Below are positions 1 to 64,000 of a DNA stretch of 64,000 nt, piece after piece. How positions within the stretch are numbered: position 1 is the first letter of the stretch; every line of letters begins with the position of its first letter. Origin of the DNA: Chloroflexota bacterium (lineage in GTDB: Bacteria > Chloroflexota > Anaerolineae > UBA7937 > B3-Chlor); contig JAUWLF010000007.1 in NCBI GenBank assembly GCA_030613785.1, forward strand, positions 4,191 through 68,190, in the 5' to 3' direction. The notes under the pieces were generated by a model, which ran no database searches, was not told the origin of the DNA, and saw only the letters and a program-made list of their open reading frames with translations. The position numbers were made by a program, and so were the translations under genes.

Positions 1-463
1 CGACGCTGAAATCGGATACTTTGACCTGTTGGTCGGTCGTCACCAAGATATCACGAGGAGTGAGGCCGCCGTGGATGTAGCCCGCCTGGTGAGCGGCACC
101 CAGGGCAGAACTCACCGGGATGGTGATGTCGAGGGCTCTTTCCGGGCCTAGGGGACCTTCCGATGCGACCAGCGACTCGAGGTTCTGTCCTTCGATGTAC
201 TCAGTCACAATGTAGTGGAGATCTCTGTCGGTGCCGATGTCGTAGATGGCAACGATGTTGGGATGGGACAGCGCAGCAATGGCCTGAGCAGCGCCTTTGA
301 AGCGATCCACGAACTCTTCCTCGAGGGCGTACTGCTCCCGCAGCACTTTTACCGCCACCATTCGGTTCAACGAGGTGTCGTGAGCTTTGTAGGTCACGGT
401 TCTCTCACCACGACCTATCTCAGCGAGATAGCGATAACGGCTTTTCAGCAGGATCTCGGTCAT
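1..463 (-). CDS. Hanks-type Ser/Thr protein kinase-like domain (PknB-like), probable pseudokinase; runs off the window
   Basis: Manual translation MTEILLKSRYRYLAEIGRGERTVTYKAHDTSLNRMVAVKVL...LSHPNIVAIYDIG...YIVTEYIEG...YIHGGLTPRDILV...VKVSDFSV; GGAGA SD upstream; absent from the ORF track because it is truncated. Confidence 0.85.
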   Translation of the reverse strand, partial: MTEILLKSRYRYLAEIGRGERTVTYKAHDTSLNRMVAVKVLREQYALEEEFVDRFKGAAQAIAALSHPNIVAIYDIGTDRDLHYIVTEYIEGQNLESLVASEGPLGPERALDITIPVSSALGAAHQAGYIHGGLTPRDILVTTDQQVKVSDFSV

Positions 464-504
464 GTCTCTCCGTCAATCGGGTGATGATCTCCTCTTTCAG
501 GCCC

Positions 505-533
505 ATTTTATCCTGTTGGTGGCCGTTTGTCAA
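505..533 (-). promoter_or_regulatory. sigma70-type promoter for the kinase-like gene
   Basis: TTGACA-17-TAAAAT on the minus strand. Confidence 0.7.
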
Positions 534-552
534 CGCCTCTTCGGTGCTGGGG

Positions 553-580
553 TTGTCAAAGGAACGAGATGGGCTATAAT
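553..580 (+). promoter_or_regulatory. sigma70-type promoter, divergent from the previous one
   Basis: TTGTCA-16-TATAAT. Confidence 0.6.
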
Positions 581-599
581 GTTGAGGGAAACATGTGTG

Positions 600-1187
600 A
601 TGGATGACAGGTTGGATCGCTCCGTGGCCAAGGTTGAGGAATACTTGACCAATACCGATGAGACTACCGCCAATCCGGTCCTCATCATGCTCACCGGACT
701 GCCTGGGACCGGCAAGTCTTGCCTGGCCCAGAGCTTGGTTGAGATCTTGCCTTTCGTCATCATCGAGAGCGACCAGGTACGCAAGCTACTCTTCTCCAAG
801 CCTCGGTACACGGCCGAGGAAAGCTACTGGGTGCACCGTACGTGCCACGCCTTGATGGCTAAGCTTCTGAGAAAGGGTGTGCGTGTCATATACGATGCCA
901 CCAATCTGCACGAGCGCCACCGGGAACTGGTGTATCGGCTGGCTGACAAGGAGGGAGCCAAGCTGCTAGTTGTCAAGACAGTGGCACCGGAGGGGGTGGC
1001 GTCGGAGCGGCTGAGGGGGCGACACGAGGAGAGCGAGGATGATCGCGATGTCTCAGACGCCGATTGGAGGGTCTACGAGCGCATGGCTCGGAGGGCTGAA
1101 CCCATTGGCCGCAACCATGTGGTTGTTGATACGAGTCAGGACTTGAAGCCAGCTGTCACGAAGCTGCTACGGGTGATCCGGGGATAG
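600..1187 (+). CDS. P-loop kinase / AAA_33-family ATPase
   Basis: GLPGTGKS Walker A, ESDQVRK, VIYDATN and SDADWRVY motifs; ATG at 600 lies downstream of the promoter. Confidence 0.8.
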   Translation: MDDRLDRSVAKVEEYLTNTDETTANPVLIMLTGLPGTGKSCLAQSLVEILPFVIIESDQVRKLLFSKPRYTAEESYWVHRTCHALMAKLLRKGVRVIYDATNLHERHRELVYRLADKEGAKLLVVKTVAPEGVASERLRGRHEESEDDRDVSDADWRVYERMARRAEPIGRNHVVVDTSQDLKPAVTKLLRVIRG

Positions 1188-1200
1188 GAAGGATCCTGGC

Positions 1201-2244
1201 GTGAAGTACGTCTCTGCTCTTCTGATCTTGGTTCCTATCAGCATCATTGCCGCTCTGCTCGGGGGGGATGAGCGGTTGGTGTTCTTCTCCTCCGCTCTGG
1301 GCATAGTGCCACTGGCCTGGATTCTGGGGAAGGCGACTGAGGAGTTGGCCGCTCATACCAGCTCTCGGGTGGGAGGGCTCCTCAACGCTACGTTGGGCAA
1401 CGCCGCCGAGCTGATCATCACAATCTTCGCTATCCGCGAGGGTTTGCTTGAGTTAGTTTTGGCTTCCATCACTGGATCCATTATAGGCAATATCCTATTA
1501 GTGCTGGGGCTGAGCCTGCTTCTGGGTGGGCTGCGCAACGGAGTACAACGTTTCAATCGGTCCGAAGCGGGGCTCAACGCTACGATGATGACCCTAGCCA
1601 TCATCGCTTTGCTCATCCCCTCTATCTTCGGCCACGCCATCGAGATCGAAGATCATGCGGCGGTCGAGTGGCTCAGTCTGGGCGTAGCGGTGGTGATGAT
1701 AGGGATCTACGTCCTGAGCCTCGTCTACTCCTTTTCCTCTGTCAGCAGCCAGGCGTCGGGTACGGGGCATGCGGTGACCACGTGGTCGGTGCGAAGGGCT
1801 GTGGTCACACTCGCGGCGGCTACCATCTTCGTGGCTTGGCTCAGCCAGATCCTGGTATCCGCCGTGGAGCCGGTAGTCGAGTTGTTGGGCATTACGGAGT
1901 TCTTCCTCGGGGTGATTATCATCCCCTTGGTGGGCAACGTGGCCGAGCACCTAGTGGCGGTGCAGACGGCCTGGAAGAACAACATGGACCTTAGTCTAGC
2001 GATCTGTTTTGGCTCCAGTATGCAGATTGCCCTTTTCGTGGCCCCGCTGCTGGTCTTCCTCAGCCTGGCGATGGGTCATCCCCTCACTTTCCTCTTCAAC
2101 CAGTTCGAGCTGCTAGCATTGGTGGCCGCTGTGGGCATCGCCGGACTCATATCTCTGGATGGGGAATCTAACTGGCTGGAGGGTGCACAACTCTTGACGG
2201 TTTACCTCATCGTTGCTCTTGCGTTTTTCTTCCTGCCGACGTGA
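1201..2244 (+). CDS. cax: Ca2+/H+ antiporter (CaCA/CAX family)
   Basis: GNAAE and GNVAEH alpha-repeat motifs, GSSMQIALF, DGESNWLEG; many TM segments. Confidence 0.92.
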   Translation: MKYVSALLILVPISIIAALLGGDERLVFFSSALGIVPLAWILGKATEELAAHTSSRVGGLLNATLGNAAELIITIFAIREGLLELVLASITGSIIGNILLVLGLSLLLGGLRNGVQRFNRSEAGLNATMMTLAIIALLIPSIFGHAIEIEDHAAVEWLSLGVAVVMIGIYVLSLVYSFSSVSSQASGTGHAVTTWSVRRAVVTLAAATIFVAWLSQILVSAVEPVVELLGITEFFLGVIIIPLVGNVAEHLVAVQTAWKNNMDLSLAICFGSSMQIALFVAPLLVFLSLAMGHPLTFLFNQFELLALVAAVGIAGLISLDGESNWLEGAQLLTVYLIVALAFFFLPT

Positions 2245-2331
2245 GCGAGAGGCCCACACCTAGAGCGGTCTCGCAGTTGTGGGTCTCTGGTGGCAAGTGA
2301 GATCCTGGGCGACCGGCGCGAGTCACGCCTG

Positions 2332-3471
2332 TCAGCGCGTACCAAGGGTCACGTTGAGCGTAACCTCCTCTTGCTCTCTAACGACGGTTATTCGGACACT
2401 TTCTCCCGGATCGAAGCGCATCAAGATTGTGACCAAGTTGTTATCCTCGTCAATAGCCTGATCGTTGATGGCGGTGATGATATCGCCTCGACGCAGACCC
2501 GCTGTATCGGCTGGACTACCGGGCTGCACGTCTTGCACGTAGGCTCCAAACTGCACCGGCAAGTTGTATGCGGACGCCACTCGAGGCGTGATGGGCACCC
2601 ATTCCACCCCGAGATAGGGCCTCCGCACATGTCCGTATTCGATGAGCTGTTGAGTTACTTCCTCAATGACATTGCTGGGGAGAGCAAAGCCCAGTCCCTC
2701 CGCCACCGGGCCACCCATCCCGCTACCTCGCACAATGGCGCTGTTGATGCCTATTACGTGGCCCAGCGCATTGACCAAAGGCCCGCCGCTGTTACCCTGA
2801 TTGATGGCCGCATCGGTCTTGATCAGTCCCTCCATGGTCAGCCCTCCTCCTAGCTCGAGACGGCGGTCCAACGCACTCACCACACCCACTGCGACAGTGC
2901 CCTTGAAGTCGCCCAGCGGACTACCTATGGCGATGACAGCTTCCCCTGGCTGCAAGGCTGCCGAGTCGCCCAGCGCCGCTGTCGCCGGAACGCTTCCTTC
3001 CACGCGTATGACTGCCAGGTCGGAGAAGGCATCAGCACCGATGAGAGTTGCGGGGACCTTGGTGTCGTCGGCGAAGATCACCTCGAGACTGCGGTTGTTC
3101 TCCACCACGTGGTTGTTGGTGACTATGTATCCCTTCTCGTCGATGATCACGCCCAACCCAGAGGCTTGAGGCTCAAGGATCTGCCCAAAGAATCCTCTCT
3201 GGGGAGGCAGAGTGTTGATCACCGTCACGCCACCGGGCTTCACTTTCGCGACCGCGGAGATGATCGCTGACTGCTCAGTCAGAGTCAGGTATGTAGGTGC
3301 GGGAGCCGCTCCGACGTCAGGAACACCCGAAAGAGCTGGCACTCGGTAACTCGCGACGATGTAGCCTGCCAGTCCGCCCACCACCGCGCTGCCAGCCGTG
3401 CCGAACAGAAGGGCTATTATCATCGCGACGATGATGAGCGCAGGCCTCAACCCATTGCTTTTGTTGTTCAT
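2332..3471 (-). CDS. htrA: HtrA/DegP-family trypsin-like serine protease with one PDZ domain and N-terminal TM anchor
   Basis: Triad motifs TNNHVV, SDLAVI, GNSGGPL; C-terminal PDZ. Confidence 0.92.
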   Translation of the reverse strand: MNNKSNGLRPALIIVAMIIALLFGTAGSAVVGGLAGYIVASYRVPALSGVPDVGAAPAPTYLTLTEQSAIISAVAKVKPGGVTVINTLPPQRGFFGQILEPQASGLGVIIDEKGYIVTNNHVVENNRSLEVIFADDTKVPATLIGADAFSDLAVIRVEGSVPATAALGDSAALQPGEAVIAIGSPLGDFKGTVAVGVVSALDRRLELGGGLTMEGLIKTDAAINQGNSGGPLVNALGHVIGINSAIVRGSGMGGPVAEGLGFALPSNVIEEVTQQLIEYGHVRRPYLGVEWVPITPRVASAYNLPVQFGAYVQDVQPGSPADTAGLRRGDIITAINDQAIDEDNNLVTILMRFDPGESVRITVVREQEEVTLNVTLGTR

Positions 3472-3542
3472 GATTCGCCTCGTCAGACTTGACTTTATCC
3501 TTCTTGGCGGCGCACAAGATAGCCAGTGCACGTCTGCCGAGG

Positions 3543-4124
3543 TCAATTCCAGGGGCTTCCTGTGTGCGGCACGATTCGTATTCCAGCTCCTACGTTCCGG
3601 TAGAATACGCCTAGATAGGCGACCGCGTGGCCTTCGTCGTCTCTATTCCTGCCCAATGTGACGTCGATCTCGAATACCTCAATCTCCTCTCCGGGCCGCA
3701 CCACCGTCAAGACTATTTCGTCTCCGGGGTCACGCTCACGTATCAATTCTGACAACCCTTGACGTTGGTCAAACGCCCTATTGTCGAGAGCGATGATGAC
3801 ATCTCCCTTCTCGACACCCGCCTCATCTGCAGGCCCACTCGGCACCACCTCGGTGACGAGGGCTCCACGCAATTGTGCGGAAAGAGGTCCGGGTATCTGC
3901 TCAGGCGCCCACTCCCAGGGGGCAGGGACCTGTGGCCATTCTCCCTCCCAGTGCTCTTGCGGAGGCGCAAGTTCCTCCCACAGCCTTGGGACGGTGGCAC
4001 GAGCGGCCTGACGACCGCCCAGGTAGCCGGCGATGCCGCCGGCCATGCCTCCAGCCAGAACGGCCAGGAAACTTGCTGCCAGCACCGCCAATGCTATTCC
4101 CAGTGCAACTAGAGGTTTCTTCAT
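3543..4124 (-). CDS. Membrane-anchored PDZ-domain protein without protease domain
   Basis: Hydrophobic N-terminus with GGMAGGIAG; PDZ motif GALVTEVVPSGPADEAGVEKGDVII; AYLGV. Confidence 0.8.
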   Translation of the reverse strand: MKKPLVALGIALAVLAASFLAVLAGGMAGGIAGYLGGRQAARATVPRLWEELAPPQEHWEGEWPQVPAPWEWAPEQIPGPLSAQLRGALVTEVVPSGPADEAGVEKGDVIIALDNRAFDQRQGLSELIRERDPGDEIVLTVVRPGEEIEVFEIDVTLGRNRDDEGHAVAYLGVFYRNVGAGIRIVPHTGSPWN

Positions 4125-4417
4125 TCTGTTGGTGACTCCTTTCCATGTGTATTATGCCCCAAAGCATGAGGGAGAGATCGAGGCTGCTTTGGATCTGGAT
4201 CGTTGAGTCCTTCGCGAAAGCCGGGAGATCGGGGCATTGTACGTGTCAGTGCGAGTGATGATGCCCAGCACATGCCCTGAGACATCGCTAGCAGAGATGC
4301 CTCGCAGCCTGGATTGCTGGGCGAAACGCCCTGGGTCACTCTTTCAAGGATCCTGTGCGTGGATCAGCACGCATGTCACGGGCTTTGGATGGTACACGCC
4401 TTTCAGGCGGATGAGCC

Positions 4418-4780
4418 TCATGGTTCCTCCGGGTGCCGTTTCTCCAACCCCAGCACGCGGGTCACGGGAACGACAAAGAGGAGACCGGTGTCCCGGTGAC
4501 TGAAGTCGCCGATGATGCCCTCGGTGGCCGAGATGACGCGTTGCAACGTTCCTTCGTCCTCGATGACGGCGAAAAGGGTACGGTGGTGCAACTCTCGTCT
4601 GGCCAAGAGGTTGTCCAGCGAGGGCAACAGGGGCAGGTCATCCCGCACGACGCCGCGCAGGCGCTGTAGCCCAGTGCTCTCAAGGATAGTCGCGCCCGGC
4701 ACGCCGGACTCTTCCCAGGCCTCCAGGACGTCGGGGCAGTGCTCCAAGTTGTCCAATACAAGAACCAATAAGTGCGCCAT
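4418..4780 (-). CDS. PII-like signalling protein
   Basis: GVPGATILESTG and DTGLLFVVPV PII-superfamily motifs; directly downstream of an antiporter. Confidence 0.75.
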   Translation of the reverse strand: MAHLLVLVLDNLEHCPDVLEAWEESGVPGATILESTGLQRLRGVVRDDLPLLPSLDNLLARRELHHRTLFAVIEDEGTLQRVISATEGIIGDFSHRDTGLLFVVPVTRVLGLEKRHPEEP

Positions 4781-4845
4781 GATCGCTCTCCTTCTGTTCT
4801 TTTGTAGCGGGAACAGGGCCCGGCCTGTTCTCGCACGTGTCAGCG

Positions 4846-6063
4846 TTAGGCCGGACCGGGCTCTTGCTGCTCGGGTCGGGCCGCGGGCTTCGCGTAGAGT
4901 GCCCGTAGCAGCACGGGGGTTAGGAGTGTAGTAGTGAGGACCATGAGCAGCACAGTAGCGAAGACCCTGTCCCCAATCAGCCCGGCGCTCAGCCCTATGG
5001 AGGCCACAATGAGTCCCACCTCGCCGCGCGAGGTCATGCCTATCCCCACCGCCAGGCTCTCTCTATTGGACAAGCCCCCCAAACGCGCGCCAATCCCAGC
5101 GCCGACCACTTTGGACAGCACAGCGATGATAATGATGATTATGGCGAAGGGCAGGTCCTTGAGGCCCAACGCTCGGACATTAGTCTGCAGCCCAATACTC
5201 ACAAAAAAGACCGGCACCAGCCAGCTGTAGGCCAGGGTGTGCATCCCTGTCTCAATATGTTGCCGAAACGAGGTGCGCGCAAACAGCAGCCCCGCCAGAA
5301 AGGCCCCGGTGATGGCAGCCACGCCGCCCAGGGCTTCAGCCGCCCAGGCGTAAAGGAGAGTGACTACGATCGCCAGTGCCATGACGCCCTCGCTGATAGG
5401 CAGCCGGCTTATCAAGGAAGTCAAATGGGGAATGAAACGTCCACCCAGCCAGACGGCCAACCCGAAGAAGGCTGCCATCCTCGCTACCACCAAGAGCACT
5501 GCGAAGGCTCCGCCACCTCCTCGTACCAGCGCGACGAAGAGGGAGAGAAGCAGGATCACTAACACGTCGTCCACCACGGCCCCGCCGAGGAGGGTCACCC
5601 CGACTCGACTGCGCAGCACCCCTAAATCCATCAGGGTCTGGGCCGAGATGCTGACGCTGGTAGCGGCGAGCACGAGGCCGATGAGCAGGCTCTGTTGCAG
5701 TCCAAAGCTGAATGGGAGCGTTGCAGCAAACCCAAGGGCTACCGGGGCCACCACGCCCATTACGCCAGCCAGCGCTGCGGGCCGCCCCGCACGCACCATT
5801 GCTTCCAGATCCACCTCCAGCCCAACGATGAACATCAAGAGCAGAACGCCCATGTGGGCCAAGTGGCTGAGTATGTGCCCCAGAAGCTGATCGCTGAAGA
5901 CAGGCCAATGCAGCATGTTCAGCACAGTGGGACCGAGGATCAGCCCGGCCAGCAACTCTCCCAGGACAGCGGGTTGTCCTAACCGGGTGCTGAGATATCC
6001 AGAGGTTTTGGCAGCCATGACAACGATGGCAAGGGCAAGCAAGAATTGTAAGAATGGGTCCAT
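4846..6063 (-). CDS. Cation:proton antiporter (CPA2/Kef/NapA-like)
   Basis: GELLAGLILGP, GLEVD, ATSVSI, AVVDD and SRGEVGLI motifs. Confidence 0.9.
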   Translation of the reverse strand: MDPFLQFLLALAIVVMAAKTSGYLSTRLGQPAVLGELLAGLILGPTVLNMLHWPVFSDQLLGHILSHLAHMGVLLLMFIVGLEVDLEAMVRAGRPAALAGVMGVVAPVALGFAATLPFSFGLQQSLLIGLVLAATSVSISAQTLMDLGVLRSRVGVTLLGGAVVDDVLVILLLSLFVALVRGGGGAFAVLLVVARMAAFFGLAVWLGGRFIPHLTSLISRLPISEGVMALAIVVTLLYAWAAEALGGVAAITGAFLAGLLFARTSFRQHIETGMHTLAYSWLVPVFFVSIGLQTNVRALGLKDLPFAIIIIIIAVLSKVVGAGIGARLGGLSNRESLAVGIGMTSRGEVGLIVASIGLSAGLIGDRVFATVLLMVLTTTLLTPVLLRALYAKPAARPEQQEPGPA

Positions 6064-6077
6064 GGACTCTCCCTCCC

Positions 6078-6521
6078 CTAGGGTTGCTGCTTCCGGGCTC
6101 GCACCAACAGCACTGGCATGCGCGCTCCACGCACGACGCGATCGGCCACGCTGCCCATCAGCCAACGGCTGAGGCCTGAGGCACCACGCGAGGAGATCAC
6201 GATGAGATCTATCTGATTCGATTCGGCGAACCGTATGATCTCAAGGTGGGAACGCCCCTCGACGGTCACCGCGCGCACGGAGACACCCTGTTCTTCAACG
6301 CGTGCAGCGATCGACTCCAGATACTCTTGAACTAGACGACGTGTTCGTTCCTCTGTCCGTTCGATGGCCACAGGCGACAGACCACTAGGGAGCCGTAATG
6401 GCTCAAGGACTCTGAGGAGCACCAGTTCGCCCTCAAAGCGCTCAGCGTGGGCGATGGCGTGGGGCAGTGCCTGTTCGGCCAGGGGCGAGCCGTCAAGGGC
6501 TAGCAGAATGCGGTCGTACAT
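6078..6521 (-). CDS. Universal stress protein (UspA family)
   Basis: ILLALDGS...SRGASGLSRWLMGSVADRVVR...PVLLV; AGGAGG SD. Confidence 0.92.
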   Translation of the reverse strand: MYDRILLALDGSPLAEQALPHAIAHAERFEGELVLLRVLEPLRLPSGLSPVAIERTEERTRRLVQEYLESIAARVEEQGVSVRAVTVEGRSHLEIIRFAESNQIDLIVISSRGASGLSRWLMGSVADRVVRGARMPVLLVRARKQQP

Positions 6522-6707
6522 GGTGTCAACCTCCTTTGAACGTCTTCTGCACCAAGTCCGTGGGCGAATGGTCCGCCGCATCGCGCCCAGCCACAGCCGG
6601 CCAGGCCTTCGGTGCGGGCCTGAAGATGAGGGCTCGCGGGAACACCGGAAGGATAAGCCCTCGGATCAGTTGGACTCGGGACGCTACATCGGACAGCCCG
6701 ACGATGA

Positions 6708-6857
6708 TTAGGACAACCGGGTGAGGGCGGGATGAGCAGCTCGAGGGCTGCCCAGGTGGCCCATGATGCTGCCGGCCATGCCTCCAGCCATGACGGCCAG
6801 GAAACATGCTGCCAGCACCCCTAATGCTATTTCCAATCCGATAAGTGGTTTCTTCAG
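6708..6857 (-). pseudogene. Degenerate duplicate of the 5' end of the PDZ protein gene (3543..4124)
   Basis: LKKPLIGLEIALGVLAACFLAVMAGGMAGSIMGHLG* aligns with MKKPLVALGIALAVLAASFLAVLAGGMAGGIAGYLG; ATG replaced by CTG; early stop. Confidence 0.8.
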
Positions 6858-7139
6858 CCGATTTTCCCCATCCAAACCGCAGTCACCGATCTCTAAACAC
6901 AATTATACCATAGAAGGGTCCATCTGGGACTTAGACAACGACATTGCTCCAAGATCATACTTTCAAACGATGGGTACCGCGATTCAGAGCGCCGACTCCC
7001 ACGAACTCAGTGCTGCTCGATATCCTGTGGCTGCCAGCATGGCTATCAAGTATATGAGAAGTAGGAGGGAGACGATGGCAAGATGTGAGCTTGGTGATGC
7101 CACCGTGGTGTCACACCGCGTTCGTGAGAGGGGCCCGAC

Positions 7140-8198
7140 TCATAGCAGCGATCTGCGGCGAAGATCCCACATAGCCAGCAGTCCTACGCCAATGGGCAGC
7201 CAGAAGGCGATGAAGCGAAACAGCAGTGTGGCCACCACGACGATACTCGTGGGCACCCCCAGACTCACGTAGATAGCACTTAGTGAGATTTCCGTCACGC
7301 CTATGCCCTCGGGCATGAGCAGCAGGCTGACGACATAGTTGGTGATCACGTACCCCACGACCAAGACATCCAGTCTGATGGGGAACCCCAGGGCACGAAA
7401 GACAAAGTATAGACATACGATGTCGGAGAAGAGGGTCATCACGCCGTACAGAAATGCCTTTGCGGTCTCCAGCGGTTCATTTCGAGCTACGCCCACGGCT
7501 TCGTAGAGGTTCTTGACAGTGCGCAATAACTCCTTGGGATCGTATGCACTTCGCCCGGCGAACTTGCTGATGGGTGCGTCCACGAGTTTGACGAGCCCGG
7601 CCAGGAACCGCTTCAGTTGGCGGGGGTGTCTGTATAAGGCGACGGCAAGAGCCATTAAGGCCAGCATCACGCTCAGCATCGCCGTGCCGACCAGCAACTG
7701 GGTCATTCCCAGGAGTTCACGACTGAGCATGTACAGCAGGCCCATGATGAAGGTGCTCAGGAGGATGACTCCGGTCATCAGGTTCTGGAGGGTAAGGACG
7801 ATAGCCAGGCTGCCAAAGGAGAGGCCATGCTTGTCGAAGAAGCGGTACCGCACATAGATACCAGCCGCCCCTCCCGCGGAGACGATGCGGTTTGCTGAGC
7901 CTGCAGCAAACATGAGTTCTACGAAGGGCCATAGCCCGATGCGGTGTCCGAGGAACTGGAGCAACTTCTGGGTATATAGAGCCACGGCAAGGTAGCGCAG
8001 GGATTCGGCTATGAGGGCGAGAATGACGAATTCGGTTCTTGCTGCGCCTATCAGCGCCAGTGCCTCGCGCTCCCCGGCCAGCTTCGTCAGGAGCAAGGCG
8101 ACCCCCACTCCGACGAGGACCATCAGCAGGAGCTTCTTGTAGTCAATCCTTAGCGGTGCCTCCAACTCCTCGCGAGCTCTAGCGGTTCCGCGCACCAC
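7140..8198 (-). CDS. Lysylphosphatidylglycerol-synthase TM / flippase-like membrane protein (UPF0104)
   Basis: Multi-TM; SAGGAAG, MPEGIGVTE and LLFRFIAFWLP motifs. Confidence 0.8.
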   Translation of the reverse strand: MVRGTARAREELEAPLRIDYKKLLLMVLVGVGVALLLTKLAGEREALALIGAARTEFVILALIAESLRYLAVALYTQKLLQFLGHRIGLWPFVELMFAAGSANRIVSAGGAAGIYVRYRFFDKHGLSFGSLAIVLTLQNLMTGVILLSTFIMGLLYMLSRELLGMTQLLVGTAMLSVMLALMALAVALYRHPRQLKRFLAGLVKLVDAPISKFAGRSAYDPKELLRTVKNLYEAVGVARNEPLETAKAFLYGVMTLFSDIVCLYFVFRALGFPIRLDVLVVGYVITNYVVSLLLMPEGIGVTEISLSAIYVSLGVPTSIVVVATLLFRFIAFWLPIGVGLLAMWDLRRRSLL

Positions 8199-8207
8199 AC
8201 ACTCCTT

Positions 8208-9128
8208 CTATAGCCAGCCTTCTCGTTTGAAGTAGGCCAACATCCCAACCACAATGGCGACCATGACGCCGATGATGATGACGAAGGACAGGGGATGACT
8301 GGCCAGCGGGAGTCGGCCAAGATTCATGCCATAGATGCCCGAGATCACCGATAGAGGCAGCATGATCACAGAGAAGATGGTCAGGATCTTCATTACCTCG
8401 TTGATGCGGTGGGATGTGAGCGACTCCAGGGTCTCGTTGAGTCCCTCGACAACGTCCCACAGATCCTCCAGACGCTCCCATATCTGCAGGATGTGGTCGG
8501 AGACGTCTCCCCAGTAGACGTCTAGATCCCCCTTGAGGAAGTCCCAGTCTTTGCGCTCCAGACTGGCTACAACCCTCATTTGGGGTTTGATCGTTCGCCG
8601 GAAGTTGATCAGGTTTCGTCGCACGATGGAGATATCCTTGACGATTTCCTTGGCGTTGGCATCGAAGATCCTCTCGTCGATACGTTTGATGTTCTGATTC
8701 TCCTTGTCCAGAATGGGAAAACAGTAGTCAACCAGGTCATCAATGAGCATGTAGAGCAGGTAGTACGAACCCCGGGCCATGAACTGACGTTTGATACCCT
8801 CGTCTTTCTGGCTGTTGTCGAAGTCTTCGATCAGGGGTCTCAGCGTGCCGTCGCTGACAGTAACCAAAAAGCCACGACCAACGAAGATGTCCACCTCGCC
8901 TCGCCCAAGCCTCCTGGTTGCTTTGTCGAAGACCGGAAAGTGCATGACCACGAAGAGATAATTCTCATACTCATCGATCTTGGGCCTCTCGGTCTTGCTG
9001 AGACAGTCCTCCAGGTCGAGGGGGTGGAAGAACGGATAGTGCTCGCGAAGGTGTTCGATATCCTCGGGCGTGGCCTCCCGTATGTCGGTCCACGTGATGT
9101 CGTTGTGGGACAGAGTCTGGGTGCTCAT
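8208..9128 (-). CDS. corA: Magnesium transporter CorA
   Basis: FHPLDLEDCL, ERPKID, GIYGMN signature, two C-terminal TMs. Confidence 0.93.
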   Translation of the reverse strand: MSTQTLSHNDITWTDIREATPEDIEHLREHYPFFHPLDLEDCLSKTERPKIDEYENYLFVVMHFPVFDKATRRLGRGEVDIFVGRGFLVTVSDGTLRPLIEDFDNSQKDEGIKRQFMARGSYYLLYMLIDDLVDYCFPILDKENQNIKRIDERIFDANAKEIVKDISIVRRNLINFRRTIKPQMRVVASLERKDWDFLKGDLDVYWGDVSDHILQIWERLEDLWDVVEGLNETLESLTSHRINEVMKILTIFSVIMLPLSVISGIYGMNLGRLPLASHPLSFVIIIGVMVAIVVGMLAYFKREGWL

Positions 9129-9198
9129 TCTCACTTCCTCTCCGGCGGCAGCGGCAAGTTGCCGAAATGCCTGCTTCGATGGGAAATGGCCGCTGTCC

Positions 9199-9227
9199 AT
9201 TATACTTCCTCGATTTGTGAGTGGCAA
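9199..9227 (-). promoter_or_regulatory. sigma70-type promoter for corA
   Basis: TTGCCA-17-TATAAT on the minus strand. Confidence 0.7.
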
Positions 9228-9762
9228 GCAGTTTGCTGCTACACGGTGTTCCCCGGCCTGACGCGACGGCAGCACTTGGACCCTGTCACGTAGCGTCCGA
9301 GCGTGTTCAGAGCCCTCTTGGTCCCCGTTGGTGATTCGGAGGATAGGGGTGTGCGGAGGGGGGACGCCTGGGACATGATGCCGTGAGCCACAAATGGGAT
9401 GTATCTGGCGAGCCTGCGGGGTCTGGGGGCCCGTTGAGTGGCACGGGGGTTCACAGGTGCGCTGAGTTCTGCCAGTGCCAGCAGCACTCAGGCAGTCTAT
9501 CGTGCTGCTGAATCTGCAATCTGGCCCAGCCTGGAAACTTGTTTCCCCACACCTCTTGGGGTGACGGCGTATTGGAGAGTGCTAGCTGGATTGAGGAAGC
9601 GTGCGGGGAGCATCATGGCGCCAGCAAACGGCGATGAGCTTTTCACCCGGTCCGATGAACAGGTCGGGCGTGCGCTGAACAGCGATGTTCGCGTGGCGAC
9701 ACGGTTACGGGGTTCACGTGGCCTCGTGGCAGGGATGTCACATCCTCGGGGGCTCCCGCTAC

Positions 9763-9791
9763 TTGACTAATGTGAAACTACCTTTTATAAT
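9763..9791 (+). promoter_or_regulatory. sigma70-type promoter of the catabolic island
   Basis: TTGACT-17-TATAAT. Confidence 0.75.
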
Positions 9792-9797
9792 TGCAAA

Positions 9798-9932
9798 GTC
9801 CGTGGCAGGTGCTCCGACACTTCGTCGCAGTCCTGTGAGTGCGCTCCCTGAGCGAGGACGGCGGCATAGGGGCGGCCGGGGGAACTGTCCTTTGCACGAC
9901 GAAGTCACTTGATCTGTCTGCCAAACTGGACG
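9798..9932 (+). ncRNA. Candidate structured 5' leader (cis-regulatory RNA)
   Basis: Nested complementarities GTCC/GGAC, TGGCAG/CTGCCA, ACTTCGTCG/CGACGAAGT and inner hairpins, starting at the predicted TSS. Confidence 0.4.
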
Positions 9933-9979
9933 AGCCACTTGGCCTCGGGGGGTCGAAAGACAGCATGGAGGGTGTGACC

Positions 9980-11581
9980 ATGAAGGAGAAGAAGGTCCGA
10001 GATGTGGTTCTCGAATCCGGCATTTCCGTGAAGCCGATCTATGGCCCTGAGGATGTGGCTGACATAGACTACCTCAGGGACATCGGGGAGCCAGGTACCT
10101 ATCCTTTCACCCGCGGCATCCACAAGTACATGTACAGGTATCGTCCCTGGACCATGCGCCAGTACGCTGGCTTTGGAACCCCTCAGGAGAGCAATCAGCG
10201 TTTCAGGTATCTCATTGAGCACGGACAGAACGCCCTCAATGTGGCTTTCGATCTACCCTCTCAAATGGGTCTAGATTCCGACGATCCCCTTGCCTGGGGT
10301 GAAGTGGGCCGGGTGGGGATGGCGGTGGACACCCTGCATGACATGGCGATGGCCTTCGAAGGCATCCCCGTGGACAAGATCAGCGTCAGCCTGACCATCA
10401 ACGGCGTGGCCGCCATCATGATGGCCATGTACTTCGTGGTGGCTGAGACGCAGGGGGTGCCTCTGAACAAGTTGAGGGGCACGGCTCAAAATGACATCCT
10501 CAAGGAGTACATTGGGCGGGGAACCTGGATTTTTCCGGTGGAGCCCTCCATTCGTCTCATTGGCGACACCATCGAGTTCTGCGCGGAAAACGTGCCCTAC
10601 TACTATCCCGTCAGCGTGTGCGGATATCACATCCGTGAGTCGGGAGCCAATCCGGTTCAGGAGATCGCGTATGCTTATGCCATCGCCTCGGCCTATGTCG
10701 AGCACGTGCGGGAACGGGGCGTGGATGTGGATGACTTCGTGGCTCGTCTTTCCTTCAATTTCGACATCTGGGGCAACATCTTCGAACAGGTGGCCAAGTT
10801 CCGCGCCGCACGTCGTCTGTGGGCCAAGATAGTACGGGAGAGGTTCGGAGCTACCAATCCCAAGGCCATGCAGATGAAGATGATCGCCGGGGGTGGCGGT
10901 GGGGGCCTGACTATCGAGCAGCCTGAGAACAACATCGTGCGCGGCGCTTACTATGCTCTCGTGTCGGCCCTTAGTGGCACCCAGACGATGGCTTTGTGTA
11001 CTTATGACGAAGCTTACACCATACCGACGGAGAAAGCAGCCCTCATCGGCCTCCGCACTATGCAACTCCTGGTGGAGGAGATGGGGGTGTGTGACACGGT
11101 GGATCCCCTGGCCGGCTCGTACTACATCGAGCGCCTGACCGCTGACCTAGAGGAGAAGATCGTGGCAGAGATGGAGAAGGTGGAGCAAATGGGGGGCATC
11201 GTCAAAGCAATCAGTGAGGGCCACATCCAGCGTGAGGTTGCGCGCCAAGCATACCTCTATGAGCAGGCCATCCAGAAAGGGGAGATCGTCAAGGTCGGCG
11301 TGAACAAGTACCGTATCGAGGAAGAGGAGCGGGATGTCGAACTCCACGAATATAAGCCAGAGCAAGCGGAGGAGAAGCTTCGGCGCTTGAACGAGATCAG
11401 GTCTCAGCGCGATGGGGCCAAAGTGATTGAGGCTTTGGAGAACGTGCGTCGAGCGGCTGAAGGAACAGACAACCTGATGCCGTACATCATGGAAGCCGTG
11501 CGGGCCTATGCCACCGTCGGGGAGATGACGCAGGTTCTCAAGGATGTTTTCGGCGAGTTTAGGGAGCCGGTCGGGCTATGA
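9980..11581 (+). CDS. B12-dependent acyl-CoA mutase, large substrate-binding subunit (MCM family, atypical active site)
   Basis: PFTRG, WTMRQYAGFG, GTAQNDILKE, GYHIRE and DPLAGSYYIE; no B12 domain (separate gene at 34908). Confidence 0.92.
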   Translation: MKEKKVRDVVLESGISVKPIYGPEDVADIDYLRDIGEPGTYPFTRGIHKYMYRYRPWTMRQYAGFGTPQESNQRFRYLIEHGQNALNVAFDLPSQMGLDSDDPLAWGEVGRVGMAVDTLHDMAMAFEGIPVDKISVSLTINGVAAIMMAMYFVVAETQGVPLNKLRGTAQNDILKEYIGRGTWIFPVEPSIRLIGDTIEFCAENVPYYYPVSVCGYHIRESGANPVQEIAYAYAIASAYVEHVRERGVDVDDFVARLSFNFDIWGNIFEQVAKFRAARRLWAKIVRERFGATNPKAMQMKMIAGGGGGGLTIEQPENNIVRGAYYALVSALSGTQTMALCTYDEAYTIPTEKAALIGLRTMQLLVEEMGVCDTVDPLAGSYYIERLTADLEEKIVAEMEKVEQMGGIVKAISEGHIQREVARQAYLYEQAIQKGEIVKVGVNKYRIEEEERDVELHEYKPEQAEEKLRRLNEIRSQRDGAKVIEALENVRRAAEGTDNLMPYIMEAVRAYATVGEMTQVLKDVFGEFREPVGL

Positions 11582-11596
11582 ATTGGCGAGGTCAGC

Positions 11597-12827
11597 TTGG
11601 ACCAAGCCAGTTCACCGATAAGAGAGGGGGCTGACAGACTGTTGCTGTCAGGAGTACGCATCGTGGACCTGACCCACATGCTCGCGGGGCCGTTCGGGTC
11701 CATGCTGTTGGCTGACCTCGTAGCAGAGGTCAGCAAGATCGAGAATCCTCAAGGAGGGGATCCGACCAGACGGGTAGGGCCGCCGTTCGTCGAAGGAGAG
11801 AGCGGCTATTTCATGAGCATCAACCGCAACAAGCGGAGCGCGGCGCTGGATCTTCGCCAGACTCAAGGCCGCCAGGTTCTCCACGATCTGGTGAAGGTCT
11901 CGGATGTGGTATTCAATAACTTCCGGCCTGGCACGATGGAGAAGCTGGGATGCGGGTACGACGTTCTTGAGGAGATTAGCCCCCGGCTCATCTACTGTTC
12001 CCTCACAGGCTTTGCCGAAACGGGACCATACAGAGATCGTCCTGCGTTCGACCTGGCCATTCAGGCTATCAGCGGGGCAATGAGTATCACTGGTGAGCCT
12101 GACCGCCCACCCGTGCGCATGGGTGTCCCATTGGGGGACTTGAGTGGCAGCTTGTTCTGCGCTTTCGCCATCTCCGCAGTTCTCTACGCGAGGGAGAAGT
12201 CAGGTGCCGGTCGCAGGATTGACGTTGCTCTGATGGATTGCATGATCTCATTGCTGACCTACGTGGGCCAGTATCACCTGATCGATGGACAGGTTCCAGG
12301 TCCCATCGGCTCCGCCCACCAGTCGGTGGTGCCGTATCAAGCCTTTGCGACCAAGGACACATACGTCGTGGTCGCCATCTTCGTGGAGAAGTTCTGGCAC
12401 GCCTTCTGCCAGGTCTTGGGAGTCGAGGAACTGGCCGCCGATCCCCGTTTCGCCCACGGCGATCGGCGCGCTGAAAACCGGCATGAGTTGATACCCATCT
12501 TGGAGGAGATCCTACGCAGCAAACGTGGCGATGAGTGGCTCGAACTGTTGGCCGAGGTGGGGGTGCCTTGCAGTCCGATCAACACTTTGGACCGCGTCTT
12601 CTCGGAGCCGCAGGTGGCTGCCCGCAACATGGTGGTGGAGGTGGATCACCCGACAGTTGGCCGTCTGCCCTCCATAGGGAATCCCGTGAAGACGTCTCCA
12701 CAGGGTGAGGCACCCTTCCGACCCGCGCCCCCTGTGTGGCGAGCACACTGACGAAGTGTTGAGGGAGATCTTGCGATATTCGCCCAGCCGGATCGCAGCA
12801 CTGCGTGACAAGGGCGTCATCGGCTAG
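11597..12827 (+). CDS. Class III CoA-transferase (CaiB/BaiF), frameshifted near the C-terminus
   Basis: DLTHMLAGP, NRNKRS, NFRPG, catalytic Asp in GVPLGD; conserved tail GEHTDEVLRE...KGVIG* lies in another frame after ~12736. Confidence 0.85.
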
Positions 12828-12917
12828 GCACGTGGTTTCACTGGCGAACTCGATGGAAAGTCATCTCTCACCCGCCCAAGGAGGGAGATGCAGTCACGGA
12901 CTGGAGGATGGAGAAGT

Positions 12918-14972
12918 ATGCGTATCGGTATTGACGTTGGAGGGACCTTCACGGACATCGTACTCATAGATGATGCCACCAGAGAGGTACACTACACCAA
13001 GGTGCTGACCACTCACGATGACCTGGCCAGGGGTGTCATCGCTGGCATCGACAAGATGCTGGAGATGGTGGGCGCCACTTTCGACAAGGTAGACTACACG
13101 GTGCATGGTACGACGATTGGCACCAACGCTCTCATCGAGCGGAAGGGAGCACGTACAGGACTGATCACTACGCAGGGCATGAGGGACGTCTTGGAGATAG
13201 GTCGCATCGAGCGGCCCGCTGCGGGTCTGTATGATATCTTCGTTGACACCCCGCTGCCTCTTGTGCCGCGATACCTGCGTGTGGATGTCGAGGAGCGGGT
13301 CGGGGTAGACGGGGAGGTGGTCGTTGCCCTTGACGAGGAATCGGCTCGCGAGGCGGTGCGCTTCCTCAAGGACCAGGCGGTGGAATCCATAGCCATCTCT
13401 TTTCTCTTCAGCTTTCGGAACCCCACACACGAGGAGCGAGTGCGGGAGTTCTGCCAGAGCATGTTCCCGGAGGCAGCCGTTTCCATATCCTCCGAGATCG
13501 CCCCCGAGTTCCGTGAATTTGAGCGTACTTCCACCACGGTCATCAACGCGTATCTGGCTCCGGTCGTTGAATACTATCTGGACAATCTAGAGGGACAACT
13601 TCAAGACCGGTACGGGGACGTAGACCTGCGTATCATGCAAGCCAGCGGTGGCTCCATGACCACGGAGATGGCCAAGCATCGAGCGGTCAACATCGTCAAC
13701 TCAGGTCCTGCTGGCGGGGCACTGGCGGCTGCCTATGTGGGGCGACTGACGGGCGACGACCAGGTCATCAGCGTGGACATGGGTGGCACGAGTTTCGATG
13801 TGGGTGTGATAGACCGTGGCGAACCTCGCGTAGCGCCCGAAAGCCAGTTTGAGGGTTTCCCCGTCAAGATACCCATCCTCGACGTGCAGGCCATCGGCGC
13901 GGGTGGCGGGAGCCTGGCGTGGATCGACGAGGGTGGCGCTCTGAATGTAGGGCCTGAGAGCGCCGGGTCGGAGCCTGGACCAGCTTGCTATGGATTGAGT
14001 GGAGAGCAACCGACGGTCACCGACGCAAACCTGGTGTTGGGCCGGCTCAATCCCGAGTACTTCCTGGGCGGGGAGATGAAGCTATATCCGGAGTTGGCTG
14101 AGGCGGCCATCGTGCAGCACGTGTCCGAACCGTTGGGGGTATCTCTTGAAGAGGCGGCGAGTGGAATAATCCGCGTGGTCAACGCCAATATGGAGAGGGC
14201 CATCAGCGTGAATTCGACTGAGAAGGGCTTCGATGTCCGGGAGTTCGCTCTGCTCCCCTTCGGAGGCGCAGGGCCGCTACACGCCGTAGAATTGGCACAG
14301 GACTTGGACATGAAAAGGGTGGTTGTCCCTCCCTACGCGGGCACTTTCTCCGCAGTCGGACTTCTGGTGGCGAACACGCGCTACGACTATGCTTCCACAG
14401 TGGCCAAGAGCGAGAAGGAGCTGACGCCTGAGGAACTGCTCAGGAGGTTCAAGGAACTGGAGACTGAGGGCCGGGCTCAACTGAAGGCCCAAAACGTAGC
14501 TGAGGATCAGATCGAGATTCTCTGGTCTGCCGATTTGCGGTATGAGGGCCAATCCTATGAGCTCAGCACACCGGTGAAGCGCAGCGAGGTTCTCACACAG
14601 TCCGACATCAGAGAAATCGTGAGCCTTTTCCACGACATGCACCACCGCATCTACGCCTATGGCTCGGTGGATGAGATCGTCGAGTTCATCAACTTGAGAG
14701 TGGCGGCCATAGGCAAAGTGCCTGAGGTGTCACTGGCGCACAGCGGGGCCACAGGAGGTGACGCTGGAATTGCACGAAAGGACACTCGTCCGGTTCATTT
14801 CCTCAAGGAGGGCTTCATCGACACGGCGATCTACGACCGCGCTCTGCTCCGGCCAGGGCACGTGGTCACCGGCCCGGCTTTGATCGAGGAGATAGCGTCG
14901 ACCACGGTCATTGCTCCAGGCTCCGAGGGAACGGTAGACGAGTTTGGTAATATCATCATCCCTCTGTCATAG
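12918..14972 (+). CDS. ATP-dependent hydantoinase/oxoprolinase subunit A (HyuA-like)
   Basis: IDVGGTFTD, HGTT, SGPAGG, DMGGTSFD, GAGGGS, PTVTDAN and FGGAGPLH. Confidence 0.93.
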   Translation: MRIGIDVGGTFTDIVLIDDATREVHYTKVLTTHDDLARGVIAGIDKMLEMVGATFDKVDYTVHGTTIGTNALIERKGARTGLITTQGMRDVLEIGRIERPAAGLYDIFVDTPLPLVPRYLRVDVEERVGVDGEVVVALDEESAREAVRFLKDQAVESIAISFLFSFRNPTHEERVREFCQSMFPEAAVSISSEIAPEFREFERTSTTVINAYLAPVVEYYLDNLEGQLQDRYGDVDLRIMQASGGSMTTEMAKHRAVNIVNSGPAGGALAAAYVGRLTGDDQVISVDMGGTSFDVGVIDRGEPRVAPESQFEGFPVKIPILDVQAIGAGGGSLAWIDEGGALNVGPESAGSEPGPACYGLSGEQPTVTDANLVLGRLNPEYFLGGEMKLYPELAEAAIVQHVSEPLGVSLEEAASGIIRVVNANMERAISVNSTEKGFDVREFALLPFGGAGPLHAVELAQDLDMKRVVVPPYAGTFSAVGLLVANTRYDYASTVAKSEKELTPEELLRRFKELETEGRAQLKAQNVAEDQIEILWSADLRYEGQSYELSTPVKRSEVLTQSDIREIVSLFHDMHHRIYAYGSVDEIVEFINLRVAAIGKVPEVSLAHSGATGGDAGIARKDTRPVHFLKEGFIDTAIYDRALLRPGHVVTGPALIEEIASTTVIAPGSEGTVDEFGNIIIPLS

Positions 14973-15010
14973 GCAGAGAGCGAGTCAATTCTCAATCCAG
15001 GAGGTATTCC

Positions 15011-16729
15011 ATGGCTTACAAGGCTGATTCCATTACCATGCAGGTTATCCGCTATGCCATGGAGCAGGCGGCTGATGAGATGGGCCGAACACTAGTCCGC
15101 ACGGCACGCTCGACGGTCATCAAGGAGATCGAGGATATGACGTGCTCCGTCTTCGACCGTTACGGCAATACCATCGCCCAGGCTCACCATGCTCCTATGC
15201 TTCTCACGGGGTTTGAACTTGGGATGCGCGCCCTTGTCGGGAAGTACAAGCCTGAGGATCTCGACCCCGGTGACATGATCATGTTCAACGATCCTTATGC
15301 CGGCGGCCAGCACGTCATGGATATGGTGACCTTTGCGCCGGCCCACTACGACGGGGAGTTGATCGGCTTCGCTGGTAGCATCGCGCATCACTCAGACATG
15401 GGCGGCGCGGTGCCCGGGGGAACGGCCGGCGGACTGACTGAGATCTATCTCGAGGGCCTACGTTTTCCGATGGTCAAGCTGTACAAGAAAGGTGAGGAGG
15501 ACCCTGAACTCTTCGGCATCCTGGAGAACAACATCCGCGTTCCAGACAAGACACTGGGGGACATCCGCGCGCAGGCCTCAGCCGACTTCGTAGGCGTGCA
15601 GAGGCTGCGGGACATTTTTGAGAAGTACGGGGTCGAGGTAGTGCAGAAGTGTCAGGAGATGCTGCTGGACTATTCGGAGAGCCGCATCCGGGCCGGGTTG
15701 AGGAAGATCGCCGACGGCACATACAGCGGTGTGGACTGGATTGACGACGATGGTCAGACTGACGAGCCGATCAGGCTTCAAGTGAATATCCACAAGAAGG
15801 GCGATGAAGTCGCTGTTGATTTCGACGGCACGGCCAAGCAGGTGAAGGGCAATATCAACTGCCCCATAGCCACGGTCCACGCCGCTGTGTACTACGCCCT
15901 CATCGCCGTGATCGATCCCCACGTGCCGCCGAACTCAGGCTGCTATCGCCCTTTCACCGTCGAGGCTGAGGAGGGGCTCATCGTCAACCCACGGATGCCT
16001 GCCGCGGTGGGTGCCCGAACCAATACGTCACAGAAAATCGCTGAGGCGATGATGCTGGCGCTGTCCGAGGTTGTCCCTGATCGTGTTCAAGCCGGCTGTC
16101 ACGGTCAGATTACCAACTGCGGATTCAGCGGCTACCACCCAAGATCGGGAAAGCGCTTCGTCTTCATCGACATCCAGGGTGGTGGCGCAGGTGCTCGACC
16201 CACCAAGGATGGTCGGGATGGTCAGGACTCGCATCTAGCGCGCTTCAAGAACACGCCCATCGAGGCCGTCGAGATGGAGTACCCTGTACGTATCCTGAAA
16301 TACGAGTTCATTGCCGACTCAGGGGGAGCGGGCAAGTACAGGGGAGGCTTGGCCGTACGCCGAGACATCGAGGTGCTCACAGATGACATGTCACTGGCTC
16401 GATATGGCGACCGTCAACGCTTCGGCGCCTTCGGCCTGTTTGGCGGCAAGGAGGGGAGCAAGGGCAAGTTCATACTCAACCCTGACACGCCCGAGGAACG
16501 CCAGCTCAAGTCCAAGGGGCTGGATGTCCTCAACAGCGGAGACGTCGTGAGCCTCCGATTGCCAGGTGCCGGGGGCTACGGCGATCCCCTGGAACGTGAC
16601 CCGGAACTGCTCCTGCAAGATGTCAGAGATGGGAAGGTGACCCTGGAAAGCGCACGGGACGATTACAAGGTGGTCATAGATCCGGACACTTGGCAGATAG
16701 ATGAAGAGGCGACCAAGAAGCTCAGGTGA
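15011..16729 (+). CDS. ATP-dependent hydantoinase/oxoprolinase subunit B (HyuB-like)
   Basis: NDPYAGGQH, AHHSDMGG, EGLRFP, NTPIEAVE and DSGGAGKYRGG. Confidence 0.93.
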   Translation: MAYKADSITMQVIRYAMEQAADEMGRTLVRTARSTVIKEIEDMTCSVFDRYGNTIAQAHHAPMLLTGFELGMRALVGKYKPEDLDPGDMIMFNDPYAGGQHVMDMVTFAPAHYDGELIGFAGSIAHHSDMGGAVPGGTAGGLTEIYLEGLRFPMVKLYKKGEEDPELFGILENNIRVPDKTLGDIRAQASADFVGVQRLRDIFEKYGVEVVQKCQEMLLDYSESRIRAGLRKIADGTYSGVDWIDDDGQTDEPIRLQVNIHKKGDEVAVDFDGTAKQVKGNINCPIATVHAAVYYALIAVIDPHVPPNSGCYRPFTVEAEEGLIVNPRMPAAVGARTNTSQKIAEAMMLALSEVVPDRVQAGCHGQITNCGFSGYHPRSGKRFVFIDIQGGGAGARPTKDGRDGQDSHLARFKNTPIEAVEMEYPVRILKYEFIADSGGAGKYRGGLAVRRDIEVLTDDMSLARYGDRQRFGAFGLFGGKEGSKGKFILNPDTPEERQLKSKGLDVLNSGDVVSLRLPGAGGYGDPLERDPELLLQDVRDGKVTLESARDDYKVVIDPDTWQIDEEATKKLR

Positions 16730-16738
16730 CGAGGAAGC

Positions 16739-17242
16739 ATGGAGAACTCGATCCTGGACAGCCTGGAATACGATGCGGAGGAAGGGCGTATCACCTTCAA
16801 AGACGTGCGTTACATGGTCATCCGGCCCGATACGGTGGTGGACTTTCAGAAGGCGGTGGAGGCCCAGGTCGGTGAAGGAGCGGCCGAGATGATGATGGCC
16901 GGCGGTTACACGGGCGGGTCCCGCTCGTCGAGGAGGTACAAGCAGGTCTTCGAATACTCCGACGAGGAGACAGTCGCCTTCATGTGTAAGATGGGAGGCG
17001 AGATCGGCTGGGGTAGATTCGAGGTTGAGAAGCTGGACGTGGTTGGCAAGGAGTTAGTGATCACAGTCAGAAACTCCCCCTTTGCCGAGGCATACGGCAG
17101 GTCGGACAAGGGTGTCTGCCACATGATTCGCGGTGTGATGGCCGGGATGGCGGCCGGCATCTTCGGGAGTGACATCAACTCGGAGGAAACTCTGTGCGTG
17201 GCCAAGGGGGACGCATTGTGCCGCTTCGTGCTCAGAGGATGA
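16739..17242 (+). CDS. Stand-alone V4R-domain protein (predicted small-aromatic/hydrocarbon binding)
   Basis: GWGRF, NSPFA, VCH..RG and EETLCVAKGDALCRF pattern. Confidence 0.82.
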   Translation: MENSILDSLEYDAEEGRITFKDVRYMVIRPDTVVDFQKAVEAQVGEGAAEMMMAGGYTGGSRSSRRYKQVFEYSDEETVAFMCKMGGEIGWGRFEVEKLDVVGKELVITVRNSPFAEAYGRSDKGVCHMIRGVMAGMAAGIFGSDINSEETLCVAKGDALCRFVLRG

Positions 17243-17289
17243 AGTTCGTACCGCTCATGGCGAAGCGGCGGCTGCGCGAGTGTTGAGAC

Positions 17290-17318
17290 TTGCTCGACGC
17301 GCCTTCTGATGGTATAAT
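17290..17318 (+). promoter_or_regulatory. Internal sigma70 promoter with extended -10, upstream of trpB2
   Basis: TTGCTC-17-TATAAT with TG at -15/-14. Confidence 0.65.
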
Positions 17319-17513
17319 TACCAGCGTCTTGCCAGTCGGGTACTGACCATCAGAGTAGATGAAAGGGGGTGATGTCTATCGATCGACGACGGTGGAAGCT
17401 TCTTTTCATCAGACCTCAGCCCGAGCTTCAGGGGGTCCCCATCCGCAGCTAGTCCTCAGGATAGACCGAGATGCTCCTGGAGTCTCCAAGTGCAACGCAA
17501 AGGAGAGAGAACG

Positions 17514-18884
17514 ATGGAACAGACCAAGTTCATGTTGGGGGAGGAGGATATCCCCACCCACTGGTACAACATTCAGGCGGATCTGCCTGAGCCCTTGCCC
17601 CCGATCATTCACCCGGGCAGGATGGACCCCGTGACACCAGACGACCTGGCTCCTATCTTCGCCATGGAGCTGATCAAGCAGGAAGTGAGCCAAGAGCGGT
17701 GGATAGAGATCCCAGAGCCGGTGCGCGATGTCTACAAGCTGTGGCGTCCTACCCCCCTCTATCGGGCCCGTCGTTGGGAGCAGGCACTGGGCACGCCTGC
17801 CCGTATCTACTACAAGTGGGAGGGGGTGAGCCCTCCAGGTAGCCATAAGCCCAACACGGCGGTGGCGCAAGCCTATTACAACAAAATGGAGGGTCAAACC
17901 CGCATCACCACCGAGACGGGCGCCGGGCAGTGGGGCAGCGCCCTGTCGTTTGCCTGCAATCTCTTCGACATGGAATGCAAGGTGTACATGGTGGGGATCA
18001 GTTACGACCAGAAGCCCTATCGGAAGAGCATGATTGAGGCCTGGGGCGCTACAATCGTGCGCAGCCCCAGTCTGGAGACCTCCGTCGGGAAGAAGTATCT
18101 GGAAGAAGTTCCCGGGCACACAGGCAGCCTCGGGCTAGCCATAAGCGAGGGGGTGGAGGACGCTGTGACCCACGAGGGCAGCAAGTACGCCCTGGGCAGC
18201 GTCCTCAACCATGTCCTACTGCACCAGACGGTCATCGGGCAGGAGATGAAGAAGCAGTTCGAGTTGGCGGATGACTATCCGGACATGCTGATCGGCTGCA
18301 TCGGTGGCGGCAGCAGCATGGCCGGCTTCTCACTGCCGTGGGTCACGGACAAGATCAAGGATGGGAAAGACCTCCAGTTCATCTGTGTGGAGCCCATGGC
18401 CTCGCCGTCCGTGACCAAGGGGTTGTACAAGTTTGACTTCGGCGATGCGGCCGCAACGACGCCGCTGATGAAGATGTACACCCTGGGCCACAGCTTCATC
18501 CCCGCCCCTATCCACGCCGGCGGGCTGCGCTACCACGGCATGGCGCCCATCATCTGCCACCTCAACGACCTGGGGATCATGGAAACTCTCGCCTTGCACC
18601 AGGTCCCTGTCTTTGACGCGGCTGTGAGTTTCGCCAAGGCCGAGGGCATCATACCTGCTCCGGAGCCATCCCATGCCATCAAGGTGGCTATGGACGAGGC
18701 CCTCAAGTGCAAGGAGACAGGCGAGGAGAAGGTCATCGCCTTCAACCTGTGCGGACATGGTCACTTTGACATGGCGGCGTACGACACCTACTTTGCCGGC
18801 GACTTGGTGAACTACGAGTATCCCGCGGAGAAGGTCGCAGAGGCGCAGAAGGAACTGCCTGAGGTTCCACCAGAGTATCAGTAG
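17514..18884 (+). CDS. trpB2: TrpB2 tryptophan synthase beta-like PLP enzyme
   Basis: [16 protein letters not shown] (PLP Lys), [25 protein letters not shown] and LCGHGHFD; AAGGAG SD. Confidence 0.95.
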
Positions 18885-18920
18885 AAACGGGAGTTCTGTA
18901 TAGACGCTGCTAGTTAGGCC

Positions 18921-18956
18921 AGGGAAGGACGAGGATCAGCGTCCTTGTCCTTCCCT
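18921..18956 (+). terminator. Strong intergenic hairpin between trpB2 and the serine-kinase-like gene
   Basis: AGGGAAGGACGAGGA-loop-TCCTTGTCCTTCCCT; no clear U-tract, so it may be a stabiliser or partial terminator. Confidence 0.5.
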
Positions 18957-18983
18957 TCCAGCCTGCGAGGCTGACGAGAGCTC

Positions 18984-19808
18984 ATGAAACTTACTGATGT
19001 TGTCCTGCGCGTCGTCCATTCAACAGATGTGATCGGTCACGAGGAGGTAGATCCGAAACGGGTCGAAAGGCTCGCTCAGCGCCTCCAGAGCGATGGCATC
19101 CTCAAGAGCCCGCCGGTGGTGGCAGAGGCTGGAGATCAATACGTCGTCCTGGACGGGGCCACCAGGGTAGCGGCGTTGAGAGAGCTTGGAATACGAGACC
19201 TCCTGGTCCAGATTGTTGACTACCATGCGCCCAACATCCAGTTGCATGCCTGGTTTCATGCGATCATTGGCATGGCCAGGGATGGATTGGTGAAGGGGAT
19301 GGAAGACCTCGAAGGGATCGAGGTCAAGTCGATGGACCTGCAACTAGCCCGTAGGGCGCTATCGCTGCGGAGCATCCTCTCTTACCTGGTTTTGCAGGAC
19401 GGTACTGTCTTGGGCGCCAAGGGAGGGATGAACCTGGAAGCCCAGGTCGCCCTTTTAAACGACATAGTCGATCTCTACAAAGGGCAGGCCGAAGTGTACC
19501 GCGTAATGACTGACGTAGTAGAGGACTTGTTGGAGGAGTACCCGGATCTGACCGCTGTGGTTGTCTTTCCCAGCTACAGTCGTGGGGAGATCATGCGGAC
19601 ATCCCTGAATGGGGCGAAGCTACCCATGGGGGTGACCAGACATACCATCTCTGGCAGAGTGCTGGGGCTCAATGTGGACTTGGTGATGCTGGATTCTGAC
19701 ATACCTTTGGAGCAGAAGAACGTCTGGCTCGACAGCCTGATCAGAAGGAAGATAAAGGATCGGCGGGTCAGGTTTTATCAGGAGCCAGTTTTCAGATTTG
19801 ATGAGTGA
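18984..19808 (+). CDS. ParB/Srx-fold protein, SbnI/SerK-like free L-serine kinase
   Basis: N-terminal GHEE...RVERL...DGILKSPPVV...YVVLDGATR..AL and late LPMGVTRH motif as in SbnI/SerK; no HTH, no parA nearby. Confidence 0.7.
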   Translation: MKLTDVVLRVVHSTDVIGHEEVDPKRVERLAQRLQSDGILKSPPVVAEAGDQYVVLDGATRVAALRELGIRDLLVQIVDYHAPNIQLHAWFHAIIGMARDGLVKGMEDLEGIEVKSMDLQLARRALSLRSILSYLVLQDGTVLGAKGGMNLEAQVALLNDIVDLYKGQAEVYRVMTDVVEDLLEEYPDLTAVVVFPSYSRGEIMRTSLNGAKLPMGVTRHTISGRVLGLNVDLVMLDSDIPLEQKNVWLDSLIRRKIKDRRVRFYQEPVFRFDE

Positions 19809-19850
19809 AGCCGTTGCAGACCCGGCACCGGTGGAGGGTCTCGTCTGCGA

Positions 19851-21761
19851 TTGCCCTCCGTCGCCGAGTCGCTTGCCGAAAGGATTGACGGATTGAGCGA
19901 ATTGAGACAAGAGGTACTTCTCGGAAACGAGGCTATCGCACGAGGCATAGTGGAGAGTGGATGCCATGTGGTAGCCTCTTATCCAGGTACGCCCAGTTCC
20001 GAGATCTTGCCTGCGGTCGTGAGGTTCAAGAAGGAACTGCGATTGGACACCCACGTAGAGTGGAGTATCAACGAGAAAGTGGCCTACGAGGTGGCGCTGG
20101 CCGCGAGCTACACCGGCAAGAGGGCAGCGGTGATCATGAAACAGGTGGGGCTCAATGTGGCCGCTGACCCGTTGATGAGCTCCGCGTACACAGGTGTCAA
20201 AGGTGGTTTCGTCATCATCTGCTGTGACGACCCTGGTCCTCACTCCTCTCAGACGGAGCAAGATACGCGATTCTTCGCCATGTTCGCTAAGGTGCCCGCT
20301 TTGGATCCTTCCAGCCCGCGAGAGGCCAAGGAGATGGTCAAAGCCGCGTTCGAGCTCTCGGAGAAGCACCGTCTTCCGGTCATCTTGCGTCCCGCGATCC
20401 GCGTTTCCCACGCCAGACAGAACATCACGTTTGCGCCAGTGCCCCAACTGGAGAGGCTCGCTGATTTCGAGAAGGATCCAGGCCGCTGGGCGGCCACGCC
20501 TCGCTTTCGCTACGTGCTGCACAAGGAGCTGAATGAAAAGCTGGCCACAATCGAGGAGGAGTTCGAGGCGTCGGAATTCAACGTACTTCACGAAGGCGAA
20601 GACAATAGACTGGGTTTCATCGCCGCGGGGACCAGCTATGTGGTACTGACTGACACCTTGCGTGAGTTGAGCCTAGAAGGGCGGTTTCCTATTCTGAGAA
20701 TCGGGACTCCCCATCCTCTGCCACAGAGCCTGGCGGCAGACTTCGTCTCCGGGTGCGATCAGGTGCTGGTGTTGGAGGAACCCGACGCCGTTATCGAGTT
20801 GCAGATCCTGGACAAGAGCAAGGTGCTGGGGCGATACAACGGCGTGGTGCCTTCGGCAGGCGAGCTGACGCCGGAAGTGGTGTATCGAATTCTGGCAGTG
20901 CAGATGGAGAAGCTGGGCGTAGATTTGGCTCCCGGGATAGATCCCGATGAGTTGGCGAAGCTAGTCGCTGGCTTGGAGCTTCCGATTCGACGACCACGGT
21001 TGTGCCCCGGCTGTGGGCATCGAGCCGCTTTTTTTGCCATGAAGAGGGCTTTGGGCTCGAAAGCCATCTATCCTGGCGACATTGGGTGCTACACTCTGGG
21101 TCTGAATCTGAAGGCAGTGGACACCTGTCTCGATATGGGAGGGGCTATCACCATCGCCAGTGGATTGTATCAGGCCTACCACCAAGACAGCGAGGACGTG
21201 CCCATCGCCGCCACCATTGGCGATTCCACTTTCCTGCATGCAGGAGTTCCTGCGTTGGCCAGTGCTGTGCACAACCAGGCTCGCTTTGTGCTGGTCATCC
21301 TTGACAACAGCATCACCGCCATGACGGGCATGCAGCCCACGGCAGACTCGGGCATCCTCGCCGACGGCCGGCAGGGCCAAAGGGTGGCCATCAAGGATCT
21401 GGTGCGGGCCTGTGGGGTGAGGTTTGTCGAGGAGATGGATCCCTACCGGGTGAGCGACTTCGAAACGCTGGTCAAGCGCGCGCGGGAGCATACCCGTCAG
21501 CCGGATGGGGCAGTCGCCGTCATCATAGCCAAGCGTCCGTGCGTTCTCTACGATCCCACATCCCTGCAGGAGAATCCGGTGCGGGTAACCGTGACCGAGG
21601 AGTGCGATGGCTGCAAGTACTGTCTGCTTGCCTTCGAGTGTCCGGCTCTGGTGCTGGATGAGGCTCTGAACCGGGTGGAGATTGATCGACGTATCTGTGT
21701 CAACTGCGGAGTGTGTATAGAGGCTTGTCCGAAGGCGTGCATTGTTGAGGCGAAGGAATGA
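19851..21761 (+). CDS. iorA: Indolepyruvate:ferredoxin oxidoreductase alpha subunit
   Basis: LLGNEAIARG, YPGTPSSE, MKQVGLNVAAD, LCPGCGH, GDIGCY, GDSTF..GDN TPP motif and C-terminal 2x[4Fe-4S]. Confidence 0.93.
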   Translation: MPSVAESLAERIDGLSELRQEVLLGNEAIARGIVESGCHVVASYPGTPSSEILPAVVRFKKELRLDTHVEWSINEKVAYEVALAASYTGKRAAVIMKQVGLNVAADPLMSSAYTGVKGGFVIICCDDPGPHSSQTEQDTRFFAMFAKVPALDPSSPREAKEMVKAAFELSEKHRLPVILRPAIRVSHARQNITFAPVPQLERLADFEKDPGRWAATPRFRYVLHKELNEKLATIEEEFEASEFNVLHEGEDNRLGFIAAGTSYVVLTDTLRELSLEGRFPILRIGTPHPLPQSLAADFVSGCDQVLVLEEPDAVIELQILDKSKVLGRYNGVVPSAGELTPEVVYRILAVQMEKLGVDLAPGIDPDELAKLVAGLELPIRRPRLCPGCGHRAAFFAMKRALGSKAIYPGDIGCYTLGLNLKAVDTCLDMGGAITIASGLYQAYHQDSEDVPIAATIGDSTFLHAGVPALASAVHNQARFVLVILDNSITAMTGMQPTADSGILADGRQGQRVAIKDLVRACGVRFVEEMDPYRVSDFETLVKRAREHTRQPDGAVAVIIAKRPCVLYDPTSLQENPVRVTVTEECDGCKYCLLAFECPALVLDEALNRVEIDRRICVNCGVCIEACPKACIVEAKE

Positions 21762-21762
21762 G

Positions 21763-22314
21763 ATGGACTTGAAGATGATCCTGGCTGGTGTGGGAGGACA
21801 GGGGGTCCTCTTCGCCACCAGGGTATTCTCCGAGACGGCGCTGGCCCTAGGCTACGATGTGCTGGGCTCGGAAACCCATGGTATGAGCCAGCGAGGAGGG
21901 TCCGTCGTCTCGCATCTGAAGATAGACGGCTACGAGAGCCCTCTGATTCGGCAGGGCACGGCTGATGTCCTGCTCTCCTTCGATGAGGATGAGGCGTACC
22001 GCACCTTAGCTTTTGTCAGACGCGGGGGCCTCTGCTTCGTTAGCAGTCCTCATGGCGATTTCTGGGACAACGGGGTGAAGGCGTACCTGACCAAGAACAA
22101 CATTGCAGCTCACAGCCTTGCAGCCGACGAGATAGCTCTGGAACTGGGCTCTCCGCGGTCTGCCAACCTGGCTCTCATCGGCTATGCTGTGAGCGTTCCG
22201 GAGGTGCGCTTCGGCTACGATGAGATCAAGGCCACGATTGAGCGCATCAGCCCGTCAAGATTCAAGGAGGTCAACTTGAGAGCTTTTGAGGGCGGCTACG
22301 GGAGGAAACAATGA
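21763..22314 (+). CDS. iorB: Indolepyruvate:ferredoxin oxidoreductase beta subunit
   Basis: GVGGQG and SETHGMSQRGGSV. Confidence 0.93.
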   Translation: MDLKMILAGVGGQGVLFATRVFSETALALGYDVLGSETHGMSQRGGSVVSHLKIDGYESPLIRQGTADVLLSFDEDEAYRTLAFVRRGGLCFVSSPHGDFWDNGVKAYLTKNNIAAHSLAADEIALELGSPRSANLALIGYAVSVPEVRFGYDEIKATIERISPSRFKEVNLRAFEGGYGRKQ

Positions 22315-23186
22315 AGTGGGAGAAGTACCTCTTCCCCGCCTCGATTGAAGAGGCCCTGGCGATGCTGGAAGAGCACCAAGGCAGGGCGAGGGTGATTGCT
22401 GGCGGGACAGACCTAGTGCCGGAGCTGAAGCGGAGGGAACGCGAGGTGGAGTGCCTGGTGGACATCAGCCGCCTGGAGGAGTTGAAAGGCATCCAGCTTG
22501 AAGGAGACGTGATCAGGGTCGGTGCCTCCGTCACACACCAACAGTTGGCGGCCTCTGACCTCATCCGCGAAAGGGCCACTGCGTTGGCTGAGGGTGCGCA
22601 TGCGGTTGGATCTCCACAGATACGCTACATGGGCACGGTGGGCGGTAATATCGTCAACGCTCAACCCGCTGCGGACACAGCCATTCCCCTGATGGCCTTG
22701 GATGCAGAGGCTGAGATCGTGAGCTGTGAGGGATCCCGTGCTGAGCCACTGGAGAGCCTATATGTCAGACCAGGGGAATCCACCGTGGACGCCAGTACTG
22801 AGATCCTCGTAGCTTTGCGCTTTCGGGGCTTGGACGGCAATGAAGGCTCCGCCTTCGCTCGGTTGGCAAAGCGAAAGGCTCTGGCGCTGCCCATCTTGAA
22901 CGCGGCGGTGGTAGCCAGCTTGAACGGAGCTGGAACGGCCTTCGAAGAGGTGAGATTGGCCCTCGGCCCCGTGGCCCTCATACCGTTCCGTGCTCGAAAG
23001 GCCGAGGAGGCTCTGCGGGGAAAGGCGATCGAGACTGAGGCCATCGCTTCCGCGTTGGAGATAGCGAGCGAAGAGGCACAGCCGCGAAGCAACCCCTTGC
23101 GGGCCACACGAGAGTATCGCCAAGAGATGGTTAGGGTCTTGCTGAGGCGTGCCCTCCAGAGGGCCGTGGAGTCCGCGCAGTCGTGA
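22311..23186 (+). CDS. Xanthine-dehydrogenase-family Mo enzyme 1, FAD subunit
   Basis: IAGGTDL and GSPQIRYMGTVGGNI..A.PAAD. Confidence 0.9.
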   Translation: MKWEKYLFPASIEEALAMLEEHQGRARVIAGGTDLVPELKRREREVECLVDISRLEELKGIQLEGDVIRVGASVTHQQLAASDLIRERATALAEGAHAVGSPQIRYMGTVGGNIVNAQPAADTAIPLMALDAEAEIVSCEGSRAEPLESLYVRPGESTVDASTEILVALRFRGLDGNEGSAFARLAKRKALALPILNAAVVASLNGAGTAFEEVRLALGPVALIPFRARKAEEALRGKAIETEAIASALEIASEEAQPRSNPLRATREYRQEMVRVLLRRALQRAVESAQS

Positions 23187-23199
23187 GAAAAGGAGGCAG

Positions 23200-23682
23200 A
23201 TGGAACTCGAGGGAGCACGAGCTATGGTATCTCTGACTATGACTCTGAATAACGAGGAGGTCACGATAGAGGTCGGGCCTGACGCGTTGCTGGTGGATGT
23301 GCTGCGCGATCAACTTGAGCTAACGGGAACCAAGGAGGCGTGTGGGGAGGGTGAGTGTGGAGCCTGCACTGTGCTGCTGGACGGAGAACCGGTGACCTCT
23401 TGTCTGGTGCCGGCCCTGAAGGCTCAGGGGCGCGAGGTAATGACAGTAGAGGGCCTGGCCTCCGGCGGGGAACTCCACCCTCTTCAGAAGGCCTTCATCG
23501 AACACGGCGCAGTACAATGCGGGTACTGCACGCCTGGGATGTTGATGTCGGCCAAGGCGTTGCTGGACAAAAACCCGCACCCGACCGAGGGGGAGATCAG
23601 GCAGGCGATCTCTGGTAACCTCTGCCGCTGCACGGGATACGTGAAGATTGTTGAAGCTATCGAGGCGGCTAGCGAAGACTGA
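23200..23682 (+). CDS. Mo enzyme 1, 2x[2Fe-2S] subunit
   Basis: CGEGECGACTV, QCGYCTPG and GNLCRCTGY. Confidence 0.93.
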   Translation: MELEGARAMVSLTMTLNNEEVTIEVGPDALLVDVLRDQLELTGTKEACGEGECGACTVLLDGEPVTSCLVPALKAQGREVMTVEGLASGGELHPLQKAFIEHGAVQCGYCTPGMLMSAKALLDKNPHPTEGEIRQAISGNLCRCTGYVKIVEAIEAASED

Positions 23683-23706
23683 CCAGTTTCTGTGGAGGAA
23701 GTAGTA

Positions 23707-25980
23707 ATGTCGGAAGAGCTCTTCTATGTAGGAAGGCGAGTGCCCAAGCTAGACGCACCGGCCAAGGTCACTGGCCAAGTCGTATACGGCCATGACATGA
23801 AGCTACCGCGGATGCTTCACGGCAAGATCCTCAGGAGCAAGCACGCGCACGCTCGCATATTGAACATCGATACCAGCAGGGCGAAGGCGTTGCCTGGAGT
23901 GAAGGCCGTGATCACCGCTGAAGATACCCCTGAGATCAGGATCGGTTGGGCGCGTGATCATCCCGTTTTGAAATCGGGCAAGGTTCGGTCCATACGGGAT
24001 GAGATTGCCGCGGTGGCGGCCGTCGATGAGTACACTGCGCAAGAGGCTCTAGAACTGATCAAAGTCGAATACGAGGAATTGCCTGGAGTATTCGATCCTG
24101 AAGAGGCCATTAAGCCGGGCGCTCCCATCATTCATGAAGAGGCGCCAAACAACATCCAGGAGAAGATGCGGCAGTCCTATTTCCACGGCGATGTGCACCA
24201 GGGTTTCGTTGAGTCCGATGTCGTGATTGAAGATCGTTTGCGGCTGCCCTTCGTTACCCACTGCTGCATGGGCACTTGCTTCTGTCTGGCCAGTTTCAGC
24301 CCTTCGGGGGACTTGACGGTCTGGAGTTCGACGCAGATGCCCTTCTTATATCAGCGTGACCTGAGCATGGCGCTGGGGATACCGGCCACCAAGATCAGGG
24401 TTATCAAGGTAACGATGGGTGGTGCCTTCGGCAGCAAACTGGACATGTATCCCTTCGAGCCTATCTGCATCCTGCTGGCCCAGAAGACGGGCTGCCCGGT
24501 GAGGATTACCTTCACTCGTGAAGAGGAGTTCATCGCATCTCCGACCCGGCAGCCGGTGATCTGTGACATCAAGAGTGGGGCAAAGAAGGATGGCACTCTG
24601 ATGGCCCGGCAGGTCAGCATGATTCTGGACAATGGCGCGTATAGCTCATGGGGAGCAACGACTCCGCTTGTCATGATGCAGAGCATCTCTTCCCTCTATC
24701 GCGTTCCCAACGTCAAGTATGACGTAGTGGTGGCCTATACCAACAACCTCTACAGCGGCGCAATGAGGGGGTACGGAAACCCTCAGGCCACTTTCGTGAT
24801 CGAGTGCCACATGGACATGCTGGCCCACGAACTGGGTATGGACCCCATGCAGTTTCGGCTGAAGAACGCCAACCAACCCGGCGATGTGACCGGCCAGGGG
24901 GTGAAGATAACCACCTGTGGCCTTACTGAATGCATCGAGAGGGCAGCCGACAGCGTAGCCTGGGTGGAGAAACGGGCCAAGCCGGGGAACCGAGGCGTGG
25001 GTATGGCGGCCATGATTCATGTAGGCGGCGGAGCGCGGATCTATCCGTCCGATGGCTGCGGAAGCACAGTGAAAGTGGATGACTATGGCAAGGTCACCCT
25101 GGTTACTGGCTCCACCGACATGGGACAGGGATCGGAGACGGTCTTGGCCCAGATCGTGGCCGAGGAGTTGGGAGTCCCGGTCGAGAATGTCACGGTGATC
25201 AATACCGACACTGACATCACACCCTGGGACGTGGGAGCCCACGCCAGCCGCACCACTTTCATAGCTGGCAACTCGGCTCGCTTGGCCGCGGCCGATGCCA
25301 AGGGACAGATCTTGGAGGCGGCGGCCCAGAACATAGGCGAGGATGTGGAAGACCTGGATATGAAGGACGGCAAGATCTTCCGCAAGGGAGAGCCTGAGGA
25401 ATGGATTCCCTTCGCCAAGATGGTGCGCAGCAAGCACTTCCGCCCCGATGGGGATGTGATCTTGGCCAAGGGTTGGTACGAGCCTCCCACAGAGAGACAG
25501 GACAAAGAGTTCCGCGGCAACATCTCGGCTACCTATGGTTTCGCTGCTCAAGCTGTTGAGGTCGAGGTGGACACGGAGACCGGCGAGGTGACGGTGCTGA
25601 AGATCGCGGCTGCCCACGACGTAGGACGAGCCATTAATCCCATGGCGGTGGAGGGGCAGATCCATGGCGGAGTGTCCATGGGTCTGGGATATGGGCTCTA
25701 TGAGGAACTAGTCGTGCAAGAGGGGGAGGTGCTCAACCCTAACTTCGCCGACTATGCGCTGCCTACAGCCCTCGACATGCCTCCCATCGAGTCGATCATC
25801 ATCGAGACCGATGATCCTGCTGGTCCTTTTGGTGCCAAGGGGATGGCGGAGCCGGCCTGCATACCCACGGCCCCGGCCATTGTCAATGCCGTCTATGACG
25901 CGGTCGGGGTGAGGATTCGAGACCTCCCCATCACCCCAGAGAAGGTATTGAATGCTCTGAAGGAGAAGGAGGCGAGATGA
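23707..25980 (+). CDS. Mo enzyme 1, molybdopterin-binding large subunit (candidate indole-ring hydroxylase)
   Basis: SSTQ, GGAFGSK, AMRGYG, GAHASR and KGMAE with catalytic Glu retained. Confidence 0.9.
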   Translation: MSEELFYVGRRVPKLDAPAKVTGQVVYGHDMKLPRMLHGKILRSKHAHARILNIDTSRAKALPGVKAVITAEDTPEIRIGWARDHPVLKSGKVRSIRDEIAAVAAVDEYTAQEALELIKVEYEELPGVFDPEEAIKPGAPIIHEEAPNNIQEKMRQSYFHGDVHQGFVESDVVIEDRLRLPFVTHCCMGTCFCLASFSPSGDLTVWSSTQMPFLYQRDLSMALGIPATKIRVIKVTMGGAFGSKLDMYPFEPICILLAQKTGCPVRITFTREEEFIASPTRQPVICDIKSGAKKDGTLMARQVSMILDNGAYSSWGATTPLVMMQSISSLYRVPNVKYDVVVAYTNNLYSGAMRGYGNPQATFVIECHMDMLAHELGMDPMQFRLKNANQPGDVTGQGVKITTCGLTECIERAADSVAWVEKRAKPGNRGVGMAAMIHVGGGARIYPSDGCGSTVKVDDYGKVTLVTGSTDMGQGSETVLAQIVAEELGVPVENVTVINTDTDITPWDVGAHASRTTFIAGNSARLAAADAKGQILEAAAQNIGEDVEDLDMKDGKIFRKGEPEEWIPFAKMVRSKHFRPDGDVILAKGWYEPPTERQDKEFRGNISATYGFAAQAVEVEVDTETGEVTVLKIAAAHDVGRAINPMAVEGQIHGGVSMGLGYGLYEELVVQEGEVLNPNFADYALPTALDMPPIESIIIETDDPAGPFGAKGMAEPACIPTAPAIVNAVYDAVGVRIRDLPITPEKVLNALKEKEAR

Positions 25981-27170
25981 AGGATCTGTTCACCGATATC
26001 ACGGTGCTGAGCATGGAGCAGGCGACCGTCCTGCCGTATCTCACCTACAGATTGGCTGCTGAGGGCATGAGGGTCATCAGGGTGGAACATCCGGAGCGAG
26101 GTGATCCCAACCGGCTGGTCGGTACCAATGTCCTCGGAGAGGAGGGGATGGATAGCTACTTTCTACCCAACAACGTGGGTAAGAAGGCCATCACCCTGAA
26201 CCTGAGAGGCGAGGAAGGGCCGGCGATCTTGCGTGACCTGATTCTCGAGTTGGATGTGGATGTCTTCGCCTCCAACATGTTGCCGCGGAACTATGCCAAG
26301 CTAGGAATATCCTACGAGCAACTCAGAGCCATCAAGGAAGACATCATCTGGATCGGTATGACTGGCTTCGGGCCGCAGAGTAATGAAGCGGCTTATGACC
26401 CCATCCTGCAAGCCAGGGCTGGGATCATGGACCTGACCGGTGAGCGCGATGGCCCCCCACAGGTGTTTGGGCTGCCCATGGCCGACCTGGGGGCGAGCGA
26501 GCAAGGTTATGGCCAGATCATGAGAGCGCTGTACATTCGGCAGGCCACTGGCGAAGGTTCGCGGGTGGACATTTCCATGTTCCAGAGCTTGGGCTCCTGG
26601 GAGGTGAATCCTGTCATGCTCGCCAAGAGCTTCGGCGCGGAGATCACGCGGCGGGGGAACACTCACGAGTTCTTTGCCCCGGTCTCAGTGTATGAGACCA
26701 AGGATGGATACGTCTACATCGCTGTCGGCAATGACCGGCAGTGGCAGGCCATGACCGAGCTATCAGGGTTCGAGTCGCTAAATCGAGAAGAGCGCACGGT
26801 GAACGCCGGGCGGATAAAGGATGTGGACCGTCTGAATGCCGAGATAAGCGAGATAACTAGGACGAGGATGACCAATGAGCTCATAGAACTGTTCAACAGC
26901 ATAACTGTTCCCATCTCCACAGTTAGTAGCATTGACGACGTAATAGAAGACCCTCTTGTCAAGGACAAGATGATAACAGCCAAGGATCCCCGCACTGGCA
27001 GGGAGGTCTTCTTGCCACCAACGCCGGTTATCACCCCTTACCTGGAGTCGGCGGGAATGCAGATGTCCTTCCCTCCGCGTATGGGCGAGCACAACGAGGA
27101 GATCTACGGAGACATCCTGGGATACGATGCCCAGAAGATGAACGAGTTGAAAGGGGCTGGTGTGATCTGA
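25977..27170 (+). CDS. Class III CoA-transferase (CaiB/BaiF)
   Basis: NNVGKKAITL, AYDPILQA, Asp in PMADL and PPRMGEHN. Confidence 0.88.
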   Translation: MKDLFTDITVLSMEQATVLPYLTYRLAAEGMRVIRVEHPERGDPNRLVGTNVLGEEGMDSYFLPNNVGKKAITLNLRGEEGPAILRDLILELDVDVFASNMLPRNYAKLGISYEQLRAIKEDIIWIGMTGFGPQSNEAAYDPILQARAGIMDLTGERDGPPQVFGLPMADLGASEQGYGQIMRALYIRQATGEGSRVDISMFQSLGSWEVNPVMLAKSFGAEITRRGNTHEFFAPVSVYETKDGYVYIAVGNDRQWQAMTELSGFESLNREERTVNAGRIKDVDRLNAEISEITRTRMTNELIELFNSITVPISTVSSIDDVIEDPLVKDKMITAKDPRTGREVFLPPTPVITPYLESAGMQMSFPPRMGEHNEEIYGDILGYDAQKMNELKGAGVI

Positions 27171-27202
27171 TGAGCCTTTCTGGCAAAGGAGCAGAGTCTG
27201 AG

Positions 27203-28318
27203 ATGCAGGAACTGACGCTCAATGAGAATCTGTTGGCCGCGCCTGTCCATGTGGCCGGCAAACCTATAGAGGAAGTGCGGAGGGAATATGGTCTAGAGAG
27301 GATCATCAAGCTGGCCTCGAACGAGAACCCTCTCGGCCCATCGCCTCTGGCCGTGGAAGCGATCAAGAAGGCTCTCCCAAACGCCCATCGGTATCCGGGA
27401 ACAGTCGAAGCCAATTTGCGTGCGAGGCTGGCCCAGCTCATGGGCGGCGACTTTGACGAAGACAACATCATCATCGGCAATGGTTCGTGCGACGTGCTGC
27501 GTATGGTATGCCTGGCTTTCCTGCATGACGGAGGCGAGAGTGTTGTTTGTCCCTCCACGTTTCCCATGTACAGGATCTACACTCAGATGTTTGGTGGCAA
27601 CCTGGTGCCAGTCGAGGCTCGGGACTATGCCTATGATCTGCCTGCGATGGTGGAGAAGATCGGTGACGCCACGAGGTTGATCTTCGTTTGCAATCCCAAC
27701 AATCCCACAGGCACGATGCTGACCCAGCAGCAGGTTGATGATTTCATGGAGCAAGTGCCCGAGCGGGTGGTAGTGGTGGTCGATGAGGCGTACTACGATT
27801 ACGTTGCTGACGAGCACTACGCCAGCGTCAAGGAGTACATTGAGGAGGGCCGCAACGTCATCTTGACGCGAACCTTCTCCAAGATCCATGGCTTGGCCGG
27901 TCTTCGAGTGGGATATGGCGTTGCCAAGAAGGAGATGATCCAATACTTGCAACACGCCCGTTCACCCTTCCATGTGGGGTCGGTGAACCTGATCGGAGCC
28001 ACAGCTAGCCTGGATGATGTAGAACACATACAGCGGAGCAGAACGCTGAACGCGGCCGAGAAAGAATACCTCTACGAGCAGTTCGACAGACTGGATCTGC
28101 GCCACATTCCCTCTGAAACCAATTTCATACTGCTTCCGGAGTTGAGGCACGACGCGGTGGCTATGAGCGAGGCGCTCTTACGTCAAGGGGTGATCGTGCG
28201 TCCGGCAGGCGGTTTCGGTGTCCCGGGAGCCATTCGAGTGACCATAGGTACGAGGGAGGAGAACGAGCGCCTCGTGTGGGCGCTGGAACAGGTACTGCAC
28301 GAACTGACAGAGGGGTGA
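27203..28318 (+). CDS. Class I/II PLP aminotransferase, HisC-like (probable aromatic amino-acid aminotransferase)
   Basis: KLASNENPLG, NPNNPTG, DEAY and RTFSKIHGLAGLRVGY; no other his genes nearby. Confidence 0.85.
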   Translation: MQELTLNENLLAAPVHVAGKPIEEVRREYGLERIIKLASNENPLGPSPLAVEAIKKALPNAHRYPGTVEANLRARLAQLMGGDFDEDNIIIGNGSCDVLRMVCLAFLHDGGESVVCPSTFPMYRIYTQMFGGNLVPVEARDYAYDLPAMVEKIGDATRLIFVCNPNNPTGTMLTQQQVDDFMEQVPERVVVVVDEAYYDYVADEHYASVKEYIEEGRNVILTRTFSKIHGLAGLRVGYGVAKKEMIQYLQHARSPFHVGSVNLIGATASLDDVEHIQRSRTLNAAEKEYLYEQFDRLDLRHIPSETNFILLPELRHDAVAMSEALLRQGVIVRPAGGFGVPGAIRVTIGTREENERLVWALEQVLHELTEG

Positions 28319-28376
28319 TTCGCTTCCATGGCACGAGGCGTTGAGGAAGCGGGATTCCGCGTCAGAGTAGTGGATC

Positions 28377-29516
28377 ATGGATTTCGGGTTCACCCAGGAT
28401 CAGGAGCTCTTGAAGAGCAGCGTGGCGAGTTTCGTGGACAGGGAGGTCATCCCCGCTGCGGCCCGGATCGATGAGGAGGGCCGCTTTCCCGGCGAGCTAT
28501 TCCGGAAGGCGGGTGAACTGGGGTATTTCGGGATTCGCTATCCAGGGACGTACGGCGGCTCGGGCGGGGACAACGTGATGTTCGCTTTGATGTGCGAGGA
28601 ACTGGCCAGGGGCTGCATGAGTCTGGCCGCCAGTGTTGTCATGCAGTGTCTGATGGGCACTAGTTTCGTTCACCGTTTTGGGACGGAGAAGCAAAGACAG
28701 CAATTGCTTGTTCCCGCCATCCGAGGCGAGAAAATCGGGGTCATCGCCATGACTGAGCCCGATGCCGGGTCTGACCTGGGAGCCATCACAACCAGCGCCT
28801 GCCGCGATCACGACGGCTACGTCTTGAAAGGGCGCAAGACGTGGGTCACCAACGCCAGCCTGGCTGATTTCTTCACGGTGGCTGCCAAGACTGATCCCGA
28901 AGCCGGATTCAGGGGCATTGACATGTTCTTGGTGGAAAAGGAGAGGCCTGGCGTCAGTATCGGAAAGGACATCGCCAAGATGGGGGTGCGGGGTCTAGGG
29001 ACTGGTGAGTTGATCCTGGAGGATTGCCGCATCCCCGCCGACAACCTTTTCGGCAAGGAGGGAACTGGCTTTCGGAACCTGCAAGGGATCCTGGAGGAGA
29101 TCCGCATCATGATGGGATCATTGAGCCTGGGCCTGGGGCAAGCTGCTCTGGACGGGGCCGTGCGATATGCTCAGGAGAGAGTCCAGTTCAACCGTCCCAT
29201 CGCCAAGTTCCAAGCCATCTCCCACAAGTTGGCGGATATGGCTACACAGTTGGAAGCCGCCAGGCTGCTGGTCTATCGGGCGGCCTGGCTTGTTGATCAG
29301 GATGAGCGAGACATGAAACTGGCTTCCATGGCCAAGCTGTTCGCCTCGGAGATGGCCAACCAAGTCGCCGACGGTGCCTCTCGCATCTTCGCCAGCTACG
29401 GGTTCGCCATGGAGTATGATGCACAGCGGTACTTTCGCGACGCACGGTTCCTATTGCTTGGTGGAGGAACATCGGAGGTCCTACGAGGGATCATTGCCTA
29501 CCAGATGTGCCTGTGA
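28377..29516 (+). CDS. Acyl-CoA dehydrogenase family protein 1 (no canonical catalytic Glu)
   Basis: AMTEPDAGSD, GRKTWVTN, RVQFNRPI and GGGTSE. Confidence 0.9.
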   Translation: MDFGFTQDQELLKSSVASFVDREVIPAAARIDEEGRFPGELFRKAGELGYFGIRYPGTYGGSGGDNVMFALMCEELARGCMSLAASVVMQCLMGTSFVHRFGTEKQRQQLLVPAIRGEKIGVIAMTEPDAGSDLGAITTSACRDHDGYVLKGRKTWVTNASLADFFTVAAKTDPEAGFRGIDMFLVEKERPGVSIGKDIAKMGVRGLGTGELILEDCRIPADNLFGKEGTGFRNLQGILEEIRIMMGSLSLGLGQAALDGAVRYAQERVQFNRPIAKFQAISHKLADMATQLEAARLLVYRAAWLVDQDERDMKLASMAKLFASEMANQVADGASRIFASYGFAMEYDAQRYFRDARFLLLGGGTSEVLRGIIAYQMCL

Positions 29517-29568
29517 GGCCGATCATAGAGGCGTAGGCGCCATTACCACTGAAGGGAGCTGAGGAACG

Positions 29569-30714
29569 ATGGATTTCGATTTCACTCCTGAACAAGAGCT
29601 TTTCCGTCAGAGCGTGAGGGAGTTCGCCGACAGATATGTCCGTCCACGCATCAAGGAAATGGAGGAGAAGGGGGACGTTCCCCAAGGTCTAATGCAGCAG
29701 ATGGCCGAGCAAGGTTTCTACGGCATCCGCTATGCAGAGGAGTGGGGTGGACAGGGTGGGGACAATGTCATGTTCGCTATCCTCAACGAGGAACTGGCAC
29801 GCTGCTACATGAGTGTGGCAGCCAGGTGCATGATGCAATGCCTCATGGGCACCGAGTTCATCAACCTCTATGGCACCGAGGAGCAGAAGCGGAACTTCCT
29901 CGTCCCGGCCATCAGGGGGGAGAAGTACGGTACGCTGGCCATCACTGAACCGGCTGGCGGAACAGACCTGGGGGCCATGCAGACGCTTGCCGTGCGGGAC
30001 GGCGATGAGTACGTCATCAACGGCCAGAAGACCTGGATTACCGGCGCACATGTGGTCGACTTTTTCACCATAGCCGCCAAGACCGACCCTGAAGCAGGGT
30101 TCAGGGGTGTGGACATGTTTCTCGTGGACAGGCACACCCCGGGCGTAAGAGTGGGTGATCGAATCGAGAAGCTGATCGCGTTCGCTTCGGGGTGTTATGA
30201 GCTGTTCTTCGACGATGTGCGGATTCCGGCGGATCGGCTGTTCGGAGGAGAGGAGGGCGAGGGTTTCGCGCTGCTACGCAGTATCCTGAACGATATTCGC
30301 GTCCACACCGCTGCTCTAGGCTTGGGGATAGCCCGAGCTGCCTACGAGGAATCGGTGGAGTACGCAAAGCAGCGTGTGGCCTACGGACGCCCCATCATCA
30401 AGTGGCAGGCCATACAGCACAAGCTGGCTAGGATGAGGATTGACATAGACGCGGCCAAGCTGATGATCTACTGCGCTGCCTGGCGAATGGATCAGGGCTT
30501 TCCGGTCAATGTCGAGGCTGCCACCGCCAAGTGGTTCATCACGGAGGCGGTGTTGAGGATTGTTGATGATGCCACTCGCATTTTCGGGGCCTATGGTGCC
30601 TCAATGGACATGAACGCCCAGAGGTACTTGCGTGACGCGCGGTGGCTTCTCTACGGTGGCGGGACGCAGACGATGATTCTCAACATCATCGGCATTGAGA
30701 TAGGCAAGGAGTAG
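29569..30714 (+). CDS. Acyl-CoA dehydrogenase family protein 2, paralog of the previous gene
   Basis: AITEPAGGTD, GQKTWIT and YGGGTQ; shares GGDNVMFA, MQCLMGT and KTDPEAGFRG with protein 1. Confidence 0.9.
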   Translation: MDFDFTPEQELFRQSVREFADRYVRPRIKEMEEKGDVPQGLMQQMAEQGFYGIRYAEEWGGQGGDNVMFAILNEELARCYMSVAARCMMQCLMGTEFINLYGTEEQKRNFLVPAIRGEKYGTLAITEPAGGTDLGAMQTLAVRDGDEYVINGQKTWITGAHVVDFFTIAAKTDPEAGFRGVDMFLVDRHTPGVRVGDRIEKLIAFASGCYELFFDDVRIPADRLFGGEEGEGFALLRSILNDIRVHTAALGLGIARAAYEESVEYAKQRVAYGRPIIKWQAIQHKLARMRIDIDAAKLMIYCAAWRMDQGFPVNVEAATAKWFITEAVLRIVDDATRIFGAYGASMDMNAQRYLRDARWLLYGGGTQTMILNIIGIEIGKE

Positions 30715-30729
30715 CAGACGGAGGGAAAG

Positions 30730-31719
30730 ATGGGGCTGCCCAAGTTCGAACATCTGCAACCGGAGTCGTTGGACGAGGCCCTGGGAGTGCTCTCTGAACA
30801 TGGGGAGCAGGCCAAGATCATCGCTGGTGGAACTGAGCTTCTGGTGTCCATGAAGCAGGGCTTGCTGACTCCGAACTATCTGGTGAACCTGAAGGCGATT
30901 CCCGAGCTAAGCTTCATCGCGTACGATGAAGAGAGAGGGCTGCGCATCGGCGCACTCACCAAGTTGACCACACTGACGAGTTCCCAGGTGATACAGGACG
31001 GTTTCTCGATCTTGGCGCAGACGGCCAATTTGGTGGCTGCTCCTCCTCTTCAGAACATGGGTACCCTGGGGGGTAATCTCTGCCTCAATACGAGGTGCTT
31101 CTACTACAATCAGTCACAGTTCTGGAGGCAAGCTCGACCCCGCTGCTATAAGACCGGCGGGGATCTGTGTCACGTGGTGAAGGGTGGAAACCGGTGTTTC
31201 GCGACGTACCAGGGGGACATGGCTCCAGCTCTGATCGCCCTCGAAGCCACCGTCAAGATAGCGAAGAGGGGCGGCGAGCGAGTCATCCCGCTGGCTGACC
31301 TCTACACTGGAAAGGGGAAGCGACCTCTGGCCCTGAAGGCCAACGAAATGCTGGTTGAAGTGCAGGTGCCTATGTCAGCCTCTGCGTGGTCCGGCGAATA
31401 CCAGAAGCTCCGCTACCGTGGGGCGATGGATTTCCCACTGGCGGGGGTAGCCGCTGTTGTCGGAAGAGATGGTTCTGAAACCTGCTCCAAGGCTGGCGTG
31501 GTGCTGACCGCTGTCGGCACAGGCCCCATCCTCGTGGAGGAAGCCAGCGTGCTTCTTGAAGGGCAGGGGGTAACCGACGAACGGGTGGCCCAGGTCGCAA
31601 GCGCGGCCCACGAGGTGGCTCGTCCTGTGGACAACATTGGCAGCGACCCCTCATACAGGAGGAAGATGGTTCGCGTTCTCACGAAGAGGGCCCTAGTGAA
31701 TGCGTGGGAAAGGGAATGA
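30730..31719 (+). CDS. Mo enzyme 2, FAD subunit with [4Fe-4S] insertion (HcrB-like)
   Basis: GGNLCLNTRCFYYNQSQFWRQ...CYK.GG..CHV....RC insertion typical of the 4-hydroxybenzoyl-CoA reductase beta subunit. Confidence 0.88.
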   Translation: MGLPKFEHLQPESLDEALGVLSEHGEQAKIIAGGTELLVSMKQGLLTPNYLVNLKAIPELSFIAYDEERGLRIGALTKLTTLTSSQVIQDGFSILAQTANLVAAPPLQNMGTLGGNLCLNTRCFYYNQSQFWRQARPRCYKTGGDLCHVVKGGNRCFATYQGDMAPALIALEATVKIAKRGGERVIPLADLYTGKGKRPLALKANEMLVEVQVPMSASAWSGEYQKLRYRGAMDFPLAGVAAVVGRDGSETCSKAGVVLTAVGTGPILVEEASVLLEGQGVTDERVAQVASAAHEVARPVDNIGSDPSYRRKMVRVLTKRALVNAWERE

Positions 31720-31722
31720 GTC

Positions 31723-32190
31723 ATGGAAAAGCAGCTTATCCAGTTGACCGTGAACGGTGAGGATCATGATGTCGTCGTTACACCCAACCAGACGCTGGTT
31801 GATGTGCTACGGGAGGATCTAGAGCTGACTGGGACCAAGGTGGGATGCGACGAGGGGGCCTGCGGAACCTGCACCGTGCTCATGGATGGAAAGCCCGTGC
31901 GTTCCTGCCTCACTCTCGCTGTCGAAGCACAGGGGAAGTCGATCGAGACCATCGAGGGGCTGGCTTCAGGTGGAGAGTTGCATCCTGTGCAGAAGGCCTT
32001 CATTGAACACGGGGCCATCCAGTGTGGCTTCTGCACTCCGGCCATGATCCTGACCAGCAAGGCGTTTCTTGAGCAGAACCCCCATCCCACAGAGGAGGAA
32101 GTGAGACGCGCCATCTCGGGTGTGGTGTGTCGCTGTACTGGATACGCCAAGATCGTGGAAGCAATCATGGCGGCAGCGGGAGAGTCTTAG
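31723..32190 (+). CDS. Mo enzyme 2, 2x[2Fe-2S] subunit (HcrC-like)
   Basis: GCDEGACGTC, QCGFCTP and CRCTGY. Confidence 0.92.
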   Translation: MEKQLIQLTVNGEDHDVVVTPNQTLVDVLREDLELTGTKVGCDEGACGTCTVLMDGKPVRSCLTLAVEAQGKSIETIEGLASGGELHPVQKAFIEHGAIQCGFCTPAMILTSKAFLEQNPHPTEEEVRRAISGVVCRCTGYAKIVEAIMAAAGES

Positions 32191-32207
32191 AAAGGAAGGA
32201 CGGCACC

Positions 32208-34487
32208 ATGGCAGAGCATACTCTTGTCGGCCAGCGGGTGGTGAGGATCGATTCCCGGGCCAAGGCGACCGGGCAGGCTCGCTACACGGCGGACTTGACC
32301 CTTCCCCGCATGCTATGTGGCAAGGTGCTGAGGAGCCCGCACGCTCATGCCAGGATCCTTAACATCGATACCAGCAAGGCCGAGAGACTTCGCGGTGTGA
32401 GGGCAATTGTGACCGGGAAGGACGCGGCAGGAGTGAAATGGGGGGTGTTCGGTTATACTCGCGATCAAGAGCTTCTGACTCGCGACAAGGTTCGGTACAT
32501 CGGAGAAGACGTGGCAGCAGTGGCGGCCGAGGACGAGGACACCGCTGTGGAGGCCTTGAAGCTGATCGAGGTGGAGTATGAGGTCCTGCCCGCCGTCTTC
32601 GACCCCCTTGAGGCCACACAGGAAGGTGCACCCCAGATCCACGATCACGCCGAAAACAACATCAATATCCATGTGCCCATTGAAATAGGGGACGTTGATA
32701 AGGCGTTCAGGGACGCGTACTACGTGAGAGAGGACCGCTTTGTCAATACCGAATACGGCTACTGTCAGACTGAGCCGTACGCTGTACTAGCCAGCTACGA
32801 CTCGGACGGCAACTTGGAGATATGGACACCCAACGCCTCTCCACACACCAAGGCCAAGGCACTGTCGAATCTGTTGCAGAAACCTCTGAGCAAGGTCAAA
32901 GTGCGAAAGGTCTATACAGGCGGGGCCTTCGGCGGTCGCTCGGATATCTTCCCTGGCGAGTTTATCGCCGCCCTCTTGACCATGAAAGCTCGCAGACCGG
33001 TGAAGTTGGTCTACACGAGAGAGGAGAGCTTCACTAGCGTGAGACAGGTGCACTCCATGGTCGTGGACCTGAAGACAGGTGTGGCCGAGGACGGGAGGCT
33101 TCTGGCCAACGAGATCAAGGTCGTCATGGACGGAGGGGCATACAGCAGCACAGGACCGATCGCCACCTCGGTGCCCTTCCTCGTCTGGGAGGAGACGTAT
33201 CGTCTACCCAATGTCCGCTTCAACGGGTACCGCGTGTATACTAACAAGCCCGTTCGAGGGATGTACCGCTGTCACGGGCGAGCCTTTCTCGGGGGGCTGG
33301 GGATGCAGTTGGACATGATCGCTGAGGAGTTGGGCATTGATCCGGTAGAGATGCGTCTGAGGAACGCCCTCACTACCGGAGACACCCAGGCCACGGGTTC
33401 GAAGATCATCAGTTGCGGCCTCAGCGAGGCGATGGAACAAGCGGCTGAGGAATCCGGGTGGAAGCACAAGCGGGGAAAGCTGCCCCATGGCAAGGGGATC
33501 GGCATGGGTGCTAACGGCATGATGGTGGGGTTTCCGATGGGCATACGCGGTGGTTCGTCGGCCATGATCAAGTTCAACGAGGATGCGGGAGCCACACTCA
33601 TCTCAGGGGTGGTGGACAACGGCCAGGGCAACGAGAGCATGGTGGTGCAGGTCGCGGCTGACGTGCTTGGTTTGAAGATGGAGGACATCAACCTAGTATG
33701 CTCGGATTCGGAGATTACTCCTCTGGATCAGGGCGCGTACTCCCAAGCCGCCGCTTTTGTCTCCGCGAATGCGGCCATGGGGGCGGCTATAGACTCTAGA
33801 GAGCAGATTCTGGAGATCGCCTCTGAGATGCTGGACGCAACCGTTGACGAGTTGGACCTCAGAGATGGCTACGTCTTCGTGAAGGAAAGACCCGAGCGGA
33901 ACATGTGGATGGGCAAGGCCATTCGCAAAGCGCTGATCGAGGATACCCCGATCATGGGCCGAGGCTCGTACATGCCCAAGGTCGATCAGAGGCGGGAGTG
34001 GGTCAGTAACCCCCGAGGACAGCACGCTGGCACCTTCAGCTTTGGAGCTGTCATCGCAGAGGTGGAGGTGGACACTGAGACCGGACAGGTGAGAGTGACC
34101 AACGTCACTGGTGCCCATGACTGCGGTTTCGCCATCAATCCCATGGCTGTAGAGGGGCAACTGGAGGGTTCCGTTGCTTCAGGAGGAGTGGGGGCGACGT
34201 TGCTCGAGGAGCACTCCTGGGACGGCGGACAGATGCTGAACGCCAACATGCTGGAGTACAAGGTACCTCTCTCCGTGGATATGCCTCAGATCACGCCTAT
34301 CATTGTGGAAACGATCGACCCCGAGGGCCCATTTGGGGCCAAGGAAGCCGGCTTATGGGGTTCCATGAACATGTTCCAGGCCATCGGCAACGCCATCTAC
34401 GATGCCGTGGGCGTCTGGATCAAGGAGTTTCCCATCACTCCGGACAAGGTGCTCGCTGCGCTTGAGGAGAAGGACAAGGACCGATGA
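32208..34487 (+). CDS. Mo enzyme 2, molybdopterin-binding subunit (HcrA-like, atypical active site)
   Basis: GW..KRGKLP.GKG, SDSEITPLDQGAYS and GPFGAKEAG resemble HcrA; active-site loop MYRCHG. Confidence 0.85.
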   Translation: MAEHTLVGQRVVRIDSRAKATGQARYTADLTLPRMLCGKVLRSPHAHARILNIDTSKAERLRGVRAIVTGKDAAGVKWGVFGYTRDQELLTRDKVRYIGEDVAAVAAEDEDTAVEALKLIEVEYEVLPAVFDPLEATQEGAPQIHDHAENNINIHVPIEIGDVDKAFRDAYYVREDRFVNTEYGYCQTEPYAVLASYDSDGNLEIWTPNASPHTKAKALSNLLQKPLSKVKVRKVYTGGAFGGRSDIFPGEFIAALLTMKARRPVKLVYTREESFTSVRQVHSMVVDLKTGVAEDGRLLANEIKVVMDGGAYSSTGPIATSVPFLVWEETYRLPNVRFNGYRVYTNKPVRGMYRCHGRAFLGGLGMQLDMIAEELGIDPVEMRLRNALTTGDTQATGSKIISCGLSEAMEQAAEESGWKHKRGKLPHGKGIGMGANGMMVGFPMGIRGGSSAMIKFNEDAGATLISGVVDNGQGNESMVVQVAADVLGLKMEDINLVCSDSEITPLDQGAYSQAAAFVSANAAMGAAIDSREQILEIASEMLDATVDELDLRDGYVFVKERPERNMWMGKAIRKALIEDTPIMGRGSYMPKVDQRREWVSNPRGQHAGTFSFGAVIAEVEVDTETGQVRVTNVTGAHDCGFAINPMAVEGQLEGSVASGGVGATLLEEHSWDGGQMLNANMLEYKVPLSVDMPQITPIIVETIDPEGPFGAKEAGLWGSMNMFQAIGNAIYDAVGVWIKEFPITPDKVLAALEEKDKDR

Positions 34488-34927
34488 AACTTCGGGCCAT
34501 AGATCATCTGTGCATCGCGGTCAAGGACTTGGAGAAAGCGCGCCGCGCGTATGAAGAGGACCTGGGGCTGGAGTTGCACAGCCTCTACGAGGCGGAGAGC
34601 GAGAAGATCAAGGTAGCGCGCTACTATCTAGGAGACGTGGCTTTGGAGTTGATCCAGGCCACTTCTTCGGACAGCGAGGTGGCCAAGTTCCTCCGGAAGC
34701 GCGGTGAGGGTTTCTTCCTGATCTCGTACCGAGTGGATGACGTAGAGGACGCCCTGGCCGAGTTGAAAGCAAAGAGAGTGAAGACGATTGACCAACGGCC
34801 CCGTCGCGTGAAGGGCAACCGATATGCCTTCATCCACTATCCCGCAGAACTCGCCGGAGTGCTCACGGAAGTGCTGGACGGGGAATTCAAGTGCGACGAG
34901 GAGGACAATGCAGAAGAGGCCGGTTAG
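34484..34927 (+). CDS. VOC-family methylmalonyl-CoA epimerase-like protein
   Basis: IDHLCIAV, LELIQ, KFLRKRGEG and GVLTE; adjacent to the mutase B12 subunit. Confidence 0.82.
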   Translation: MKLRAIDHLCIAVKDLEKARRAYEEDLGLELHSLYEAESEKIKVARYYLGDVALELIQATSSDSEVAKFLRKRGEGFFLISYRVDDVEDALAELKAKRVKTIDQRPRRVKGNRYAFIHYPAELAGVLTEVLDGEFKCDEEDNAEEAG

Positions 34928-35306
34928 GGTGTTGGTGGCGAAGCCAGGTCTGGATGGTCACGATCGAGGGGCCAAGGTCGTTGCCCACGCCTTGCGTGAC
35001 GCTGGCATGGAGATCATCTACACGGGCCTGCACCAGACGGTGGAGCAGATCGTGGAGGCAGCGCTGCAAGAAGATGTGGATGTGCTCGGCCTTTCCGTCC
35101 TATCGGGAGCTCATCTGCCTTTGACCGAGAAGCTCATGGGGCTGCTGAGTGAGAAGGGCTTGGACGATCTAGTGGTTATCGTGGGGGGCAACATCCCCCG
35201 TGGGGACATACAGAAGCTGGAGGCCTTGGGAGTGGACCGGGTGTTCCGTACCGGTTCACGCTTCGATGACATGGTTAGCTTCATTGAGGAGAGTGTCGGC
35301 GAGTGA
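34908..35306 (+). CDS. Cobalamin-binding small subunit of acyl-CoA mutase
   Basis: KPGLDGHDRG (DxHxxG), LSVLSGAH and VGGNIP. Confidence 0.95.
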   Translation: MQKRPVRVLVAKPGLDGHDRGAKVVAHALRDAGMEIIYTGLHQTVEQIVEAALQEDVDVLGLSVLSGAHLPLTEKLMGLLSEKGLDDLVVIVGGNIPRGDIQKLEALGVDRVFRTGSRFDDMVSFIEESVGE

Positions 35307-35360
35307 CGCACCGACAGGGACGCGTCATGCTCTGCATGTCTTCCGCAGCACCTTGTCAGA

Positions 35361-36506
35361 TCAACGATTTCGCGCACGTGGGTTCTCACCGATCAGTTTC
35401 GCACCGCGAAGCTGGTCAGAGAAGAGCCTCTTGAGCGGCAAGGTGAAGCGGAAGGTGCTTCCTTTGCCCACCTCGCTTTCCACCTCGATCTGTCCTCCGT
35501 GCTCCATGACAATGGCCTGGGCGATGTGTAATCCTAGACCGGCGCCCGTTATGGCTTGACCAGCCACGTTCTCCCCACGGTGAAAGCGACTGAATAGATG
35601 AGGCATGTCAGCGGATGGTATGCCTATCCCCGTATCTATCACCTCGACCTGCACCTCGTACGGTTGTCTGGACTGGACTCGGACGGTGATCTGACCCCCG
35701 CTAGGCGTGAACTTCACGGCGTTGTTGAGCAGATTGTCCATTACTTGCTCTAGACGTTCAGGATCGCCTTTGATGATTGGTAGAGGCGGGCCCATCTCTA
35801 GCTCCAGGGCGATCTCCTTCGATTCAGCCAAGTGACGCGCAGATCTGACCGCTCTGGCAACCACCTCTTCCAGGCGTATCCGCTGGATCCGCAAATCGAG
35901 GTCCCCCGCCTCGATCCTCGACACATCCAAGATATCGTTGACCATTCCCAGGAGCCTGTGGCTGCTCTCCAGCATGATCTCGAGGAACTCCCGTTGCGTG
36001 GGTGTTAGCTCACCAGGTTCCTCCCCCAGAAGCAGTTCCACGAAACCCATGATCGACGCCAGAGGTGTGCGCAACTCGTGGAAGACGGAGGCCAGAAACT
36101 CCGATTTCATCCGTTCCAATCGCTTCCGTTCGCGGATGTCGCGAGCGATGATCTGTCCGCCCACGATCCTGCCTTGGTGTTTGAGAACGCTCAGCCTGAC
36201 GCCCAAGGGGACTAGTTCCGCTTCCTTGGTCACGATCTCGATCTCGTGAATGTCGTGATACCGCCCGTCTCGCTCGCCCCCTCTCAGGAGACCAGACATC
36301 AGATCCCAGTATCCAGGATGTACCAGAGTGGTGAAATGCTGGCCAAGCAAGTCCTGCCTTTCATATCCCGAGATGAGTTCGGCCATCCGGTTGACAAGGG
36401 TGAACCGACCCTCCAGGTTCACGTTGACGATAGCGTCGCCAGCGTGCTCTATCTGGTACGCCAGCTCTTGCTCCTTCTCGGCGATCTCCAACCTGTTCAT
36501 AGCCAT
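35361..36506 (-). CDS. Cytoplasmic PAS-domain sensor histidine kinase
   Basis: PAS domain, HELRTPL H-box, NLLNNAVKF, DTGIGI and GAGLGL. Confidence 0.92.
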   Translation of the reverse strand: MAMNRLEIAEKEQELAYQIEHAGDAIVNVNLEGRFTLVNRMAELISGYERQDLLGQHFTTLVHPGYWDLMSGLLRGGERDGRYHDIHEIEIVTKEAELVPLGVRLSVLKHQGRIVGGQIIARDIRERKRLERMKSEFLASVFHELRTPLASIMGFVELLLGEEPGELTPTQREFLEIMLESSHRLLGMVNDILDVSRIEAGDLDLRIQRIRLEEVVARAVRSARHLAESKEIALELEMGPPLPIIKGDPERLEQVMDNLLNNAVKFTPSGGQITVRVQSRQPYEVQVEVIDTGIGIPSADMPHLFSRFHRGENVAGQAITGAGLGLHIAQAIVMEHGGQIEVESEVGKGSTFRFTLPLKRLFSDQLRGAKLIGENPRARNR

Positions 36507-36636
36507 GTCTTCCTGCCCCTCTGAGCGCTAGTCTGTATGAGCGCCCCAATGATTGGCCGGAGAAGGCGTGTCCCACAGACGCCACCGCTTTCATGCGGGC
36601 TGCCAAAGGGAGCACGTGATTCTGGCCCCGACTGGT

Positions 36637-36692
36637 ATTCTACAACGGGCAGATTAAGACGCCATAGAGAACCCATTAAGATCGCATTAAAA
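36637..36692 (-). promoter_or_regulatory. -10 box with four 11-bp-periodic direct repeats (OmpR/PhoB-type binding array)
   Basis: Plus-strand ATTAAGA/ATAGAGA/ATTAAGA/ATTAAAA at 36653, 36664, 36675 and 36686; TAGAAT on the minus strand at 36637-36642. Confidence 0.6.
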
Positions 36693-37128
36693 CGTGTCTC
36701 TTGACCAGTCCAATGCGCAGGAATTGGGGATGGGCATCCGACTTCCGCGTGTGTTCGCGTTCGGATCACCCTTGTCGCTGGTGACGGGGTTCGCTGGCTG
36801 GCCAAGTGCGCGCACCAGGGACCGCGTCAGCGGGTCAAGTATGCTGTCGTCATGGTGAAGATTAGTTAGATGGAAGCGGAACGGTCAGACCCCGAAGCAG
36901 GCGGCACTGCTCTGAGGCGGGGAGATGGTCCACCGAGAAGCCTCATGACTGCCTGCCCAGCCGACGGCGGAGGGCAGTCAGGCGGCAAGGGCCAAGCCCG
37001 TGTGGCGTTGCGAAACGGAGCAAACAGGAGATGCGGCACATGCGGCGGAGGATAGGAGCCGGAGTGCGGGGCCGAAGGCTGCCGTGCGTTTTGAGGCCAC
37101 TAGCCGTGGTGCCTCGCAGAGACGTGCT

Positions 37129-37827
37129 CTAGATGGCCTTCTCGAAGCGGTATCCTGCACCCAGTTCGGTCAATATGTACTTGGGGTTCTTGGGGTCTTC
37201 TTCCAACTTCTGGCGCAGATGCCAGACGTACACCCGCACGTAGTCCAGTTCATTCTGATATTCCCAGCCCCACACGTTCTCCAGGATTTGCTGGAAGGTG
37301 AGGACCTGGCCTGCGTTCTGCACCAGGTAGGCCAGCAGCCGGTATTCCGTCGGCGTCAGCTTCACAGGATCACCGTTGACGGTTATGCGGCGCTCTTTGA
37401 GATCCACAGTCAGGTATTCATCCCGGTAGGTAGTAGGTTCCCCGAAATCTGGGGGAGGCAGAGCGGCGCGGCGGAGGACCGCGCGAGCGTGGGCCAGTAG
37501 AACCTTGATGCTAAAGGGCTTGGTCATGTAGTCGTCAGCGCCATATTCGAGGCCGCGGATGATATCTTCGTCCTGCCCGCGTGCGGTGAGCATCAGAATG
37601 GGTACGTCGGAAACCTCTCTAATGCGGCGGCATGTTTCCCAGCCGTCCATGCCTGGCATCATGATGTCCAGTATGATGAGGTCTGGTCGGTGGGCATAGA
37701 ACTGGCGCAGCGCCTCCCGCCCATCGGCGGCGGTATACACCTCGTAGCCTTCTTTGGCAAAGGTGTACTCCATCAAGGGGAGCAGTGCAGGATCATCGTC
37801 AACGACCAGGACCGAGTATTCTTCCAT
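37129..37827 (-). CDS. OmpR/PhoB-family response regulator
   Basis: VLVVDDD, LDIMMP, GADDYMTKPF and winged helix LTPTEY...LRQKLE; promoter TTGCCC-17-TATGAT at 37871-37899. Confidence 0.95.
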   Translation of the reverse strand: MEEYSVLVVDDDPALLPLMEYTFAKEGYEVYTAADGREALRQFYAHRPDLIILDIMMPGMDGWETCRRIREVSDVPILMLTARGQDEDIIRGLEYGADDYMTKPFSIKVLLAHARAVLRRAALPPPDFGEPTTYRDEYLTVDLKERRITVNGDPVKLTPTEYRLLAYLVQNAGQVLTFQQILENVWGWEYQNELDYVRVYVWHLRQKLEEDPKNPKYILTELGAGYRFEKAI

Positions 37828-38170
37828 GCCCCATGCCTCACGAGTGTCGATCGCAGTGCATCTCTCAAACATCATACCATAACTAGTGGGTCAGGGCAAA
37901 AGGTGAAGCGATACATGCCGGTGCATAGCCGTCTCAACTCTGTACCGATGTGCCAAGGAGTCAGCCGAACGAGCAGATGGTAATCGAGATGTTACCCATC
38001 CTTTGGTAGAGATTCAAGACGCCCTTCAGGATGTTGGAGAAGTGGTCGCGATGTCCAGGCTCACCTACGTCCCCGACTTGCAGCAATCGGCGATTTGGGT
38101 ATAATTACGGTCGGCGATTCTGACGTCGCTGGAATGATCTAGGTGGAAACCAAAGAAAGGAGATTCAGAA

Positions 38171-38443
38171 ATGGCTTACATCATCGATCCGGAGGAGTGC
38201 ATCGCCTGCGCTGCTTGCGAGGAGGAATGCCCAAACGAGGCTATCAGCGAGGGGGATGAGGTCTACGTCATAGAGGCTGACAAGTGCACGGAGTGCGTTG
38301 GCTTCTTTGAGGAGTCGCAATGCGCACTGGTCTGCCCCGTGGATGCCTGCGTGCCTGACCCGGATCACGAAGAGAGCCACGACGACTTGGTGGCGAAGTT
38401 CAAGAAGGTGCATCCCGACAAGGAACCCAAGCTCTTCCAATAG
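38171..38443 (+). CDS. 2x[4Fe-4S] ferredoxin, Alvin/YfhL type
   Basis: CxxCxxCxxxCP and CxxC-x8-CxxxCP with C-terminal helix; AAGGAG SD; TATAAT at ~38100. Confidence 0.93.
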   Translation: MAYIIDPEECIACAACEEECPNEAISEGDEVYVIEADKCTECVGFFEESQCALVCPVDACVPDPDHEESHDDLVAKFKKVHPDKEPKLFQ

Positions 38444-38492
38444 ACACAGTGAGAGCTCTGAGGGATGTTGCCTTCGAAGGCCATCGCCAGCC

Positions 38493-38544
38493 AAAAGCCC
38501 GGGAGAGGGTTTCGTCTGAGTCTACCCTCACCCAGGCTTTTCTT
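38493..38544 (+). terminator. Rho-independent terminator after the ferredoxin
   Basis: AAAAGCC...GAGGGT-loop-ACCCTC...GGCTTTT. Confidence 0.6.
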
Positions 38545-38568
38545 ATCCCTGGTGAGTGTGTAAAGTAG

Positions 38569-39627
38569 ATGGTGGGCCAAGAGACGGTGGATCGCCTGCT
38601 GGCAATGGATGTGGGAGCGGGGACGCAGGATATTCTGCTGTACGAGAGCGACAAGCCGCTGGAGAACTGTGTCAAGTTGGTGCTCCCCTCTAGGACCAGT
38701 ATTGTGGCGGGCAGGATCCAGAAGGCCACGCGGCGAGGGAAAGACGTTTTTCTCACCGGCAACTTGATGGGAGGTGGACCTAGTGTCAGTGCCATCAAGA
38801 AGCACTTGAAGGTAGGTCTAAGGGTTCTCGCCACTCCGCGAGCGGCAAAGACCATCCGTGACGATCCTGTTGAGGTTGTGGAAATGGGGGTGGAGATCGT
38901 GGATCAACCTCCTCGGAGTGGGGTGGTCATCGTGGAGACTTGTGACGTGGACCTGTCCGCCCTGCGCCAGGCATTGGCCTTGTTCGACGTGCAACTGCCT
39001 GCGCTATACGCCATCGCGGTGCAGGATCACGGGGAGGTGATAGGGGGAGGGAGCAACCGCGAATTCCGGTTTCGACACTGGGAGAGGTTCGTTGAGGCCG
39101 GTGGCAGCATCAACGCCTTGGCTTACCAGGTAGTGCCTGACTACATGACTCGAATGAAGGCGGTGCAGCGCGATGTGCCGGGCGCTGTTATGATGGATAC
39201 CGGCTCGGCGGCTATCTGGGGGGCTCTATGCGACCGGCAGGCGGCGGCCCATCAGGAGCAGGGACTGGTTGTGGTCAATGTGGGCAACCAGCATGTCGTA
39301 GGAGTTCTGTTGCAGGGGGAGAGGATCTGGGGACTGTTTGAACATCACACGGTGTTGATGGATACAGCAAAGCTGGATGATCATGTGCAGCGTCTGAAGT
39401 CGGGGGCGCTGACCAACGCAGAGGTCTTCTCTGACAACGGCCATGGGGCAGCCATTCACCCTGACTATTCGACCCTCAATCCCTTTGGGTTCGTGGCCGT
39501 TACCGGGCCCAATCGTGGCATGGCTGAGCCTCTTGGCTATCACATGGCTGCACCATACGGTGACATGATGCTGACCGGTGCCTTCGGCCTGGTTGCCGCA
39601 ACTCGACGCCTCCTTGAAGGCGCGTAG
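38569..39627 (+). CDS. DUF1786 family protein
   Basis: DVGAGTQDILL, MGGGP, AVQDHG, MDTG, FEHHT and PYGDMMLTG motifs. Confidence 0.8.
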   Translation: MVGQETVDRLLAMDVGAGTQDILLYESDKPLENCVKLVLPSRTSIVAGRIQKATRRGKDVFLTGNLMGGGPSVSAIKKHLKVGLRVLATPRAAKTIRDDPVEVVEMGVEIVDQPPRSGVVIVETCDVDLSALRQALALFDVQLPALYAIAVQDHGEVIGGGSNREFRFRHWERFVEAGGSINALAYQVVPDYMTRMKAVQRDVPGAVMMDTGSAAIWGALCDRQAAAHQEQGLVVVNVGNQHVVGVLLQGERIWGLFEHHTVLMDTAKLDDHVQRLKSGALTNAEVFSDNGHGAAIHPDYSTLNPFGFVAVTGPNRGMAEPLGYHMAAPYGDMMLTGAFGLVAATRRLLEGA

Positions 39628-39683
39628 GCAAGAGGAGATCAGGGGCTCAACTGGAACAGCGGAAGATGCCGACGGCCCAGTGC

Positions 39684-39878
39684 CTAGAGGACAGAGGCTA
39701 GCAAGGGAGCCAAGAACGCCTCGGGCGTGACTGTGGGAAAGGGAGTCGGCGTGGGTGGAGAAGGTGGCGGCAGCATGGTGATCAGAGCTCCTATGGCCAT
39801 ACTGACCACCACCAAGATGCTCAGGATCAAGAAGATGATCTGACTGGTCTTGCGCTTTCGCGGACGTTTTCGAGCCAA
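39684..39878 (-). CDS. Small single-pass membrane protein with Pro/Thr-rich tail
   Basis: TTG start with GGAGG SD; basic N-terminus, hydrophobic helix, PPPSPPTPTP. Confidence 0.6.
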   Translation of the reverse strand: MARKRPRKRKTSQIIFLILSILVVVSMAIGALITMLPPPSPPTPTPFPTVTPEAFLAPLLASVL

Positions 39879-39969
39879 GTGCTTCCTCCCACTGTCTAAC
39901 TGGCATCTTATTATACGAGAGTTCCGCTGCCATCGCAAGGTCAGGGAGCGAGCCCGGTCTAGTCTGCAC

Positions 39970-39998
39970 TTGACATTGGTCTATAACGGTGATATTCT
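39970..39998 (+). promoter_or_regulatory. sigma70 promoter for the GAF kinase-gdh-regulator unit
   Basis: TTGACA-17-TATTCT with extended TG. Confidence 0.6.
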
Positions 39999-40059
39999 TA
40001 ATTGTTCGTGTGACGAGTTCCAGGCCCACCGAGAGGATACGTCAGGGGGTTGTACGGCC

Positions 40060-42390
40060 ATGTCCGCCGGAACGGCTGACGTCAAAGAACACGATGCGGG
40101 GATTTCCCAGCGTGAACTCACCGTCCTCGACGCGGTTTGCGCGCTAGCAGGAGAGTCACTGGAGCTGGAAGAGGTACTCAGCCTTGCCCTGGACAAGGTA
40201 TCGGAGATCGTGGGGGTTGGGCTAGCCTGCATCCACCTGGTTGATGAGGAAACTGGAGAATTGAAGCCCACGGCGCTCAGCAGGGCAGGCGAGGATTCCC
40301 TTGGACAAGCGAGCGTAACCCGGATGGTTGGAGGTCTCGCTCAACGTGTAACAGAGACAGGACACTTGTTAGTCGTTGAGGATATCTCGTCGGCTCCAGA
40401 CCGCTCAAGCCCCATCACCCAGGAAGAACCGCGTAGCTACGCCGGGGTGCCCCTCAAATGGAGGGGGAGGGTGCTAGGCGTGATCAGCGTGATCAGTCCT
40501 CAATCCCATCGATTCGCTCCAGCCCATCTAGGCTTCCTCACGACCATGGCTAGTCAGCTCGGCGGAGTCGTCGAGAATGCATTGCTCCGTGAGGAGCTTG
40601 GCAGTTCTCAGTTCCGGCTGCGAGAGCGGGTCAAGGAACTTAGCATTCTGTATGACGTCAGTCGGGAGGCTCTGGGTGCGCCGGATGTCAATTCGTTCCT
40701 GTCTCTTGTGGCACGACGATTGCCAGCCTCGATGCAGTATCAGCAAGCAGTGGCGGTCATCTTCTGCACGGCCGGCGGGAGTGGACACCTGGCTTGGTCA
40801 GACAATGTTGATGAAGCCATCGCCCAGCAGGTTCGCATTGTGCCCGGTGAGAAAACACTGGGGAGGCTTCTGGTTGACAGGGGGGTAGTCTTGGAGTACG
40901 AGATCTCCAGACTAGACGCCTTCTGGGCAGACTGCGATGTGAAATCCGTTCTCGCGGTTCCTGTGGCCGTCAATGGGCACACGGTGGGCTCGATCGGCGT
41001 GTACTATCTGAGCGACAAGTGGCGCTTCCTGGAGGAAGAGGAGTACCTTCTTCGTGGCATCTCCGAGCAGGTCTCACAGTTCATCGCCAGAGATGCAATC
41101 GAGCGGGAGAACCGCCGCCGCGCTCAAGAGATATCGACTCTCCTCGAAGCGTCCAAAGTTCTGGCTTCGGTGGTGAAGTTGGGGGACTTGCTACCTGCCA
41201 TCGAAGACACTCTGATGGAGACGCTGCAGCCAGCCGATGCGGGGGCTCTTCTGCTTTTCGATGAGGGGACTGGGATGCTCACGGTAGAATCCGCCTTTGG
41301 CTACGATATGAATGCCTTGCGCAGCACAAGCCTCCGGGTTGGCGAGTCTATGTCCGGCAAAGTCTTCGAGTCTGGGAAGGCCGAAGTGTGGGCCACGGCG
41401 GAGGAGTCGGCTTCTGCCATGGACAACATGACATCCCATAACCGGAGATACTTTGTGCAGGCATCTGGGGGGTTGGATCATCCAAGAAGCGCCATCGGAG
41501 TTCCGTTGGTCTATCGCGATGAGAAGATAGGCGTGCTCGCCTTGGAGGCGTTGCGAAGTGAGGTAGGATTCTCAATCTCACACCTCCCGTTCCTCCAGGC
41601 GTTGGCGGAACTGATAGTCATCAACGTGAGTCAGATTCAACTGCTGCAACAGACGGGGCAGACCAGGGCTGCCGAGGAAGCAGACCGTTTGAAGTCGGAA
41701 CTGATCGCGGCTCTAGCTCATGAAATGCGCACCCCGCTGACCTCGATACAGGGTTACACGTCCGCTCTGCTGCTGGAGGATGTGGAGTGGGATGAGGAGA
41801 CCAGGGCGAGGCATTTGCAGATCATCGACGAAGAAGCCAGGGAACTGCAAGAGATGATACAGGATTTGCTGGAATCCTCGATCATCGACGCGGGCTTGTT
41901 GTTGATAGAGAAAGAACCCACGCTGATCCCGCGCGTGGTAGAGGGACTTGTCAAAGAGATGACTCGTCGCACTGCAAGGCATCGTTTTGTGATTAGCTTC
42001 CCCTCCGACTTCCCGATAGTGGATGCCGACCCTCGTCGTCTCGAACAGGTGATGCGCAACCTGCTGGACAACGCGGTGAAGTATTCACCGGATGGCGGGC
42101 TCGTCGTGGTCAGGGGCCAGGTTGCTGGTGGCGAGGTGATCGTGAGTGTGGCCGACAACGGTATGGGCATCGCCCCTGAACACCTGAACAGGCTGTTCGA
42201 GAAGTTCTTCCGGGTGAAGTCGCCGCTGGGTGACCAAGTGAGAGGGTCAGGTCTGGGACTGCCCGTGTCGCGCACCATTGTGGAGAGCCACGGAGGAAGG
42301 ATTTGGGCCGAGAGCGAGCTGGGGAAGGGAACCACCATCTACTTCTCCTTGCCTGGCGAAGGATCGTACGTGGAAAGAGATCAAGATTGA
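40060..42390 (+). CDS. Multi-GAF cytoplasmic sensor histidine kinase
   Basis: Three GAF-like segments, [22 protein letters not shown] and GSGLGL. Confidence 0.92.
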
Positions 42391-42443
42391 CCGCTGGTCA
42401 ATTCGGAGAACTATGTAAGGAGAAACGTAAGGAGAAATGGAGA

Positions 42444-43694
42444 ATGTCTGAAGAGCTGAATCCTTTTGAGATCGCACAAAGGCAGCTGGATGAGGCGGCG
42501 GAGCTCCTGAAGCTTGGCCCGGGAATGCACGCCTTCCTACGAGAGCCGATGCGCGAACTGCACGTCAGCCTGCCAGTGAGAATGGACGATGGGTCGGTCA
42601 AGGTGTTCAAGGGCTTTCGAGTTCAATACAATGATGCCCGAGGGCCTGCCAAGGGCGGCCTGCGCTTTCACCCCGACGAGACCATTGACACAGTCCGGGC
42701 TCTCGCTGCGTGGATGACTTGGAAGACGGCGGTGGTGGACATACCCCTGGGCGGCGGTAAGGGTGGTGTCATCTGTAACCCTAAAGAGATGTCTCAGGCG
42801 GAACTCGAGAGAGTGAGTCGAGCGTACATCAGGCAAGTGGGACCGATTCTGGGACCGAAGCGAGACGTGCCGGCGCCAGACGTGTATACCAATCCCCAGA
42901 TCATGGCTTGGATGATGGATGAGTTTTCGGCGATGCAGGGCCATGGTGAACCAGGCGTGATCACCGGAAAGCCTCTTGCCCTCGGAGGATCCGCCGGCAG
43001 GATGGACGCCACCGCGAGGGGAGGCATGTATTGCCTGCGTGAGGCGGCCAAGATTCTGGGAATGGACCTAAAGGGTGCCACTGCTGCCATCCAGGGCTAC
43101 GGCAACGCCGGCTACTATGCCCAGGTTCTGGGCGAGGAACTGCTGGGGTTGAACGTAGTATGTGTCAGCGACTCGAAAGGTGCGATCCTTCGCGAAGATG
43201 GCCTGGAGTGTGAGCAGGTGAAGGCCCAGAAGGACGAGACAGGGACCTGCGTCGGTCTCTCCGATGCTGAGATCATCAGCAACGAGGAGCTATTGGAGTT
43301 GGATGTTGACGTCCTGATCCCTGCCGCGCTGGAGAACGTCATCACAGCCGAGAACGCTGATCGGGTGAAGGCGAAGATCGTGGTCGAACTCGCGAACGGC
43401 CCGACGACTCCCGAGGCCGACGAGATCCTTCACAAGAACGGCGTGTATGTCATCCCGGACTTTTTGTGCAATGCCGGTGGAGTAGTTGTCTCCTACTTCG
43501 AGGGCGTGCAGAACGCCTATAACTACTACTGGGAGCTCGAGGAGGTCCACGACAAGCTCGACAAGAAGATGACGGCGGCCTTCAAGGCTGTTCACCAGAC
43601 GGCTGAGGCCAAGAAGGTTCACAATCGCCTGGCGGCTTACTTGGTCGGAGTCGCGAGGGTAGCTGGGGCCGTCACGCTACGTGGTTGGGTGTGA
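42444..43694 (+). CDS. gdhA: Glu/Leu/Phe/Val dehydrogenase (glutamate dehydrogenase)
   Basis: [33 protein letters not shown] and [11 protein letters not shown]. Confidence 0.93.
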
Positions 43695-43758
43695 GCAACT
43701 CGCCTCATGGTGTAGGCGTTGAACTGGCGAGCATGATTCCAAGCTGACAGGCGGTGGA

Positions 43759-44466
43759 GTGAGGAAGGAAACCATCCTCGTAGTGGATGACGAACCGCGA
43801 CTGGTTAGGCTGGTGCGCGAGGTGCTCACGGCGGTGGGGTACGACGTGCTCAGTGCAGGCGAAGGCAAGGGCGCACTGGAAACCTTGGCCGTCGAGCAAC
43901 CAGATCTCGTGCTGCTGGACATAATGTTGCCTGGTGGCATGGACGGCTACGAGGTATGTAGCCAGGTGAGGGAGTTCTCGGCGGTTCCCATCATCATGTT
44001 GACCGCCAAGACTCGAGAGGTAGACATGCTTCACGGCTTCGATGTCGGCGCTGATGACTACCTGACCAAGCCTTTCAACGCCAAGGAGTTGATCGCCAGG
44101 GTGAAGGCCGTATTGCGTCGCAGCAAACTGCCGGGGAAGGAGGCAATGATCGCCGCCGATCTCACATGTGGCGATCTGGTTATCAGCTTCGCTCGGCGCA
44201 AGGTGAGGGTGCGGGGCCGCGAAACCGCTCTCACGCCCACGGAGTTCAGGTTGCTGCAACAACTGGCGCTCAACACCAACCGCGTCATGCTCCACGAGGA
44301 CCTGCTGACCAAGGTTTGGGGGTCGGAGTACCGTGATGACATTGATTACCTCAGAGCCTACGTGCGCCATCTGCGTCGCAAAATAGAAGAGGACCCCGCA
44401 GAACCCCAGTACATCCTCACCACACCAGGGGTGGGATATATGCTCTGCTGCCCTGAAGGAACCTGA
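43759..44466 (+). CDS. OmpR-family response regulator
   Basis: ILVVDDE, LDIMLP, GADDYLTKPF and winged helix. Confidence 0.94.
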   Translation: MRKETILVVDDEPRLVRLVREVLTAVGYDVLSAGEGKGALETLAVEQPDLVLLDIMLPGGMDGYEVCSQVREFSAVPIIMLTAKTREVDMLHGFDVGADDYLTKPFNAKELIARVKAVLRRSKLPGKEAMIAADLTCGDLVISFARRKVRVRGRETALTPTEFRLLQQLALNTNRVMLHEDLLTKVWGSEYRDDIDYLRAYVRHLRRKIEEDPAEPQYILTTPGVGYMLCCPEGT

Positions 44467-44508
44467 CCGTGGCCTCATAGAAGGCAGAATGGCACCGGAC
44501 CCCACGAG

Positions 44509-44540
44509 AAACCCGTGATTTTGCACGGGTTTTTCATTTT
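44509..44540 (+). terminator. Rho-independent terminator
   Basis: AAACCCGTG-loop-CACGGGTTT followed by a T-run. Confidence 0.75.
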
Positions 44541-44680
44541 CTACCCCCTCGTTTCTATGAGAACGCCATGGTTTCTCTGATAGAATGAAGCTGGCTTGAT
44601 GTGTCAGCTTGTGAGCACTTCACACTGTTCGCCTGATACTCGTGTGGTTGGATAGGGAGTAACTGCAAGGAGGGGTAAAG

Positions 44681-45172
44681 GTGAGTCTCCAACCGGCGGT
44701 TGATGTCAGCGAGATAGAGGATTTGCTGAACGGCAGGAAAGATGGTGAGAACGAATCCCTGATGAGCGTTCTCGAAGACGTCCAGGCTCGGTATCGGTAC
44801 CTACCGAAAGATGCTCTGATTCTGATCAGCGAGAGGATGGGTGTGCCTTTGAGCCAGGCGTACAGCGTGGCCACTTTCTATAACGCCTTCAGCTTGCAGC
44901 CCAAGGGTAGGCACGTCATTAGTGTCTGCCTGGGGACAGCCTGCATTGTGCGGGGGGCCAGAAAGGTCTTGGAGAGAGCCTCCGACAAACTGGGGATACA
45001 GCCAGGTGAAACGACGGAGGATGGCGAGTTCACTCTGGAAACAGTGAATTGCCTGGGGGCGTGCGCGCTCGGACCTGTGGCGGTGGTCGATGGCACCTAC
45101 TATGGGCAGATGAGCGGCCTCGAGGCGGATGCCTTGCTCCGCGAAGTAATGGGTGAGGCTGAGACGCTGTAG
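44681..45172 (+). CDS. NuoE/HydC-like [2Fe-2S] subunit
   Basis: VATFY, VCLGTAC and NCLGACALGP; extended -10 TGaTAGAAT at 44578-44586. Confidence 0.92.
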   Translation: MSLQPAVDVSEIEDLLNGRKDGENESLMSVLEDVQARYRYLPKDALILISERMGVPLSQAYSVATFYNAFSLQPKGRHVISVCLGTACIVRGARKVLERASDKLGIQPGETTEDGEFTLETVNCLGACALGPVAVVDGTYYGQMSGLEADALLREVMGEAETL

Positions 45173-45174
45173 CC

Positions 45175-47028
45175 ATGACGACAGTACGAACTCCAGACGA
45201 ACTGAAGCGTTTCAGAGAGACGCTAGTCGCCAGCAGGGACCCAGACAAGCTTCGCATTTCGGTCTGTTGTGGGACTGGCTGTCGGGTCTATGGGAGTATG
45301 AAGGTAAAGGAGGCGTTTTCAGAGGAGATTAACCGAAGGGGCCTGGACAACAAGATCGATATCATCAGCACCGGGTGTCACGGCTTCTGCGAAAAGGGGC
45401 CTGTGGTCGTTCTCAATCCTAGCGGGATCTTCTATCAACGCGTGGCCGTTGGTGATGTGTCGGACATTCTATCAGAGACCATGCTTGCGGGAACGGTGAT
45501 TGATAGACTGCTGTATGAAGATCCGGGCACGGGGGAGAGGATCGTCCATGAACATGACGTGCCCTTCTATCAGAAACAGCGGCGACTCGTACTGGATTTG
45601 AACGGTGACATCGATCCCACAAACATAGAGGACTATGTTGCCTTCGGTGGGTATTCCGCTTTGAGCAAGGTCGTGCAGGGAATGTCGCCGGAGGAGATCA
45701 TTGAGGAAGTCCGTAAGTCCGGCTTGAGGGGACGGGGGGGTGCAGGGTTTCCAACAGGCCTCAAATGGAAGCTCTGCAGGAAGGCAGAAGGAGACTCAAA
45801 GTACATTATCTGCAACGCGGACGAGGGCGACCCAGGCGCGTACATGGACCGCAGCATCATGGAAGGGAATCCTCATCGAGTGCTCGAGGGAATGATCATT
45901 GGTGCTCGCGCCATCGGTGCTCACGAGGGGTATGTGTACATCCGCAATGAGTACCCGCTGGCTGTTGAGAACCTGAGGATAGCGATAGCCCAAGCAGAAG
46001 CGTGCGGCTTCCTGGGCAAGAACATCCTGGGCTCGGGGTTTGATTGCTCGATCCACATACGACCCGGAAGTGGTGCCTTCGTCTGCGGCGAGGAGACCGC
46101 TCTGATGGCGTCCATCGAGGACAGAGTAGGTGAGCCCAAGCCACGGCCTCCCTATCCGGCGGTGAGCGGTCTGTGGGGCAAGCCGACGAACATCAACAAC
46201 GTGGAGACCTGGGCCAACGTGCCTATCATCATTGAGCGAGGAGGAGATTGGTACTCTCAGATAGGGAGTGCCGACAGCAAGGGAACGAAGATATTCTCCG
46301 TGGTAGGCAATATCAACAACACGGGCTTGGTTGAGGTGCCCATGGGAGCCACCTTGTCAGAGATCGTGTACGACATTGGAGGAGGCATCCCGGGGGGAAA
46401 GGCGTGCAAGGCAGTTCAGCTAGGAGGGCCGTCGGGGGGCTGTATACCCCGAGAGCATTTCGATGTTCCCATTGACTATGAGTCCCTCCAAGAACTGGGC
46501 TCGATTATGGGTTCAGGAGGAATGGTTGTCTGTGATGAAGACACGTGCATGGTGGAGTTCGCCAGGTTCTTCATGAACTTCGTGCAAGAGGAATCTTGCG
46601 GCAAATGTGTCCCCTGCCGTCTGGGGACCAAAGCTATGCTGGACGTGCTAACCAGGATCACCGAGGGAAATGGTCAGGATGGCGACATCGAATACCTGCT
46701 GGAACTGGGAGAGCAGATCAAGGAATCCTCCCTCTGCGGCTTGGGGCAGACAGCGCCAAATCCAGTGCTCTCGACGATAAGGTATTTCCGTGACGAATAC
46801 GAGGCTCACATCCAGGACGCGTGCTGTCCGGCTCACGTGTGTAAGCCTCTGATTCAGTACTCGATAGACGTGGAGGCATGCACCGGCTGTGGCCGATGCC
46901 TTCGCGCGTGTCCAGTGGAGGCCATAAGCGGGGCAAAGAAGGAAACCCACATCATAGATCAGGAGAAATGCATCAAGTGTGGGTCCTGTCTTGAGGTGTG
47001 CAAGTTCGATGCGGTCATGGTGGAGTAG
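45175..47028 (+). CDS. NuoF/HydB-like FMN/NADH subunit with N-terminal [2Fe-2S] and C-terminal 2x[4Fe-4S] (bifurcating type)
   Basis: GRGGAGFPTG, NADEGDPGAYMD, GAFVCGEET, GGPSGG, ESCGKCVPCR and C-terminal ferredoxin. Confidence 0.93.
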   Translation: MTTVRTPDELKRFRETLVASRDPDKLRISVCCGTGCRVYGSMKVKEAFSEEINRRGLDNKIDIISTGCHGFCEKGPVVVLNPSGIFYQRVAVGDVSDILSETMLAGTVIDRLLYEDPGTGERIVHEHDVPFYQKQRRLVLDLNGDIDPTNIEDYVAFGGYSALSKVVQGMSPEEIIEEVRKSGLRGRGGAGFPTGLKWKLCRKAEGDSKYIICNADEGDPGAYMDRSIMEGNPHRVLEGMIIGARAIGAHEGYVYIRNEYPLAVENLRIAIAQAEACGFLGKNILGSGFDCSIHIRPGSGAFVCGEETALMASIEDRVGEPKPRPPYPAVSGLWGKPTNINNVETWANVPIIIERGGDWYSQIGSADSKGTKIFSVVGNINNTGLVEVPMGATLSEIVYDIGGGIPGGKACKAVQLGGPSGGCIPREHFDVPIDYESLQELGSIMGSGGMVVCDEDTCMVEFARFFMNFVQEESCGKCVPCRLGTKAMLDVLTRITEGNGQDGDIEYLLELGEQIKESSLCGLGQTAPNPVLSTIRYFRDEYEAHIQDACCPAHVCKPLIQYSIDVEACTGCGRCLRACPVEAISGAKKETHIIDQEKCIKCGSCLEVCKFDAVMVE

Positions 47029-47042
47029 AGAGGCTGTTGCGC

Positions 47043-47726
47043 ATGATAACCTTGACGATTGACGGTCAGGAGATGGAAGCCCTGGAGGGGTCAACCCTAT
47101 TGGAGGCGGCGCGAGAGAACGGTATTGAGATACCCACGCTGTGCTACCACGAGGCGCTGGAGCCTTACGGTGGGTGTCGGCTCTGTGTGGTCGAGTTAGT
47201 GGGCTCAAAGGGGTCGACGTTGGTTGCTTCCTGCGTGCACCCCGCGGAGGAGGGTGCAGTGGTGAGGACCGATTCGGAGATGGTCCGGAGATCTCGCTGT
47301 ATGACTGTAGAACTGCTGTTGGCTGCCGCGCCCAACGCGAAAGTGATTCAAGACCTGGCGGCCCAGATGGGGGTTGAAGAGCCAAGGGTAAGGCTGGGGG
47401 ATAACGACTGCATCTTGTGTGGCTTGTGCGTGCGAGCCTGCAACGAGATAGTGGGCGCCAACGCCATCAGCTTGGTCAATCGGGGTTTTGTGAAAGAGGT
47501 GAAGCCTCCCTTCGAGATCGGATCCAACGCCTGCATCGGCTGTGCGACCTGTGTGCTTGTTTGCCCGACGGGGGCGATCAAGCTGGACGATGTGCTCACC
47601 AACAGGTCTGTGCATGAGTGGGAGTCGGATTTCGAGGCCAGGGCGTGCAAGATCTGTGGTGACCACTACTTGGCGCCTGAGTCAAGGGAGGACTCTCAAG
47701 CGTTACTCCGTGAGGGAGAAGGCTAG
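47043..47726 (+). CDS. Short NuoG-N-terminus/HoxU/BamI-like Fe-S subunit
   Basis: PTLC...GGCRLCVVE...ASC [2Fe-2S]; CILCGLCVRAC and CIGCATCVLVCP; no catalytic domain. Confidence 0.88.
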   Translation: MITLTIDGQEMEALEGSTLLEAARENGIEIPTLCYHEALEPYGGCRLCVVELVGSKGSTLVASCVHPAEEGAVVRTDSEMVRRSRCMTVELLLAAAPNAKVIQDLAAQMGVEEPRVRLGDNDCILCGLCVRACNEIVGANAISLVNRGFVKEVKPPFEIGSNACIGCATCVLVCPTGAIKLDDVLTNRSVHEWESDFEARACKICGDHYLAPESREDSQALLREGEG

Positions 47727-47761
47727 CGTCAGGCTGCCTTGTTGGGAGAGGAGCGTTCGAA

Positions 47762-49903
47762 GTGGACCATGAGAGCGAAACCAGGATCGGGGTTTTCATC
47801 TGCGATTGTGGAAGGAAGATCGCGGAATTCCTAGATGTCGCTCAGCTTGAGAGCCGTGCGGAGGACATTCCCGACGTGGTCTTGGTGCAGCGGGAGCGAT
47901 ATTGCTGTTCCAAGAAAGGGCTTTATGAGATCAAGGAGGCCATTGGAAAGCACGGCCTGAACCGCATCGTTGTGGCGGGCTGCACGCCTAGGACTCATGA
48001 ACATCTCTTCGAAGCGGCGCTGGAAGAGGCAGGGTTGAGTGGCGACCTCTTCGAGATGGCAAACATCAGGGAGCAATGTGCCTGGGTGCACGCCGACGAC
48101 CAGGCGGCAGCGACTAGTAAGGCGCTTGACCTGATAAGGATGGGCGTGGCCAAGGTCGCATTGGTGCACCCGGGACAAGGGTTACAGATCAATGTAACTC
48201 CTGCCGCCCTGGTGATCGGAGGGGGAATAGCGGGCCTCACAGCTGCCTTGACTGTAGCCAATGGAGGCTTTCCTGTCATATTGGTGGAAAAGGAGGAGCG
48301 GCTGGGAGGGCAAGTTGCAAAACTACACAAGCTCTATCCCGGCGATCGAAGCGCCAGGGAGTTCGTTGGACAGAGAGTAGAGTCAGTGAAAGATCATCCG
48401 GCTATTGAAACCTTCCCTGGCGGGAGGGTGGTGGACATCAGTGGTTCGGTTGGGGACTACCGGATCACCGTTGAGCAGGAGGGTGGGACGTCCAAGCTCA
48501 ACGTGGGTGCTATCATCGTCGCCATTGGGGCTCAGGAGTGCAAGCCGGATGAGAGGTTTGGACATGATGGAGCCAGGGTCATCACCCAGCTCGAGCTAGA
48601 GGAGGCACTGCGAGAGCGGACGGTGGATGCGCAACGAATCGTAGTAATCCTGGACGGGGCGGGCATGCCTGGGCGCTCAGCCCTACCAGCCACGACTGCG
48701 TTAAAGAACTCCATCCTGTTGAAGCGTGGAGACACGAAGATGGAGGTCTCGGTACTGTACAAGAGCCTGAGCGCTGATCTCAGCGAGAAACAGATTAGAG
48801 AAGCGAGGGATCTGGGAGTGCGTTTCGTTAGATATGGCGAGCGGGCAACACCGATTGTGAAGGACAAGGCGGTGGAAGTGTACGACCAGGCACGTGGTGA
48901 GGAAGCGATCATACCTTACGATCTGCTAGTGCTGGCGCTGCCTCTTGTTCCCAGGGAGGATGTCGCGAAGACGGCCACTTTGCTTAGAACGTCGCTAGAC
49001 AGAAATGGTTTCGTCCTGGAGCCGAACGTGCGACTACGGCCGGGGACTTATGTGCCAGATGGCGTCTACGTTTGCGGCAGTGCTCACTATCCGGCGGGTG
49101 TGGACGAGAGCGTGTTCCAGGCCTACAGGGCAGCTGCCAAGACGTTGCACTATCTGTCCGAGGGGCGTGTTGGCAGCGAGGCGGCCCCAGCTATGGTGAT
49201 CGAGGAACTCTGCACGGGATGCGGTATCTGTGTAAGGGCTTGTCCTTTCCAAGCGATCAGCATGGAAGAGAGGAACGGAATCCTCAGCGTCTGCAGGATT
49301 GAGCCCTCACTGTGCAAGCGCTGTGGCAACTGCGTGGTGGAGTGTCCAGTGAAGGCCATTGTCATGGAACCCTACACGGATAGGGAACTGATTGCTCAGA
49401 TCAATGCTGCTTTGGCTTTCCCTGCCGGCGCTCAACCGCGCATGCTGGCTTTCTTGTGTGAGTGGAGTGGCTATGCGGCGGCGGACCTGGCTGGGGCTGA
49501 AGGACGTCAGTATTCGGCAGATGTCCGGATCATCCCGTTGGGTTGCTCGGCACGGTTCGACCCTTATCACATCCTCTGGTCTTTCCTCCAAGGTGCCGAT
49601 GGCGTTCTGGTGGGCGCTTGTGATCCGGGGATGTGCCACTACGTGGAAGGCAATCGGTATGCCAAGCAGAGGGTTGAGACGCTTCGGAAGATGCTGAAGG
49701 AGAGTGGGTTTGACCCCAGAAGGCTGAGTCTGCACTGGTTCAAGCCGGATGATGCACAGGGGTTCGTTGAGGCTGTGACGGAGTTCACGGAAGAGATTGA
49801 GCACCTGGGGCCTAGTCACCTGCACTCAGGCAGCGTAGGAGCCTGGGATGCTCCTCTCATCACTGCTTCCCTCTTATCACCAGCCATGGCGGGCAAGTCA
49901 TAG
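47762..49903 (+). CDS. HdrA-like flavoprotein fused to C-terminal ferredoxin and MvhD domain
   Basis: GVFICDCG, AGCTPRTHE, NIREQCAWVH, GGGIAG; 2x[4Fe-4S]; MvhD motifs FLCEWS..AAD, CSARF and GACDPGMCHY. Confidence 0.9.
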   Translation: MDHESETRIGVFICDCGRKIAEFLDVAQLESRAEDIPDVVLVQRERYCCSKKGLYEIKEAIGKHGLNRIVVAGCTPRTHEHLFEAALEEAGLSGDLFEMANIREQCAWVHADDQAAATSKALDLIRMGVAKVALVHPGQGLQINVTPAALVIGGGIAGLTAALTVANGGFPVILVEKEERLGGQVAKLHKLYPGDRSAREFVGQRVESVKDHPAIETFPGGRVVDISGSVGDYRITVEQEGGTSKLNVGAIIVAIGAQECKPDERFGHDGARVITQLELEEALRERTVDAQRIVVILDGAGMPGRSALPATTALKNSILLKRGDTKMEVSVLYKSLSADLSEKQIREARDLGVRFVRYGERATPIVKDKAVEVYDQARGEEAIIPYDLLVLALPLVPREDVAKTATLLRTSLDRNGFVLEPNVRLRPGTYVPDGVYVCGSAHYPAGVDESVFQAYRAAAKTLHYLSEGRVGSEAAPAMVIEELCTGCGICVRACPFQAISMEERNGILSVCRIEPSLCKRCGNCVVECPVKAIVMEPYTDRELIAQINAALAFPAGAQPRMLAFLCEWSGYAAADLAGAEGRQYSADVRIIPLGCSARFDPYHILWSFLQGADGVLVGACDPGMCHYVEGNRYAKQRVETLRKMLKESGFDPRRLSLHWFKPDDAQGFVEAVTEFTEEIEHLGPSHLHSGSVGAWDAPLITASLLSPAMAGKS

Positions 49904-49919
49904 AGCAGGGGGATACGTT

Positions 49920-51101
49920 ATGTCGAAGCTGTTGGAAAGGGACGTCTGGGTACTGGACAGGTGTGCTGGCTGCGGCCTCTGCATCGCTACTTGCTCCAAA
50001 GGCATGCTGTACTGGGATGGGGAAGGAGGACATCCGGCAAAAGAGATGAGGCAGAAAACCATCGGTCTGACCACGATTCCCTTTGATAGTTGCACTTTCT
50101 GCCGGGCGTTTTGTGAGCAGACCTGTCCCCGGCTCCACGAGTGGGAGGGATTGCCGGCCAGACAAGTGGTGTCCGCAAAGACCAAAGGCGTCACGGACAG
50201 CGGCGAGCCCAACGAAGTGATTAGGAATCTGTTGATCGCTGGCCTCTCGGCGGGCCTGATTGATGGGGCAATCATGAGCTGTATGGATGGGTGGACTGTG
50301 CAGCCCCTAGCCAAGGTCTTGACGAGCGTGGAGGAAGTCGCGGATTGTCTGGGCGTGCAAGGGCTGTGGGTGCCCACGTTGGGCGTGCTCAATGAGGCGG
50401 TCTACGAAAGGAAGCTTCGCAGAATCGCGGTCATCGGGGCTCCGTGTGCGAGCGAGGCGATCAGAACGCTGCTGGCTTCACAGGACGAGAGACTGAACCC
50501 GTACAAGGAGGCGATAGCGCTGACGATTGCCACCTTCTGCACGGGGGTGTACTACCCGAGGCCTGTGTTCGAGTACCTCGAGGAGATGCTGGGCATTTCC
50601 CGCCAGGATGTGAAGAGGGCGTATGCGTCACCACGGGACAAAGAACTGAGGGTGGTGCTGTGGAATGACTCAACGAAGACGGTCCCTCTAGCCAAGATAG
50701 AAGGGCATACCCGGCCAGGCTGCGCCAGTTGTGATGATTTCCTGGGGGAGTCGGCCGACATCAGCGTGGGCAAGGTGGGTGCGAAAGATGAGCATTGCAC
50801 ACTCATGACCCGGAGCGAGGTTGGCGATCAATGCCTGCAAAACGCGCTCGATTTTGGACTGCTGGAGGTGGTGGACGAAGTGGATGAGGAGGCCTTGAGG
50901 AGAGCGAAGGAGGACAAGGAGCGCAGAGACAGAGCTGAAGCCTTCGATGAACTGATGTTGACGATGTTGGATGCTCTGAGGGAGCCTCAGAAACAAGCTG
51001 AGGTCAGGGAGAAGTTCGTACGACTGTATGAGGTGGATCGCGTGCCTGAACGCACAGAGGAGGGACAGCGCTATGACCCATGTGCTGGATGTCAAGGGTA
51101 A
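49920..51101 (+). CDS. FrhB/FdhB-like (F420-oxidoreductase beta-type) Fe-S protein
   Basis: N-terminal ferredoxin; GAPC, ATFC and GCASCDDF..ADISVG FrhB-type cluster motifs. Confidence 0.8.
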   Translation: MSKLLERDVWVLDRCAGCGLCIATCSKGMLYWDGEGGHPAKEMRQKTIGLTTIPFDSCTFCRAFCEQTCPRLHEWEGLPARQVVSAKTKGVTDSGEPNEVIRNLLIAGLSAGLIDGAIMSCMDGWTVQPLAKVLTSVEEVADCLGVQGLWVPTLGVLNEAVYERKLRRIAVIGAPCASEAIRTLLASQDERLNPYKEAIALTIATFCTGVYYPRPVFEYLEEMLGISRQDVKRAYASPRDKELRVVLWNDSTKTVPLAKIEGHTRPGCASCDDFLGESADISVGKVGAKDEHCTLMTRSEVGDQCLQNALDFGLLEVVDEVDEEALRRAKEDKERRDRAEAFDELMLTMLDALREPQKQAEVREKFVRLYEVDRVPERTEEGQRYDPCAGCQG

Positions 51102-51744
51102 GGAGCTCAGAGCCGCGAGCAATCAGTTGAAGGAGGCACTCGCCAAGAACCCGACCACCGTGAAGAACGCCTCTCACTTGCACGGCCTGTGCGGAGGGCT
51201 CAAGTCCGGGGACGTGACCATACAGGGCGACAGTGGCGACTACTTGGCTGTGCTCAATGATGGAGCTGTCATCAGAGTGACCGGCAGCGCTGGCAAGTAT
51301 GTGGCCGATAATATGACCGAAGGAAAGGTTCTGGTCGAAGGGGATGCCGACTACGGAGCGGGTCAGTATTGCTATGGCGGTACTGTGGTCGTCAAGGGTA
51401 GCGCTGGCGACTTCGCCGGCACCATGAACAAGGGAGCGACCATCATCGTCGGTGGAGACGTAGGTGATGAGGTTGGTACGTACATGGTTGGTGGAGATGT
51501 GGTTATCGCGGGTGACGCTGGACGGAATCTCGGCAATTATCTGATCAGAGGGAATATCTATATCAAAGGGGATTGGGCGAGTTTGGGGCATAACTGCAAG
51601 GTCGAAAACGTTGCCGCTGAGGACGGCCAGAGGTTGGAGGCGCTGTTGGCAGAACATGGCATGGCTGGGAATGGGAAGGATTTCCGGAAGATAACACCTG
51701 TGTCGGACAAGCCCTTCTACTCTCATGAGGAGGCAGAACAATGA
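51073..51744 (+). CDS. GXGXG beta-helix protein (glutamate synthase domain 3 / FwdC-like)
   Basis: Repeated V.G.AG.Y.G..M.GG motifs. Confidence 0.88.
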   Translation: MTHVLDVKGKELRAASNQLKEALAKNPTTVKNASHLHGLCGGLKSGDVTIQGDSGDYLAVLNDGAVIRVTGSAGKYVADNMTEGKVLVEGDADYGAGQYCYGGTVVVKGSAGDFAGTMNKGATIIVGGDVGDEVGTYMVGGDVVIAGDAGRNLGNYLIRGNIYIKGDWASLGHNCKVENVAAEDGQRLEALLAEHGMAGNGKDFRKITPVSDKPFYSHEEAEQ

Positions 51745-53285
51745 CCACTGTTGGTGCGTTCTGTGTGACTCTTGATCGAGAGCGATGCATAAACTCTCGC
51801 ATGCCTGGGAAGTGCGCCGCTTGCGTAGAGGTATGTCCGTACGGGGTCTTCAGTCTCAATGGCCACAACGAGGTGGTGATACAGAACTACAACACGTGTG
51901 TAGGTTGCCGGATATGTGTGGAGTTCTGTCCTGAGGATGCCATCCGTATCAACCCCGCGGAGTCGGAGATCGTTTCCAGATATCCATGGACTTTTGGGGC
52001 CATGGAGGAGATCCATCATAAGGCATTGACGGGAGACTATCTGCTGAGAGGCTTCGGCACGATGGGACCTACGCCCCACTTCGATAACATCGTGGTGGTG
52101 CCTTCACAGCTTGCCTCCCCTGCCCCGAGGGACAAGTATCGCGAGGAATGCAACATGGAGGTCGTCATAGGTGAGGAGACCTGCGAGAAGCCTATCAGAC
52201 TGCAGTATCCCCTCATCTTCCCAGCCATGTCGTACGGCGCTCTTTCCAAGGAGGCGAAGCTGGCGCTGGCTATCGGGGCGGCCAAGACGGGCATCATGAC
52301 CAATACCGGCGAGGGCGGCGTGGTCGAAGAGGAACCGTATTACGCCAAAGGCTTCGAGAGACCGAATGGCTCTAGACAGAGGTGGCGTCCGGGAGGCTAC
52401 CTGGCGATCCAGTGGTCCACAGGGCGATGGGGCGTATCGGCCGACTATGTCAACGCCGGCGATGCCGTGGAAATCAAGATTGGGCAGGGGGCGAAACCAG
52501 GAATGGGGGGGCACCTCCTGGGAGAGAAGGTGACGGAGGACATAGCCAGGATCCGTGGCATACCTGTGGGCAGCGATGCCCTTTCCCCGTGCCGGTACTA
52601 TGATGTCCTGGCCCCTGAGGATATCAAGAAGCAGGTTGATTTCTTGAGGGACATTACCAACTACGAGAAGCCGATATTGATGAAGCTGGGGCCTAGCAGG
52701 CCCTACGAAGATGTGAAGATGGCAGCTCTGGCTGGCGTGGATGCCATCTCGATTGATGGCCTCGTCGGCGGAACCGGTTGCTCACCGGATGTCGTGACGC
52801 AGGGCGTAGGCATACCTACCATTGCTTGCATAGGGCCAGCCGCCAGGGCCCTCAAGGATCTGGGGTTGCACCGCAAGGTGAAGCTCTTCGCGCTGGGTGG
52901 CATGAGGAATGGATTGGATGCCTTCAAAGCCATAGCCATGGGCGCCGACGGGGTGGGTTTCGGCACAGCGGCTCAAATAGCTATGGGGTGTCGAGGCTGT
53001 ATGGCTTGCCATCAAGGCGACTGCCCCTACGGCATCACGTCCCAGAACCCTAAGATGACTGAGGGTCTGGATCCCGAAGAGATCGGTCAGCGCCTGGCGA
53101 ACTTCATCAGGGCTACGGCAGAGGAGGTCAAGATTCTGACCATGCTCTCGGGGCACAGTGACATACAGGAGTTGAGCGAGGAAGACCTACGGGCACTGGA
53201 CGTAAACACTGCTGCCATAACTGGTTTGAAGCTGGTGGGCTATGAGCGTGCTTTGCCCTGGTGGGAGAATGGCCAGGGAAGCTAG
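51741..53285 (+). CDS. Archaeal-type glutamate synthase FMN-binding subunit with N-terminal 2x[4Fe-4S]
   Basis: MSYGALS, NTGEGG, EIKIGQGAKPGMGGHL, IARIRG, DG..GGTG, KAIAMGAD and CRGCMACHQGDCPYGI. Confidence 0.9.
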   Translation: MTTVGAFCVTLDRERCINSRMPGKCAACVEVCPYGVFSLNGHNEVVIQNYNTCVGCRICVEFCPEDAIRINPAESEIVSRYPWTFGAMEEIHHKALTGDYLLRGFGTMGPTPHFDNIVVVPSQLASPAPRDKYREECNMEVVIGEETCEKPIRLQYPLIFPAMSYGALSKEAKLALAIGAAKTGIMTNTGEGGVVEEEPYYAKGFERPNGSRQRWRPGGYLAIQWSTGRWGVSADYVNAGDAVEIKIGQGAKPGMGGHLLGEKVTEDIARIRGIPVGSDALSPCRYYDVLAPEDIKKQVDFLRDITNYEKPILMKLGPSRPYEDVKMAALAGVDAISIDGLVGGTGCSPDVVTQGVGIPTIACIGPAARALKDLGLHRKVKLFALGGMRNGLDAFKAIAMGADGVGFGTAAQIAMGCRGCMACHQGDCPYGITSQNPKMTEGLDPEEIGQRLANFIRATAEEVKILTMLSGHSDIQELSEEDLRALDVNTAAITGLKLVGYERALPWWENGQGS

Positions 53286-53411
53286 TACGCTGCTTGGCAG
53301 CGGAGACCTGCTGTTGTGCGGACTGCTCAGCTCCGAGTGGGGACACACAGGCGTGAATGGCGCATCACTACAGCGGTTGTTGAAGGCAATACTACCAGGA
53401 AAGGAGAAAAG

Positions 53412-53984
53412 ATGAACGCGGTTACTGCTGGTGCTGTCATGACACGTGAAGGAGGCGAGATGGGCACGGTCAATATCGATGCCGCTGCAATCGGCGGTAT
53501 GGTGGAGAACGCTCTGGTGTTCTGCGCCCAAAAGGCGCGGCTGCAGGATGGAGAGGATGCCGTGAAGGCCATCCAAAGCGGAGATTGTGTTACCTGTGGC
53601 TACCTGAGGTACGGCCTATGCAAGGGGATTGGCGAATACCTGGGTAGTATAGACGACTCGGTGCGGGCGGTGTATGCCTACGATCCTGACTATTGCACTG
53701 ATGCGCACCACCTTGATGGCCGGGAGCGAGCGGGTGAGCGGGGGATCAACGTTGTTGTCTCCGTGGATCACAGGAGCGCTGCTTTGACTTCCATTGTCGC
53801 GTCCCTGGAGGACGCTGTGAGGGAGGGTGTAAGGCCTCTTGTCTGCTCCAAGGCCAATGGTTCCTGCTACGCTCTGGATGTGAAAGTCGCGGATGCGGAA
53901 GAAGTGGCCTCCAGACGGGGCTACGGAGCGCTTATCTCCTCTCTCTACGTGGCACCGCTCAAGGTCTGGGCGAGGGGCGAATAG
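53412..53984 (+). CDS. Hypothetical protein with CxxC motif
   Basis: AAGGAG SD; coding-like composition; last co-oriented gene of the redox cluster. Confidence 0.65.
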   Translation: MNAVTAGAVMTREGGEMGTVNIDAAAIGGMVENALVFCAQKARLQDGEDAVKAIQSGDCVTCGYLRYGLCKGIGEYLGSIDDSVRAVYAYDPDYCTDAHHLDGRERAGERGINVVVSVDHRSAALTSIVASLEDAVREGVRPLVCSKANGSCYALDVKVADAEEVASRRGYGALISSLYVAPLKVWARGE

Positions 53985-54077
53985 TCAACGCGGCTTCGCC
54001 GGAGTCCTGGCAGCGCTGGCACGAACCGTGTTGAGGCAGGAATTGGAGACCGGGACATTCTTCTTTCTCCTTACATT

Positions 54078-54109
54078 CCCGCAGCGCGGGTGCTAACCCG
54101 TGCTGCGGG
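54078..54109. terminator. GC-rich hairpin between convergent units
   Basis: CCCGCAGCGCGGGT-GCTA-ACCCGTGCTGCGGG. Confidence 0.5.
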
Positions 54110-54337
54110 GGCAACCTCGTCCCCAGTAGTCGGGATGAGCCACGCCCAAGCGCAAGAAACCCCGATGTCGCGTGGCCGCTTCTGGGTAGAAGCCTCTGTG
54201 GGTTGGGTCAGGGAATCTGCGCGTTTCTCCTCCAAACACTGTTGCTCGCCAACCGAGCGCCGGCTGCCGCAGGCCGACCAGAAGTTCCGGCCCTTCTCCG
54301 CAGCCTCAGTTCTCGCGAGGACACCCGGAAGGGTGAT

Positions 54338-55138
54338 CTAGAAGGCTTCTAACGTACCCCGACGCTTGGCCAGCATCTCGAACCAACTGAAAAGCAGGTA
54401 GCCTGTGGCGACATAGCACATGCCGATCAGGATCTCCCCGGCCAGGAAAGGAGCTACTTCCACGAGATTGGCACCGGCGATGACCTGGCGAGCAGCTTGG
54501 ATGCCTCTGGTCAGAGGCAGGAGGTGGGCCGCTCTCTGGACCCAAACGGGGAAGTTCGCCAGGGGCACATTGGCGCCACTGAAGACCAGTAGCAGGAAGT
54601 AGACGGTGTTGTTGATGAACATGACGTTCACCGTCACCAGGCTCAGACAGCCCATCAGCAGACCGAAGCCCGCGGTGCTGACTGTGGTGATGAGGATGGT
54701 GAGTGCCAGAAGTGGCAGATCTGCCTTTGAGTAGTCAACCCCTAGAAGCAAACCAGCCCAAACGAGACCCATGATTACTCCCAGCATACCATCGAGGATG
54801 TGGACGAGGGATCTTCCCAAGAAGGTGAGCAGGCGGTTCGCAGGGCTGCCGAAGAGATAGATCAACGTACCCTCGTTGCGTTCCCCACCAATGCTCATGG
54901 TGACTCCGTAGATGCCGCTCATGGGCGTCAACTGTATGGCGTTACCGATGGCGTAGAAGCTGGCGGTGTCGGGGCCGGTGGCGAAGGTGCCCAGCAAAGT
55001 GAAGAACAGTATCTGGCTGAGGGGCGCTATGACCTTCGTGGCGAGATATGGCTCCAATCTGAACCAGCGGAATAGGGCCTTGTAGGAGAGAACCGCGCCA
55101 CTGAAGAATATGCGAGCGGAGTTCGAGAACCTCTTCAT
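54338..55138 (-). CDS. ABC-2 type exporter permease
   Basis: ERNEGTL, FSGANVP and LPLTRGI; about six TMs. Confidence 0.88.
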   Translation of the reverse strand: MKRFSNSARIFFSGAVLSYKALFRWFRLEPYLATKVIAPLSQILFFTLLGTFATGPDTASFYAIGNAIQLTPMSGIYGVTMSIGGERNEGTLIYLFGSPANRLLTFLGRSLVHILDGMLGVIMGLVWAGLLLGVDYSKADLPLLALTILITTVSTAGFGLLMGCLSLVTVNVMFINNTVYFLLLVFSGANVPLANFPVWVQRAAHLLPLTRGIQAARQVIAGANLVEVAPFLAGEILIGMCYVATGYLLFSWFEMLAKRRGTLEAF

Positions 55139-55151
55139 ACCAGTAGGTACC

Positions 55152-55935
55152 TCACATCAAGCTCAGAGTGGCATCCACACGTGCCCGACGAAGCACGACA
55201 GTGAAAAGACGGTAGGAGATCGCGATGTATGCGCCGCCGAGAAGCAGCATCATGGCCCAGCACAGGAGTATGTCAGGCACAGTAGCCAGCCCGCTGCTTG
55301 TGAGGTGGAGTGCTCTGGCCGCCCAATAGGGCGCCAGAATGTAGCTGACCGGGTTCGTTCAGCCCGGCAGCAGTAGGATTGGGAACAGGAAACCTCCCAG
55401 GATGTACATCGGGTATTCCAGGGCGTTCACCCAGCCGGTCAGAGACAGGTTGACCGCCATCAGGGGCGAGATTAACAGACCAAAGGATATGAAGGCCAGC
55501 ATGGTTATCACCAGAGAGGCGAAGAAGGGAAGTGGCTGCGCGATGGTCAGGGGGAGGCGGAACACGAGGGCCGCCACAGAGTAGCTACGTATCATGGAAA
55601 GGAGAGACACGCTGACACTAGCCAACGTCTTGCCGATGACGACGGTGCCCGAGGAAGTTGGGCTGGCCACTATGCCTTCCAGGGTCCCCATGAACCGCTC
55701 GGTATTGATATTGAAGGTCCCTCTGAAAAGCAGACTGGTCCATAACCCCGTCATGCCGCTGCCGACGACTACATAGATGCCACGGGAGATGTCTTGTCCC
55801 TTCAGCATGTAGATGGCCATGGTCGCGATGAGCAGGGGCTGTATCACCACGCCGAAGATCATGAACAGGTCTACAGCCTGCTGCTTGATGTCCAGTACGA
55901 AAGCAATGCGAACGACTCCGCAGGTTCGCTATCAT
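55152..55935 (-). pseudogene. Disrupted ABC-2 permease (frameshift near start and in-frame TGA)
   Basis: MIANLR shifts frame into VVRIAFVLDIKQQAVDLFMIFG; TGA at 55359-55361 is followed by in-frame TNPVSYILAPYWAARALH...DATLSLM*. Confidence 0.8.
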
Positions 55936-56909
55936 GCTGCTCCTCCCACCAGGCGGACGTAGGCGTCCTCCAGAGTCGGTTCTCGGACGCTCACTTTCCC
56001 CATCCTGATGCCGTTACCATCGAGGCTGTGCAGGATCTGGGGCACAATGGCCGAGCCAATCCTCGAATGTATGAGCAATGCTTGTTTCTGGTCCCGATCT
56101 TCCACCGATACTGTGTCCACCTCCGGCATTTGCCGTAGTTGGTCCACCGTCTCATGCCCGATGCCGAATACTTCCACCTCGACGATGTGGAGATCTTCCG
56201 CATGACGCTTCAAGCCCTCGGGGGTGTCCAGGGCCACTATCTTGCCGTGGTTGATGACCGCGACACGTTCGCAGAGGGCATCCGCCTCGAACATGTAGTG
56301 AGTGGTCAGCAAGACCGTCTTCTCCTGGGCCACCAGATCTCTGATCACCTGCCTCAATTCGCGCGCCCCTACGGGGTCTAGTCCCATGGTGGGCTCGTCG
56401 AGAAAGAGGACCTGTGGGTCGTGGAGGAGGCAGCGGGCGATGTGCAATCGCTGGCGCATGCCCCGGGAATAGCCCTCTACCTTCTCGTCCTCACGGCCGG
56501 CGAGACCGACTAGTTCCAGGAGTTCCGATATGCGTCGCTTGGCCACATCGGGATCCACGTGGTACAGGTCTGCGAAGTAGCGCAGGTTGTCCTTCGCTGA
56601 GAGGCGCCAATACAGGCCGCGTTCGCCGCCGAAGATGAAGCCAATCCGGGGCCTGATGGCGCTTGCTTCTTTCACCACATCGTGGCCGAGAACGGCGGCC
56701 GTCCCACTCGTGGGAATGAGCAAGGTAGTGAGCATCTTGACGGTGGTTGTCTTACCGGCCCCATTGGGCCCCAGGAGCCCGAATAGCTCGCCGTCTCGGA
56801 CCCCAAAGGAAATGCCGTCAACGGCGACCACCTCCTTCGTTCGTCGGCGTATCGTGCCGATGGTGGCTCGGAAGACTCGATGTAGGTCGTGTACTTCGAT
56901 GGCGTCCAT
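55932..56909 (-). CDS. ABC exporter ATP-binding protein (DrrA-like)
   Basis: GPNGAGKTT, YSRGMRQR, LFLDEPT and TTHYM. Confidence 0.94.
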   Translation of the reverse strand: MDAIEVHDLHRVFRATIGTIRRRTKEVVAVDGISFGVRDGELFGLLGPNGAGKTTTVKMLTTLLIPTSGTAAVLGHDVVKEASAIRPRIGFIFGGERGLYWRLSAKDNLRYFADLYHVDPDVAKRRISELLELVGLAGREDEKVEGYSRGMRQRLHIARCLLHDPQVLFLDEPTMGLDPVGARELRQVIRDLVAQEKTVLLTTHYMFEADALCERVAVINHGKIVALDTPEGLKRHAEDLHIVEVEVFGIGHETVDQLRQMPEVDTVSVEDRDQKQALLIHSRIGSAIVPQILHSLDGNGIRMGKVSVREPTLEDAYVRLVGGAA

Positions 56910-56934
56910 GTGTTCTCACCTCCGCAATGGGCTG

Positions 56935-58224
56935 TCACTCATCTGAGTTCCCCTCATCCCTGTGAGAGTCATGGTTCCCGCCGGGGGTGGCAGAAGCTGG
57001 GCCGGCGGGCGTGATCGCGAACCGCTTCTTGCCCCCGGCCATCTTTCCGATGAGGAGGAAGGCCACAGCAGAGACCAACCCTATGGCGGCCATGACGGGC
57101 CAGATGAGGATGGGGCTTAGCCTATCGTTTATCATACCACCAGCCACGGGACCGAGTCCAAAGGACAGACCCCAAGTCATACCGTACACCCCCATGTAGC
57201 GGCCTCGCATGTCCTCTGGGGCCACATTGGCGACGAAGGCTGTTGAGGCGGGAGCGAAGATCAGCTCACCGATGGTCACGATCACCATGCTCAAGAGGAA
57301 CGTGCCGAAGCTGCTGGAGAAGGCCACGGCTCCCACGCCCAGGGCCGTGAACAGGGCGCCCCATGCCATGGCAGATCCCATGCGATAGCGTCTCAGGACA
57401 CGTGTTATGGGGTACTGGAAGAGCACTACCATGGCTGCATTCGTGGCCATGATCAGCCCAAACTGACTCTCGAGTATCTGGTACTGATCTTTGATATAGA
57501 CGGGGAAGATGGTCATCATCTGGACATAGGCTATGCCCATCACCGCGAAGGCAAGACAAAAGAGCAGGAAGGTGCGGTCTCGCAGCAGATAGCCATAGCC
57601 GCCGTTTCCAGGTCCCGAATTGCGACTGGCCTCCTCGGACTCCGGCTTGGTCTCCCTGACGAAGAGCAGGATGATGAGGAAGTACAAGGCTGAGGAGACG
57701 GCAGCGGCCAGGAAGGAGATGAAATACGAGCGAGTGGCGATGAAGCCGCCGATGGCGGGGCCGATGGCGATCCCCAGGTTCGACACAATCCGTATCAGGC
57801 CGTAGGCCTCCACTCGTTTCTCGGACCGGACAATGTCCGCGACCATGGCGTTCATGCCCGGGTTGTACATGGAACCGAAAAACCCAGAGATGACAATGAG
57901 AATTACGAAAGAGGGGAGGGAGTTGGCCAGTCCAAGCCCGACCATGACGATGGCCCGAGTGCCCAGGCTGACGGTCATGGCCATCTTCCTCCCGAAGCGG
58001 TCCACCAAAGGCCCTGCCACAAGCTGGGAGAGCAGACCAGCCGCAGCGCTCGCGGCCAGGACCAAGCCCACCACGGTCAGTGGAACGCCCAGCTTGTCGT
58101 GAACGTAGATGGTCATGAAGGGCCATATCAGACTGGTGCCGCTGGCGCTCACCAGCGTGCCGAAAAACAGAACCCAGAACTGCCTGGGATAGCCCGACAG
58201 AGCCGCTTTGAGCCTCGATGTCAC
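56935..58224 (-). CDS. MFS transporter (drug:H+ antiporter-like)
   Basis: GPLVDRFGRK motif A, GIAIGPAIGG and APEDMRGRY; 12 TMs. Confidence 0.92.
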   Translation of the reverse strand: MTSRLKAALSGYPRQFWVLFFGTLVSASGTSLIWPFMTIYVHDKLGVPLTVVGLVLAASAAAGLLSQLVAGPLVDRFGRKMAMTVSLGTRAIVMVGLGLANSLPSFVILIVISGFFGSMYNPGMNAMVADIVRSEKRVEAYGLIRIVSNLGIAIGPAIGGFIATRSYFISFLAAAVSSALYFLIILLFVRETKPESEEASRNSGPGNGGYGYLLRDRTFLLFCLAFAVMGIAYVQMMTIFPVYIKDQYQILESQFGLIMATNAAMVVLFQYPITRVLRRYRMGSAMAWGALFTALGVGAVAFSSSFGTFLLSMVIVTIGELIFAPASTAFVANVAPEDMRGRYMGVYGMTWGLSFGLGPVAGGMINDRLSPILIWPVMAAIGLVSAVAFLLIGKMAGGKKRFAITPAGPASATPGGNHDSHRDEGNSDE

Positions 58225-59306
58225 TTGTCTTGCTGCTCCTGTTCGTACAGGTAGGCCATGAGCTGCGCTGAGAGGTTCTTTATCTCGCCGCGGCGCGCTT
58301 CGTACGCGATGTGGTTGTCCATCGGCCTTTCCTCTATCAGACTCGCCTCCTTGAGGATGCGCAGATGGCGCGAGACCGACGGCTGAGAGATGTGGCAGAT
58401 CTCAGCCAGCTTCCGTCCATATAGCTGAGGCTCTCGTACGATCCACTTCAGCAACCGCAACCGTGTCTTGTCGCCCAACGCCTTTCCGATGGCGATGATG
58501 TCCTCTTCGAGTTTTCCCAACTCCTCCCGGCGCTGTTCCGTGAAGTGACAGTCATAGATCACGGTGATGGAGCCATATCCGTAGAACATCAGGTGAGGGG
58601 GGCCAAAATGCGATGGCACCAAGACTATCTCCCTCGTGGAATACCCTCGCGGAATCTGCTCAGGAAGCTCAGACTTGCCAGACAGCTTCCTCACGAACTC
58701 CTGCGCATCTTGGCGGGACAAGGCCATCGATTTCTCAGCGATGCTCTCGTCCCAGGTTTCATGGCATGCTTTGCTCTTCTCTTTGAAGTGGACGGTCCAG
58801 TACCGTCTCCACAGTCTCACTATTCTCGCTTTGAATGTCTCCGGTTCAGCCAACAGCTCCAGGTACCCTGCCGTTCGATATCTCCTCTTGGTGTGAGCAG
58901 ACACTTCCTGGAAGGCATGGGTGATGAGGGATAGCAACGACTGCTCGTTCGGTTCCAGTCTTGCCATCTCCTCAGGTGTGGCCAGGCGGCCGAGTACGTA
59001 GAACAAGAACTGGGGGACGCTCAACTGCTCCACCCAGTTGAGAAACCCGTCAACGTCGTGGTGGTCAGGATAGTCAATGGCCAGTTCCATCAATAGGATG
59101 CCGTTCTCAAAGCGGCCATACAAGAAGTCCAGATCGTCCAGTACGTCCTGCGGCAATACAGCATTGGTCTGCTCGACCCAGCTCTCGTGGCGCCGGCTTG
59201 GATGCTGCAAGGCCCCTAGACTGAGCAACATCTCATATATGGTGGAGGTTCGAAAAGTGATCATAGAGCGGAACTCGTCCGTGTCCGTAGCTACTAGTGG
59301 TGCCAT
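58221..59306 (-). CDS. ArsR-family regulator with large N-terminal domain
   Basis: C-terminal KALGDKTRLRLL...SQPSVSRHLRILKEA winged HTH. Confidence 0.85.
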   Translation of the reverse strand: MAPLVATDTDEFRSMITFRTSTIYEMLLSLGALQHPSRRHESWVEQTNAVLPQDVLDDLDFLYGRFENGILLMELAIDYPDHHDVDGFLNWVEQLSVPQFLFYVLGRLATPEEMARLEPNEQSLLSLITHAFQEVSAHTKRRYRTAGYLELLAEPETFKARIVRLWRRYWTVHFKEKSKACHETWDESIAEKSMALSRQDAQEFVRKLSGKSELPEQIPRGYSTREIVLVPSHFGPPHLMFYGYGSITVIYDCHFTEQRREELGKLEEDIIAIGKALGDKTRLRLLKWIVREPQLYGRKLAEICHISQPSVSRHLRILKEASLIEERPMDNHIAYEARRGEIKNLSAQLMAYLYEQEQQDK

Positions 59307-59408
59307 GATGCCTCTCCTACAGGTTATGTGCCAGGAACCGATATCGTTCGACGCCGCGATGCGCAGTTCTTGTACACAAGAGGTATGAGGAGTATAGTCT
59401 ATTCGCTA

Positions 59409-59449
59409 ATTGTCTCATAGCTTATAGCGTATTGTCTCCTGCTTGTCAA
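59409..59449 (-). promoter_or_regulatory. Promoter of the ArsR-MFS-ABC unit with overlapping direct repeat
   Basis: TTGACA-17-TATAAG (59449-59421); ATTGTCTC at 59409 and 59431. Confidence 0.6.
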
Positions 59450-59491
59450 GCTCCCGGAGTCCGACAAACCTTGAACCTGGGCAGGATATGT

Positions 59492-59520
59492 TTGACTTTG
59501 CATCCACAGGCAGCTAGAAT
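59492..59520 (+). promoter_or_regulatory. sigma70 promoter for the second htrA
   Basis: TTGACT-17-TAGAAT. Confidence 0.65.
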
Positions 59521-59563
59521 GAGTATGGTGGCTCACCATCAGTTGGTATGAAGAGCAGAGATC

Positions 59564-60775
59564 ATGGTTCGTGCCTTGAGAGAGAAGCTACGGGGATGTG
59601 TCTATCGGCGGTGGGTTTGCCTGGTAGCTGCCTTCTGGGTGCTTGTGACGGTGACGCTCCTGGCGTGTACATCCCTTCCTGCGGTTCTGAGTCCCACCTC
59701 TGAGTTGGGAGCCAGGGAGACAGTAACGCCCATCATAGTGGTGGTCACCCCAACATCGCTTCCTCAGGCGATGGTGGATGAGGCCAGCGCCGAGGATCGG
59801 CTGCTGATCAACATCTATGAACGAGTCAACCCGGCTGTCGTGAACATAGAGGTCATCAGGCCTGTAGCCCCGACGTCCCACAGCGAATTTTTCCAGGAGG
59901 GCGAGGGCTCTGGGTTCATCATTGACCAGGAAGGTCGGATCGTCACCAACCACCACGTGGTCGAAGGCGCGGAGGAGGTGCAGGTGACACTACACGACGG
60001 CACTATAGTGGAGGCTGAGGTGCTGGGCACGGACGCCCATAGTGACTTAGCGGTGATAGACATAGATTTCCCTCCCGAGGCCCTACGCTGGGTGGAGTTG
60101 GGAGATTCAGACCTGTTGCAGGTTGGGCAGCGAGCGATAGCTATCGGCAACCCCTTTGGCCTGGAAGGGACTCTGACCACTGGCGTCATTAGCGCGCTGG
60201 GCCGGACACTGCCTGCTGAAACTCTGTTCGCCATCCCGGAGGTTATACAGACCGATGCGGCCATCAACCCGGGCAATTCGGGAGGGCCCCTGCTGGATGC
60301 CCAGGGATCGGTCATAGGGGTCAATACAGCCATAAGAACGACGACTGGAGGCAATACCGGGGTGGGGTTCGCAGTGCCCATCAATCTGGCAAAACGGGTG
60401 ATCCCACAGCTTATCGCTCAAGGATACTATGACCACCCGCAACTGGGCATCAGGGGAGTCTCCATCACCCCCCTGCTAGCGGACGAGCTGGATCTGGTGG
60501 TCGAAAGGGGAATCTTGGTATCGGAGGTCACAGCCAACAGTGCTGCCGAGAAGGCGGGAATGCGTGGTGGATCGGGAGAGGTGCAGATCAGAGGCGATCG
60601 TATCGTCGCGGGCGGAGACATCATCATCAGGATCGACGACAGGGAAGTGGTCCAGTTTGAGGATCTGCTGTCCTACCTGGTCATGGAAACGGAGGTAGGG
60701 CAAGAGGTGGCGGTAGGGATCATTCGAGACGGGGACGAGCAAACCTTGAAGGTGGTGCTGGCAGCCCGTCCGTGA
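59564..60775 (+). CDS. htrA: HtrA/DegP-family serine protease with PDZ, probable lipoprotein
   Basis: LLAC lipobox, TNHHVV, SDLAVI, GNSGGPL and PDZ. Confidence 0.92.
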   Translation: MVRALREKLRGCVYRRWVCLVAAFWVLVTVTLLACTSLPAVLSPTSELGARETVTPIIVVVTPTSLPQAMVDEASAEDRLLINIYERVNPAVVNIEVIRPVAPTSHSEFFQEGEGSGFIIDQEGRIVTNHHVVEGAEEVQVTLHDGTIVEAEVLGTDAHSDLAVIDIDFPPEALRWVELGDSDLLQVGQRAIAIGNPFGLEGTLTTGVISALGRTLPAETLFAIPEVIQTDAAINPGNSGGPLLDAQGSVIGVNTAIRTTTGGNTGVGFAVPINLAKRVIPQLIAQGYYDHPQLGIRGVSITPLLADELDLVVERGILVSEVTANSAAEKAGMRGGSGEVQIRGDRIVAGGDIIIRIDDREVVQFEDLLSYLVMETEVGQEVAVGIIRDGDEQTLKVVLAARP

Positions 60776-60850
60776 ACAGGCTTCCCGGATGGGAGATGGC
60801 ATCGGCTGTGTCCTTTTCCATCACCTGCGGTAGAGAACGAGGAGAAAGAC

Positions 60851-61195
60851 CTGGAATCTGGGGAGCTGGCTAGGGAACTGGTAAGAGCGATTAGTGATAA
60901 GAAGGGTTCGGACATCGTGTTGTTTGATGTCCGAACCGTGTCGTTGCTGGCCGACTATTTCATCATCTGTAGCGGGGACACCGAGCGACAGGTCAAAGCC
61001 ATCGTTGACGATGTGATCGAGAGGGCCAAGGATCTCGGCTTCAAGCCACTCCAGACCGAGGGCGCGCCGGCGTCTGGCTGGATGGTCTTGGACTACGGCA
61101 ACGTCATCGCGCACATATTCTTGCCCCCTCAACGAGACTACTACCAGTTGGAGGAGTTGTGGAGCGATGCTCAGCTAGTGGTCAGGATACAGTGA
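60851..61195 (+). CDS. rsfS: Ribosome silencing factor RsfS (CTG start)
   Basis: DKKGSDIV, ADYFIICSG, WMVLDYG..IAHIF and YYQLEELW. Confidence 0.92.
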   Translation: MESGELARELVRAISDKKGSDIVLFDVRTVSLLADYFIICSGDTERQVKAIVDDVIERAKDLGFKPLQTEGAPASGWMVLDYGNVIAHIFLPPQRDYYQLEELWSDAQLVVRIQ

Positions 61196-61211
61196 GGCGA
61201 CTCGGAGCAGT

Positions 61212-61928
61212 CTAGCAGAAGCTCTCTTTCAGCCTTCCCCACAATCTCGGCAGCTCCTCCGCGGCCGGACCCAAGATGACTTCATCCGCCCACGGTGATA
61301 GGGGCGTCTTCTCCAAGTTCACTTCAATTAGATATGCTCCACTGTCTTTGGCGATGGCTGGCAAAGAGGCCGCTGGCTGCACCACGGCAGAGGTGCCCAC
61401 CACCAGCATCAATTGACACCTCTCCACTGCTCGGTAGGCCGCCGAAATCCTGTCAGGATCGAGAGACTCGCCGAACCACACCACATGAGGCCGTAGAGGG
61501 GCCCCGCATGAGCACATGGGCGGTATCTGAGGCAGTGGCACATCGTGGTTCTCGGAGGTGGCGTTCTCAGCTGTGCAGCGCATCTCCCAGATGTTACCGT
61601 GCAGCTCCACTATACGGCTGCTACCGGCGCGTTGATGCAAACCGTCCACGTTCTGAGTAATGAGTACGAAGTCCTCACAACGCGTTTCCATGTCGACCAG
61701 AGTGCGGTGAGCCGCATTGGGTTCGCAACTGGCAATCAGTCCGCGTCTCCAATCATACCATTCCCAAACCAGGATGGGGTCACGCTGAAAAGCCCCGGGA
61801 GTTGCCAGTTCTTCGGCGCGGTACTGACGCCAAAGCCCATCTTTCCCCCGGAAGGTCGGCACGTTGCTCTCGGCCGATATGCCGGCACCTGTCAGCACCG
61901 CTACTGAATCGAAACGTCGGGCCATCAA
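61212..61928 (-). CDS. cobB: NAD-dependent protein deacylase (class III sirtuin)
   Basis: GAGISAES, TQNVDGLH, ELHG, PHVVWFGE and YxxR (WYDWRR). Confidence 0.93.
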   Translation of the reverse strand: MMARRFDSVAVLTGAGISAESNVPTFRGKDGLWRQYRAEELATPGAFQRDPILVWEWYDWRRGLIASCEPNAAHRTLVDMETRCEDFVLITQNVDGLHQRAGSSRIVELHGNIWEMRCTAENATSENHDVPLPQIPPMCSCGAPLRPHVVWFGESLDPDRISAAYRAVERCQLMLVVGTSAVVQPAASLPAIAKDSGAYLIEVNLEKTPLSPWADEVILGPAAEELPRLWGRLKESFC

Positions 61929-61948
61929 GTCTTCACCGCGCTGACGGG

Positions 61949-62539
61949 CTAGAACATGACGTCCTCAGCGGCACTATTGTAGAAGCAGAGCTCCTCTTTG
62001 GAGAACCAGTAGCCAATCTCGTACTCTGCCTCCTCCGCGTCGCTGGAGGCGTGGACCAGGTTCCTGACCGCTCTTTTCAATTCGTTGGCCACGATGGGCG
62101 AGGTGATGGAGAAATCGCCTCTGATTGTCCCCGGGTCGGCGAAAGCGGGCAATGTGAAACCACACATCTTCCTAACCACGCTGATGGCGTGGGCACCCTC
62201 CAGGGCCAGCGCCACGATGGGCCCCGAAGTCAGGTAATCCACGTTCCATCCCTTTATCATGTTGCCGATCTTCACGGGGTCGTCAGTGCCCAGTTCCTGG
62301 ATGGGGTCTTTGCCCTGCTCACGATAAGTCTCCAGCGTCTTTTCGCCCATGCCTCTGATCCATTCAGGCGTATTGGGATAGTGGTTCTCAGAGAACTCCC
62401 GTGAAACCTTGACCATCTTCAATCCCACGATTTTCAAGCCTGCCTGCTCAAACCTGGCCAGTACTCTTCCCACTAGCCCTCTCCTGACCCCATCGGGCTT
62501 GACCAGTACCAGAGTTCTCTCTTGCAAGTCCGGTCTCAT
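61949..62539 (-). CDS. ndk: Nucleoside-diphosphate kinase (long form)
   Basis: ERTLVLVKPDG, PGTIRGDF and NLVHAS. Confidence 0.93.
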   Translation of the reverse strand: MRPDLQERTLVLVKPDGVRRGLVGRVLARFEQAGLKIVGLKMVKVSREFSENHYPNTPEWIRGMGEKTLETYREQGKDPIQELGTDDPVKIGNMIKGWNVDYLTSGPIVALALEGAHAISVVRKMCGFTLPAFADPGTIRGDFSITSPIVANELKRAVRNLVHASSDAEEAEYEIGYWFSKEELCFYNSAAEDVMF

Positions 62540-62634
62540 TGCGCTTTTTCTCCGTTATCCTCCCACATCGTAAGGGCGCATGGAAAAGCCACACGCCCTT
62601 GAGTAACACGGGACGATGCTCACCTTGGTAAGCG

Positions 62635-64000
62635 TCAACTTCCCAGCCTCACTCTGAGCCAGCGATACTCGCTCAGCGCCTTTTGAAGACGACCACCCTT
62701 CATGTAGGCGTCGGCCAGCAACTCGTGGGTGGGCAGATGATCGGGAGCATCGTCAACAGTGGCTTCGAGATCATCTATCACGTCATCGAAGAGACTACTC
62801 CCATAGGAGATTAGCTCGCTGTAGTGGAACAGTGCCTGATCCAGGTCCCCCATCTGTGCGTAGGCGCGAGCCAGCGCCAGGCGGGCGTCGTGATCTCTGG
62901 GGCGGGAGGTCAGATGCTCCAGGTAGTCCTCGATGGTCCAGGCTGCCCGATCCGCCTCCTCCTCGATCTGGTCAGCTGGAGGGGCTACTTCCGCCAGCGG
63001 TTCCCGTGGCACGGCCTGTATCGGCGGCTGCTCTTCCTCGACGAATGGTGGCACTACCTCCCGTGTGAGGACAGGCTCAACTTCTTCCTTAGCCATTGGT
63101 GCTGGTGGCCGCGCCAACACTTCCTCGGCCGGGGCCTCAGCTTCCTCCGATGGGATGGCTGTCTTGTGTCTCTCAGCCTCTGCCCTCAGCTCCAGCAACC
63201 AGGCTGGCAGTTCCTCTTCATCAGTTGGCATCTCTTCCAGACGGGCCTCGAGTTCCTCCGAGAGGAGTGTGACCTCTCCTGCCGCAGCCTCCGCCCTCAG
63301 TTCCTGCAGCCAGGAAGGCAACTCCCCTTCCTCAGTTGGCGCCTCTACTTCCCGAACGGTGGGCTCGATCTCCTCCGGCCGGGCCTGAGCTTGCTCTGGC
63401 GTGGGGACTGCTTCCTCCTTCTCAGCTTCAGTCCTCAGATCCTCCAGCCAGGATGGCGCTTCTTCTTGCTCAATGGGCGCTAGGGCCTCTGGAAGACGAG
63501 CATCAGCCTGCTCCGGGGGAGCCGCGACTTCTTCTGGTGCTGACTCAGCTCTCAGTTGCCGCAGCCAGGATGGTATCTCCTCTTCGGAGATGGCCACTGC
63601 TGCTTCCTCAGTAGGAGCCTCAACTTCCTGTGGGCCAACTTCCCCTTCCGCTGTTGGGCGCTCCGCACTCAAGTCACGGAGCCAAGAGGGCATCTCCTCT
63701 TCCGAAATCGGCACCGCTGCTTCCGCAGGGAGAGCCTCGGCTTCCTCAGATGGAGCGAGGGCCTCTTCCTTGGCCTCAGGTCCCAAGCCCCGGAGCCAGG
63801 TCGGTATCTCTTCTTCCTCGACGGTCCTTGCTACTTCTTCTATGGGAGGCTCAACTTCCTTTGGAGCGGTCTCCGCCTCTTCTCTGGCTGCTTCTGCCCT
63901 GAGTTCTCGTAGCCAAGGTGGCATCTCCTCTTCCGGGATGGGCATCGCGGCTTTCTCCGCAGGAGCGGAAGCTTCCTCTGGAACGGCGGCTGGCTCTTCT
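62635..64000 (-). CDS. C-terminal part of a large acidic Glu/Pro-rich repeat protein with C-terminal TPR domain (5' end beyond window)
   Basis: Frame open to the window end; seven EE.P.WL repeats; TPR-like ARLALARAY and LADAYMKGG.LQKAL. Confidence 0.85.
   Translation of the reverse strand, partial: EEPAAVPEEASAPAEKAAMPIPEEEMPPWLRELRAEAAREEAETAPKEVEPPIEEVARTVEEEEIPTWLRGLGPEAKEEALAPSEEAEALPAEAAVPISEEEMPSWLRDLSAERPTAEGEVGPQEVEAPTEEAAVAISEEEIPSWLRQLRAESAPEEVAAPPEQADARLPEALAPIEQEEAPSWLEDLRTEAEKEEAVPTPEQAQARPEEIEPTVREVEAPTEEGELPSWLQELRAEAAAGEVTLLSEELEARLEEMPTDEEELPAWLLELRAEAERHKTAIPSEEAEAPAEEVLARPPAPMAKEEVEPVLTREVVPPFVEEEQPPIQAVPREPLAEVAPPADQIEEEADRAAWTIEDYLEHLTSRPRDHDARLALARAYAQMGDLDQALFHYSELISYGSSLFDDVIDDLEATVDDAPDHLPTHELLADAYMKGGRLQKALSEYRWLRVRLGS

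Follow-up and report, generated by a model that had tools for sequence, protein, structure and literature searches.

A glycine-run acyl-CoA mutase of the proposed IaaH type in an Anaerolineae-type Chloroflexota bacterium

Described acyl-CoA mutases and the proposed IaaGH enzyme

Ebenau-Jehle and co-workers (2012) are said to be the source for the proposed mutase IaaGH of the iaa operon in Aromatoleum aromaticum and A. evansii. In the literature searched, neither an assay of any IaaGH enzyme nor a report of its purification was found. Schuhle 2021 (PMC8360864) treats the IaaGH reaction as proposed, and names Ferroglobus placidus and Aromatoleum as carriers of iaa operons. The window, that is, the whole stretch of 64,000 nucleotides analysed here, encodes a mutase large subunit that is 61% identical, over 526–530 residues, to proteins of A. 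evansii (P0437) and Thauera aromatica K172 (P0424). The latter is named 'large subunit IaaH' in UniRef, and both carry MIAAGGGGGL and ALCSYDEA, so that the pocket signature is shared with Iaa-type mutases.

The window system resembles IaaGH of Aromatoleum and Thauera in its split architecture, its retained Tyr, Arg, His and Glu, a segment built of small residues only, the motif ALC(S/T)YDEA, and partner genes that include a GGG-type IaaF. It differs in four respects. The host, going by the names attached to its closest homologues, is Anaerolineae-type, the segment reads Ala-Gly6 rather than Ala-Ala-Gly5, and the subunit genes lie 23 kb apart instead of being adjacent. Lastly, indolepyruvate:ferredoxin oxidoreductase (IOR), an aminotransferase, and a TrpB-like gene take the place of an IaaB-type CoA ligase. 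By orthology, the glycine-run clade to which the window mutase belongs is that of IaaH, which forms the large subunit of IaaGH, a proposed (2-aminophenyl)succinyl-CoA/(2-aminobenzyl)malonyl-CoA mutase also called 'phenylsuccinyl-CoA' or 'benzylmalonyl-CoA' mutase. With a probability of roughly 0.7, the gene at 9980–11581 encodes the catalytic subunit of this split adenosylcobalamin-dependent mutase, with a pocket remodelled clade-wide. The enzyme would interconvert (2-aminophenyl)succinyl-CoA and (2-aminobenzyl)malonyl-CoA, and so rearrange the carbon skeleton in the anaerobic pathway of indoleacetate breakdown (iaa).

The closest solved structure is HcmAB of Aquincola tertiaricarbonis (4R3U), which is the best PDB match of the mutase (E 8e-146, 45% identity). 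Both systems have split large and small subunits, with a TM score of 0.97 for the large subunits and a match between the small subunits (E 1e-36). Where methylmalonyl-CoA mutase (MCM) has Tyr89 and Arg207, HcmAB carries Ile and Gln, within RQIAGF and MAQKEY, as against RQYAGF and IGRGTW in the window, and it keeps FHCQTAAATL and HTNGYDEA. This residue pair and these two motifs mark it as an enzyme for monocarboxylates whose strand-7 segment is conventional. The window mutase carries the dicarboxylic-type marker, Tyr and Arg at MCM positions 89 and 207, where isobutyryl-CoA mutase (ICM) and HCM have Phe or Ile and Gln.

MCM itself (Propionibacterium shermanii 1REQ/4REQ, human 2XIQ) shares the TIM barrel (TM 0.94–0.97) and the residues that bind the carboxylate, thioester, and adenosyl groups, and the window mutase presumably runs the same MCM-type radical 1,2-shift of the CoA-carbonyl group. 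It differs in that its B12 domain is a separate polypeptide, and in that Ile, Gly, Gly, Ala, Cys, and Asn take the places of His328, Gln330, Trp334, His364, Asn366, and Phe287, respectively. Against the NCBIfam MCM equivalog NF006944 it scores 533.1 bits, under the cut-off of 876, although this model spans the fused B12 domain and is biased against split enzymes. With the same bias, no scanned representative of the clade or its neighbours reaches the cut-off, and the only representatives that pass are those with HCQTSG(W/A)SL. NCBIfam has no model for ethylmalonyl-CoA mutase (ECM), HCM, or the glycine-run clade.

Two further systems can be compared by description only. ECM, reportedly described by Erb et al. 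in 2008, is said to keep the dicarboxylate logic while accepting a substituent on the migrating-centre carbon. ActD and MatBQ are the hexylmalonyl-CoA mutases of actinonin and matlystatin biosynthesis, and ActD/MatB are described as members of the split HCM subclass that work with a dedicated epimerase (PMC5719088). By description, both resemble the window mutase in their dicarboxylate logic and in the position of the substituent, but their substituents are alkyl groups and they serve the ethylmalonyl-CoA pathway or natural-product clusters, not indole-ring catabolism.

The mutase gene and its active-site residues

The open reading frame of the mutase is full-length, with residues 13–526 matching positions 3–512 of the 512 in PF01642 (E 2.9e-196), and it scores 644.9 bits against TIGR00641 (cut-off 303.8). 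Its start codon is likely to be the ATG at 9980, which has GGAGG 8 bases before it; the resulting 533 residues are the length of most homologues. The features of the gene are as follows.

9980..11581, + strand: acyl-CoA mutase large subunit, IaaH orthologue, 533 aa; reading frame open from 9839
10157–10174, + strand: RQYAGF, by translation
10163..10165, + strand: Tyr62 (MCM Tyr89), in RQYAGF, from the 1REQ_A alignment
10505–10528, + strand: EYIGRGTW, by translation
10517..10519, + strand: Arg180 (MCM Arg207), in EYIGRGTW, by alignment
10628..10630, + strand: His217 (MCM His244), in CGYHIRE, by alignment
10757..10759, + strand: Asn260, aligned with MCM Phe287; C-terminal end of barrel strand 6
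10874–10912, + strand: MKMIAGGGGGGLT, by translation, with the glycine run at 10889–10906
10883..10906, + strand: Ile-Ala-Gly6, opposite MCM His328–Ser335, after barrel strand 7, by alignment
10985–11014, + strand: TMALCTYDEA, by translation
10991..11005, + strand: Ala-Leu-Cys-Thr-Tyr, opposite MCM His364–Leu368, followed by the conserved Asp-Glu-Ala at 11006–11014

All four motifs quoted in a preliminary description of this DNA are located in the + strand reading frame 9839–11581, each position being verified by translation. The range given there, 10154–11010, covers the motif region minus the last four bases of TMALCTYDEA, which ends at 11014.

In phmmer alignments to the solved MCMs 1REQ_A, 2XIJ_A, and 8GJU_J and to 2-hydroxyisobutyryl-CoA mutase (4R3U_A), these motifs face RQYAGF, (F)MVRNTY, LRTHSQTSGWSLT, and SLHTNSLDEA of P. 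shermanii MCM. In the numbering used here, the ATG at 9980 encodes residue 1 of the window protein, and for the references the SEQRES index equals the literature number minus one. On this numbering Tyr62, Arg180, His217, and Glu344 correspond to Tyr89, Arg207, His244, and Glu370 of MCM, while Ile302, Gly304, and Gly308 stand at His328, Gln330, and Trp334, and Ala338 and Cys340 at His364 and Asn366. More broadly, RQYAGF, TAQNDILKE, CGYHIRE, and YDEA align with MCM Tyr89, Gln197, Tyr243–His244, and Glu370. Gln197 and Glu370 act as conserved catalytic residues in MCM. Tyr, His, and Arg contact the substrate in human MMUT, according to PMC11988910.

The preliminary description had stated that the Tyr89 and Arg207 equivalents are kept, and both are: Tyr62 is Tyr in 74/75 clade rows, the remaining row having a gap, and Arg180 is Arg in 75/75. 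CGYH[IM]RE is present in 73/74 extracted clade proteins, among the matches listed. It had also stated that the MCM segment is replaced by a glycine run and HTNSLDEA by ALCTYDEA. Translation and alignment to solved MCMs agree, since THSQTSGWS of MCM becomes MIAGGGGGG and HTNSL becomes ALCTY. The alignment to MCM thus combines retained catalytic residues with replaced pocket residues.

The fold of the protein is that of its solved relatives. Its AF2 model has a pLDDT of 95.1 and superimposes on 4R3U and on substrate-bound MCM (4REQ) with a TM score of 0.97 and an rmsd of 1.3–1.4 Å. The substituted residues occupy or directly follow the C-terminal ends of model strands 258–262, 301–304, and 337–338 (strand numbers counted from codon 9977). 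At the glycine run, strand 301–304 is followed by a non-strand segment, and the mean pLDDT of the block is 89. A general rule for TIM barrels allows the two sides of the barrel to be placed, and by this rule the substituted residues would share the side of Tyr89 and His244. The glycines are predicted to line the acyl pocket. From standard residue volumes, the summed side-chain volume of the eight-residue strand-7 segment is 968 cubic angstroms in MCM and 616 in the window mutase, while the change from HTNSL to ALCTY raises the sum slightly, from 639 to 674. The glycine substitutions would be expected to enlarge the pocket.

The proposed mechanism is MCM-like. IaaH would form the TIM-barrel subunit and would work with a B12-binding partner, IaaG, encoded at 34908–35306. 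Binding of the free carboxylate and of the thioester would fall to the Tyr, Arg, and His, and binding of the adenosyl ribose to the Glu, all of which are kept. Specificity would come, throughout the clade, from a remodelled catalytic face just after strands 6, 7, and 8. The changes are Phe287 to Asn at strand 6, His328-Ser-Gln-Thr-Ser-Gly-Trp-Ser to Ile-Ala-Gly6 at strand 7, and His364-Thr-Asn to Ala-Leu-Cys at strand 8. The loss of about 350 cubic angstroms of side chain from the strand-7 segment may then leave room for an aromatic ring.

Conservation of the glycine run across bacteria and archaea

Both motifs, [IL]AGGGG[GS]GL and ALC[STC][YF]DEA, are kept in 119/120 homologues of at least 70% identity. 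Because nearly all close homologues keep the pair while the glycine codons vary synonymously, the motifs represent more than chance. A DNA pattern for the glycine run recovered the mutase in 117/120 matches listed, of which 115 aligned over 150 aa. Among the matches listed, drawn from GTDB species genomes, glycine-run mutases span at least 14 named phyla, archaea included. The pattern demanded GCN-GGN and missed the Aromatoleum type (GCN-GCN), so these counts are lower bounds and are skewed towards the Gly6 variant. ALC[STC][YF]DEA lies outside the DNA pattern, yet it is present in 68/74 pattern-found proteins among the matches listed. In the remaining 6/74 the regular expression picked an earlier DEA, not the ALC-linked one.

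Not every position of the run is equally constrained. The search pattern itself set Gly at five of six run positions. At the free position, Gly was found in 89/120, Ser in 16, Ala in 8, and Phe in 7, among the matches listed. The Gln330 position is Ala in 62/120, the Aromatoleum/Thauera type. The Trp334 position is Phe in 5/76 clade rows and, by codon, in 7/120 loci among the matches listed. The run is therefore not uniformly 'hollow', some members having Ala or Phe at some positions. The codons in the window are mixed (GGG GGT GGC GGT GGG GGC), and across the 120 loci, among the matches listed, the run is synonymously variable; for these two reasons, slippage or an assembly artefact was rejected as the source of the glycine run.

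With the motif columns removed, 76 glycine-run rows form a single clade (SH-like support 99; FastTree, 216 rows). Eighteen columns reach at least 95% conservation within the clade while being shared by no more than 10% of 141 other representatives, and they include Asn260, Ile302, Gly304, Gly305, Gly309, Ala338, and Leu339. All 75 clade rows (100%) have Asn at position 260, as do 6% of the 141 others, in which Phe is commonest. The six-glycine feature is thus a hallmark of the whole IaaH clade, and nothing peculiar to this gene or genome. The members of eight 50%-cluster representatives carry generic names only.

These data also bear on a different role for the glycines, namely, that they form a structural hinge after strand 7, by which the barrel opens and closes round the CoA arm, and do not make a cavity. 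Substrate choice would then be set by clade residues such as Asn260, Tyr325, Met361, and Cys340. The 18 clade-specific columns are indeed scattered over the protein beyond the run, one run position tolerates Phe or Ser, and in the model the run lies outside the strand, in a block of slightly lower pLDDT (89). However, the segment is His-x-Gln-Thr in all representatives that pass the MCM equivalog and in ICM-type proteins, and it is hypervariable across 43 Tyr/Arg-type representatives with other pockets. Such constancy in one group and hypervariability elsewhere is what a segment that determines specificity should show. IaaF, which acts next in the pathway, likewise trades a bulky motif for GGG, as PMC8360864 describes. 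A hinge is consequently considered distinctly unlikely, and a cavity-forming glycine run is preferred.

Gene context and the proposed pathway

The mutase gene stands in a cluster of iaa-type genes, those listed here all on the + strand.

11597..12751, + strand: family III CoA-transferase adjoining the mutase (PF02515, E 2.6e-128)
12888–14972 and 15011–16729, + strand: hydantoinase/oxoprolinase-like subunits A and B, IaaC/IaaE-like (PF01968, PF05378, PF19278, PF02538)
19851..22314, + strand: IOR, alpha and beta (TIGR03336, 668.7 bits, cut-off 650.9)
22311–25980, + strand: Mo-hydroxylase FAD, 2Fe-2S, and Mo subunits
25977–27170, + strand: second family III CoA-transferase
28377..30714, + strand: two IaaF-like acyl-CoA dehydrogenases (ACADs), with GGG replacing YEG at 29460–29468 and 30655–30663
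34484..34927, + strand: methylmalonyl-CoA-epimerase-like VOC-fold protein without the second His ligand, GFFLISY at 34709–34729
34908..35306, + strand: B12-binding small subunit, IaaG orthologue, 132 aa (PF02310), DxHxxG at 34953–34970

An aminotransferase gene and a TrpB-like gene belong to the cluster as well, and there is no AMP-binding CoA ligase of the IaaB type among its scanned reading frames. The IOR is the likely source of indoleacetyl-CoA; the IOR beta models score under their cut-offs. Proteobacterial iaa-cluster transferases match the second CoA-transferase at 37–41% and the first at about 29%, among the matches listed. IaaCE is described as a hydantoinase-like hydrolase of 707 + 564 aa (PMC8453981), and GGG for YEG is the published signature of the benzylmalonyl-CoA dehydrogenase IaaF (PMC8360864).

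The small subunit carries GLDGHDRGAK, scores 152 bits against TIGR00640 (cut-off 57), and matches 2YXB (E 3.5e-41) in addition to the 4R3U small subunit. It is 63–71% identical to counterparts beside glycine-run mutases in five loci (L027, L029, L031, L073, and L075), and 58% identical to the genome's own paralogue. Those five loci are mostly Anaerolineae-named. The two subunits are presumed to pair despite the distance between their genes. Among close homologues, fused large+B12 forms also occur (P0051, P0052, and P0058).

A comparable context recurs in other genomes. The sample comprised 44 glycine-run mutase loci, each at least 14 kb long, among the matches listed, and at least two of four partner gene types were present in 40/44 of these full loci. 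The small subunit was found in 43, family III CoA-transferase in 41 (both counted within 8 kb of the mutase), ACAD in 35, hydantoinase in 34, and Mo-hydroxylase in 28, again among the matches listed. The small subunit is therefore within 8 kb in 43/44 other loci, among the matches listed, as against 23 kb in the window. A Rhodocyclaceae locus (L133) has the order HydA-HydB-ACAD(GGG)-small-large-Mo enzyme-CoA transferase, and shares with the window the succession of mutase, Mo-enzyme, and CoA-transferase. A Ferroglobus sp. contig reads HydB-V4R-ACAD(GGG)-small-large.

Not all loci conform to this arrangement. Four of the 44 full loci (L006, L016, L024, and L032) are without nearby hydantoinase, ACAD, and Mo-enzyme genes, among the matches listed, and in one of them, L024, the usual partners give way to a BcrAD-type activase and a 2-oxoacid oxidoreductase. 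The mutase module may therefore serve other substrates too. By extension, the clade could consist of aryl- or alkylsuccinyl-CoA mutases whose real substrate in this organism is an analogue substituted on the ring, or a compound that the hydantoinase-like enzyme makes by opening another N-heterocycle, in which case the iaa-type module would be a general tool for substituted succinyl-CoAs. The duplication of modules in the window, which holds GGG-type ACADs, CoA-transferases, and Mo-hydroxylase sets, two of each, fits this idea, as does the acceptance by IaaF of alkylmalonyl-CoAs with chains of at least four carbons, reported in PMC8360864. It is nevertheless unlikely, as the cluster's aminotransferase, its TrpB-like enzyme, and an IOR that exceeds the equivalog cut-off all point to indole compounds, and the orthologous mutases belong to organisms grown on indoleacetate. 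The preliminary description had proposed that the enzyme accepts a bulky aryl-substituted succinyl- or malonyl-CoA, matching (aminophenyl)succinyl-CoA. This proposal is supported by IaaH orthology and iaa gene context, which agree with the sub-cut-off score against the MCM equivalog (a model biased against split enzymes), and (2-aminophenyl)succinyl-CoA is the substrate we infer for the window mutase.

The genome inventory raises a further alternative. It comprises two large and two small mutase subunits. The second large subunit belongs to the isobutyryl-CoA-mutase type, having Phe and Gln where MCM has Tyr89 and Arg207, the second small subunit adjoins MeaB, and no canonical MCM is present in the genome. 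The window mutase might thus be the organism's MCM for propionate or succinate metabolism, its pocket being merely divergent. It keeps the Tyr89, Arg207, His244, and Glu370 equivalents, the only further family member in the genome is an ICM-type protein, and the cluster holds a methylmalonyl-CoA-epimerase-like gene. That VOC protein, however, is itself unusual. The metal ligands of methylmalonyl-CoA epimerase, known from the P. shermanii structure, are His, Gln/Glu, His, and Glu. Solved epimerases have GEG(V/I)HHIA(F/I) where the window protein has GEGFFLISY, its second His being Leu or Phe, which confirms an earlier remark that one His ligand is missing. It scores 98.4 bits against TIGR03081, under the cut-off of 114.95, and the His pair is also absent in 7/9 VOC homologues beside glycine-run mutases. 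Together with orthology to IaaH, the iaa gene context in 40/44 full loci among the matches listed, and the replacement of all six pocket residues (His328, Gln330, Trp334, His364, Asn366, and Phe287), this makes a housekeeping MCM extremely improbable, and that identity was rejected. Since the genome is without a canonical MCM, the IaaH-type enzyme may conceivably have some methylmalonyl-CoA activity as well.

The iaa pathway and its mutase IaaGH had already been proposed, and for the window alone the result is a solid annotation rather than a discovery. A broader interpretation can be offered tentatively, and is rather less probable than its opposite: that glycine hollowing is the pathway's general trick, common to the mutase and IaaF, that the motif pair is diagnostic of a new mutase class, and that the pathway here starts from indole. 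The Ala-Gly6 of the mutase and the GGG of IaaF may both strip an active-site segment to its backbone, seating a benzene ring where the parent enzymes hold a hydrogen or methyl group. Indole may be converted to tryptophan by the TrpB2-like enzyme and a serine-kinase-like protein, then to indolepyruvate, and directly to indoleacetyl-CoA by IOR.

IaaGH is the sole radical step of the anaerobic auxin pathway. The sequence signature and a confident model give B12 enzymologists concrete residues to mutate, and the glycine-run mutase offers a natural template for engineering mutases with bulky aryl substrates. The signature also separates glycine-run genes from their database label, 'methylmalonyl-CoA mutase'. 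If the broader interpretation is true, [IL]A[AG]GGG.GL together with ALC[STC][YF]DEA would be the diagnostic signature of a new acyl-CoA mutase specificity class, and would map oxygen-free auxin and tryptophan degradation across 14 or more phyla, with Thermoplasmatota and Archaeoglobi among the groups covered. Glycine-run mutases occur in Chloroflexota, Bacteroidota, Myxococcota, Planctomycetota, Bacillota, and archaea, among the matches listed, and anaerobic indoleacetate and tryptophan degradation would thus be encoded far outside the denitrifying Betaproteobacteria.

The mutase and its substrate pocket

The mutase large subunit lies in an ORF that contains every motif quoted in the preliminary description, and re-translation confirmed their coordinates. 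Its start is likely ATG 9980, 8 bases downstream of GGAGG, which makes the protein 533 residues long, like most homologues. Residues are counted from this methionine; alignment and model outputs, which used an in-frame reference (9977–11581), run one higher.

Mutase subunits and motifs (window positions)
9839–11581, + strand, mutase large subunit (ORF search), containing the motif region
10157–10174, + strand, RQYAGF, re-translated
10505–10528, + strand, EYIGRGTW, re-translated
10619–10639, + strand, CGYHIRE, re-translated
10874–10912, + strand, MKMIAGGGGGGLT, re-translated
10985–11014, + strand, TMALCTYDEA, re-translated
34908–35306, B12-binding small subunit, 132 residues, DxHxxG motif

The protein matches the entire Pfam MM_CoA_mutase model (E 2.9e-196). 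Its top phmmer match in the PDB is 4R3U_A, the 2-hydroxyisobutyryl-CoA mutase large subunit (E 8e-146), followed by the human and P. shermanii methylmalonyl-CoA mutases (MCMs). Equivalences to MCM were read from the phmmer alignments, with the SEQRES index shifted by +1 to literature numbering.

Window mutase residues and their MCM equivalents (phmmer alignments)
Tyr62, MCM Tyr89
Arg180, MCM Arg207
His217, MCM His244
Asn260, MCM Phe287
Met-Ile-Ala-Gly6 (301–309), MCM Thr327-His-Ser-Gln-Thr-Ser-Gly-Trp-Ser335
Ala338-Leu-Cys-Thr-Tyr, MCM His364-Thr-Asn-Ser-Leu
Glu344, MCM Glu370

In MCM, Tyr and Arg bind the free carboxylate, His the thioester and Glu the adenosyl ribose. The window mutase has the same fold and the same carboxylate, thioester and ribose residues, together with a B12 partner and a pathway context. 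Contacts of Tyr, His and Arg with the substrate are described for human MMUT in PMC11988910. The AlphaFold2 model (98-row alignment as input) is confident, with a pLDDT of 95.1, and superposes with a TM of 0.97 on both 4R3U and the substrate-bound MCM 4REQ. The replaced residues stand at or just past the C-terminal ends of barrel strands 258–262, 301–304 and 337–338 (model numbering). Such strand ends form the catalytic face of TIM-barrel enzymes, where the model would place the replaced residues.

The enzyme may catalyse an MCM-type radical 1,2-shift on a malonyl- or succinyl-CoA with a 2-aminophenyl group on the migrating-centre carbon. Space for the ring would arise from loss of the His328, Gln330, Trp334, Phe287, His364 and Asn366 side chains, and a pocket of small residues is a plausible mechanism of specificity. 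Side chains of the eight-residue segment add up to 968 cubic angstroms in MCM and 616 in the window mutase; the second segment is no smaller (639 in MCM, 674 in the window mutase). Two variants argue against the pocket being simply ‘hollow’: the Aromatoleum type begins the run with Ala, and a few Alphaproteobacteria-type members have Phe where MCM has Trp334. That the glycines act as a hinge rather than a cavity is unlikely.

Conservation of the glycine run

The glycine run, part of the Ile-Ala-Gly6 segment replacing MCM His328–Ser335, is more than chance on five counts. Among the best 120 homologues (70–99% identity), 119 keep both [IL]AGGGG[GS]GL and ALC[STC][YF]DEA; the Arg motif is present in every one of the 120. 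Among the best 150 representatives of 50%-identity clusters, the run is common only to P0121, P0122, P0129 and P0229, and both segments are extremely variable in the remainder. A degenerate DNA pattern (M-x-A-G-G-G-G-x-G-L-T), scanned on one genome per GTDB species, gave at least 120 matches. Among the 120 listed, 117 match the window mutase by tblastn at 58–91% identity, 115 with alignments above 150 aa, and three loci (L022, L040, L122) gave no tblastn match. The Gly codons of the run differ synonymously between loci. In a FastTree of 216 rows, computed without the two motif segments, a branch separates the 76 glycine-run rows from all others; its support of 99 is an SH-like value, which is weaker evidence than a bootstrap. 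Within this clade, 18 columns are at least 95% conserved while being at most 10% shared outside.

Gene neighbourhood and assignment to IaaH

Among the matches listed, 44 loci cover 14 kb or more of sequence surrounding the mutase. They carry a B12 small subunit (43), family III CoA-transferase (41), acyl-CoA dehydrogenase (35), hydantoinase-like genes (34) and molybdenum hydroxylase (28); leaving the small subunit aside, 40 have two or more of the four partner types. The four exceptional loci still have the CoA-transferase and small subunit, and the two scanned, L024 and L032, hold beta-oxidation-type genes. L024 (1551–14864) is a Bacteroidia cluster variant without hydantoinase; its CoA-transferase, mutase and small subunit adjoin a BcrAD/BadFG-type activase of 1465 aa, carrying a fused DUF2229, and a 2-oxoacid:ferredoxin oxidoreductase encoded by three genes.

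The gene set around glycine-run mutases is that of the anaerobic indoleacetate (iaa) pathway. PMC8360864 gives IaaF as benzylmalonyl-CoA dehydrogenase, with GGG replacing the YEG motif, IaaGH as mutase and IaaL as CoA-transferase; IaaCE is a hydantoinase-like hydrolase, the proposed opener of 2-oxoindoleacetate (PMC8453981). Both window dehydrogenases bear the GGG signature (LLLGGGTSE, LLYGGGTQT), as do the dehydrogenases that a Ferroglobus sp. contig and a Rhodocyclaceae genome encode beside their glycine-run mutases. The Rhodocyclaceae order, HydA-HydB (hydantoinase-like)-ACAD (acyl-CoA dehydrogenase)-small-large-Mo enzyme-CoA transferase, parallels the lettering iaaC to iaaL. This genome has two ACAD-small-large modules, one Ala-Ala-Gly5 and one Ala-Gly6, plus three further mutase paralogues.

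A protein search with the Rhodocyclaceae mutase retrieved proteins of Aromatoleum bremense, A. toluclasticum and Thauera aromatica, whose 90% clusters include A. evansii, Azoarcus sp. CIB, T. aromatica K172 and T. chlorobenzoica. UniRef names the K172 and T. chlorobenzoica entries ‘Heterodimeric methylmalonyl-CoA mutase, large subunit IaaH’. Over 526–530 residues, the window mutase shares 61% identity with the proteins of A. evansii and K172. The Aromatoleum/Thauera proteins have MIAAGGGGGL and ALCSYDEA; among the 120 hits listed from the Rhodocyclaceae-seeded search, 62 have Ala-Ala-Gly5 and 58 Ala-Gly6. Because of this orthology and these motifs, the window large subunit is assigned as IaaH and the small as IaaG, and a segment made up solely of small residues is the hallmark of the entire IaaH group. 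The earlier interpretation as a mutase of a bulky aryl-substituted succinyl- or malonyl-CoA gains support from orthology and gene context.

At 4.29 Mb and about 95% completeness, the genome holds only two large and two small mutase subunits. The second large subunit (contig C23, L001 841–3069) is of isobutyryl-/2-hydroxyisobutyryl-CoA mutase type, carrying Phe in place of Tyr89 and Gln in place of Arg207 (VRMFAGY, IAQKSY), and adjoins a CobO-like adenosyltransferase gene. Its presumed small subunit, adjoining the MeaB chaperone, is on contig C10 (L135, L136) and is 58% identical to the window's. Even though the genome lacks a canonical MCM, the iaa context, orthology to IaaH and replaced pocket residues make it highly improbable that the window mutase is the housekeeping MCM. 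Returning to IaaGH, the window subunits likely form a pair, since the small subunit is closer to those adjoining glycine-run mutases in L027, L029, L031, L073 and L075 (63–71% identity; most Anaerolineae-named) than to its paralogue; we only infer this, as the genes are 23 kb apart.

The wider cluster and related mutases

Further genes of the cluster (window positions)
17490–19808, TrpB-like PLP enzyme and 274-aa SerK/SbnI-like protein, inside the iaa-type cluster
19851–22314, indolepyruvate:ferredoxin oxidoreductase (IOR)
27170–28318, aminotransferase
34484–34927, VOC-fold, methylmalonyl-CoA-epimerase-like protein

The VOC-fold protein aligns to solved methylmalonyl-CoA epimerases (E 7e-14 to 5e-16) and scores under the epimerase equivalog cut-off. 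The partner epimerase had been described as lacking a usual His ligand, and in this alignment Phe-Leu indeed replaces His-His. The pair is missing in seven of nine VOC homologues beside other glycine-run mutases; for the remaining two (Anaerolineales loci), a kept pair and a missing first His were recorded. A subfamily that lacks the second His ligand (GEG[VFLI][MF][LI][IV]S) accompanies glycine-run mutases in several phyla (L003, L005, L010, L036, L045, L052, L060 and the window). A dedicated epimerase would make sense here, since IaaF takes only one benzylmalonyl-CoA enantiomer and a conventional epimerase interconverts both (PMC8360864).

The TrpB-like enzyme matches NF009057 (707 bits; cut-off 366), and its 274-aa neighbour weakly resembles serine kinase SerK/SbnI (E 1e-17 to 4e-19, far under cut-offs). 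TrpB2-type enzymes use phosphoserine. Together with the aminotransferase and IOR, these genes suggest a route from indole through tryptophan and indolepyruvate to indoleacetyl-CoA. L069 (83%) and L034 (56%) likewise have TrpB-like homologues close to the mutase.

Between 22311 and 34487, the Mo-hydroxylase set, the family III CoA-transferase and the GGG-type IaaF-like dehydrogenase each occur twice; of the Mo-hydroxylases, the second set (30730–34487) is closest to 4-hydroxybenzoyl-CoA reductase, yet under its cut-offs. These duplicated modules could reflect two substrates or two hydroxylation/reduction steps. In view of them and of the atypical loci, there is a small chance that the real substrate is a related aryl or alkyl compound instead of the 2-aminophenyl one. 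A 167-aa V4R-domain protein (16739–17242) directly follows the hydantoinase-B-like gene, as in the Ferroglobus sp. contig (L132 475–954, 50% identity) and Anaerolineales loci L029, L037 and L069. Genes at 42303–53285, all on one strand, encode glutamate dehydrogenase, then NuoE-like, NuoF-like, 2Fe-2S/4Fe-4S, HdrA-like+MvhD, FrhB-like, GXGXG and glutamate-synthase-domain proteins, which may form a ferredoxin/NADH-coupled, perhaps bifurcating, glutamate synthase block.

The iaa operon has reportedly been described since 2012. PMC8360864 places it in sulfate reducers and Ferroglobus placidus. The literature searched, which excluded the two primary iaa papers, yielded no description of the glycine-run signature, and IaaGH by name in PMC8360864 only. 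The kind of system is already known, and the window contributes an Anaerolineae-type member. Its cluster has an IOR above the equivalog cut-off, an aminotransferase and a TrpB-like enzyme, with no AMP-binding CoA ligase among the cluster ORFs scanned.

Beyond the clade, 58 of 140 representatives of 50%-identity clusters (P0121–P0270, best 150) keep the Tyr89 and Arg207 equivalents, and only 15 of these 58 keep His328, Gln330 and Asn366. The other 43, with different pocket make-ups and no curated family, make up a large and uncharted group of dicarboxylate-type acyl-CoA mutases.

Follow-up and report, generated by a model that had tools for sequence, protein, structure and literature searches.

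[quoted passage not shown] X2 is encoded among genes resembling those of anaerobic indoleacetate degradation (iaa), and we tentatively propose, while granting it considerable doubt, that it may be a ferredoxin-driven Hcr-type reductase removing the ortho amino group of 2-aminobenzoyl-CoA or 2-aminocinnamoyl-CoA.

Subunit composition and relationship to Hcr

X2 consists of three genes on the + strand (30730-34487), confirmed as real and coding for an FAD, a 2x[2Fe-2S] and a large subunit. Their features, including the four replacements discussed below, are as follows.

30730..31719, + strand: FAD subunit, HcrB-like, 329 aa (Pfam FAD_binding_5, CO_deh_flav_C)
31081..31209, + strand: HcrB-type [4Fe-4S] loop insert, ~40 residues (118-160), with Cys123, Cys139, Cys147 and Cys156 (HcrB alignment)
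31723..32190, + strand: 2x[2Fe-2S] subunit, 155 aa (Pfam Fer2, Fer2_2)
32208..34487, + strand: large pterin-binding subunit, HcrA-like, 759 aa (Pfam Ald_Xan_dh_C, MoCoBD_1, MoCoBD_2)
32829..32837, + strand: PNA, Ala210 replacing the family Gln of the TQ motif (HcrA TTQ)
33261..33278, + strand: MYRCHG loop (HcrA AMRGHG), Cys355 replacing the family Gly, flanked by Arg354 and His356
33741..33749, + strand: SQA replacing SSR, Arg lost
34341..34358, + strand: KEAGLW (HcrA KEASEG), Leu716 replacing the catalytic Glu

The large-subunit reading frame opens at a GTG (32127); because its relatives are 758-760 aa long, the ATG at 32208 was taken as the start. An earlier note, made from the letters of the DNA alone, had recognised an HcrB-type insert in the FAD subunit and a resemblance of the large subunit to HcrA, and both observations were borne out. 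HcrB (1rm6_B, E 4e-60) and HcrA (1rm6_A, E 1.1e-147, 496.7 bits; runner-up 282.6 bits) were the top solved matches in the PDB, and all five Cys of the insert aligned Cys for Cys with HcrB. The four insert Cys were found in 9/9 X2-linked FAD subunits and, in the same alignment, were not found in the FAD subunit of X1, a neighbouring enzyme of the same family. X2 therefore shares with HcrCAB of Thauera aromatica (PDB 1RM6/1SB3) the three-subunit composition and the [4Fe-4S] loop, as well as the His of the xRGHG-type loop and the KEA motif of HcrA.

These matches, and the naming of many clade members by JGI, are what would be expected if X2 were an ordinary 4-hydroxybenzoyl-CoA reductase, the name that automatic annotation gives to its relatives, with HcrA, HcrB and HcrC being the best solved and NCBIfam matches. 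That reading is nevertheless barely credible, and the view of the earlier note that X2 is not the standard enzyme stands. All three subunits score below the NCBIfam equivalog cut-offs (FAD subunit, TIGR03195, 301 bits against 404.55; 2x[2Fe-2S] subunit, TIGR03193, 192 bits against 257.8; large subunit, TIGR03194, 700.8 bits against 994.55), the large subunit lacks the catalytic Glu as well as the Gln and the SSR Arg, and no phenol or 4-hydroxybenzoate genes were found near X2, whose neighbours are of the indoleacetate type.

The rewritten active site

Active-site residues were read off a HMMER alignment of the X2 large subunit to HcrA (1rm6_A), which agrees with the four replacements listed in the earlier note and places MYRCHG exactly where it had been located; a second lost Arg was found at position 281 (Arg to Val). 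The X2 clade was represented by 243 rows in two sets (123 and 120, the second being delta-type) and compared with 148 other family representatives. Position 210 is Ala in 241/243 clade rows and Ser in 2 (Gln in 119/148 others), the SSR Arg occurs in 0/243 (124/148), and position 716 is Leu, Met or Ile in 241/243, with 2 gaps (Glu in 132/148), so that Gln, SSR Arg and Glu are missing from every one of the 243 rows. The replacements were seen in none of the 58 other large-subunit genes of the fetched loci.

Conservation in the loop is of another kind. While His356 is nearly invariant, Cys355 is not universal, being present in 186/243 clade rows (77/123 in the first set and 109/120 in the second), and Arg354, a loop Arg otherwise 97%-conserved, is Gly in 120/120 delta-type rows. 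Given this variability of both residues, the alteration of the site may go deeper than a mere switch of leaving group, and Mo might even be absent from it. In the D. gigas aldehyde oxidoreductase (1sij_A) the place of Cys355 is taken by Gly534, between Arg533 and Tyr535. The earlier note had aligned Cys355 with the Cu-binding Cys of CoxL, the large subunit of form I Mo-Cu CO dehydrogenase; the alignment itself holds (YRCHGR against YACSFR in 8uem_A), but the emphasis on a Cu ligand does not, with Ser, Thr, Ala, Ile or Gln replacing the Cys in 57/243 rows, loci of identical context included (Ser in L002, Ile in L004 and L005, Ala in L007). A CoxL-like bimetallic site, in which a Cys-bound Cu or other metal would be bridged to Mo, could draw on the common fold and the shared Y-x-C-x-x-R, yet we regard it as very improbable: CoxL retains the Gln, Arg and Glu that X2 has lost, belongs to an aerobic, oxidative enzyme without the [4Fe-4S] loop, and its NCBIfam model (TIGR02416) gives X2 only 260.1 bits against a cut-off of 991.15 bits.

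Selective constraint on X2

Decay, which the earlier note had named as the finding that would undo its reading in the form of substitutions unique to this genome, fails as an explanation because the substitutions are conserved throughout the clade. X2 is under strong purifying selection (dN/dS 0.056-0.104, about 0.06, against L003, L001 and L002), and its replacements are more than chance or decay. Among 179 positions at least 75% conserved in the 148 other representatives, X2 retains 160, and GGxFGG, GQG and the C-terminal GAK, the pterin-binding glycine motifs included, are all kept in its large subunit. In addition, at 50 positions a residue held by fewer than 10% of the others is fixed in at least 90% of the 243 clade rows, and these positions cluster in the same motifs as the replacements.

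Such constraint also bears on the suggestion, already made in the earlier note, of a non-catalytic subunit. In this reading the large subunit would be dead at its metal site, a Mo-free or inert paralogue serving as a scaffold, regulator or electron-transfer module. It would fit with the loss of Gln, Glu and two Arg, to which many members add that of the loop Arg, and with the occurrence of other Glu-less lineages in the family (no Glu at that column in 14 further representatives out of 150). It is improbable, however, in view of the low dN/dS, the newly fixed positions and the retained glycine motifs, and because the FAD/[4Fe-4S] and 2x[2Fe-2S] subunits, kept in 9/9 cases in which a partner was found, would form an electron chain with no purpose if there were no terminal redox site.

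Gene neighbourhood and distribution

The surroundings of X2 in the window comprise the following genes.

9839..16729, + strand: iaa-like genes for an acyl-CoA mutase large subunit, a family III CoA-transferase and hydantoinase/caprolactamase-type A and B subunits (Pfam, NCBIfam)
19851-22314: indolepyruvate:ferredoxin oxidoreductase
22311..25980, + strand: X1, canonical xanthine-oxidase-family enzyme (FAD subunit without insert, 2Fe-2S subunit, large subunit)
25977..30714, + strand: second CoA-transferase, HisC-type aminotransferase and two acyl-CoA dehydrogenases with GGG for YEG
34484..35306, + strand: glyoxalase-fold (methylmalonyl-CoA-epimerase-like) gene and B12-binding mutase small subunit, directly 3' of X2
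38171..38443, + strand: YfhL/Alvin-type 2[4Fe-4S] ferredoxin with CxxCx8CxxxC, candidate electron donor (NCBIfam NF033683, 105.6 bits, above the cut-off of 86)

Besides a B12 mutase and an ATP-dependent lactamase, the operon encodes two CoA-transferases, two IaaF dehydrogenases of the GGG type and a canonical Mo hydroxylase; a tryptophan/indolepyruvate feeder is encoded in the window as well. GGG in place of YEG is the signature of IaaF (PMC8360864), and the iaa pathway proceeds through (2-aminobenzyl)malonyl-CoA and 2-aminocinnamoyl-CoA to 2-aminobenzoyl-CoA as its end product (PMC9613470; PMC8360864); a pathway matching the iaa-like genes has also been described in PMC5214803. On the strength of this context, X2 is assigned to the iaa-like pathway by which strict anaerobes break down indoleacetate and tryptophan.

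X2 has X1 and further iaa-like genes next to it in eight of nine loci, from Anaerolineae (Chloroflexota) and Thermodesulfobacteriota/'Deltaproteobacteria'; in the ninth (L009) it is found alone, behind an acyl-CoA ligase and without X1. A glyoxalase gene follows or adjoins the X2 genes in L001-L004, L007, L008 and L041, and a ferredoxin homologue is found at the corresponding position of L001 and L003. The adjacency of X1 and X2 in eight of the nine loci, with their large-subunit genes directly consecutive in L004 and L006, raises the possibility that X2 is an obligate partner of X1, either for a second oxidative hydroxylation or in a hetero-complex of both large subunits. We consider this quite improbable, even more so than an inert subunit. 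X2 was not found in the fetched flank of three loci with X1 orthologues (L056, L048 and L014), the first of which carries a mutase, an IaaF-like dehydrogenase, a ligase and a lactamase, and L009 has X2 without X1. The two large subunits are 42% identical and fall in separate, distant clades in both trees, which argues against tandem duplication; X1 keeps TQ, MRGYG, ASR and Glu, whereas X2 has no general base for hydroxylation and has its own Hcr-type electron-entry module. The three X1 loci without it mark X2 as accessory, which is what one would expect of a downstream step.

Proposed function of X2

The neighbourhood being that of an iaa-type pathway ending in 2-aminobenzoyl-CoA, a reductive step on a 2-aminoaryl-CoA is the most natural guess for X2. 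Electrons would enter from a low-potential ferredoxin, locally the Alvin-type protein at 38171, which could be reduced by the indolepyruvate:ferredoxin oxidoreductase, and would follow the route of 4-hydroxybenzoyl-CoA reductase, from [4Fe-4S] through FAD and the two [2Fe-2S] clusters to the pterin-metal site; X2 presumably shares the inverted, ferredoxin-driven electron flow of that enzyme. The conserved Glu of the family serves to activate the labile oxido group and has been proposed to donate the proton in oxygen abstraction (PMC10420851); it is retained in both known reductive members, 4-hydroxybenzoyl-CoA reductase (HcrA alignment) and urolithin C dehydroxylase (PMC11760930). [quoted passage not shown] The reaction may instead be a Birch-like reduction in which a 2-aminoaryl-CoA thioester loses its ortho amino group. 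The substrate, either 2-aminobenzoyl-CoA, the published pathway end product, or its precursor 2-aminocinnamoyl-CoA, would yield benzoyl-CoA or cinnamoyl-CoA and ammonia, with Cys355 and His356 as possible proton donors or extra ligands.

Related enzymes place this proposal in perspective. The nearest branch consists of L061-type Hcr-like enzymes (Syntrophorhabdales, Syntrophobacterales and Desulfatiglans by MAG name), with P0008 sister to the X2 clade at 98% SH-aLRT. Like X2, they have lost the SSR Arg and Arg281 (121/122 rows each) and often the Gln (Met in 64/122), but they retain the Glu in 121/122 rows and the loop Arg and loop Gly in 122/122. At L061, whose FAD subunit carries the insert, the neighbouring genes encode two aryl-type CoA ligases and a TRAP transporter, which suggests that the L061/X2 lineage acts on aryl-CoA esters; no iaa-like neighbours were seen there. 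The urolithin C dehydroxylase of Enterocloster bolteae (Ucdh/UcdCFO), unlike X2, retains the Glu (E741), lacks the [4Fe-4S] loop and acts on a substrate that is not a CoA ester (PMC11760930). [quoted passage not shown]

Against deamination by X2, the passages of PMC8360864 describing the Aromatoleum pathway do so without an X2-like enzyme. Some iaa-like loci are without X2, and the substrate is read from the neighbours, which likewise weighs against that reading. X2 might also serve the iaa-like pathway as a redox enzyme for another intermediate or for a reaction other than deamination, for instance the reduction of a double bond in the ring or the side chain, or a step linked to the aminotransferase present at some loci. 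This is unlikely, though the most serious of the alternatives: the context and cofactor evidence is the same, the absence of the loop Arg from many members points to a site that has changed considerably, and a class-III aminotransferase and a saccharopine-dehydrogenase-like gene, found beside or inside the X2 module in L007 and L037, hint at other amine chemistry. Such neighbours are nevertheless confined to these two of the examined loci, and the account in PMC8360864 gives no step besides amino-group removal for which a low-potential reductant is known to be needed.

The X2 branch replaces residues held essential for the dehydroxylation of aromatic CoA esters. If the deaminase reading is true, X2 would be the first enzyme found to strip the amino group from 2-aminobenzoyl-CoA, encoded in clusters for anaerobic tryptophan and auxin breakdown.

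Architecture and affiliation of X2

X2, the variant Hcr-like enzyme of the window, is encoded by three co-directional and nearly abutting genes on the plus strand, assigned with Pfam:

30730-31719, +, FAD subunit, 329 aa
31723-32190, +, 2x[2Fe-2S] subunit, 155 aa
32208-34487, +, pterin-binding large subunit, 759 aa

The ATG at 32208, and not the GTG at 32127 that opens the reading frame, was taken as the large-subunit start because the relatives of this protein are 758-760 aa long. By domain architecture X2 belongs to the xanthine oxidase / aldehyde oxidoreductase family, its large subunit matching PF01315, PF02738 and PF20256 (E 6.8e-30 to 8.4e-64) in the company of FAD and 2x[2Fe-2S] partners. 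The glycine-rich cofactor motifs are kept in the large subunit, which is predicted to bind Mo/molybdopterin (cytosine dinucleotide).

An HcrB-type insert and an HcrA-like large subunit had been proposed for this enzyme from the sequence, and both were borne out. Among solved structures, the large subunit comes closest to Thauera aromatica HcrA (1rm6_A, E 1.1e-147, 496.7 bits), with the runner-up at 282.6 bits. HcrB is the corresponding match for the FAD subunit (E 4e-60): the loop of about 40 residues is present, and five of five Cys align to 1rm6_B. X2 thus has the three-subunit architecture of HcrCAB and its extra [4Fe-4S]-binding loop. Cys123, Cys139, Cys147 and Cys156 of the insert recur in every X2-linked FAD subunit identified, nine in total (from the window and the related loci L001-L003 and L005-L009 of other genomes), and the insert is missing from the FAD subunit of X1, the canonical xanthine-oxidase-family enzyme of the same operon. 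A YfhL/Alvin-type 2[4Fe-4S] ferredoxin is encoded at 38171, 3.7 kb downstream of X2, and recurs in the corresponding position in L001 and L003. It is followed, within 38171-39627, by a DUF1786 protein with an actin-fold ATPase-like motif at its N-terminus, a pair conserved in L003 (14561-15930).

All three subunits missed the NCBIfam equivalog cut-offs of the HcrCAB profiles TIGR03193/4/5 (alpha 700.8 vs 994.55, beta 301 vs 404.55, gamma 192 vs 257.8), and the HcrA active-site Gln (TTQ), SSR Arg and Glu (KEASEG) are found neither in X2 nor anywhere in its clade. Both known reductive members of the family retain the Glu, whereas X2 does not. Judged by sequence, X2 would work like an Hcr-type reductase yet falls outside 4-hydroxybenzoyl-CoA reductase; that it is an ordinary enzyme of that name, as its best structural match might suggest, seems extremely improbable beside these scores and losses. 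No characterised X2 member was found in the searchable literature; an earlier mention of these genes in print is possible.

Active-site replacements and their conservation

HMMER alignment of the X2 large subunit to HcrA placed four replacements at the active site, each of them noticed beforehand in the earlier note, with which the loop coordinates agree:

32829-32837, HcrA TTQ replaced by PNA
33261-33278, HcrA AMRGHG replaced by MYRCHG
33741-33749, HcrA SSR replaced by SQA
34341-34358, HcrA KEASEG replaced by KEAGLW

As a result of the last, Leu716 (numbering of the window large subunit) stands near the C-terminus at the position where 132 of 148 other family representatives carry the catalytic Glu. 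When 1.84 billion cluster representatives were searched, just three clusters exceeded 50% identity (P0004 66%, P0005 54%, P0006 51%), and none of the three has the Gln, SSR Arg or Glu; the usual family motifs were back from the fourth match onward (at most 46% identity). A first clade set of 123 rows from finer databases, at least 51% identical and including the window's own protein twice, showed Ala (121) or Ser (2) at the Gln position, Leu (100), Met (21), Ile (1) or a gap (1) at the Glu position, and the SSR Arg in no row. A further 120 rows, of delta type, had Ala at the Gln position throughout and Leu at the Glu position in 119, with one gap, and again none carried the SSR Arg. The changes are therefore clade-wide and not peculiar to the window genome, the loop Cys itself being variable.

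Of 179 positions conserved in at least 75% of the 148 other representatives, 160 are retained in X2; among the 19 replacements are Q210A, R281V, G355C, F362G, A363G, E365G, S513Q, R514A and E716L, and at 50 positions the clade is fixed for residues that are rare in the other representatives. Comparison with three Anaerolineae orthologues gave dN/dS values of 0.056, 0.067 and 0.104, at dS of 1.3-1.7, near saturation, and this purifying selection rules out a pseudogene. As a control, the X2 pattern was present in 9 of 9 clade genes vs 0 of 58 other large-subunit genes in 76 fetched loci. Because representatives, finer databases, conserved positions, selection and locus control agree, we conclude that X2 is not decayed. 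Loss of the Gln, Arg and Glu might also point to a large subunit that is an inert or Mo-free paralogue; given the retained cofactor motifs and family positions, we consider this improbable.

Fourteen further representatives of 150 have no Glu at that column (Gln in four, Met in four, Asp in three, and Arg, Ala and Asn in one each), and since their patterns differ, Glu-less lineages exist elsewhere in the family. A Thermoanaerobaculia/Acidobacteria group represents another variant, in which KRGHG and SSR are combined with Gln for the catalytic Glu (GQG); its large-subunit genes lie in L046, L049, L052, L053, L055, L064, L066 and L070, and also in L027. Met stands at the Glu position in P0033, P0057 and P0089.

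The loop cysteine and CO dehydrogenase

The loop Cys had also been said to align with that of CoxL, and alignment to 8uem_A, which came up with a longer PDB query and was absent with a 100-residue one, does set YRCHGR of X2 against YACSFR, Cys on Cys. The motif AYRCSFR is what we take to be the Cu-binding Cys loop of form I Mo-Cu CO dehydrogenase CoxL. The X2 Cys takes the place of Gly534 of the D. gigas enzyme, which lies there between Arg533 and Tyr535. Since the HcrA, HcrB, CoxL and D. gigas alignments agree, everything that the earlier note had observed stands.

Cys is the majority residue at position 355 (77 of 123 and 109 of 120 rows), and is missing in 57 of the 243 clade rows, which have Ser, Thr, Ala, Ile or Gln. 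The position varies even among loci of like context (YGSHG in L002, IRIHG in L004 and L005, YGAHG in L007), and the alignments indicate that Cys355 is not required in the clade. Family conservation of the neighbouring loop Arg is 97%, and each of the 120 delta-type rows has Gly in its place; His356, common to HcrA, is nearly invariant in the clade. A CoxL-like bimetallic site, which the aligned Cys could suggest, is in our view very improbable: X2 scores 260.1 bits against the TIGR02416 (CoxL) cut-off of 991.15, and has PNA, SQA and GL where CoxL has TTQ, GSR and GE.

An indoleacetate-like operon

X2 lies in a plus-strand operon (9839-35306) with the following gene order:

from 9839, +, acyl-CoA mutase large subunit
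+, family III CoA-transferase
+, hydantoinase/caprolactamase-type A and B subunits
16739-17242, +, small V4R-domain protein, between the lactamase and TrpB-like genes
within 17490-22314, +, TrpB-like (TrpB2-type) PLP enzyme
within 17490-22314, +, serine-kinase/SbnI-like protein
within 17490-22314, +, indolepyruvate:ferredoxin oxidoreductase alpha and beta
22311-25980, +, X1, canonical, with TQ, MRGYG, ASR and Glu
+, second CoA-transferase
27170-28318, +, HisC-type aminotransferase
28377-29516 and 29569-30714, +, two acyl-CoA dehydrogenases
30730-34487, +, X2
to 35306, +, glyoxalase-fold epimerase-like gene, then B12-binding mutase subunit

Anaerobic indoleacetate (iaa) degradation, as outlined in portions of PMC8360864, PMC9613470 and PMC5214803, starts at indoleacetyl-CoA; ring hydroxylation, lactam hydrolysis, CoA transfer and a B12-dependent rearrangement give (2-aminobenzyl)malonyl-CoA, which IaaF converts to 2-aminocinnamoyl-CoA, and the route ends at 2-aminobenzoyl-CoA. 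According to the Discussion of PMC8360864, IaaF, which acts as benzylmalonyl-CoA dehydrogenase in this route, has GGG in place of YEG as its signature; the paper also places iaa operons in strict anaerobes. Both dehydrogenases of the window show GGG instead of the family's YEG, their ends reading LGGGT and YGGGT, and a two-subunit B12 mutase, a family III CoA-transferase, a hydantoinase-like lactamase A/B and a xanthine-oxidase-family hydroxylase are recognised by family match. The tandem IaaF-type dehydrogenases (28377-30714), both kept in L001 and L003 with only one found in L002, may assemble into a heteromer or differ in function. The V4R protein may be a ligand-binding or regulatory component of this catabolic operon.

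No indoleacetate-CoA ligase (PaaK-like IaaB) was found in the window's operon, which has an indolepyruvate:ferredoxin oxidoreductase and an aminotransferase instead; PaaK-like ligases are present in L005, L006, L007, L008 and L056. TrpB2 uses phosphoserine, and the TrpB-like, SbnI-like, HisC-type and indolepyruvate oxidoreductase proteins together could lead from indole and phosphoserine through tryptophan to indoleacetyl-CoA, in which case an anaerobic indole/tryptophan route would stand in place of the CoA ligase.

Further downstream, 42303-53285 encodes glutamate dehydrogenase followed by NuoE-like, NuoF-like, 2Fe-2S/4Fe-4S, HdrA-MvhD fusion, FrhB-like, GXGXG and glutamate-synthase FMN-domain proteins, which resemble a flavin/Fe-S complex coupled to glutamate synthase, possibly an electron-bifurcating one. 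An Rfam scan of the window, L001, L002, L006 and L008 returned two tRNAs only, with no Moco or B12 riboswitch, and a promoter/terminator scan of 28000-39000 was uninformative (3 and 6 sites vs 3.3 and 5.3 expected).

Occurrence in other genomes and origin

In a genome contig scan, eight of the nine loci with a full X2 gene among the matches listed, from which cultured carriers such as D. anilini may be missing, also hold an X1 orthologue. These eight, from MAGs of Anaerolineae and Thermodesulfobacteriota/'Deltaproteobacteria', carry varied mixes of lactamase, mutase, MeaB, glyoxalase, PaaK-like ligase and TRAP transporter genes; in L009, an acyl-CoA ligase alone precedes the three X2 genes. 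This co-occurrence could speak for X2 as an obligate partner of X1, an option that we hold to be quite improbable, an X1 orthologue occurring without X2 in the fetched flanks of L048, L014 and L056, the last with an otherwise full iaa-like set. The shared X1/iaa context and the X1 loci without X2 therefore tie X2 to the pathway as an accessory component.

Two genes, one for a class-III aminotransferase and one saccharopine-dehydrogenase-like, adjoin the X2 module in L007 (4961-7374) and separate the X2 FAD and 2Fe-2S genes in L037 (4163-6596). In L002, the large-subunit gene is directly followed by that of a 409-aa protein (12207-13436) with a C-terminal 2x[4Fe-4S] domain and 300 N-terminal residues without domain match.

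The large subunits of X1 and X2 are 42% identical. Origin of X2 as a tandem duplicate of X1 was rejected, because the two fall in separate clades far apart in both trees (99-100% support). The nearest branch to X2 is the P0008/L061 group. Support is weak (65-92%) for how X2 and the HcrA-like clade branch at depth, and no conclusion here draws on it. The 122 relatives of L061 type (P0397-P0516, P0008, P0092) have lost the SSR Arg and Arg281, keep the Glu, loop Arg and loop Gly, and show Met for Gln in 64 rows. L061 itself (6134-13712) has an insert-bearing FAD subunit and adjoins a TRAP transporter, a TetR regulator and two CoA ligases, and one member of the group bears the name of an uncultured Desulfatiglans. 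This large, uncharacterised Hcr-like group may be another aryl-CoA defunctionalising reductase.

Proposed function

Electrons would pass from reduced ferredoxin, which the local indolepyruvate oxidoreductase could supply, to the [4Fe-4S] cluster, FAD, the two [2Fe-2S] clusters and the pterin-metal site, as in 4-hydroxybenzoyl-CoA reductase. The Gln of the family helps manage metal-bound oxygen. The Glu, in the account consulted from PMC10420851, activates the labile oxido group and is the proposed proton donor in oxygen abstraction. The residues lost in X2 would be those managing metal-bound oxygen, which would fit a non-oxygen leaving group, putatively the ortho amino group of 2-aminobenzoyl-CoA or 2-aminocinnamoyl-CoA. 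Intermediates of the 2-aminobenzoylacetyl-CoA type cyclise in quinolone chemistry, and early removal of the amino group would avoid this fate.

With somewhat less than even confidence, we favour X2 as a ferredoxin-driven reductase that would remove this amino group from one of the two thioesters. Some other redox step of the iaa-like pathway would be equally in keeping with the shared gene context, and has in our judgement a minor but appreciable chance. The ortho amino group is the one non-oxygen leaving group, conjugated to a thioester, that the pathway offers. The fuller proposal, which we hold to be rather doubtful, is that X2 may be the first xanthine-oxidase-family enzyme to dispense with the universal catalytic Glu and Gln and cleave an aryl C-N bond at a pterin-metal centre in place of oxygen transfer, making it a 2-aminobenzoyl-CoA reductive deaminase, maybe with a new first-shell ligand set (Cys, Ser or Thr at 355). 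Such a deamination was reportedly seen with cell extracts in the early 1990s, and to our knowledge has never been assigned to a protein. The searchable literature on an aminobenzoyl-CoA reductive deaminase yielded only a 4-aminobenzoyl-CoA reductase candidate of Desulfatiglans anilini, advanced as no more than a proposal in the accessible part of PMC7500099.

Significance

If this function is correct, an orphan reaction of anaerobic aromatic metabolism would gain a protein, aminobenzoyl-CoA reductive deamination being the link from tryptophan, indole, auxin and anthranilate breakdown to the benzoyl-CoA pathway in strict anaerobes, and the xanthine oxidase scaffold would be capable of chemistry without its mechanism-defining Glu/Gln pair. 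Many clade members carry the automatic name '4-hydroxybenzoyl-CoA reductase', a widespread annotation that would then need correcting. Because the clade is common in MAGs of Anaerolineae, Syntrophorhabdaceae and Desulfomonilaceae, the corrected name would change how metagenomes are read for the fermentative and syntrophic turnover of tryptophan-derived compounds.

Follow-up and report, generated by a model that had tools for sequence, protein, structure and literature searches.

An amidotransferase-less glutamate synthase core encoded with NuoEFG, HdrA-MvhD, and FrhB-like subunits in Anaerolineae

Results

An unbroken cluster of eight genes

The window analyzed here is a 64,000-nucleotide stretch of a Chloroflexota metagenome-assembled genome (MAG; 95% complete, 6.6% contamination, 184 contigs). 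On its forward strand, an unbroken cluster from 44681 to 53984 encodes NuoE, NuoF, a short NuoG, HdrA-MvhD, an FrhB-like protein, a GXGXG subunit, the FMN subunit of a glutamate synthase (GltS), and a small protein. The cluster opens with a NuoE/HydC/BfuC-like [2Fe-2S] subunit (44681..45172; 2Fe-2S_thioredx, PF01257, 161 bits) that has four cysteines at 83, 88, 124, and 128. Next come a NuoF/HydB/BfuB-like NAD(H)-FMN subunit (45175..47028; Pfam Complex1_51K, NADH_4Fe-4S, and SLBB), a short NuoG/HoxU/BfuA-like Fe-S subunit (47043..47726, within an ORF from 46998; Pfam Fer2_4 and two Fer4, and NCBIfam), and an HdrA-MvhD fusion (47762..49903; HdrA-like FAD domain, Fer4, and FlpD/MvhD at 147 bits). 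The FrhB-like flavo-Fe-S subunit carries an N-terminal 2x[4Fe-4S] domain (49920..51101, ORF from 49848; FrhB_FdhB_C, PF04432, 101 bits). It is followed by the GXGXG subunit, corresponding to GltS domain 3 or an FwdC-like beta-helix (51073..51744, ORF from 51028; PF01493, 66 bits against a cut-off of 32.5), and by the GltS FMN/synthase subunit, which has an N-terminal 2x[4Fe-4S] domain of its own (51741..53285; Glu_synthase, PF01645, 351 bits against a cut-off of 20.4, over profile positions 48-367 of 369). Pfam thus agrees, in content and position, with the seven genes named in a first-pass annotation of this DNA. That annotation had given the cluster the same outer limits, but the final 570 nt (53412-53984) contain an eighth gene that it had left out.

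The eighth gene (53412..53984) encodes a small protein of ∼190 aa that has no Pfam family and was characterized by HMM and fold prediction. The HMM finds 19 ORFs in 18 loci, one of them archaeal, directly 3′ of GltS, and the protein follows GltS wherever the contig extends far enough. Its AF2 model (pLDDT 81) has MNT/nucleotidyltransferases as best Foldseek matches (E 0.02-0.2) and 2rff as best VIA match (Z 7.1). The fold is thus predicted to be nucleotidyltransferase-like.

Start sites were reset using ortholog lengths and ribosome-binding sites for GDH (42444), NuoG (47043), FrhB (49920, taken from alignment A2), and GXGXG (51073). The longest GDH ORF begins at 42303, but the ATG at 42444, with AAGGAG, fits orthologs of 415-418 aa; the GXGXG ATG is preceded by AGGAGG, and its orthologs are ∼221 aa. 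Gene spacing is tight or overlapping. Among the overlaps noted earlier, FrhB/GXGXG (29 nt) and GXGXG/GltS (ATGA, 4 nt) are real, whereas the others disappear with the corrected starts. Contigs from an RNA library that may hold DNA carry-over, 90-99% alike, overlie parts of most genes and span NuoG/HdrA (47578-48086) and FrhB/GXGXG (50832-51093).

Three further forward-strand genes lie upstream: a histidine kinase with three GAF stretches, HisKA, and HATPase_c (39850..42390), the neighboring glutamate dehydrogenase gene that had already been pointed out (gdh; 42444..43694; ELFV_dehydrog), and an OmpR-type response regulator (43759..44466), all recognized by Pfam. The GDH scores 617 bits on NCBIfam GdhA_Arch, under the cut-off of 750. 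The kinase, which is kept 5′ of the cluster in loci long enough to show that region, is the likely sensor of the regulon, and the GAF kinase/OmpR pair probably controls the operon together with gdh. A terminator-like hairpin (44506-44535) lies 3′ of the regulator and is followed by a promoter-like site (44557-44586); both are consensus matches only, with no enrichment over shuffled sequences. Neither the cluster genes nor those at 39850-44466 include, by Pfam, a hydrogenase, formate dehydrogenase, HdrBC (CCG), aldehyde oxidoreductase, or amidotransferase; four of these absences had been noted before.

The electron-transfer module

NuoF matches bifurcating enzymes better than complex I. Its best solved matches, all full length, are the bifurcating HydB/NfnB proteins 7t2r_B (852 bits), 7q4v_B, 8a6t_B, 9n5u_B (NfnB), and 7p5h_B, about twice the score of complex I NuoF, which reaches only 393 bits and covers the core only. 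The extra clusters proposed for NuoF are visible in Pfam as a thioredoxin-like 2Fe-2S piece at the N terminus (residues 23-101) and a pair of Fer4 domains at the C terminus (563-613). The residue motifs listed for NuoF and GltS were all located; those put forward as possible marks of bifurcating HydB lie in NuoF at 218 (GDPGAYM), 372 (KIF), and 417 (GGPSG). NuoE and the short NuoG are HoxE/HoxU-like in NCBIfam, under the cut-offs, and the short NuoG is without a catalytic domain. It is from homology only that this module is assigned a putative coupling to NAD and ferredoxin, and with it any bifurcation.

By comparison with 8rvu_a and 5odc_A, the cluster HdrA has the N-terminal, FAD (thioredoxin-reductase-like), and C-terminal ferredoxin domains, with the MvhD [2Fe-2S] domain at 558-687. 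Residues 5-239 correspond to 10-244 of the 8rvu HdrA and residues 239-556 to 320-658, and the alignment to 8rvu_a and 5odc_A leaves no counterpart of HdrA ∼245-320, the inserted two-[4Fe-4S] ferredoxin domain. We take this insert to be the ferredoxin branch in solved Hdr, so canonical HdrA-type bifurcation to ferredoxin is doubtful here. In an archaeal locus (L006), Pfam positions place the FAD motif and C-terminal Fer4 similarly close together, and an HdrA paralog on contig C26 keeps the domain, as a ∼76-aa insertion at that point. The window's genome also holds a paralogous HdrA-MvhD-NuoEFG set accompanied by formate dehydrogenase and HdrBC-like genes.

The FrhB-like subunit scores 85 bits against solved FrhB. 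A role for F420 in this subunit is unsupported: PF01996, TIGR01916 (CofE), and TIGR03551 (CofH) have no match in the 95%-complete genome, and the CofE/CofH profiles matched in methanogens and a haloarchaeon used as controls. Complex prediction for FrhB and GltS gave a score of 0.58 (runs of 0.65, 0.58, and 0.54; best of three controls 0.00), with at least 90% of contacts shared among runs and partner pLDDT of at least 79. Of 80 solved complexes, 58 attain the score mark, as do 2 of 110 mismatched pairs, and 0.58 falls in its weak band, since only 7 of those 80 complexes, and both mismatched pairs, reach it at 0.60 or below. The models thus lend weak support to an FrhB-GltS contact.

A divergent GltS core without an amidotransferase

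The GltS FMN subunit aligns to residues 848-1155 of Azospirillum brasilense GltB (147 bits). The lysine of GAKPG (250) and the second arginine of IARIR (268), presumably 2-OG (2-oxoglutarate)-binding residues, align with that protein and are kept across the clade. Three cluster cysteines also align, with C1102/C1108/C1113 of 1ea0, which we take to be [3Fe-4S] ligands; a fourth, conserved in the clade, gives the motif CxxCxxCxxxxCP. The subunit is 36-40% identical to canonical archaeal-type GltS and falls in a clade apart from it, on a separating branch of 2.1 changes per site. The nearest sampled neighbors are N-methylglutamate-synthase-like proteins, with a long-branch warning on the join. 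Because the subunit is not nested within canonical GltS and sits on a long branch near these proteins, its substrate is a matter of inference, and one other than NH3/2-OG is possible.

The window's genome has no other real PF01645 gene; it does encode glutamine synthetase. A search for a GltB1 amidotransferase elsewhere, suggested earlier, found none: PF00310 has no match in this genome, and tblastn with GltB N-termini from relatives gave nothing of 50 bits or more. PF00310 is likewise absent from all 20 cluster-bearing relatives, compared with its presence in 16 of 41 relatives that lack the cluster. PF00310 gives only low scores (30-52 bits) for amidotransferase subunits of the archaeal type; profile A4, made from six of them, scores 390-630 bits on such subunits in other genomes. 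A4 has no match in the window's genome and finds no archaeal-type subunit in the other 19 cluster-bearing relatives. Its one real match among the 20 genomes (G009, 147 bits) lies in a different, 890-aa protein at another locus, and hits of only 19-27 bits in G002, G019, and G035 fall in ORFs of 618-667 aa presumed to be GlmS-like. Canonical GltS operons of other Chloroflexota lie beside amtB, glnB, glnA, and NrpR; this operon does not.

Conservation and archaeal variants

Every one of the 19 bacterial loci examined keeps the gene order; 12 span NuoE to GltS completely, and contig edges truncate the other 7. The order is thus not due to chance. In all 12 complete loci, from several families of Anaerolineae, NuoE-F-G-HdrA-FrhB-GXGXG-GltS are contiguous, with no other catalytic gene between or beside them. 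Thus, the Glt subunits accompany the electron-transfer module at every locus, and no separate amidotransferase turned up in the window's genome or, by PF00310, in the 20 relatives; neither genomic outcome named earlier as refuting the proposal was seen. Across 61 relatives, the FrhB-like gene occurs in 20, including all 15 of the other genomes from the window's family, and the GltS FMN subunit is the most conserved operon protein (85-89% within the family). The MAGs here are 68-95% complete. In metagenomes, 570 of 7999 candidates scored belong to the FMN-subunit clade at E ≤ 1e-100, the top 120 at 71% identity or more; cold-seep and marine-sediment runs from several studies place the clade or organism in those settings.

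The gene gdh is a repeated neighbor in Anaerolineae and, independently, at two loci of Thermoplasmatota, in three separate arrangements. It adjoins the cluster in nine Anaerolineae loci; in 9 of the 19 bacterial loci (the window and eight more) it sits between the GAF histidine kinase and response regulator. It is downstream in L004 and adjacent in archaeal L105, and a GDH-like gene adjoins L106.

Thermoplasmatota carry the FMN clade with either HdrA-FrhB or a NiFe hydrogenase. In L006, L104, and L105, the FMN and GXGXG core occurs with HdrA-MvhD and FrhB and without NuoEFG; HdrA-MvhD lies directly 5′ of FrhB-GXGXG-GltS in L006 and L105, and L104 has an extra FAD/Fer4 protein fused with HdrA and MvhD (1185 aa). 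L106 pairs the same core with NiFe hydrogenase subunits, which suggests a plug-in module for differing electron donors; H2 could drive only the reductive direction. The three archaea with the HdrA-FrhB form each have a complete canonical amidotransferase-FMN-GXGXG operon elsewhere in the genome, and in them that amidotransferase might be used in trans.

Discussion

A candidate ammonia-dependent glutamate oxidoreductase

We infer the physical complex, its substrates, the electron path, and the direction as follows. There is a somewhat better than even chance, judging from gene context and from functions assigned by homology, that the eight genes specify one soluble multi-flavin Fe-S complex that would interconvert 2-oxoglutarate and glutamate with ammonia and exchange electrons with NAD(H) and ferredoxin. 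A multi-flavin glutamate/2-OG complex had been proposed at first sight; gene co-occurrence, the missing amidotransferase, the gdh link, and the NuoF match favor it, whereas the missing HdrA insert and the separate FMN clade weaken it. The catalytic core would be the GltS-type FMN subunit and its GXGXG partner. Since this core would work without a glutamine amidotransferase, its FMN chemistry would be 2-oxoglutarate + NH3 + 2e- <-> L-glutamate via 2-iminoglutarate, in effect the glutamate dehydrogenase reaction run by a flavin/Fe-S enzyme. Electrons may pass along a chain that links the GltS FMN, its cluster, and its N-terminal 2x[4Fe-4S] domain to the FrhB-like FAD/Fe-S subunit, continues through HdrA-MvhD (FAD) to the short NuoG, and ends in a NuoF/NuoE core that would bind NAD(H) and, by Bfu homology, ferredoxin. 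The net reaction would be 2-OG + NH4+ with NADH + reduced ferredoxin <-> Glu with NAD+ + oxidized ferredoxin, and we slightly favor the reductive (synthase) direction.

From textbook potentials, we estimate E0′ ∼ −130 mV for 2-OG + NH4+/Glu. By our estimate, a third substrate at this potential fits the usual Bfu scheme poorly, and NADH-driven ferredoxin reduction coupled to amination would be near zero or unfavorable at cellular concentrations. A bifurcating or confurcating glutamate dehydrogenase (Glu + reduced ferredoxin + 2 NAD+ <-> 2-OG + NH4+ + oxidized ferredoxin + 2 NADH) is conceivable, though we consider it unlikely. Here, the GltS core would stand in for HdrBC on the high-potential side of the HdrA-type flavin, with −130 mV (2-OG/Glu) set against −140 mV (heterodisulfide), and NuoEFG would supply the NAD(H) arm. 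Among sediment Anaerolineae that degrade amino acids, such an enzyme would pair ferredoxin reduced by 2-oxoacid oxidoreductases with transaminase-made glutamate; a search for Rnf found none in the sediment Anaerolineae concerned.

Alternative readings

The same electron-transfer subunits might instead serve an FMN/GXGXG core that acts on a different imine or amine substrate, for example in reductive alkylamination of 2-oxoglutarate (N-methylglutamate-type), on another 2-oxo acid, or in oxidation of an N-substituted glutamate. We give this a low probability. In its favor is the tree, where the nearest neighbors (44-45% identity) lie in N-methylglutamate-pathway-like contexts (GATase_6/7, SoxD/SoxA-like), although that join carries the long-branch warning; one source also names some clade entries "methylamine-glutamate N-methyltransferase subunit C," and the organism's cold-seep and marine-sediment occurrence would suit it. 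Against this, gdh adjacency in three separate arrangements points to glutamate/2-OG/NH3, and Pfam finds no MgsA-like, GmaS, or Mgd gene in the cluster. The kept lysine and arginine, aligned with the GltB 2-OG site, do not discriminate because glutamate is a ligand of MgsC-type enzymes as well.

Two or more separate enzymes sharing the operon, with a NuoEFG-HdrA-MvhD module for another partner beside a ferredoxin-fed FrhB-GXGXG-GltS, seem less probable still. Archaeal versions without NuoEFG imply that this module is separable, the paralogous set with formate dehydrogenase shows a similar module in other company, and FrhB-GltS, with its weak score, is the sole contact modeled. However, this reading must contend with the contiguity from NuoE to GltS in every complete locus, without any other catalytic gene, with a short NuoG devoid of its own catalytic domain, and with HdrA-MvhD preceding the core in L006 and L105 and fused to a further flavoprotein in L104. 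An ordinary glutamine-dependent archaeal-type synthase, its amidotransferase encoded elsewhere, missed by assembly, or too divergent to detect, is highly improbable. MAG incompleteness, the weak PF00310 scores of archaeal-type subunits, and the amidotransferases elsewhere in three cluster-bearing archaea leave it some room. But profile A4, strong in other genomes, is negative here and detects no such subunit among the 19 remaining cluster-bearing relatives; each archaeal amidotransferase is part of a complete operon of its own, with another FMN and GXGXG pair; the canonical nitrogen-gene neighbors are missing; and the FMN subunit belongs to a different clade.

Relation to known systems

Our literature search found no description of such an operon or complex. 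Archaeal-type split glutamate synthase likewise has a PF01645 FMN subunit bearing a Cys cluster motif, and its GXGXG subunit is also separate; the present system differs in lacking an amidotransferase in operon and genome, in its long separate branch, and in its electron donor module. An FrhB-family subunit is also encoded beside GltS in the putative FGltS(I/II) of methanogens and the FrhB10-GltS clusters of ANME, proposed users of glutamine and F420H2 that are themselves unproven (PMC3448663, PMC3087415, PMC9012536). Here, neither CofE/CofH nor an amidotransferase was found, and HdrA-MvhD and NuoEFG are added.

The NuoE/NuoF/short-NuoG module, with its full set of extra clusters, is shared with the Bfu (HydABC-type) family. 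In Bam-Bfu (class II benzoyl-CoA reductase, BamB-I), a Bfu module is likewise described as combined with an HdrA-type flavoprotein and MvhD (PMC9304861); here, a GltS core takes the place of the tungsten aldehyde-oxidoreductase-like BamB, and the third substrate would be high-potential (∼ −130 mV rather than −620 mV). The word "glutamate" is absent from the main text of that Bfu survey (PMC9304861). MvhADG-HdrABC shares the HdrA N-terminal, FAD, and C-terminal ferredoxin domains and MvhD, as well as a similar acceptor potential (−140 mV for heterodisulfide, PMC9304861, against our estimate for 2-OG/Glu). Our cluster lacks HdrBC, a hydrogenase, and the inserted ferredoxin domain, and the GltS core would replace HdrBC. 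Finally, N-methylglutamate synthase MgsABC, of the described N-methylglutamate pathway (PMC6237917), shares a GltS-like FMN subunit and GXGXG, and no sampled proteins are closer to the present FMN subunit than those in MgsC contexts. Mgs includes MgsA, which resembles an amidotransferase, and lacks external electron-transfer subunits, whereas the present operon has N-terminal Fe-S domains, three extra flavoproteins, and an adjoining gdh, with no MgsA or gmaS/mgd in the cluster.

Implications

Glutamate and 2-oxoglutarate form a hub between carbon and nitrogen metabolism, and the textbook routes to glutamate are GDH and GS-GOGAT. The operon suggests an undescribed way to link glutamate/ammonia chemistry to NADH and ferredoxin. 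If so, an ammonia-using GltS core with ferredoxin/NAD-linked flavoproteins would connect ammonia and glutamate by a third route, and the few known partners of Bfu- and HdrA-type complexes would be joined by a substrate of central metabolism. Were the bifurcating reading true, this would be a new family of flavin-based bifurcating enzymes. Because the clade is common in metagenomes, including cold-seep and marine-sediment runs, it may bear on the use of amino acids, ammonia, and reducing power by the abundant Chloroflexota of the subsurface.

An operon around a glutamate synthase core

The cluster at 44681–53984 is one conserved operon on the + strand. It encodes a glutamate synthase (GltS) core without an amidotransferase and three further flavoproteins, including an NAD(H) module of the HydABC-type bifurcating (Bfu) family, and it is recurrently linked to glutamate dehydrogenase (gdh). 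Pfam and NCBIfam domain calls bore out the gene content claimed in the first-pass annotation: NuoE (44681–45172), NuoF (45175–47028), a short NuoG (47043–47726), an HdrA-MvhD fusion (47762–49903), an FrhB-like protein (49920–51101), a GXGXG protein (51073–51744), and the GltS FMN subunit (51741–53285). By the same calls, a GAF histidine kinase (39850–42390), gdh (42444–43694), and an OmpR-type regulator (43759–44466) precede them, also on the + strand. Every motif quoted in that annotation is present in the proteins and, as it had stated, Pfam finds no hydrogenase, formate dehydrogenase, HdrBC, or amidotransferase encoded in the cluster; an aldehyde oxidoreductase gene is likewise absent from it. 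The description needed amendment on two points. Some genes do overlap, but true overlaps are fewer than the longest ORFs imply once gene starts are corrected with the help of alignment A2, the lengths of orthologs, and ribosome-binding sites. Seven genes were described correctly, but an eighth, which encodes a small protein of no family (53412–53984, +), had been passed over. Promoter- and terminator-like sites showed no enrichment over shuffles.

We compared 19 bacterial loci: the window, two from species-representative genomes, and 16 fetched loci onto which all window proteins were mapped. Gene order is unbroken in all 19; the span from NuoE to GltS is complete in 12 and cut by a contig end in the other seven. 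Conservation is highest for GltS (85–89% within the family) and lowest for HdrA (56–65%). In nine loci the gdh gene lies between the kinase and the regulator, and in L004 it lies on the downstream side of the cluster; three loci of other families carry the kinase and regulator without it. Among species-representative genomes, the nearest relatives of the FMN subunit belong to two Anaerolineae metagenome-assembled genomes (72–73% identity) and one from Methanomassiliicoccales (61%). Of 61 relatives of the window's genome, 20 encode the FrhB-like protein, including each of the 15 other members of that genome's family and four genomes of other families in the same class. An even sample of 401 Chloroflexota, which missed the cluster-bearing genomes of the window's own family, held no further FMN subunit above 45% identity. 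At locus L065 (G043:C542, 2004–5231), the NuoF reading frame extends to 1076 aa and the NuoF and NuoG matches lie ∼1.5 kb apart, a gap that may reflect an insertion or an additional domain in that lineage.

Near-identical DNA appears in cold-seep and marine-sediment runs from several studies. In one RNA library, contigs 90–99% alike span parts of most cluster genes and cross two gene junctions, which hints at transcription in relatives; stretches of the operon left uncovered by these contigs carry no evidential weight.

Elsewhere in the window, a long same-strand catabolic island occupies 9839–35306 (+). It encodes a methylmalonyl-CoA-mutase-like large subunit with a B12-binding subunit, two family III CoA-transferases, hydantoinase/oxoprolinase A and B, a PLP enzyme, an epimerase, two acyl-CoA dehydrogenases, an indolepyruvate-type 2-oxoacid:ferredoxin oxidoreductase (19851–22314), a class I/II aminotransferase (27170–28318), and two molybdoenzymes of the xanthine-dehydrogenase/4-hydroxybenzoyl-CoA-reductase type with FAD, 2Fe-2S, and MoCo subunits. 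At 54338–55862 (−), an ABC ATPase is followed downstream by two neighboring ORFs for ABC-2 membrane proteins, of 266 and 167 aa; the second matches its profile only partially and may be part of a split gene.

The missing amidotransferase

One alternative considered was an ordinary GOGAT whose amidotransferase is encoded at a distance. The amidotransferase profile PF00310 has no match in the window's genome (95% complete, 6.6% contamination), and it matches none of 20 cluster-bearing relatives versus 16 of 41 relatives without the cluster. Because PF00310 detects amidotransferase subunits of the archaeal type only weakly (30–52 bits), we built a dedicated profile (A4) from six of them in other Chloroflexota. 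It scored 490–630 bits on six relatives without the cluster and found no match in the window's genome; a tblastn search of that genome with GltB N-termini from relatives was also negative. The only real match to the dedicated profile among cluster-bearing genomes is in genome G009 (147 bits), in an 890-aa protein of an unrelated locus. Three others gave 19–27 bits in ORFs of 618–667 aa, which we take to be putative GlmS-like proteins. On these negatives from both profiles and from tblastn, we downgraded the ordinary GOGAT. Glutamine synthetase is found in the window's genome, and the only real gene there matching PF01645, the FMN/synthase profile, is that of the cluster.

The G009 match comes from a second GltS-like system (L137, G009:C197, 447–7991). 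It comprises a GAF histidine kinase and an ANTAR response regulator together with two large proteins: one of 830 aa with a GltS FMN domain at its C-terminal end, and one of 878 aa that combines an amidotransferase-like N terminus with a GXGXG part. Five further relatives have matches to the amidotransferase profile in ORFs of 855–944 aa.

Electron-transfer subunits

NuoE, short NuoG, and NuoF form a BfuABC-like set by Pfam, and domain-level tests place it in the Bfu family. Over its full length, NuoF matches the B subunits of the solved bifurcating NiFe-HydABCSL, HydABC, NfnABC, and Stn types at 681–852 bits, versus 393 bits, over the core only, for complex I NuoF. HdrA aligns to solved HdrA except at residues ∼245–320, the inserted two-cluster ferredoxin domain. 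In the Mvh-Hdr structure, this domain is the branch to ferredoxin. With that domain missing and HdrBC absent from the cluster, the protein falls outside the bifurcating HdrAs.

The window's genome has at least six HdrA-like genes beyond the cluster's own. One set (L107, G000:C26, about 7000–17000) combines HdrBC-like CCG proteins, HdrA, MvhD, NuoE, NuoF, and a fusion of NuoG to a formate dehydrogenase catalytic subunit, with a lipoate-protein ligase gene adjoining. Its HdrA paralog is split over two ORFs and retains the inserted ferredoxin domain; the formate dehydrogenase portion is split too, perhaps at a selenocysteine codon. Contigs C98 and C21 each carry one NiFe hydrogenase large-subunit gene a few kilobases from an HdrA paralog, an Mvh-Hdr-like arrangement.

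The FrhB-like protein is a distant relative of F420-reducing hydrogenase β-subunits (85 bits). F420 is an unlikely substrate because no CofE or CofH gene was found in the window's genome; on the same ground, we downgraded an F420-dependent enzyme, and the cluster falls outside the putative F420-dependent GltS (FGltS) group. We interpret the FrhB-like protein as a flavin/Fe-S relay. When FrhB and GltS were predicted together as two chains, the score was 0.58 (runs 0.65, 0.58, and 0.54; best of three controls 0.00), with at least 90% agreement in contacts among runs and partner pLDDT of at least 79. Of 80 solved complexes, 58 attain the mark for this score, as do 2 of 110 mismatched pairs; with 0.60 or less, only seven of the 80 attain it, along with both mismatches. 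The models thus lend weak support to a predicted FrhB–GltS contact.

The eighth gene

An HMM search found the small protein directly 3′ of GltS in every locus that reaches there (19 ORFs, 18 loci, one archaeal). A model built from 17 sequences (pLDDT 81) matched minimal nucleotidyltransferases with Foldseek probabilities of 0.85–0.97, although E values were only 0.02–0.2; in VIA the matches were 2rff (Z 7.1) and GlnE domains (Z about 5). On these middling scores, the modeled fold is likely nucleotidyltransferase-like. A hidden glutaminase was rejected, given this fold and the absence of any Pfam or NCBIfam family. A protein atlas search gave no usable match. In alignment A1, the bacterial copies conserve a GDCxxCxYLRYGL motif and two more Cys. 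The GS...D.N pattern typical of nucleotidyltransferases is retained in the archaeal copy (L105) and lost in the bacterial ones. Judged from sequence, the protein may represent a degenerate subunit for regulation or assembly.

A distinct clade with archaeal members

Canonical archaeal-type GltS operons of other Chloroflexota have the order flavoprotein, amidotransferase, FMN subunit, GXGXG, and adjoin an NrpR or OmpR-like regulator, amtB, glnB, and glnA. Their FMN subunits share 36–40% identity with the window's. A maximum-likelihood analysis of 25 FMN subunits, for which the program warns of long-branch effects, places the 13 cluster-type proteins in one group (support 85/81, or 99/99 without the hydrogenase-linked row). 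Under the same warning, they stand apart from canonical subunits by a branch of 2.1 changes per site, and their closest sampled neighbors are two proteins in N-methylglutamate-pathway-like contexts.

The clade occurs in four of 301 sampled Thermoplasmatota genomes, with electron-input genes that vary by locus. L006 encodes an FAD/Fer4 protein, HdrA-MvhD, FrhB, GXGXG, and GltS; L104 is the same except that the first two proteins are fused (1185 aa) and an aminotransferase adjoins. L105 has further Hdr-like genes upstream, followed by HdrA-MvhD, FrhB, GXGXG, GltS, the small protein, and GDH. L106 (G479:C5, about 5568–12035) has a GDH-like gene and then an unknown gene, after which come GXGXG, the small and large subunits of a NiFe hydrogenase, and GltS. 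No amidotransferase was found in the L106 genome, and its gene content makes it a candidate H2-dependent, ammonia-dependent glutamate synthase. Three of the four archaea have, on a different contig, a canonical operon that is complete with amidotransferase, FMN subunit, and GXGXG.

Discussion

Every piece of the cluster belongs to a known family. Neither their combination nor the clade of GltS cores lacking an amidotransferase is described in the literature searched, which yielded only FrhB-GltS proposals for methanogens and ANME and GltD-type fusions. Looking there for the GltS active-site residues by name also gave no result. The main text of a Bfu survey lists Bam-Bfu (the benzoyl-CoA reductase member, also with an HdrA module), F420-, Por-, Wor-, Rub-, and other types (PMC9304861). 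The word "glutamate" is absent from that main text, and the supplements may list the cluster among unassigned Bfu clades. Bam-Bfu (PMC9304861) and FGltS are the nearest published ideas, and the FGltS of methanogens and ANME, itself unproven, keeps its amidotransferase, unlike the cluster (PMC3448663, PMC3087415, PMC9012536). Lacking that subunit, the cluster is not a canonical GltS either.

We propose that the cluster proteins assemble as one complex. The GltS FMN would interconvert glutamate and 2-oxoglutarate plus NH3, and electrons would pass to or from the NuoEF core via FrhB, HdrA-MvhD, and NuoG. The core would handle NAD(H) and probably ferredoxin too. Such a complex would be expected to hold 2 FMN, 2 FAD, and more than 15 Fe-S clusters. 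A substrate cycle with GDH as an Nfn substitute was dropped, as GltD/NfnB-like genes are present in the genome.

The reaction may run in either direction. Amination fits an enzyme family of synthases and the fact that no GOGAT was found in these Anaerolineae, and H2 in the hydrogenase-linked variant can drive amination only. Textbook potentials lead us to estimate that amination coupled to NADH-driven reduction of ferredoxin is unfavorable at cellular concentrations, whereas reduction of two NAD+ by glutamate plus reduced ferredoxin is energetically well matched. Glutamate oxidation also agrees with the amino-acid and heterocycle catabolic island upstream, including its aminotransferase and 2-oxoacid:ferredoxin oxidoreductase, and with similar neighbors at loci L005 and L104. 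The coexistence of canonical GOGAT with the cluster-type enzyme in archaea also favors oxidation, as does the result that neither Rnf nor FeFe hydrogenase turned up in the window's genome.

In the three archaea with both, the cluster-type enzyme is a paralog with its own role and not the cell's GOGAT, because the canonical operon is also present. In the window's Anaerolineae family, G009 excepted, it is the sole GltS-like enzyme.
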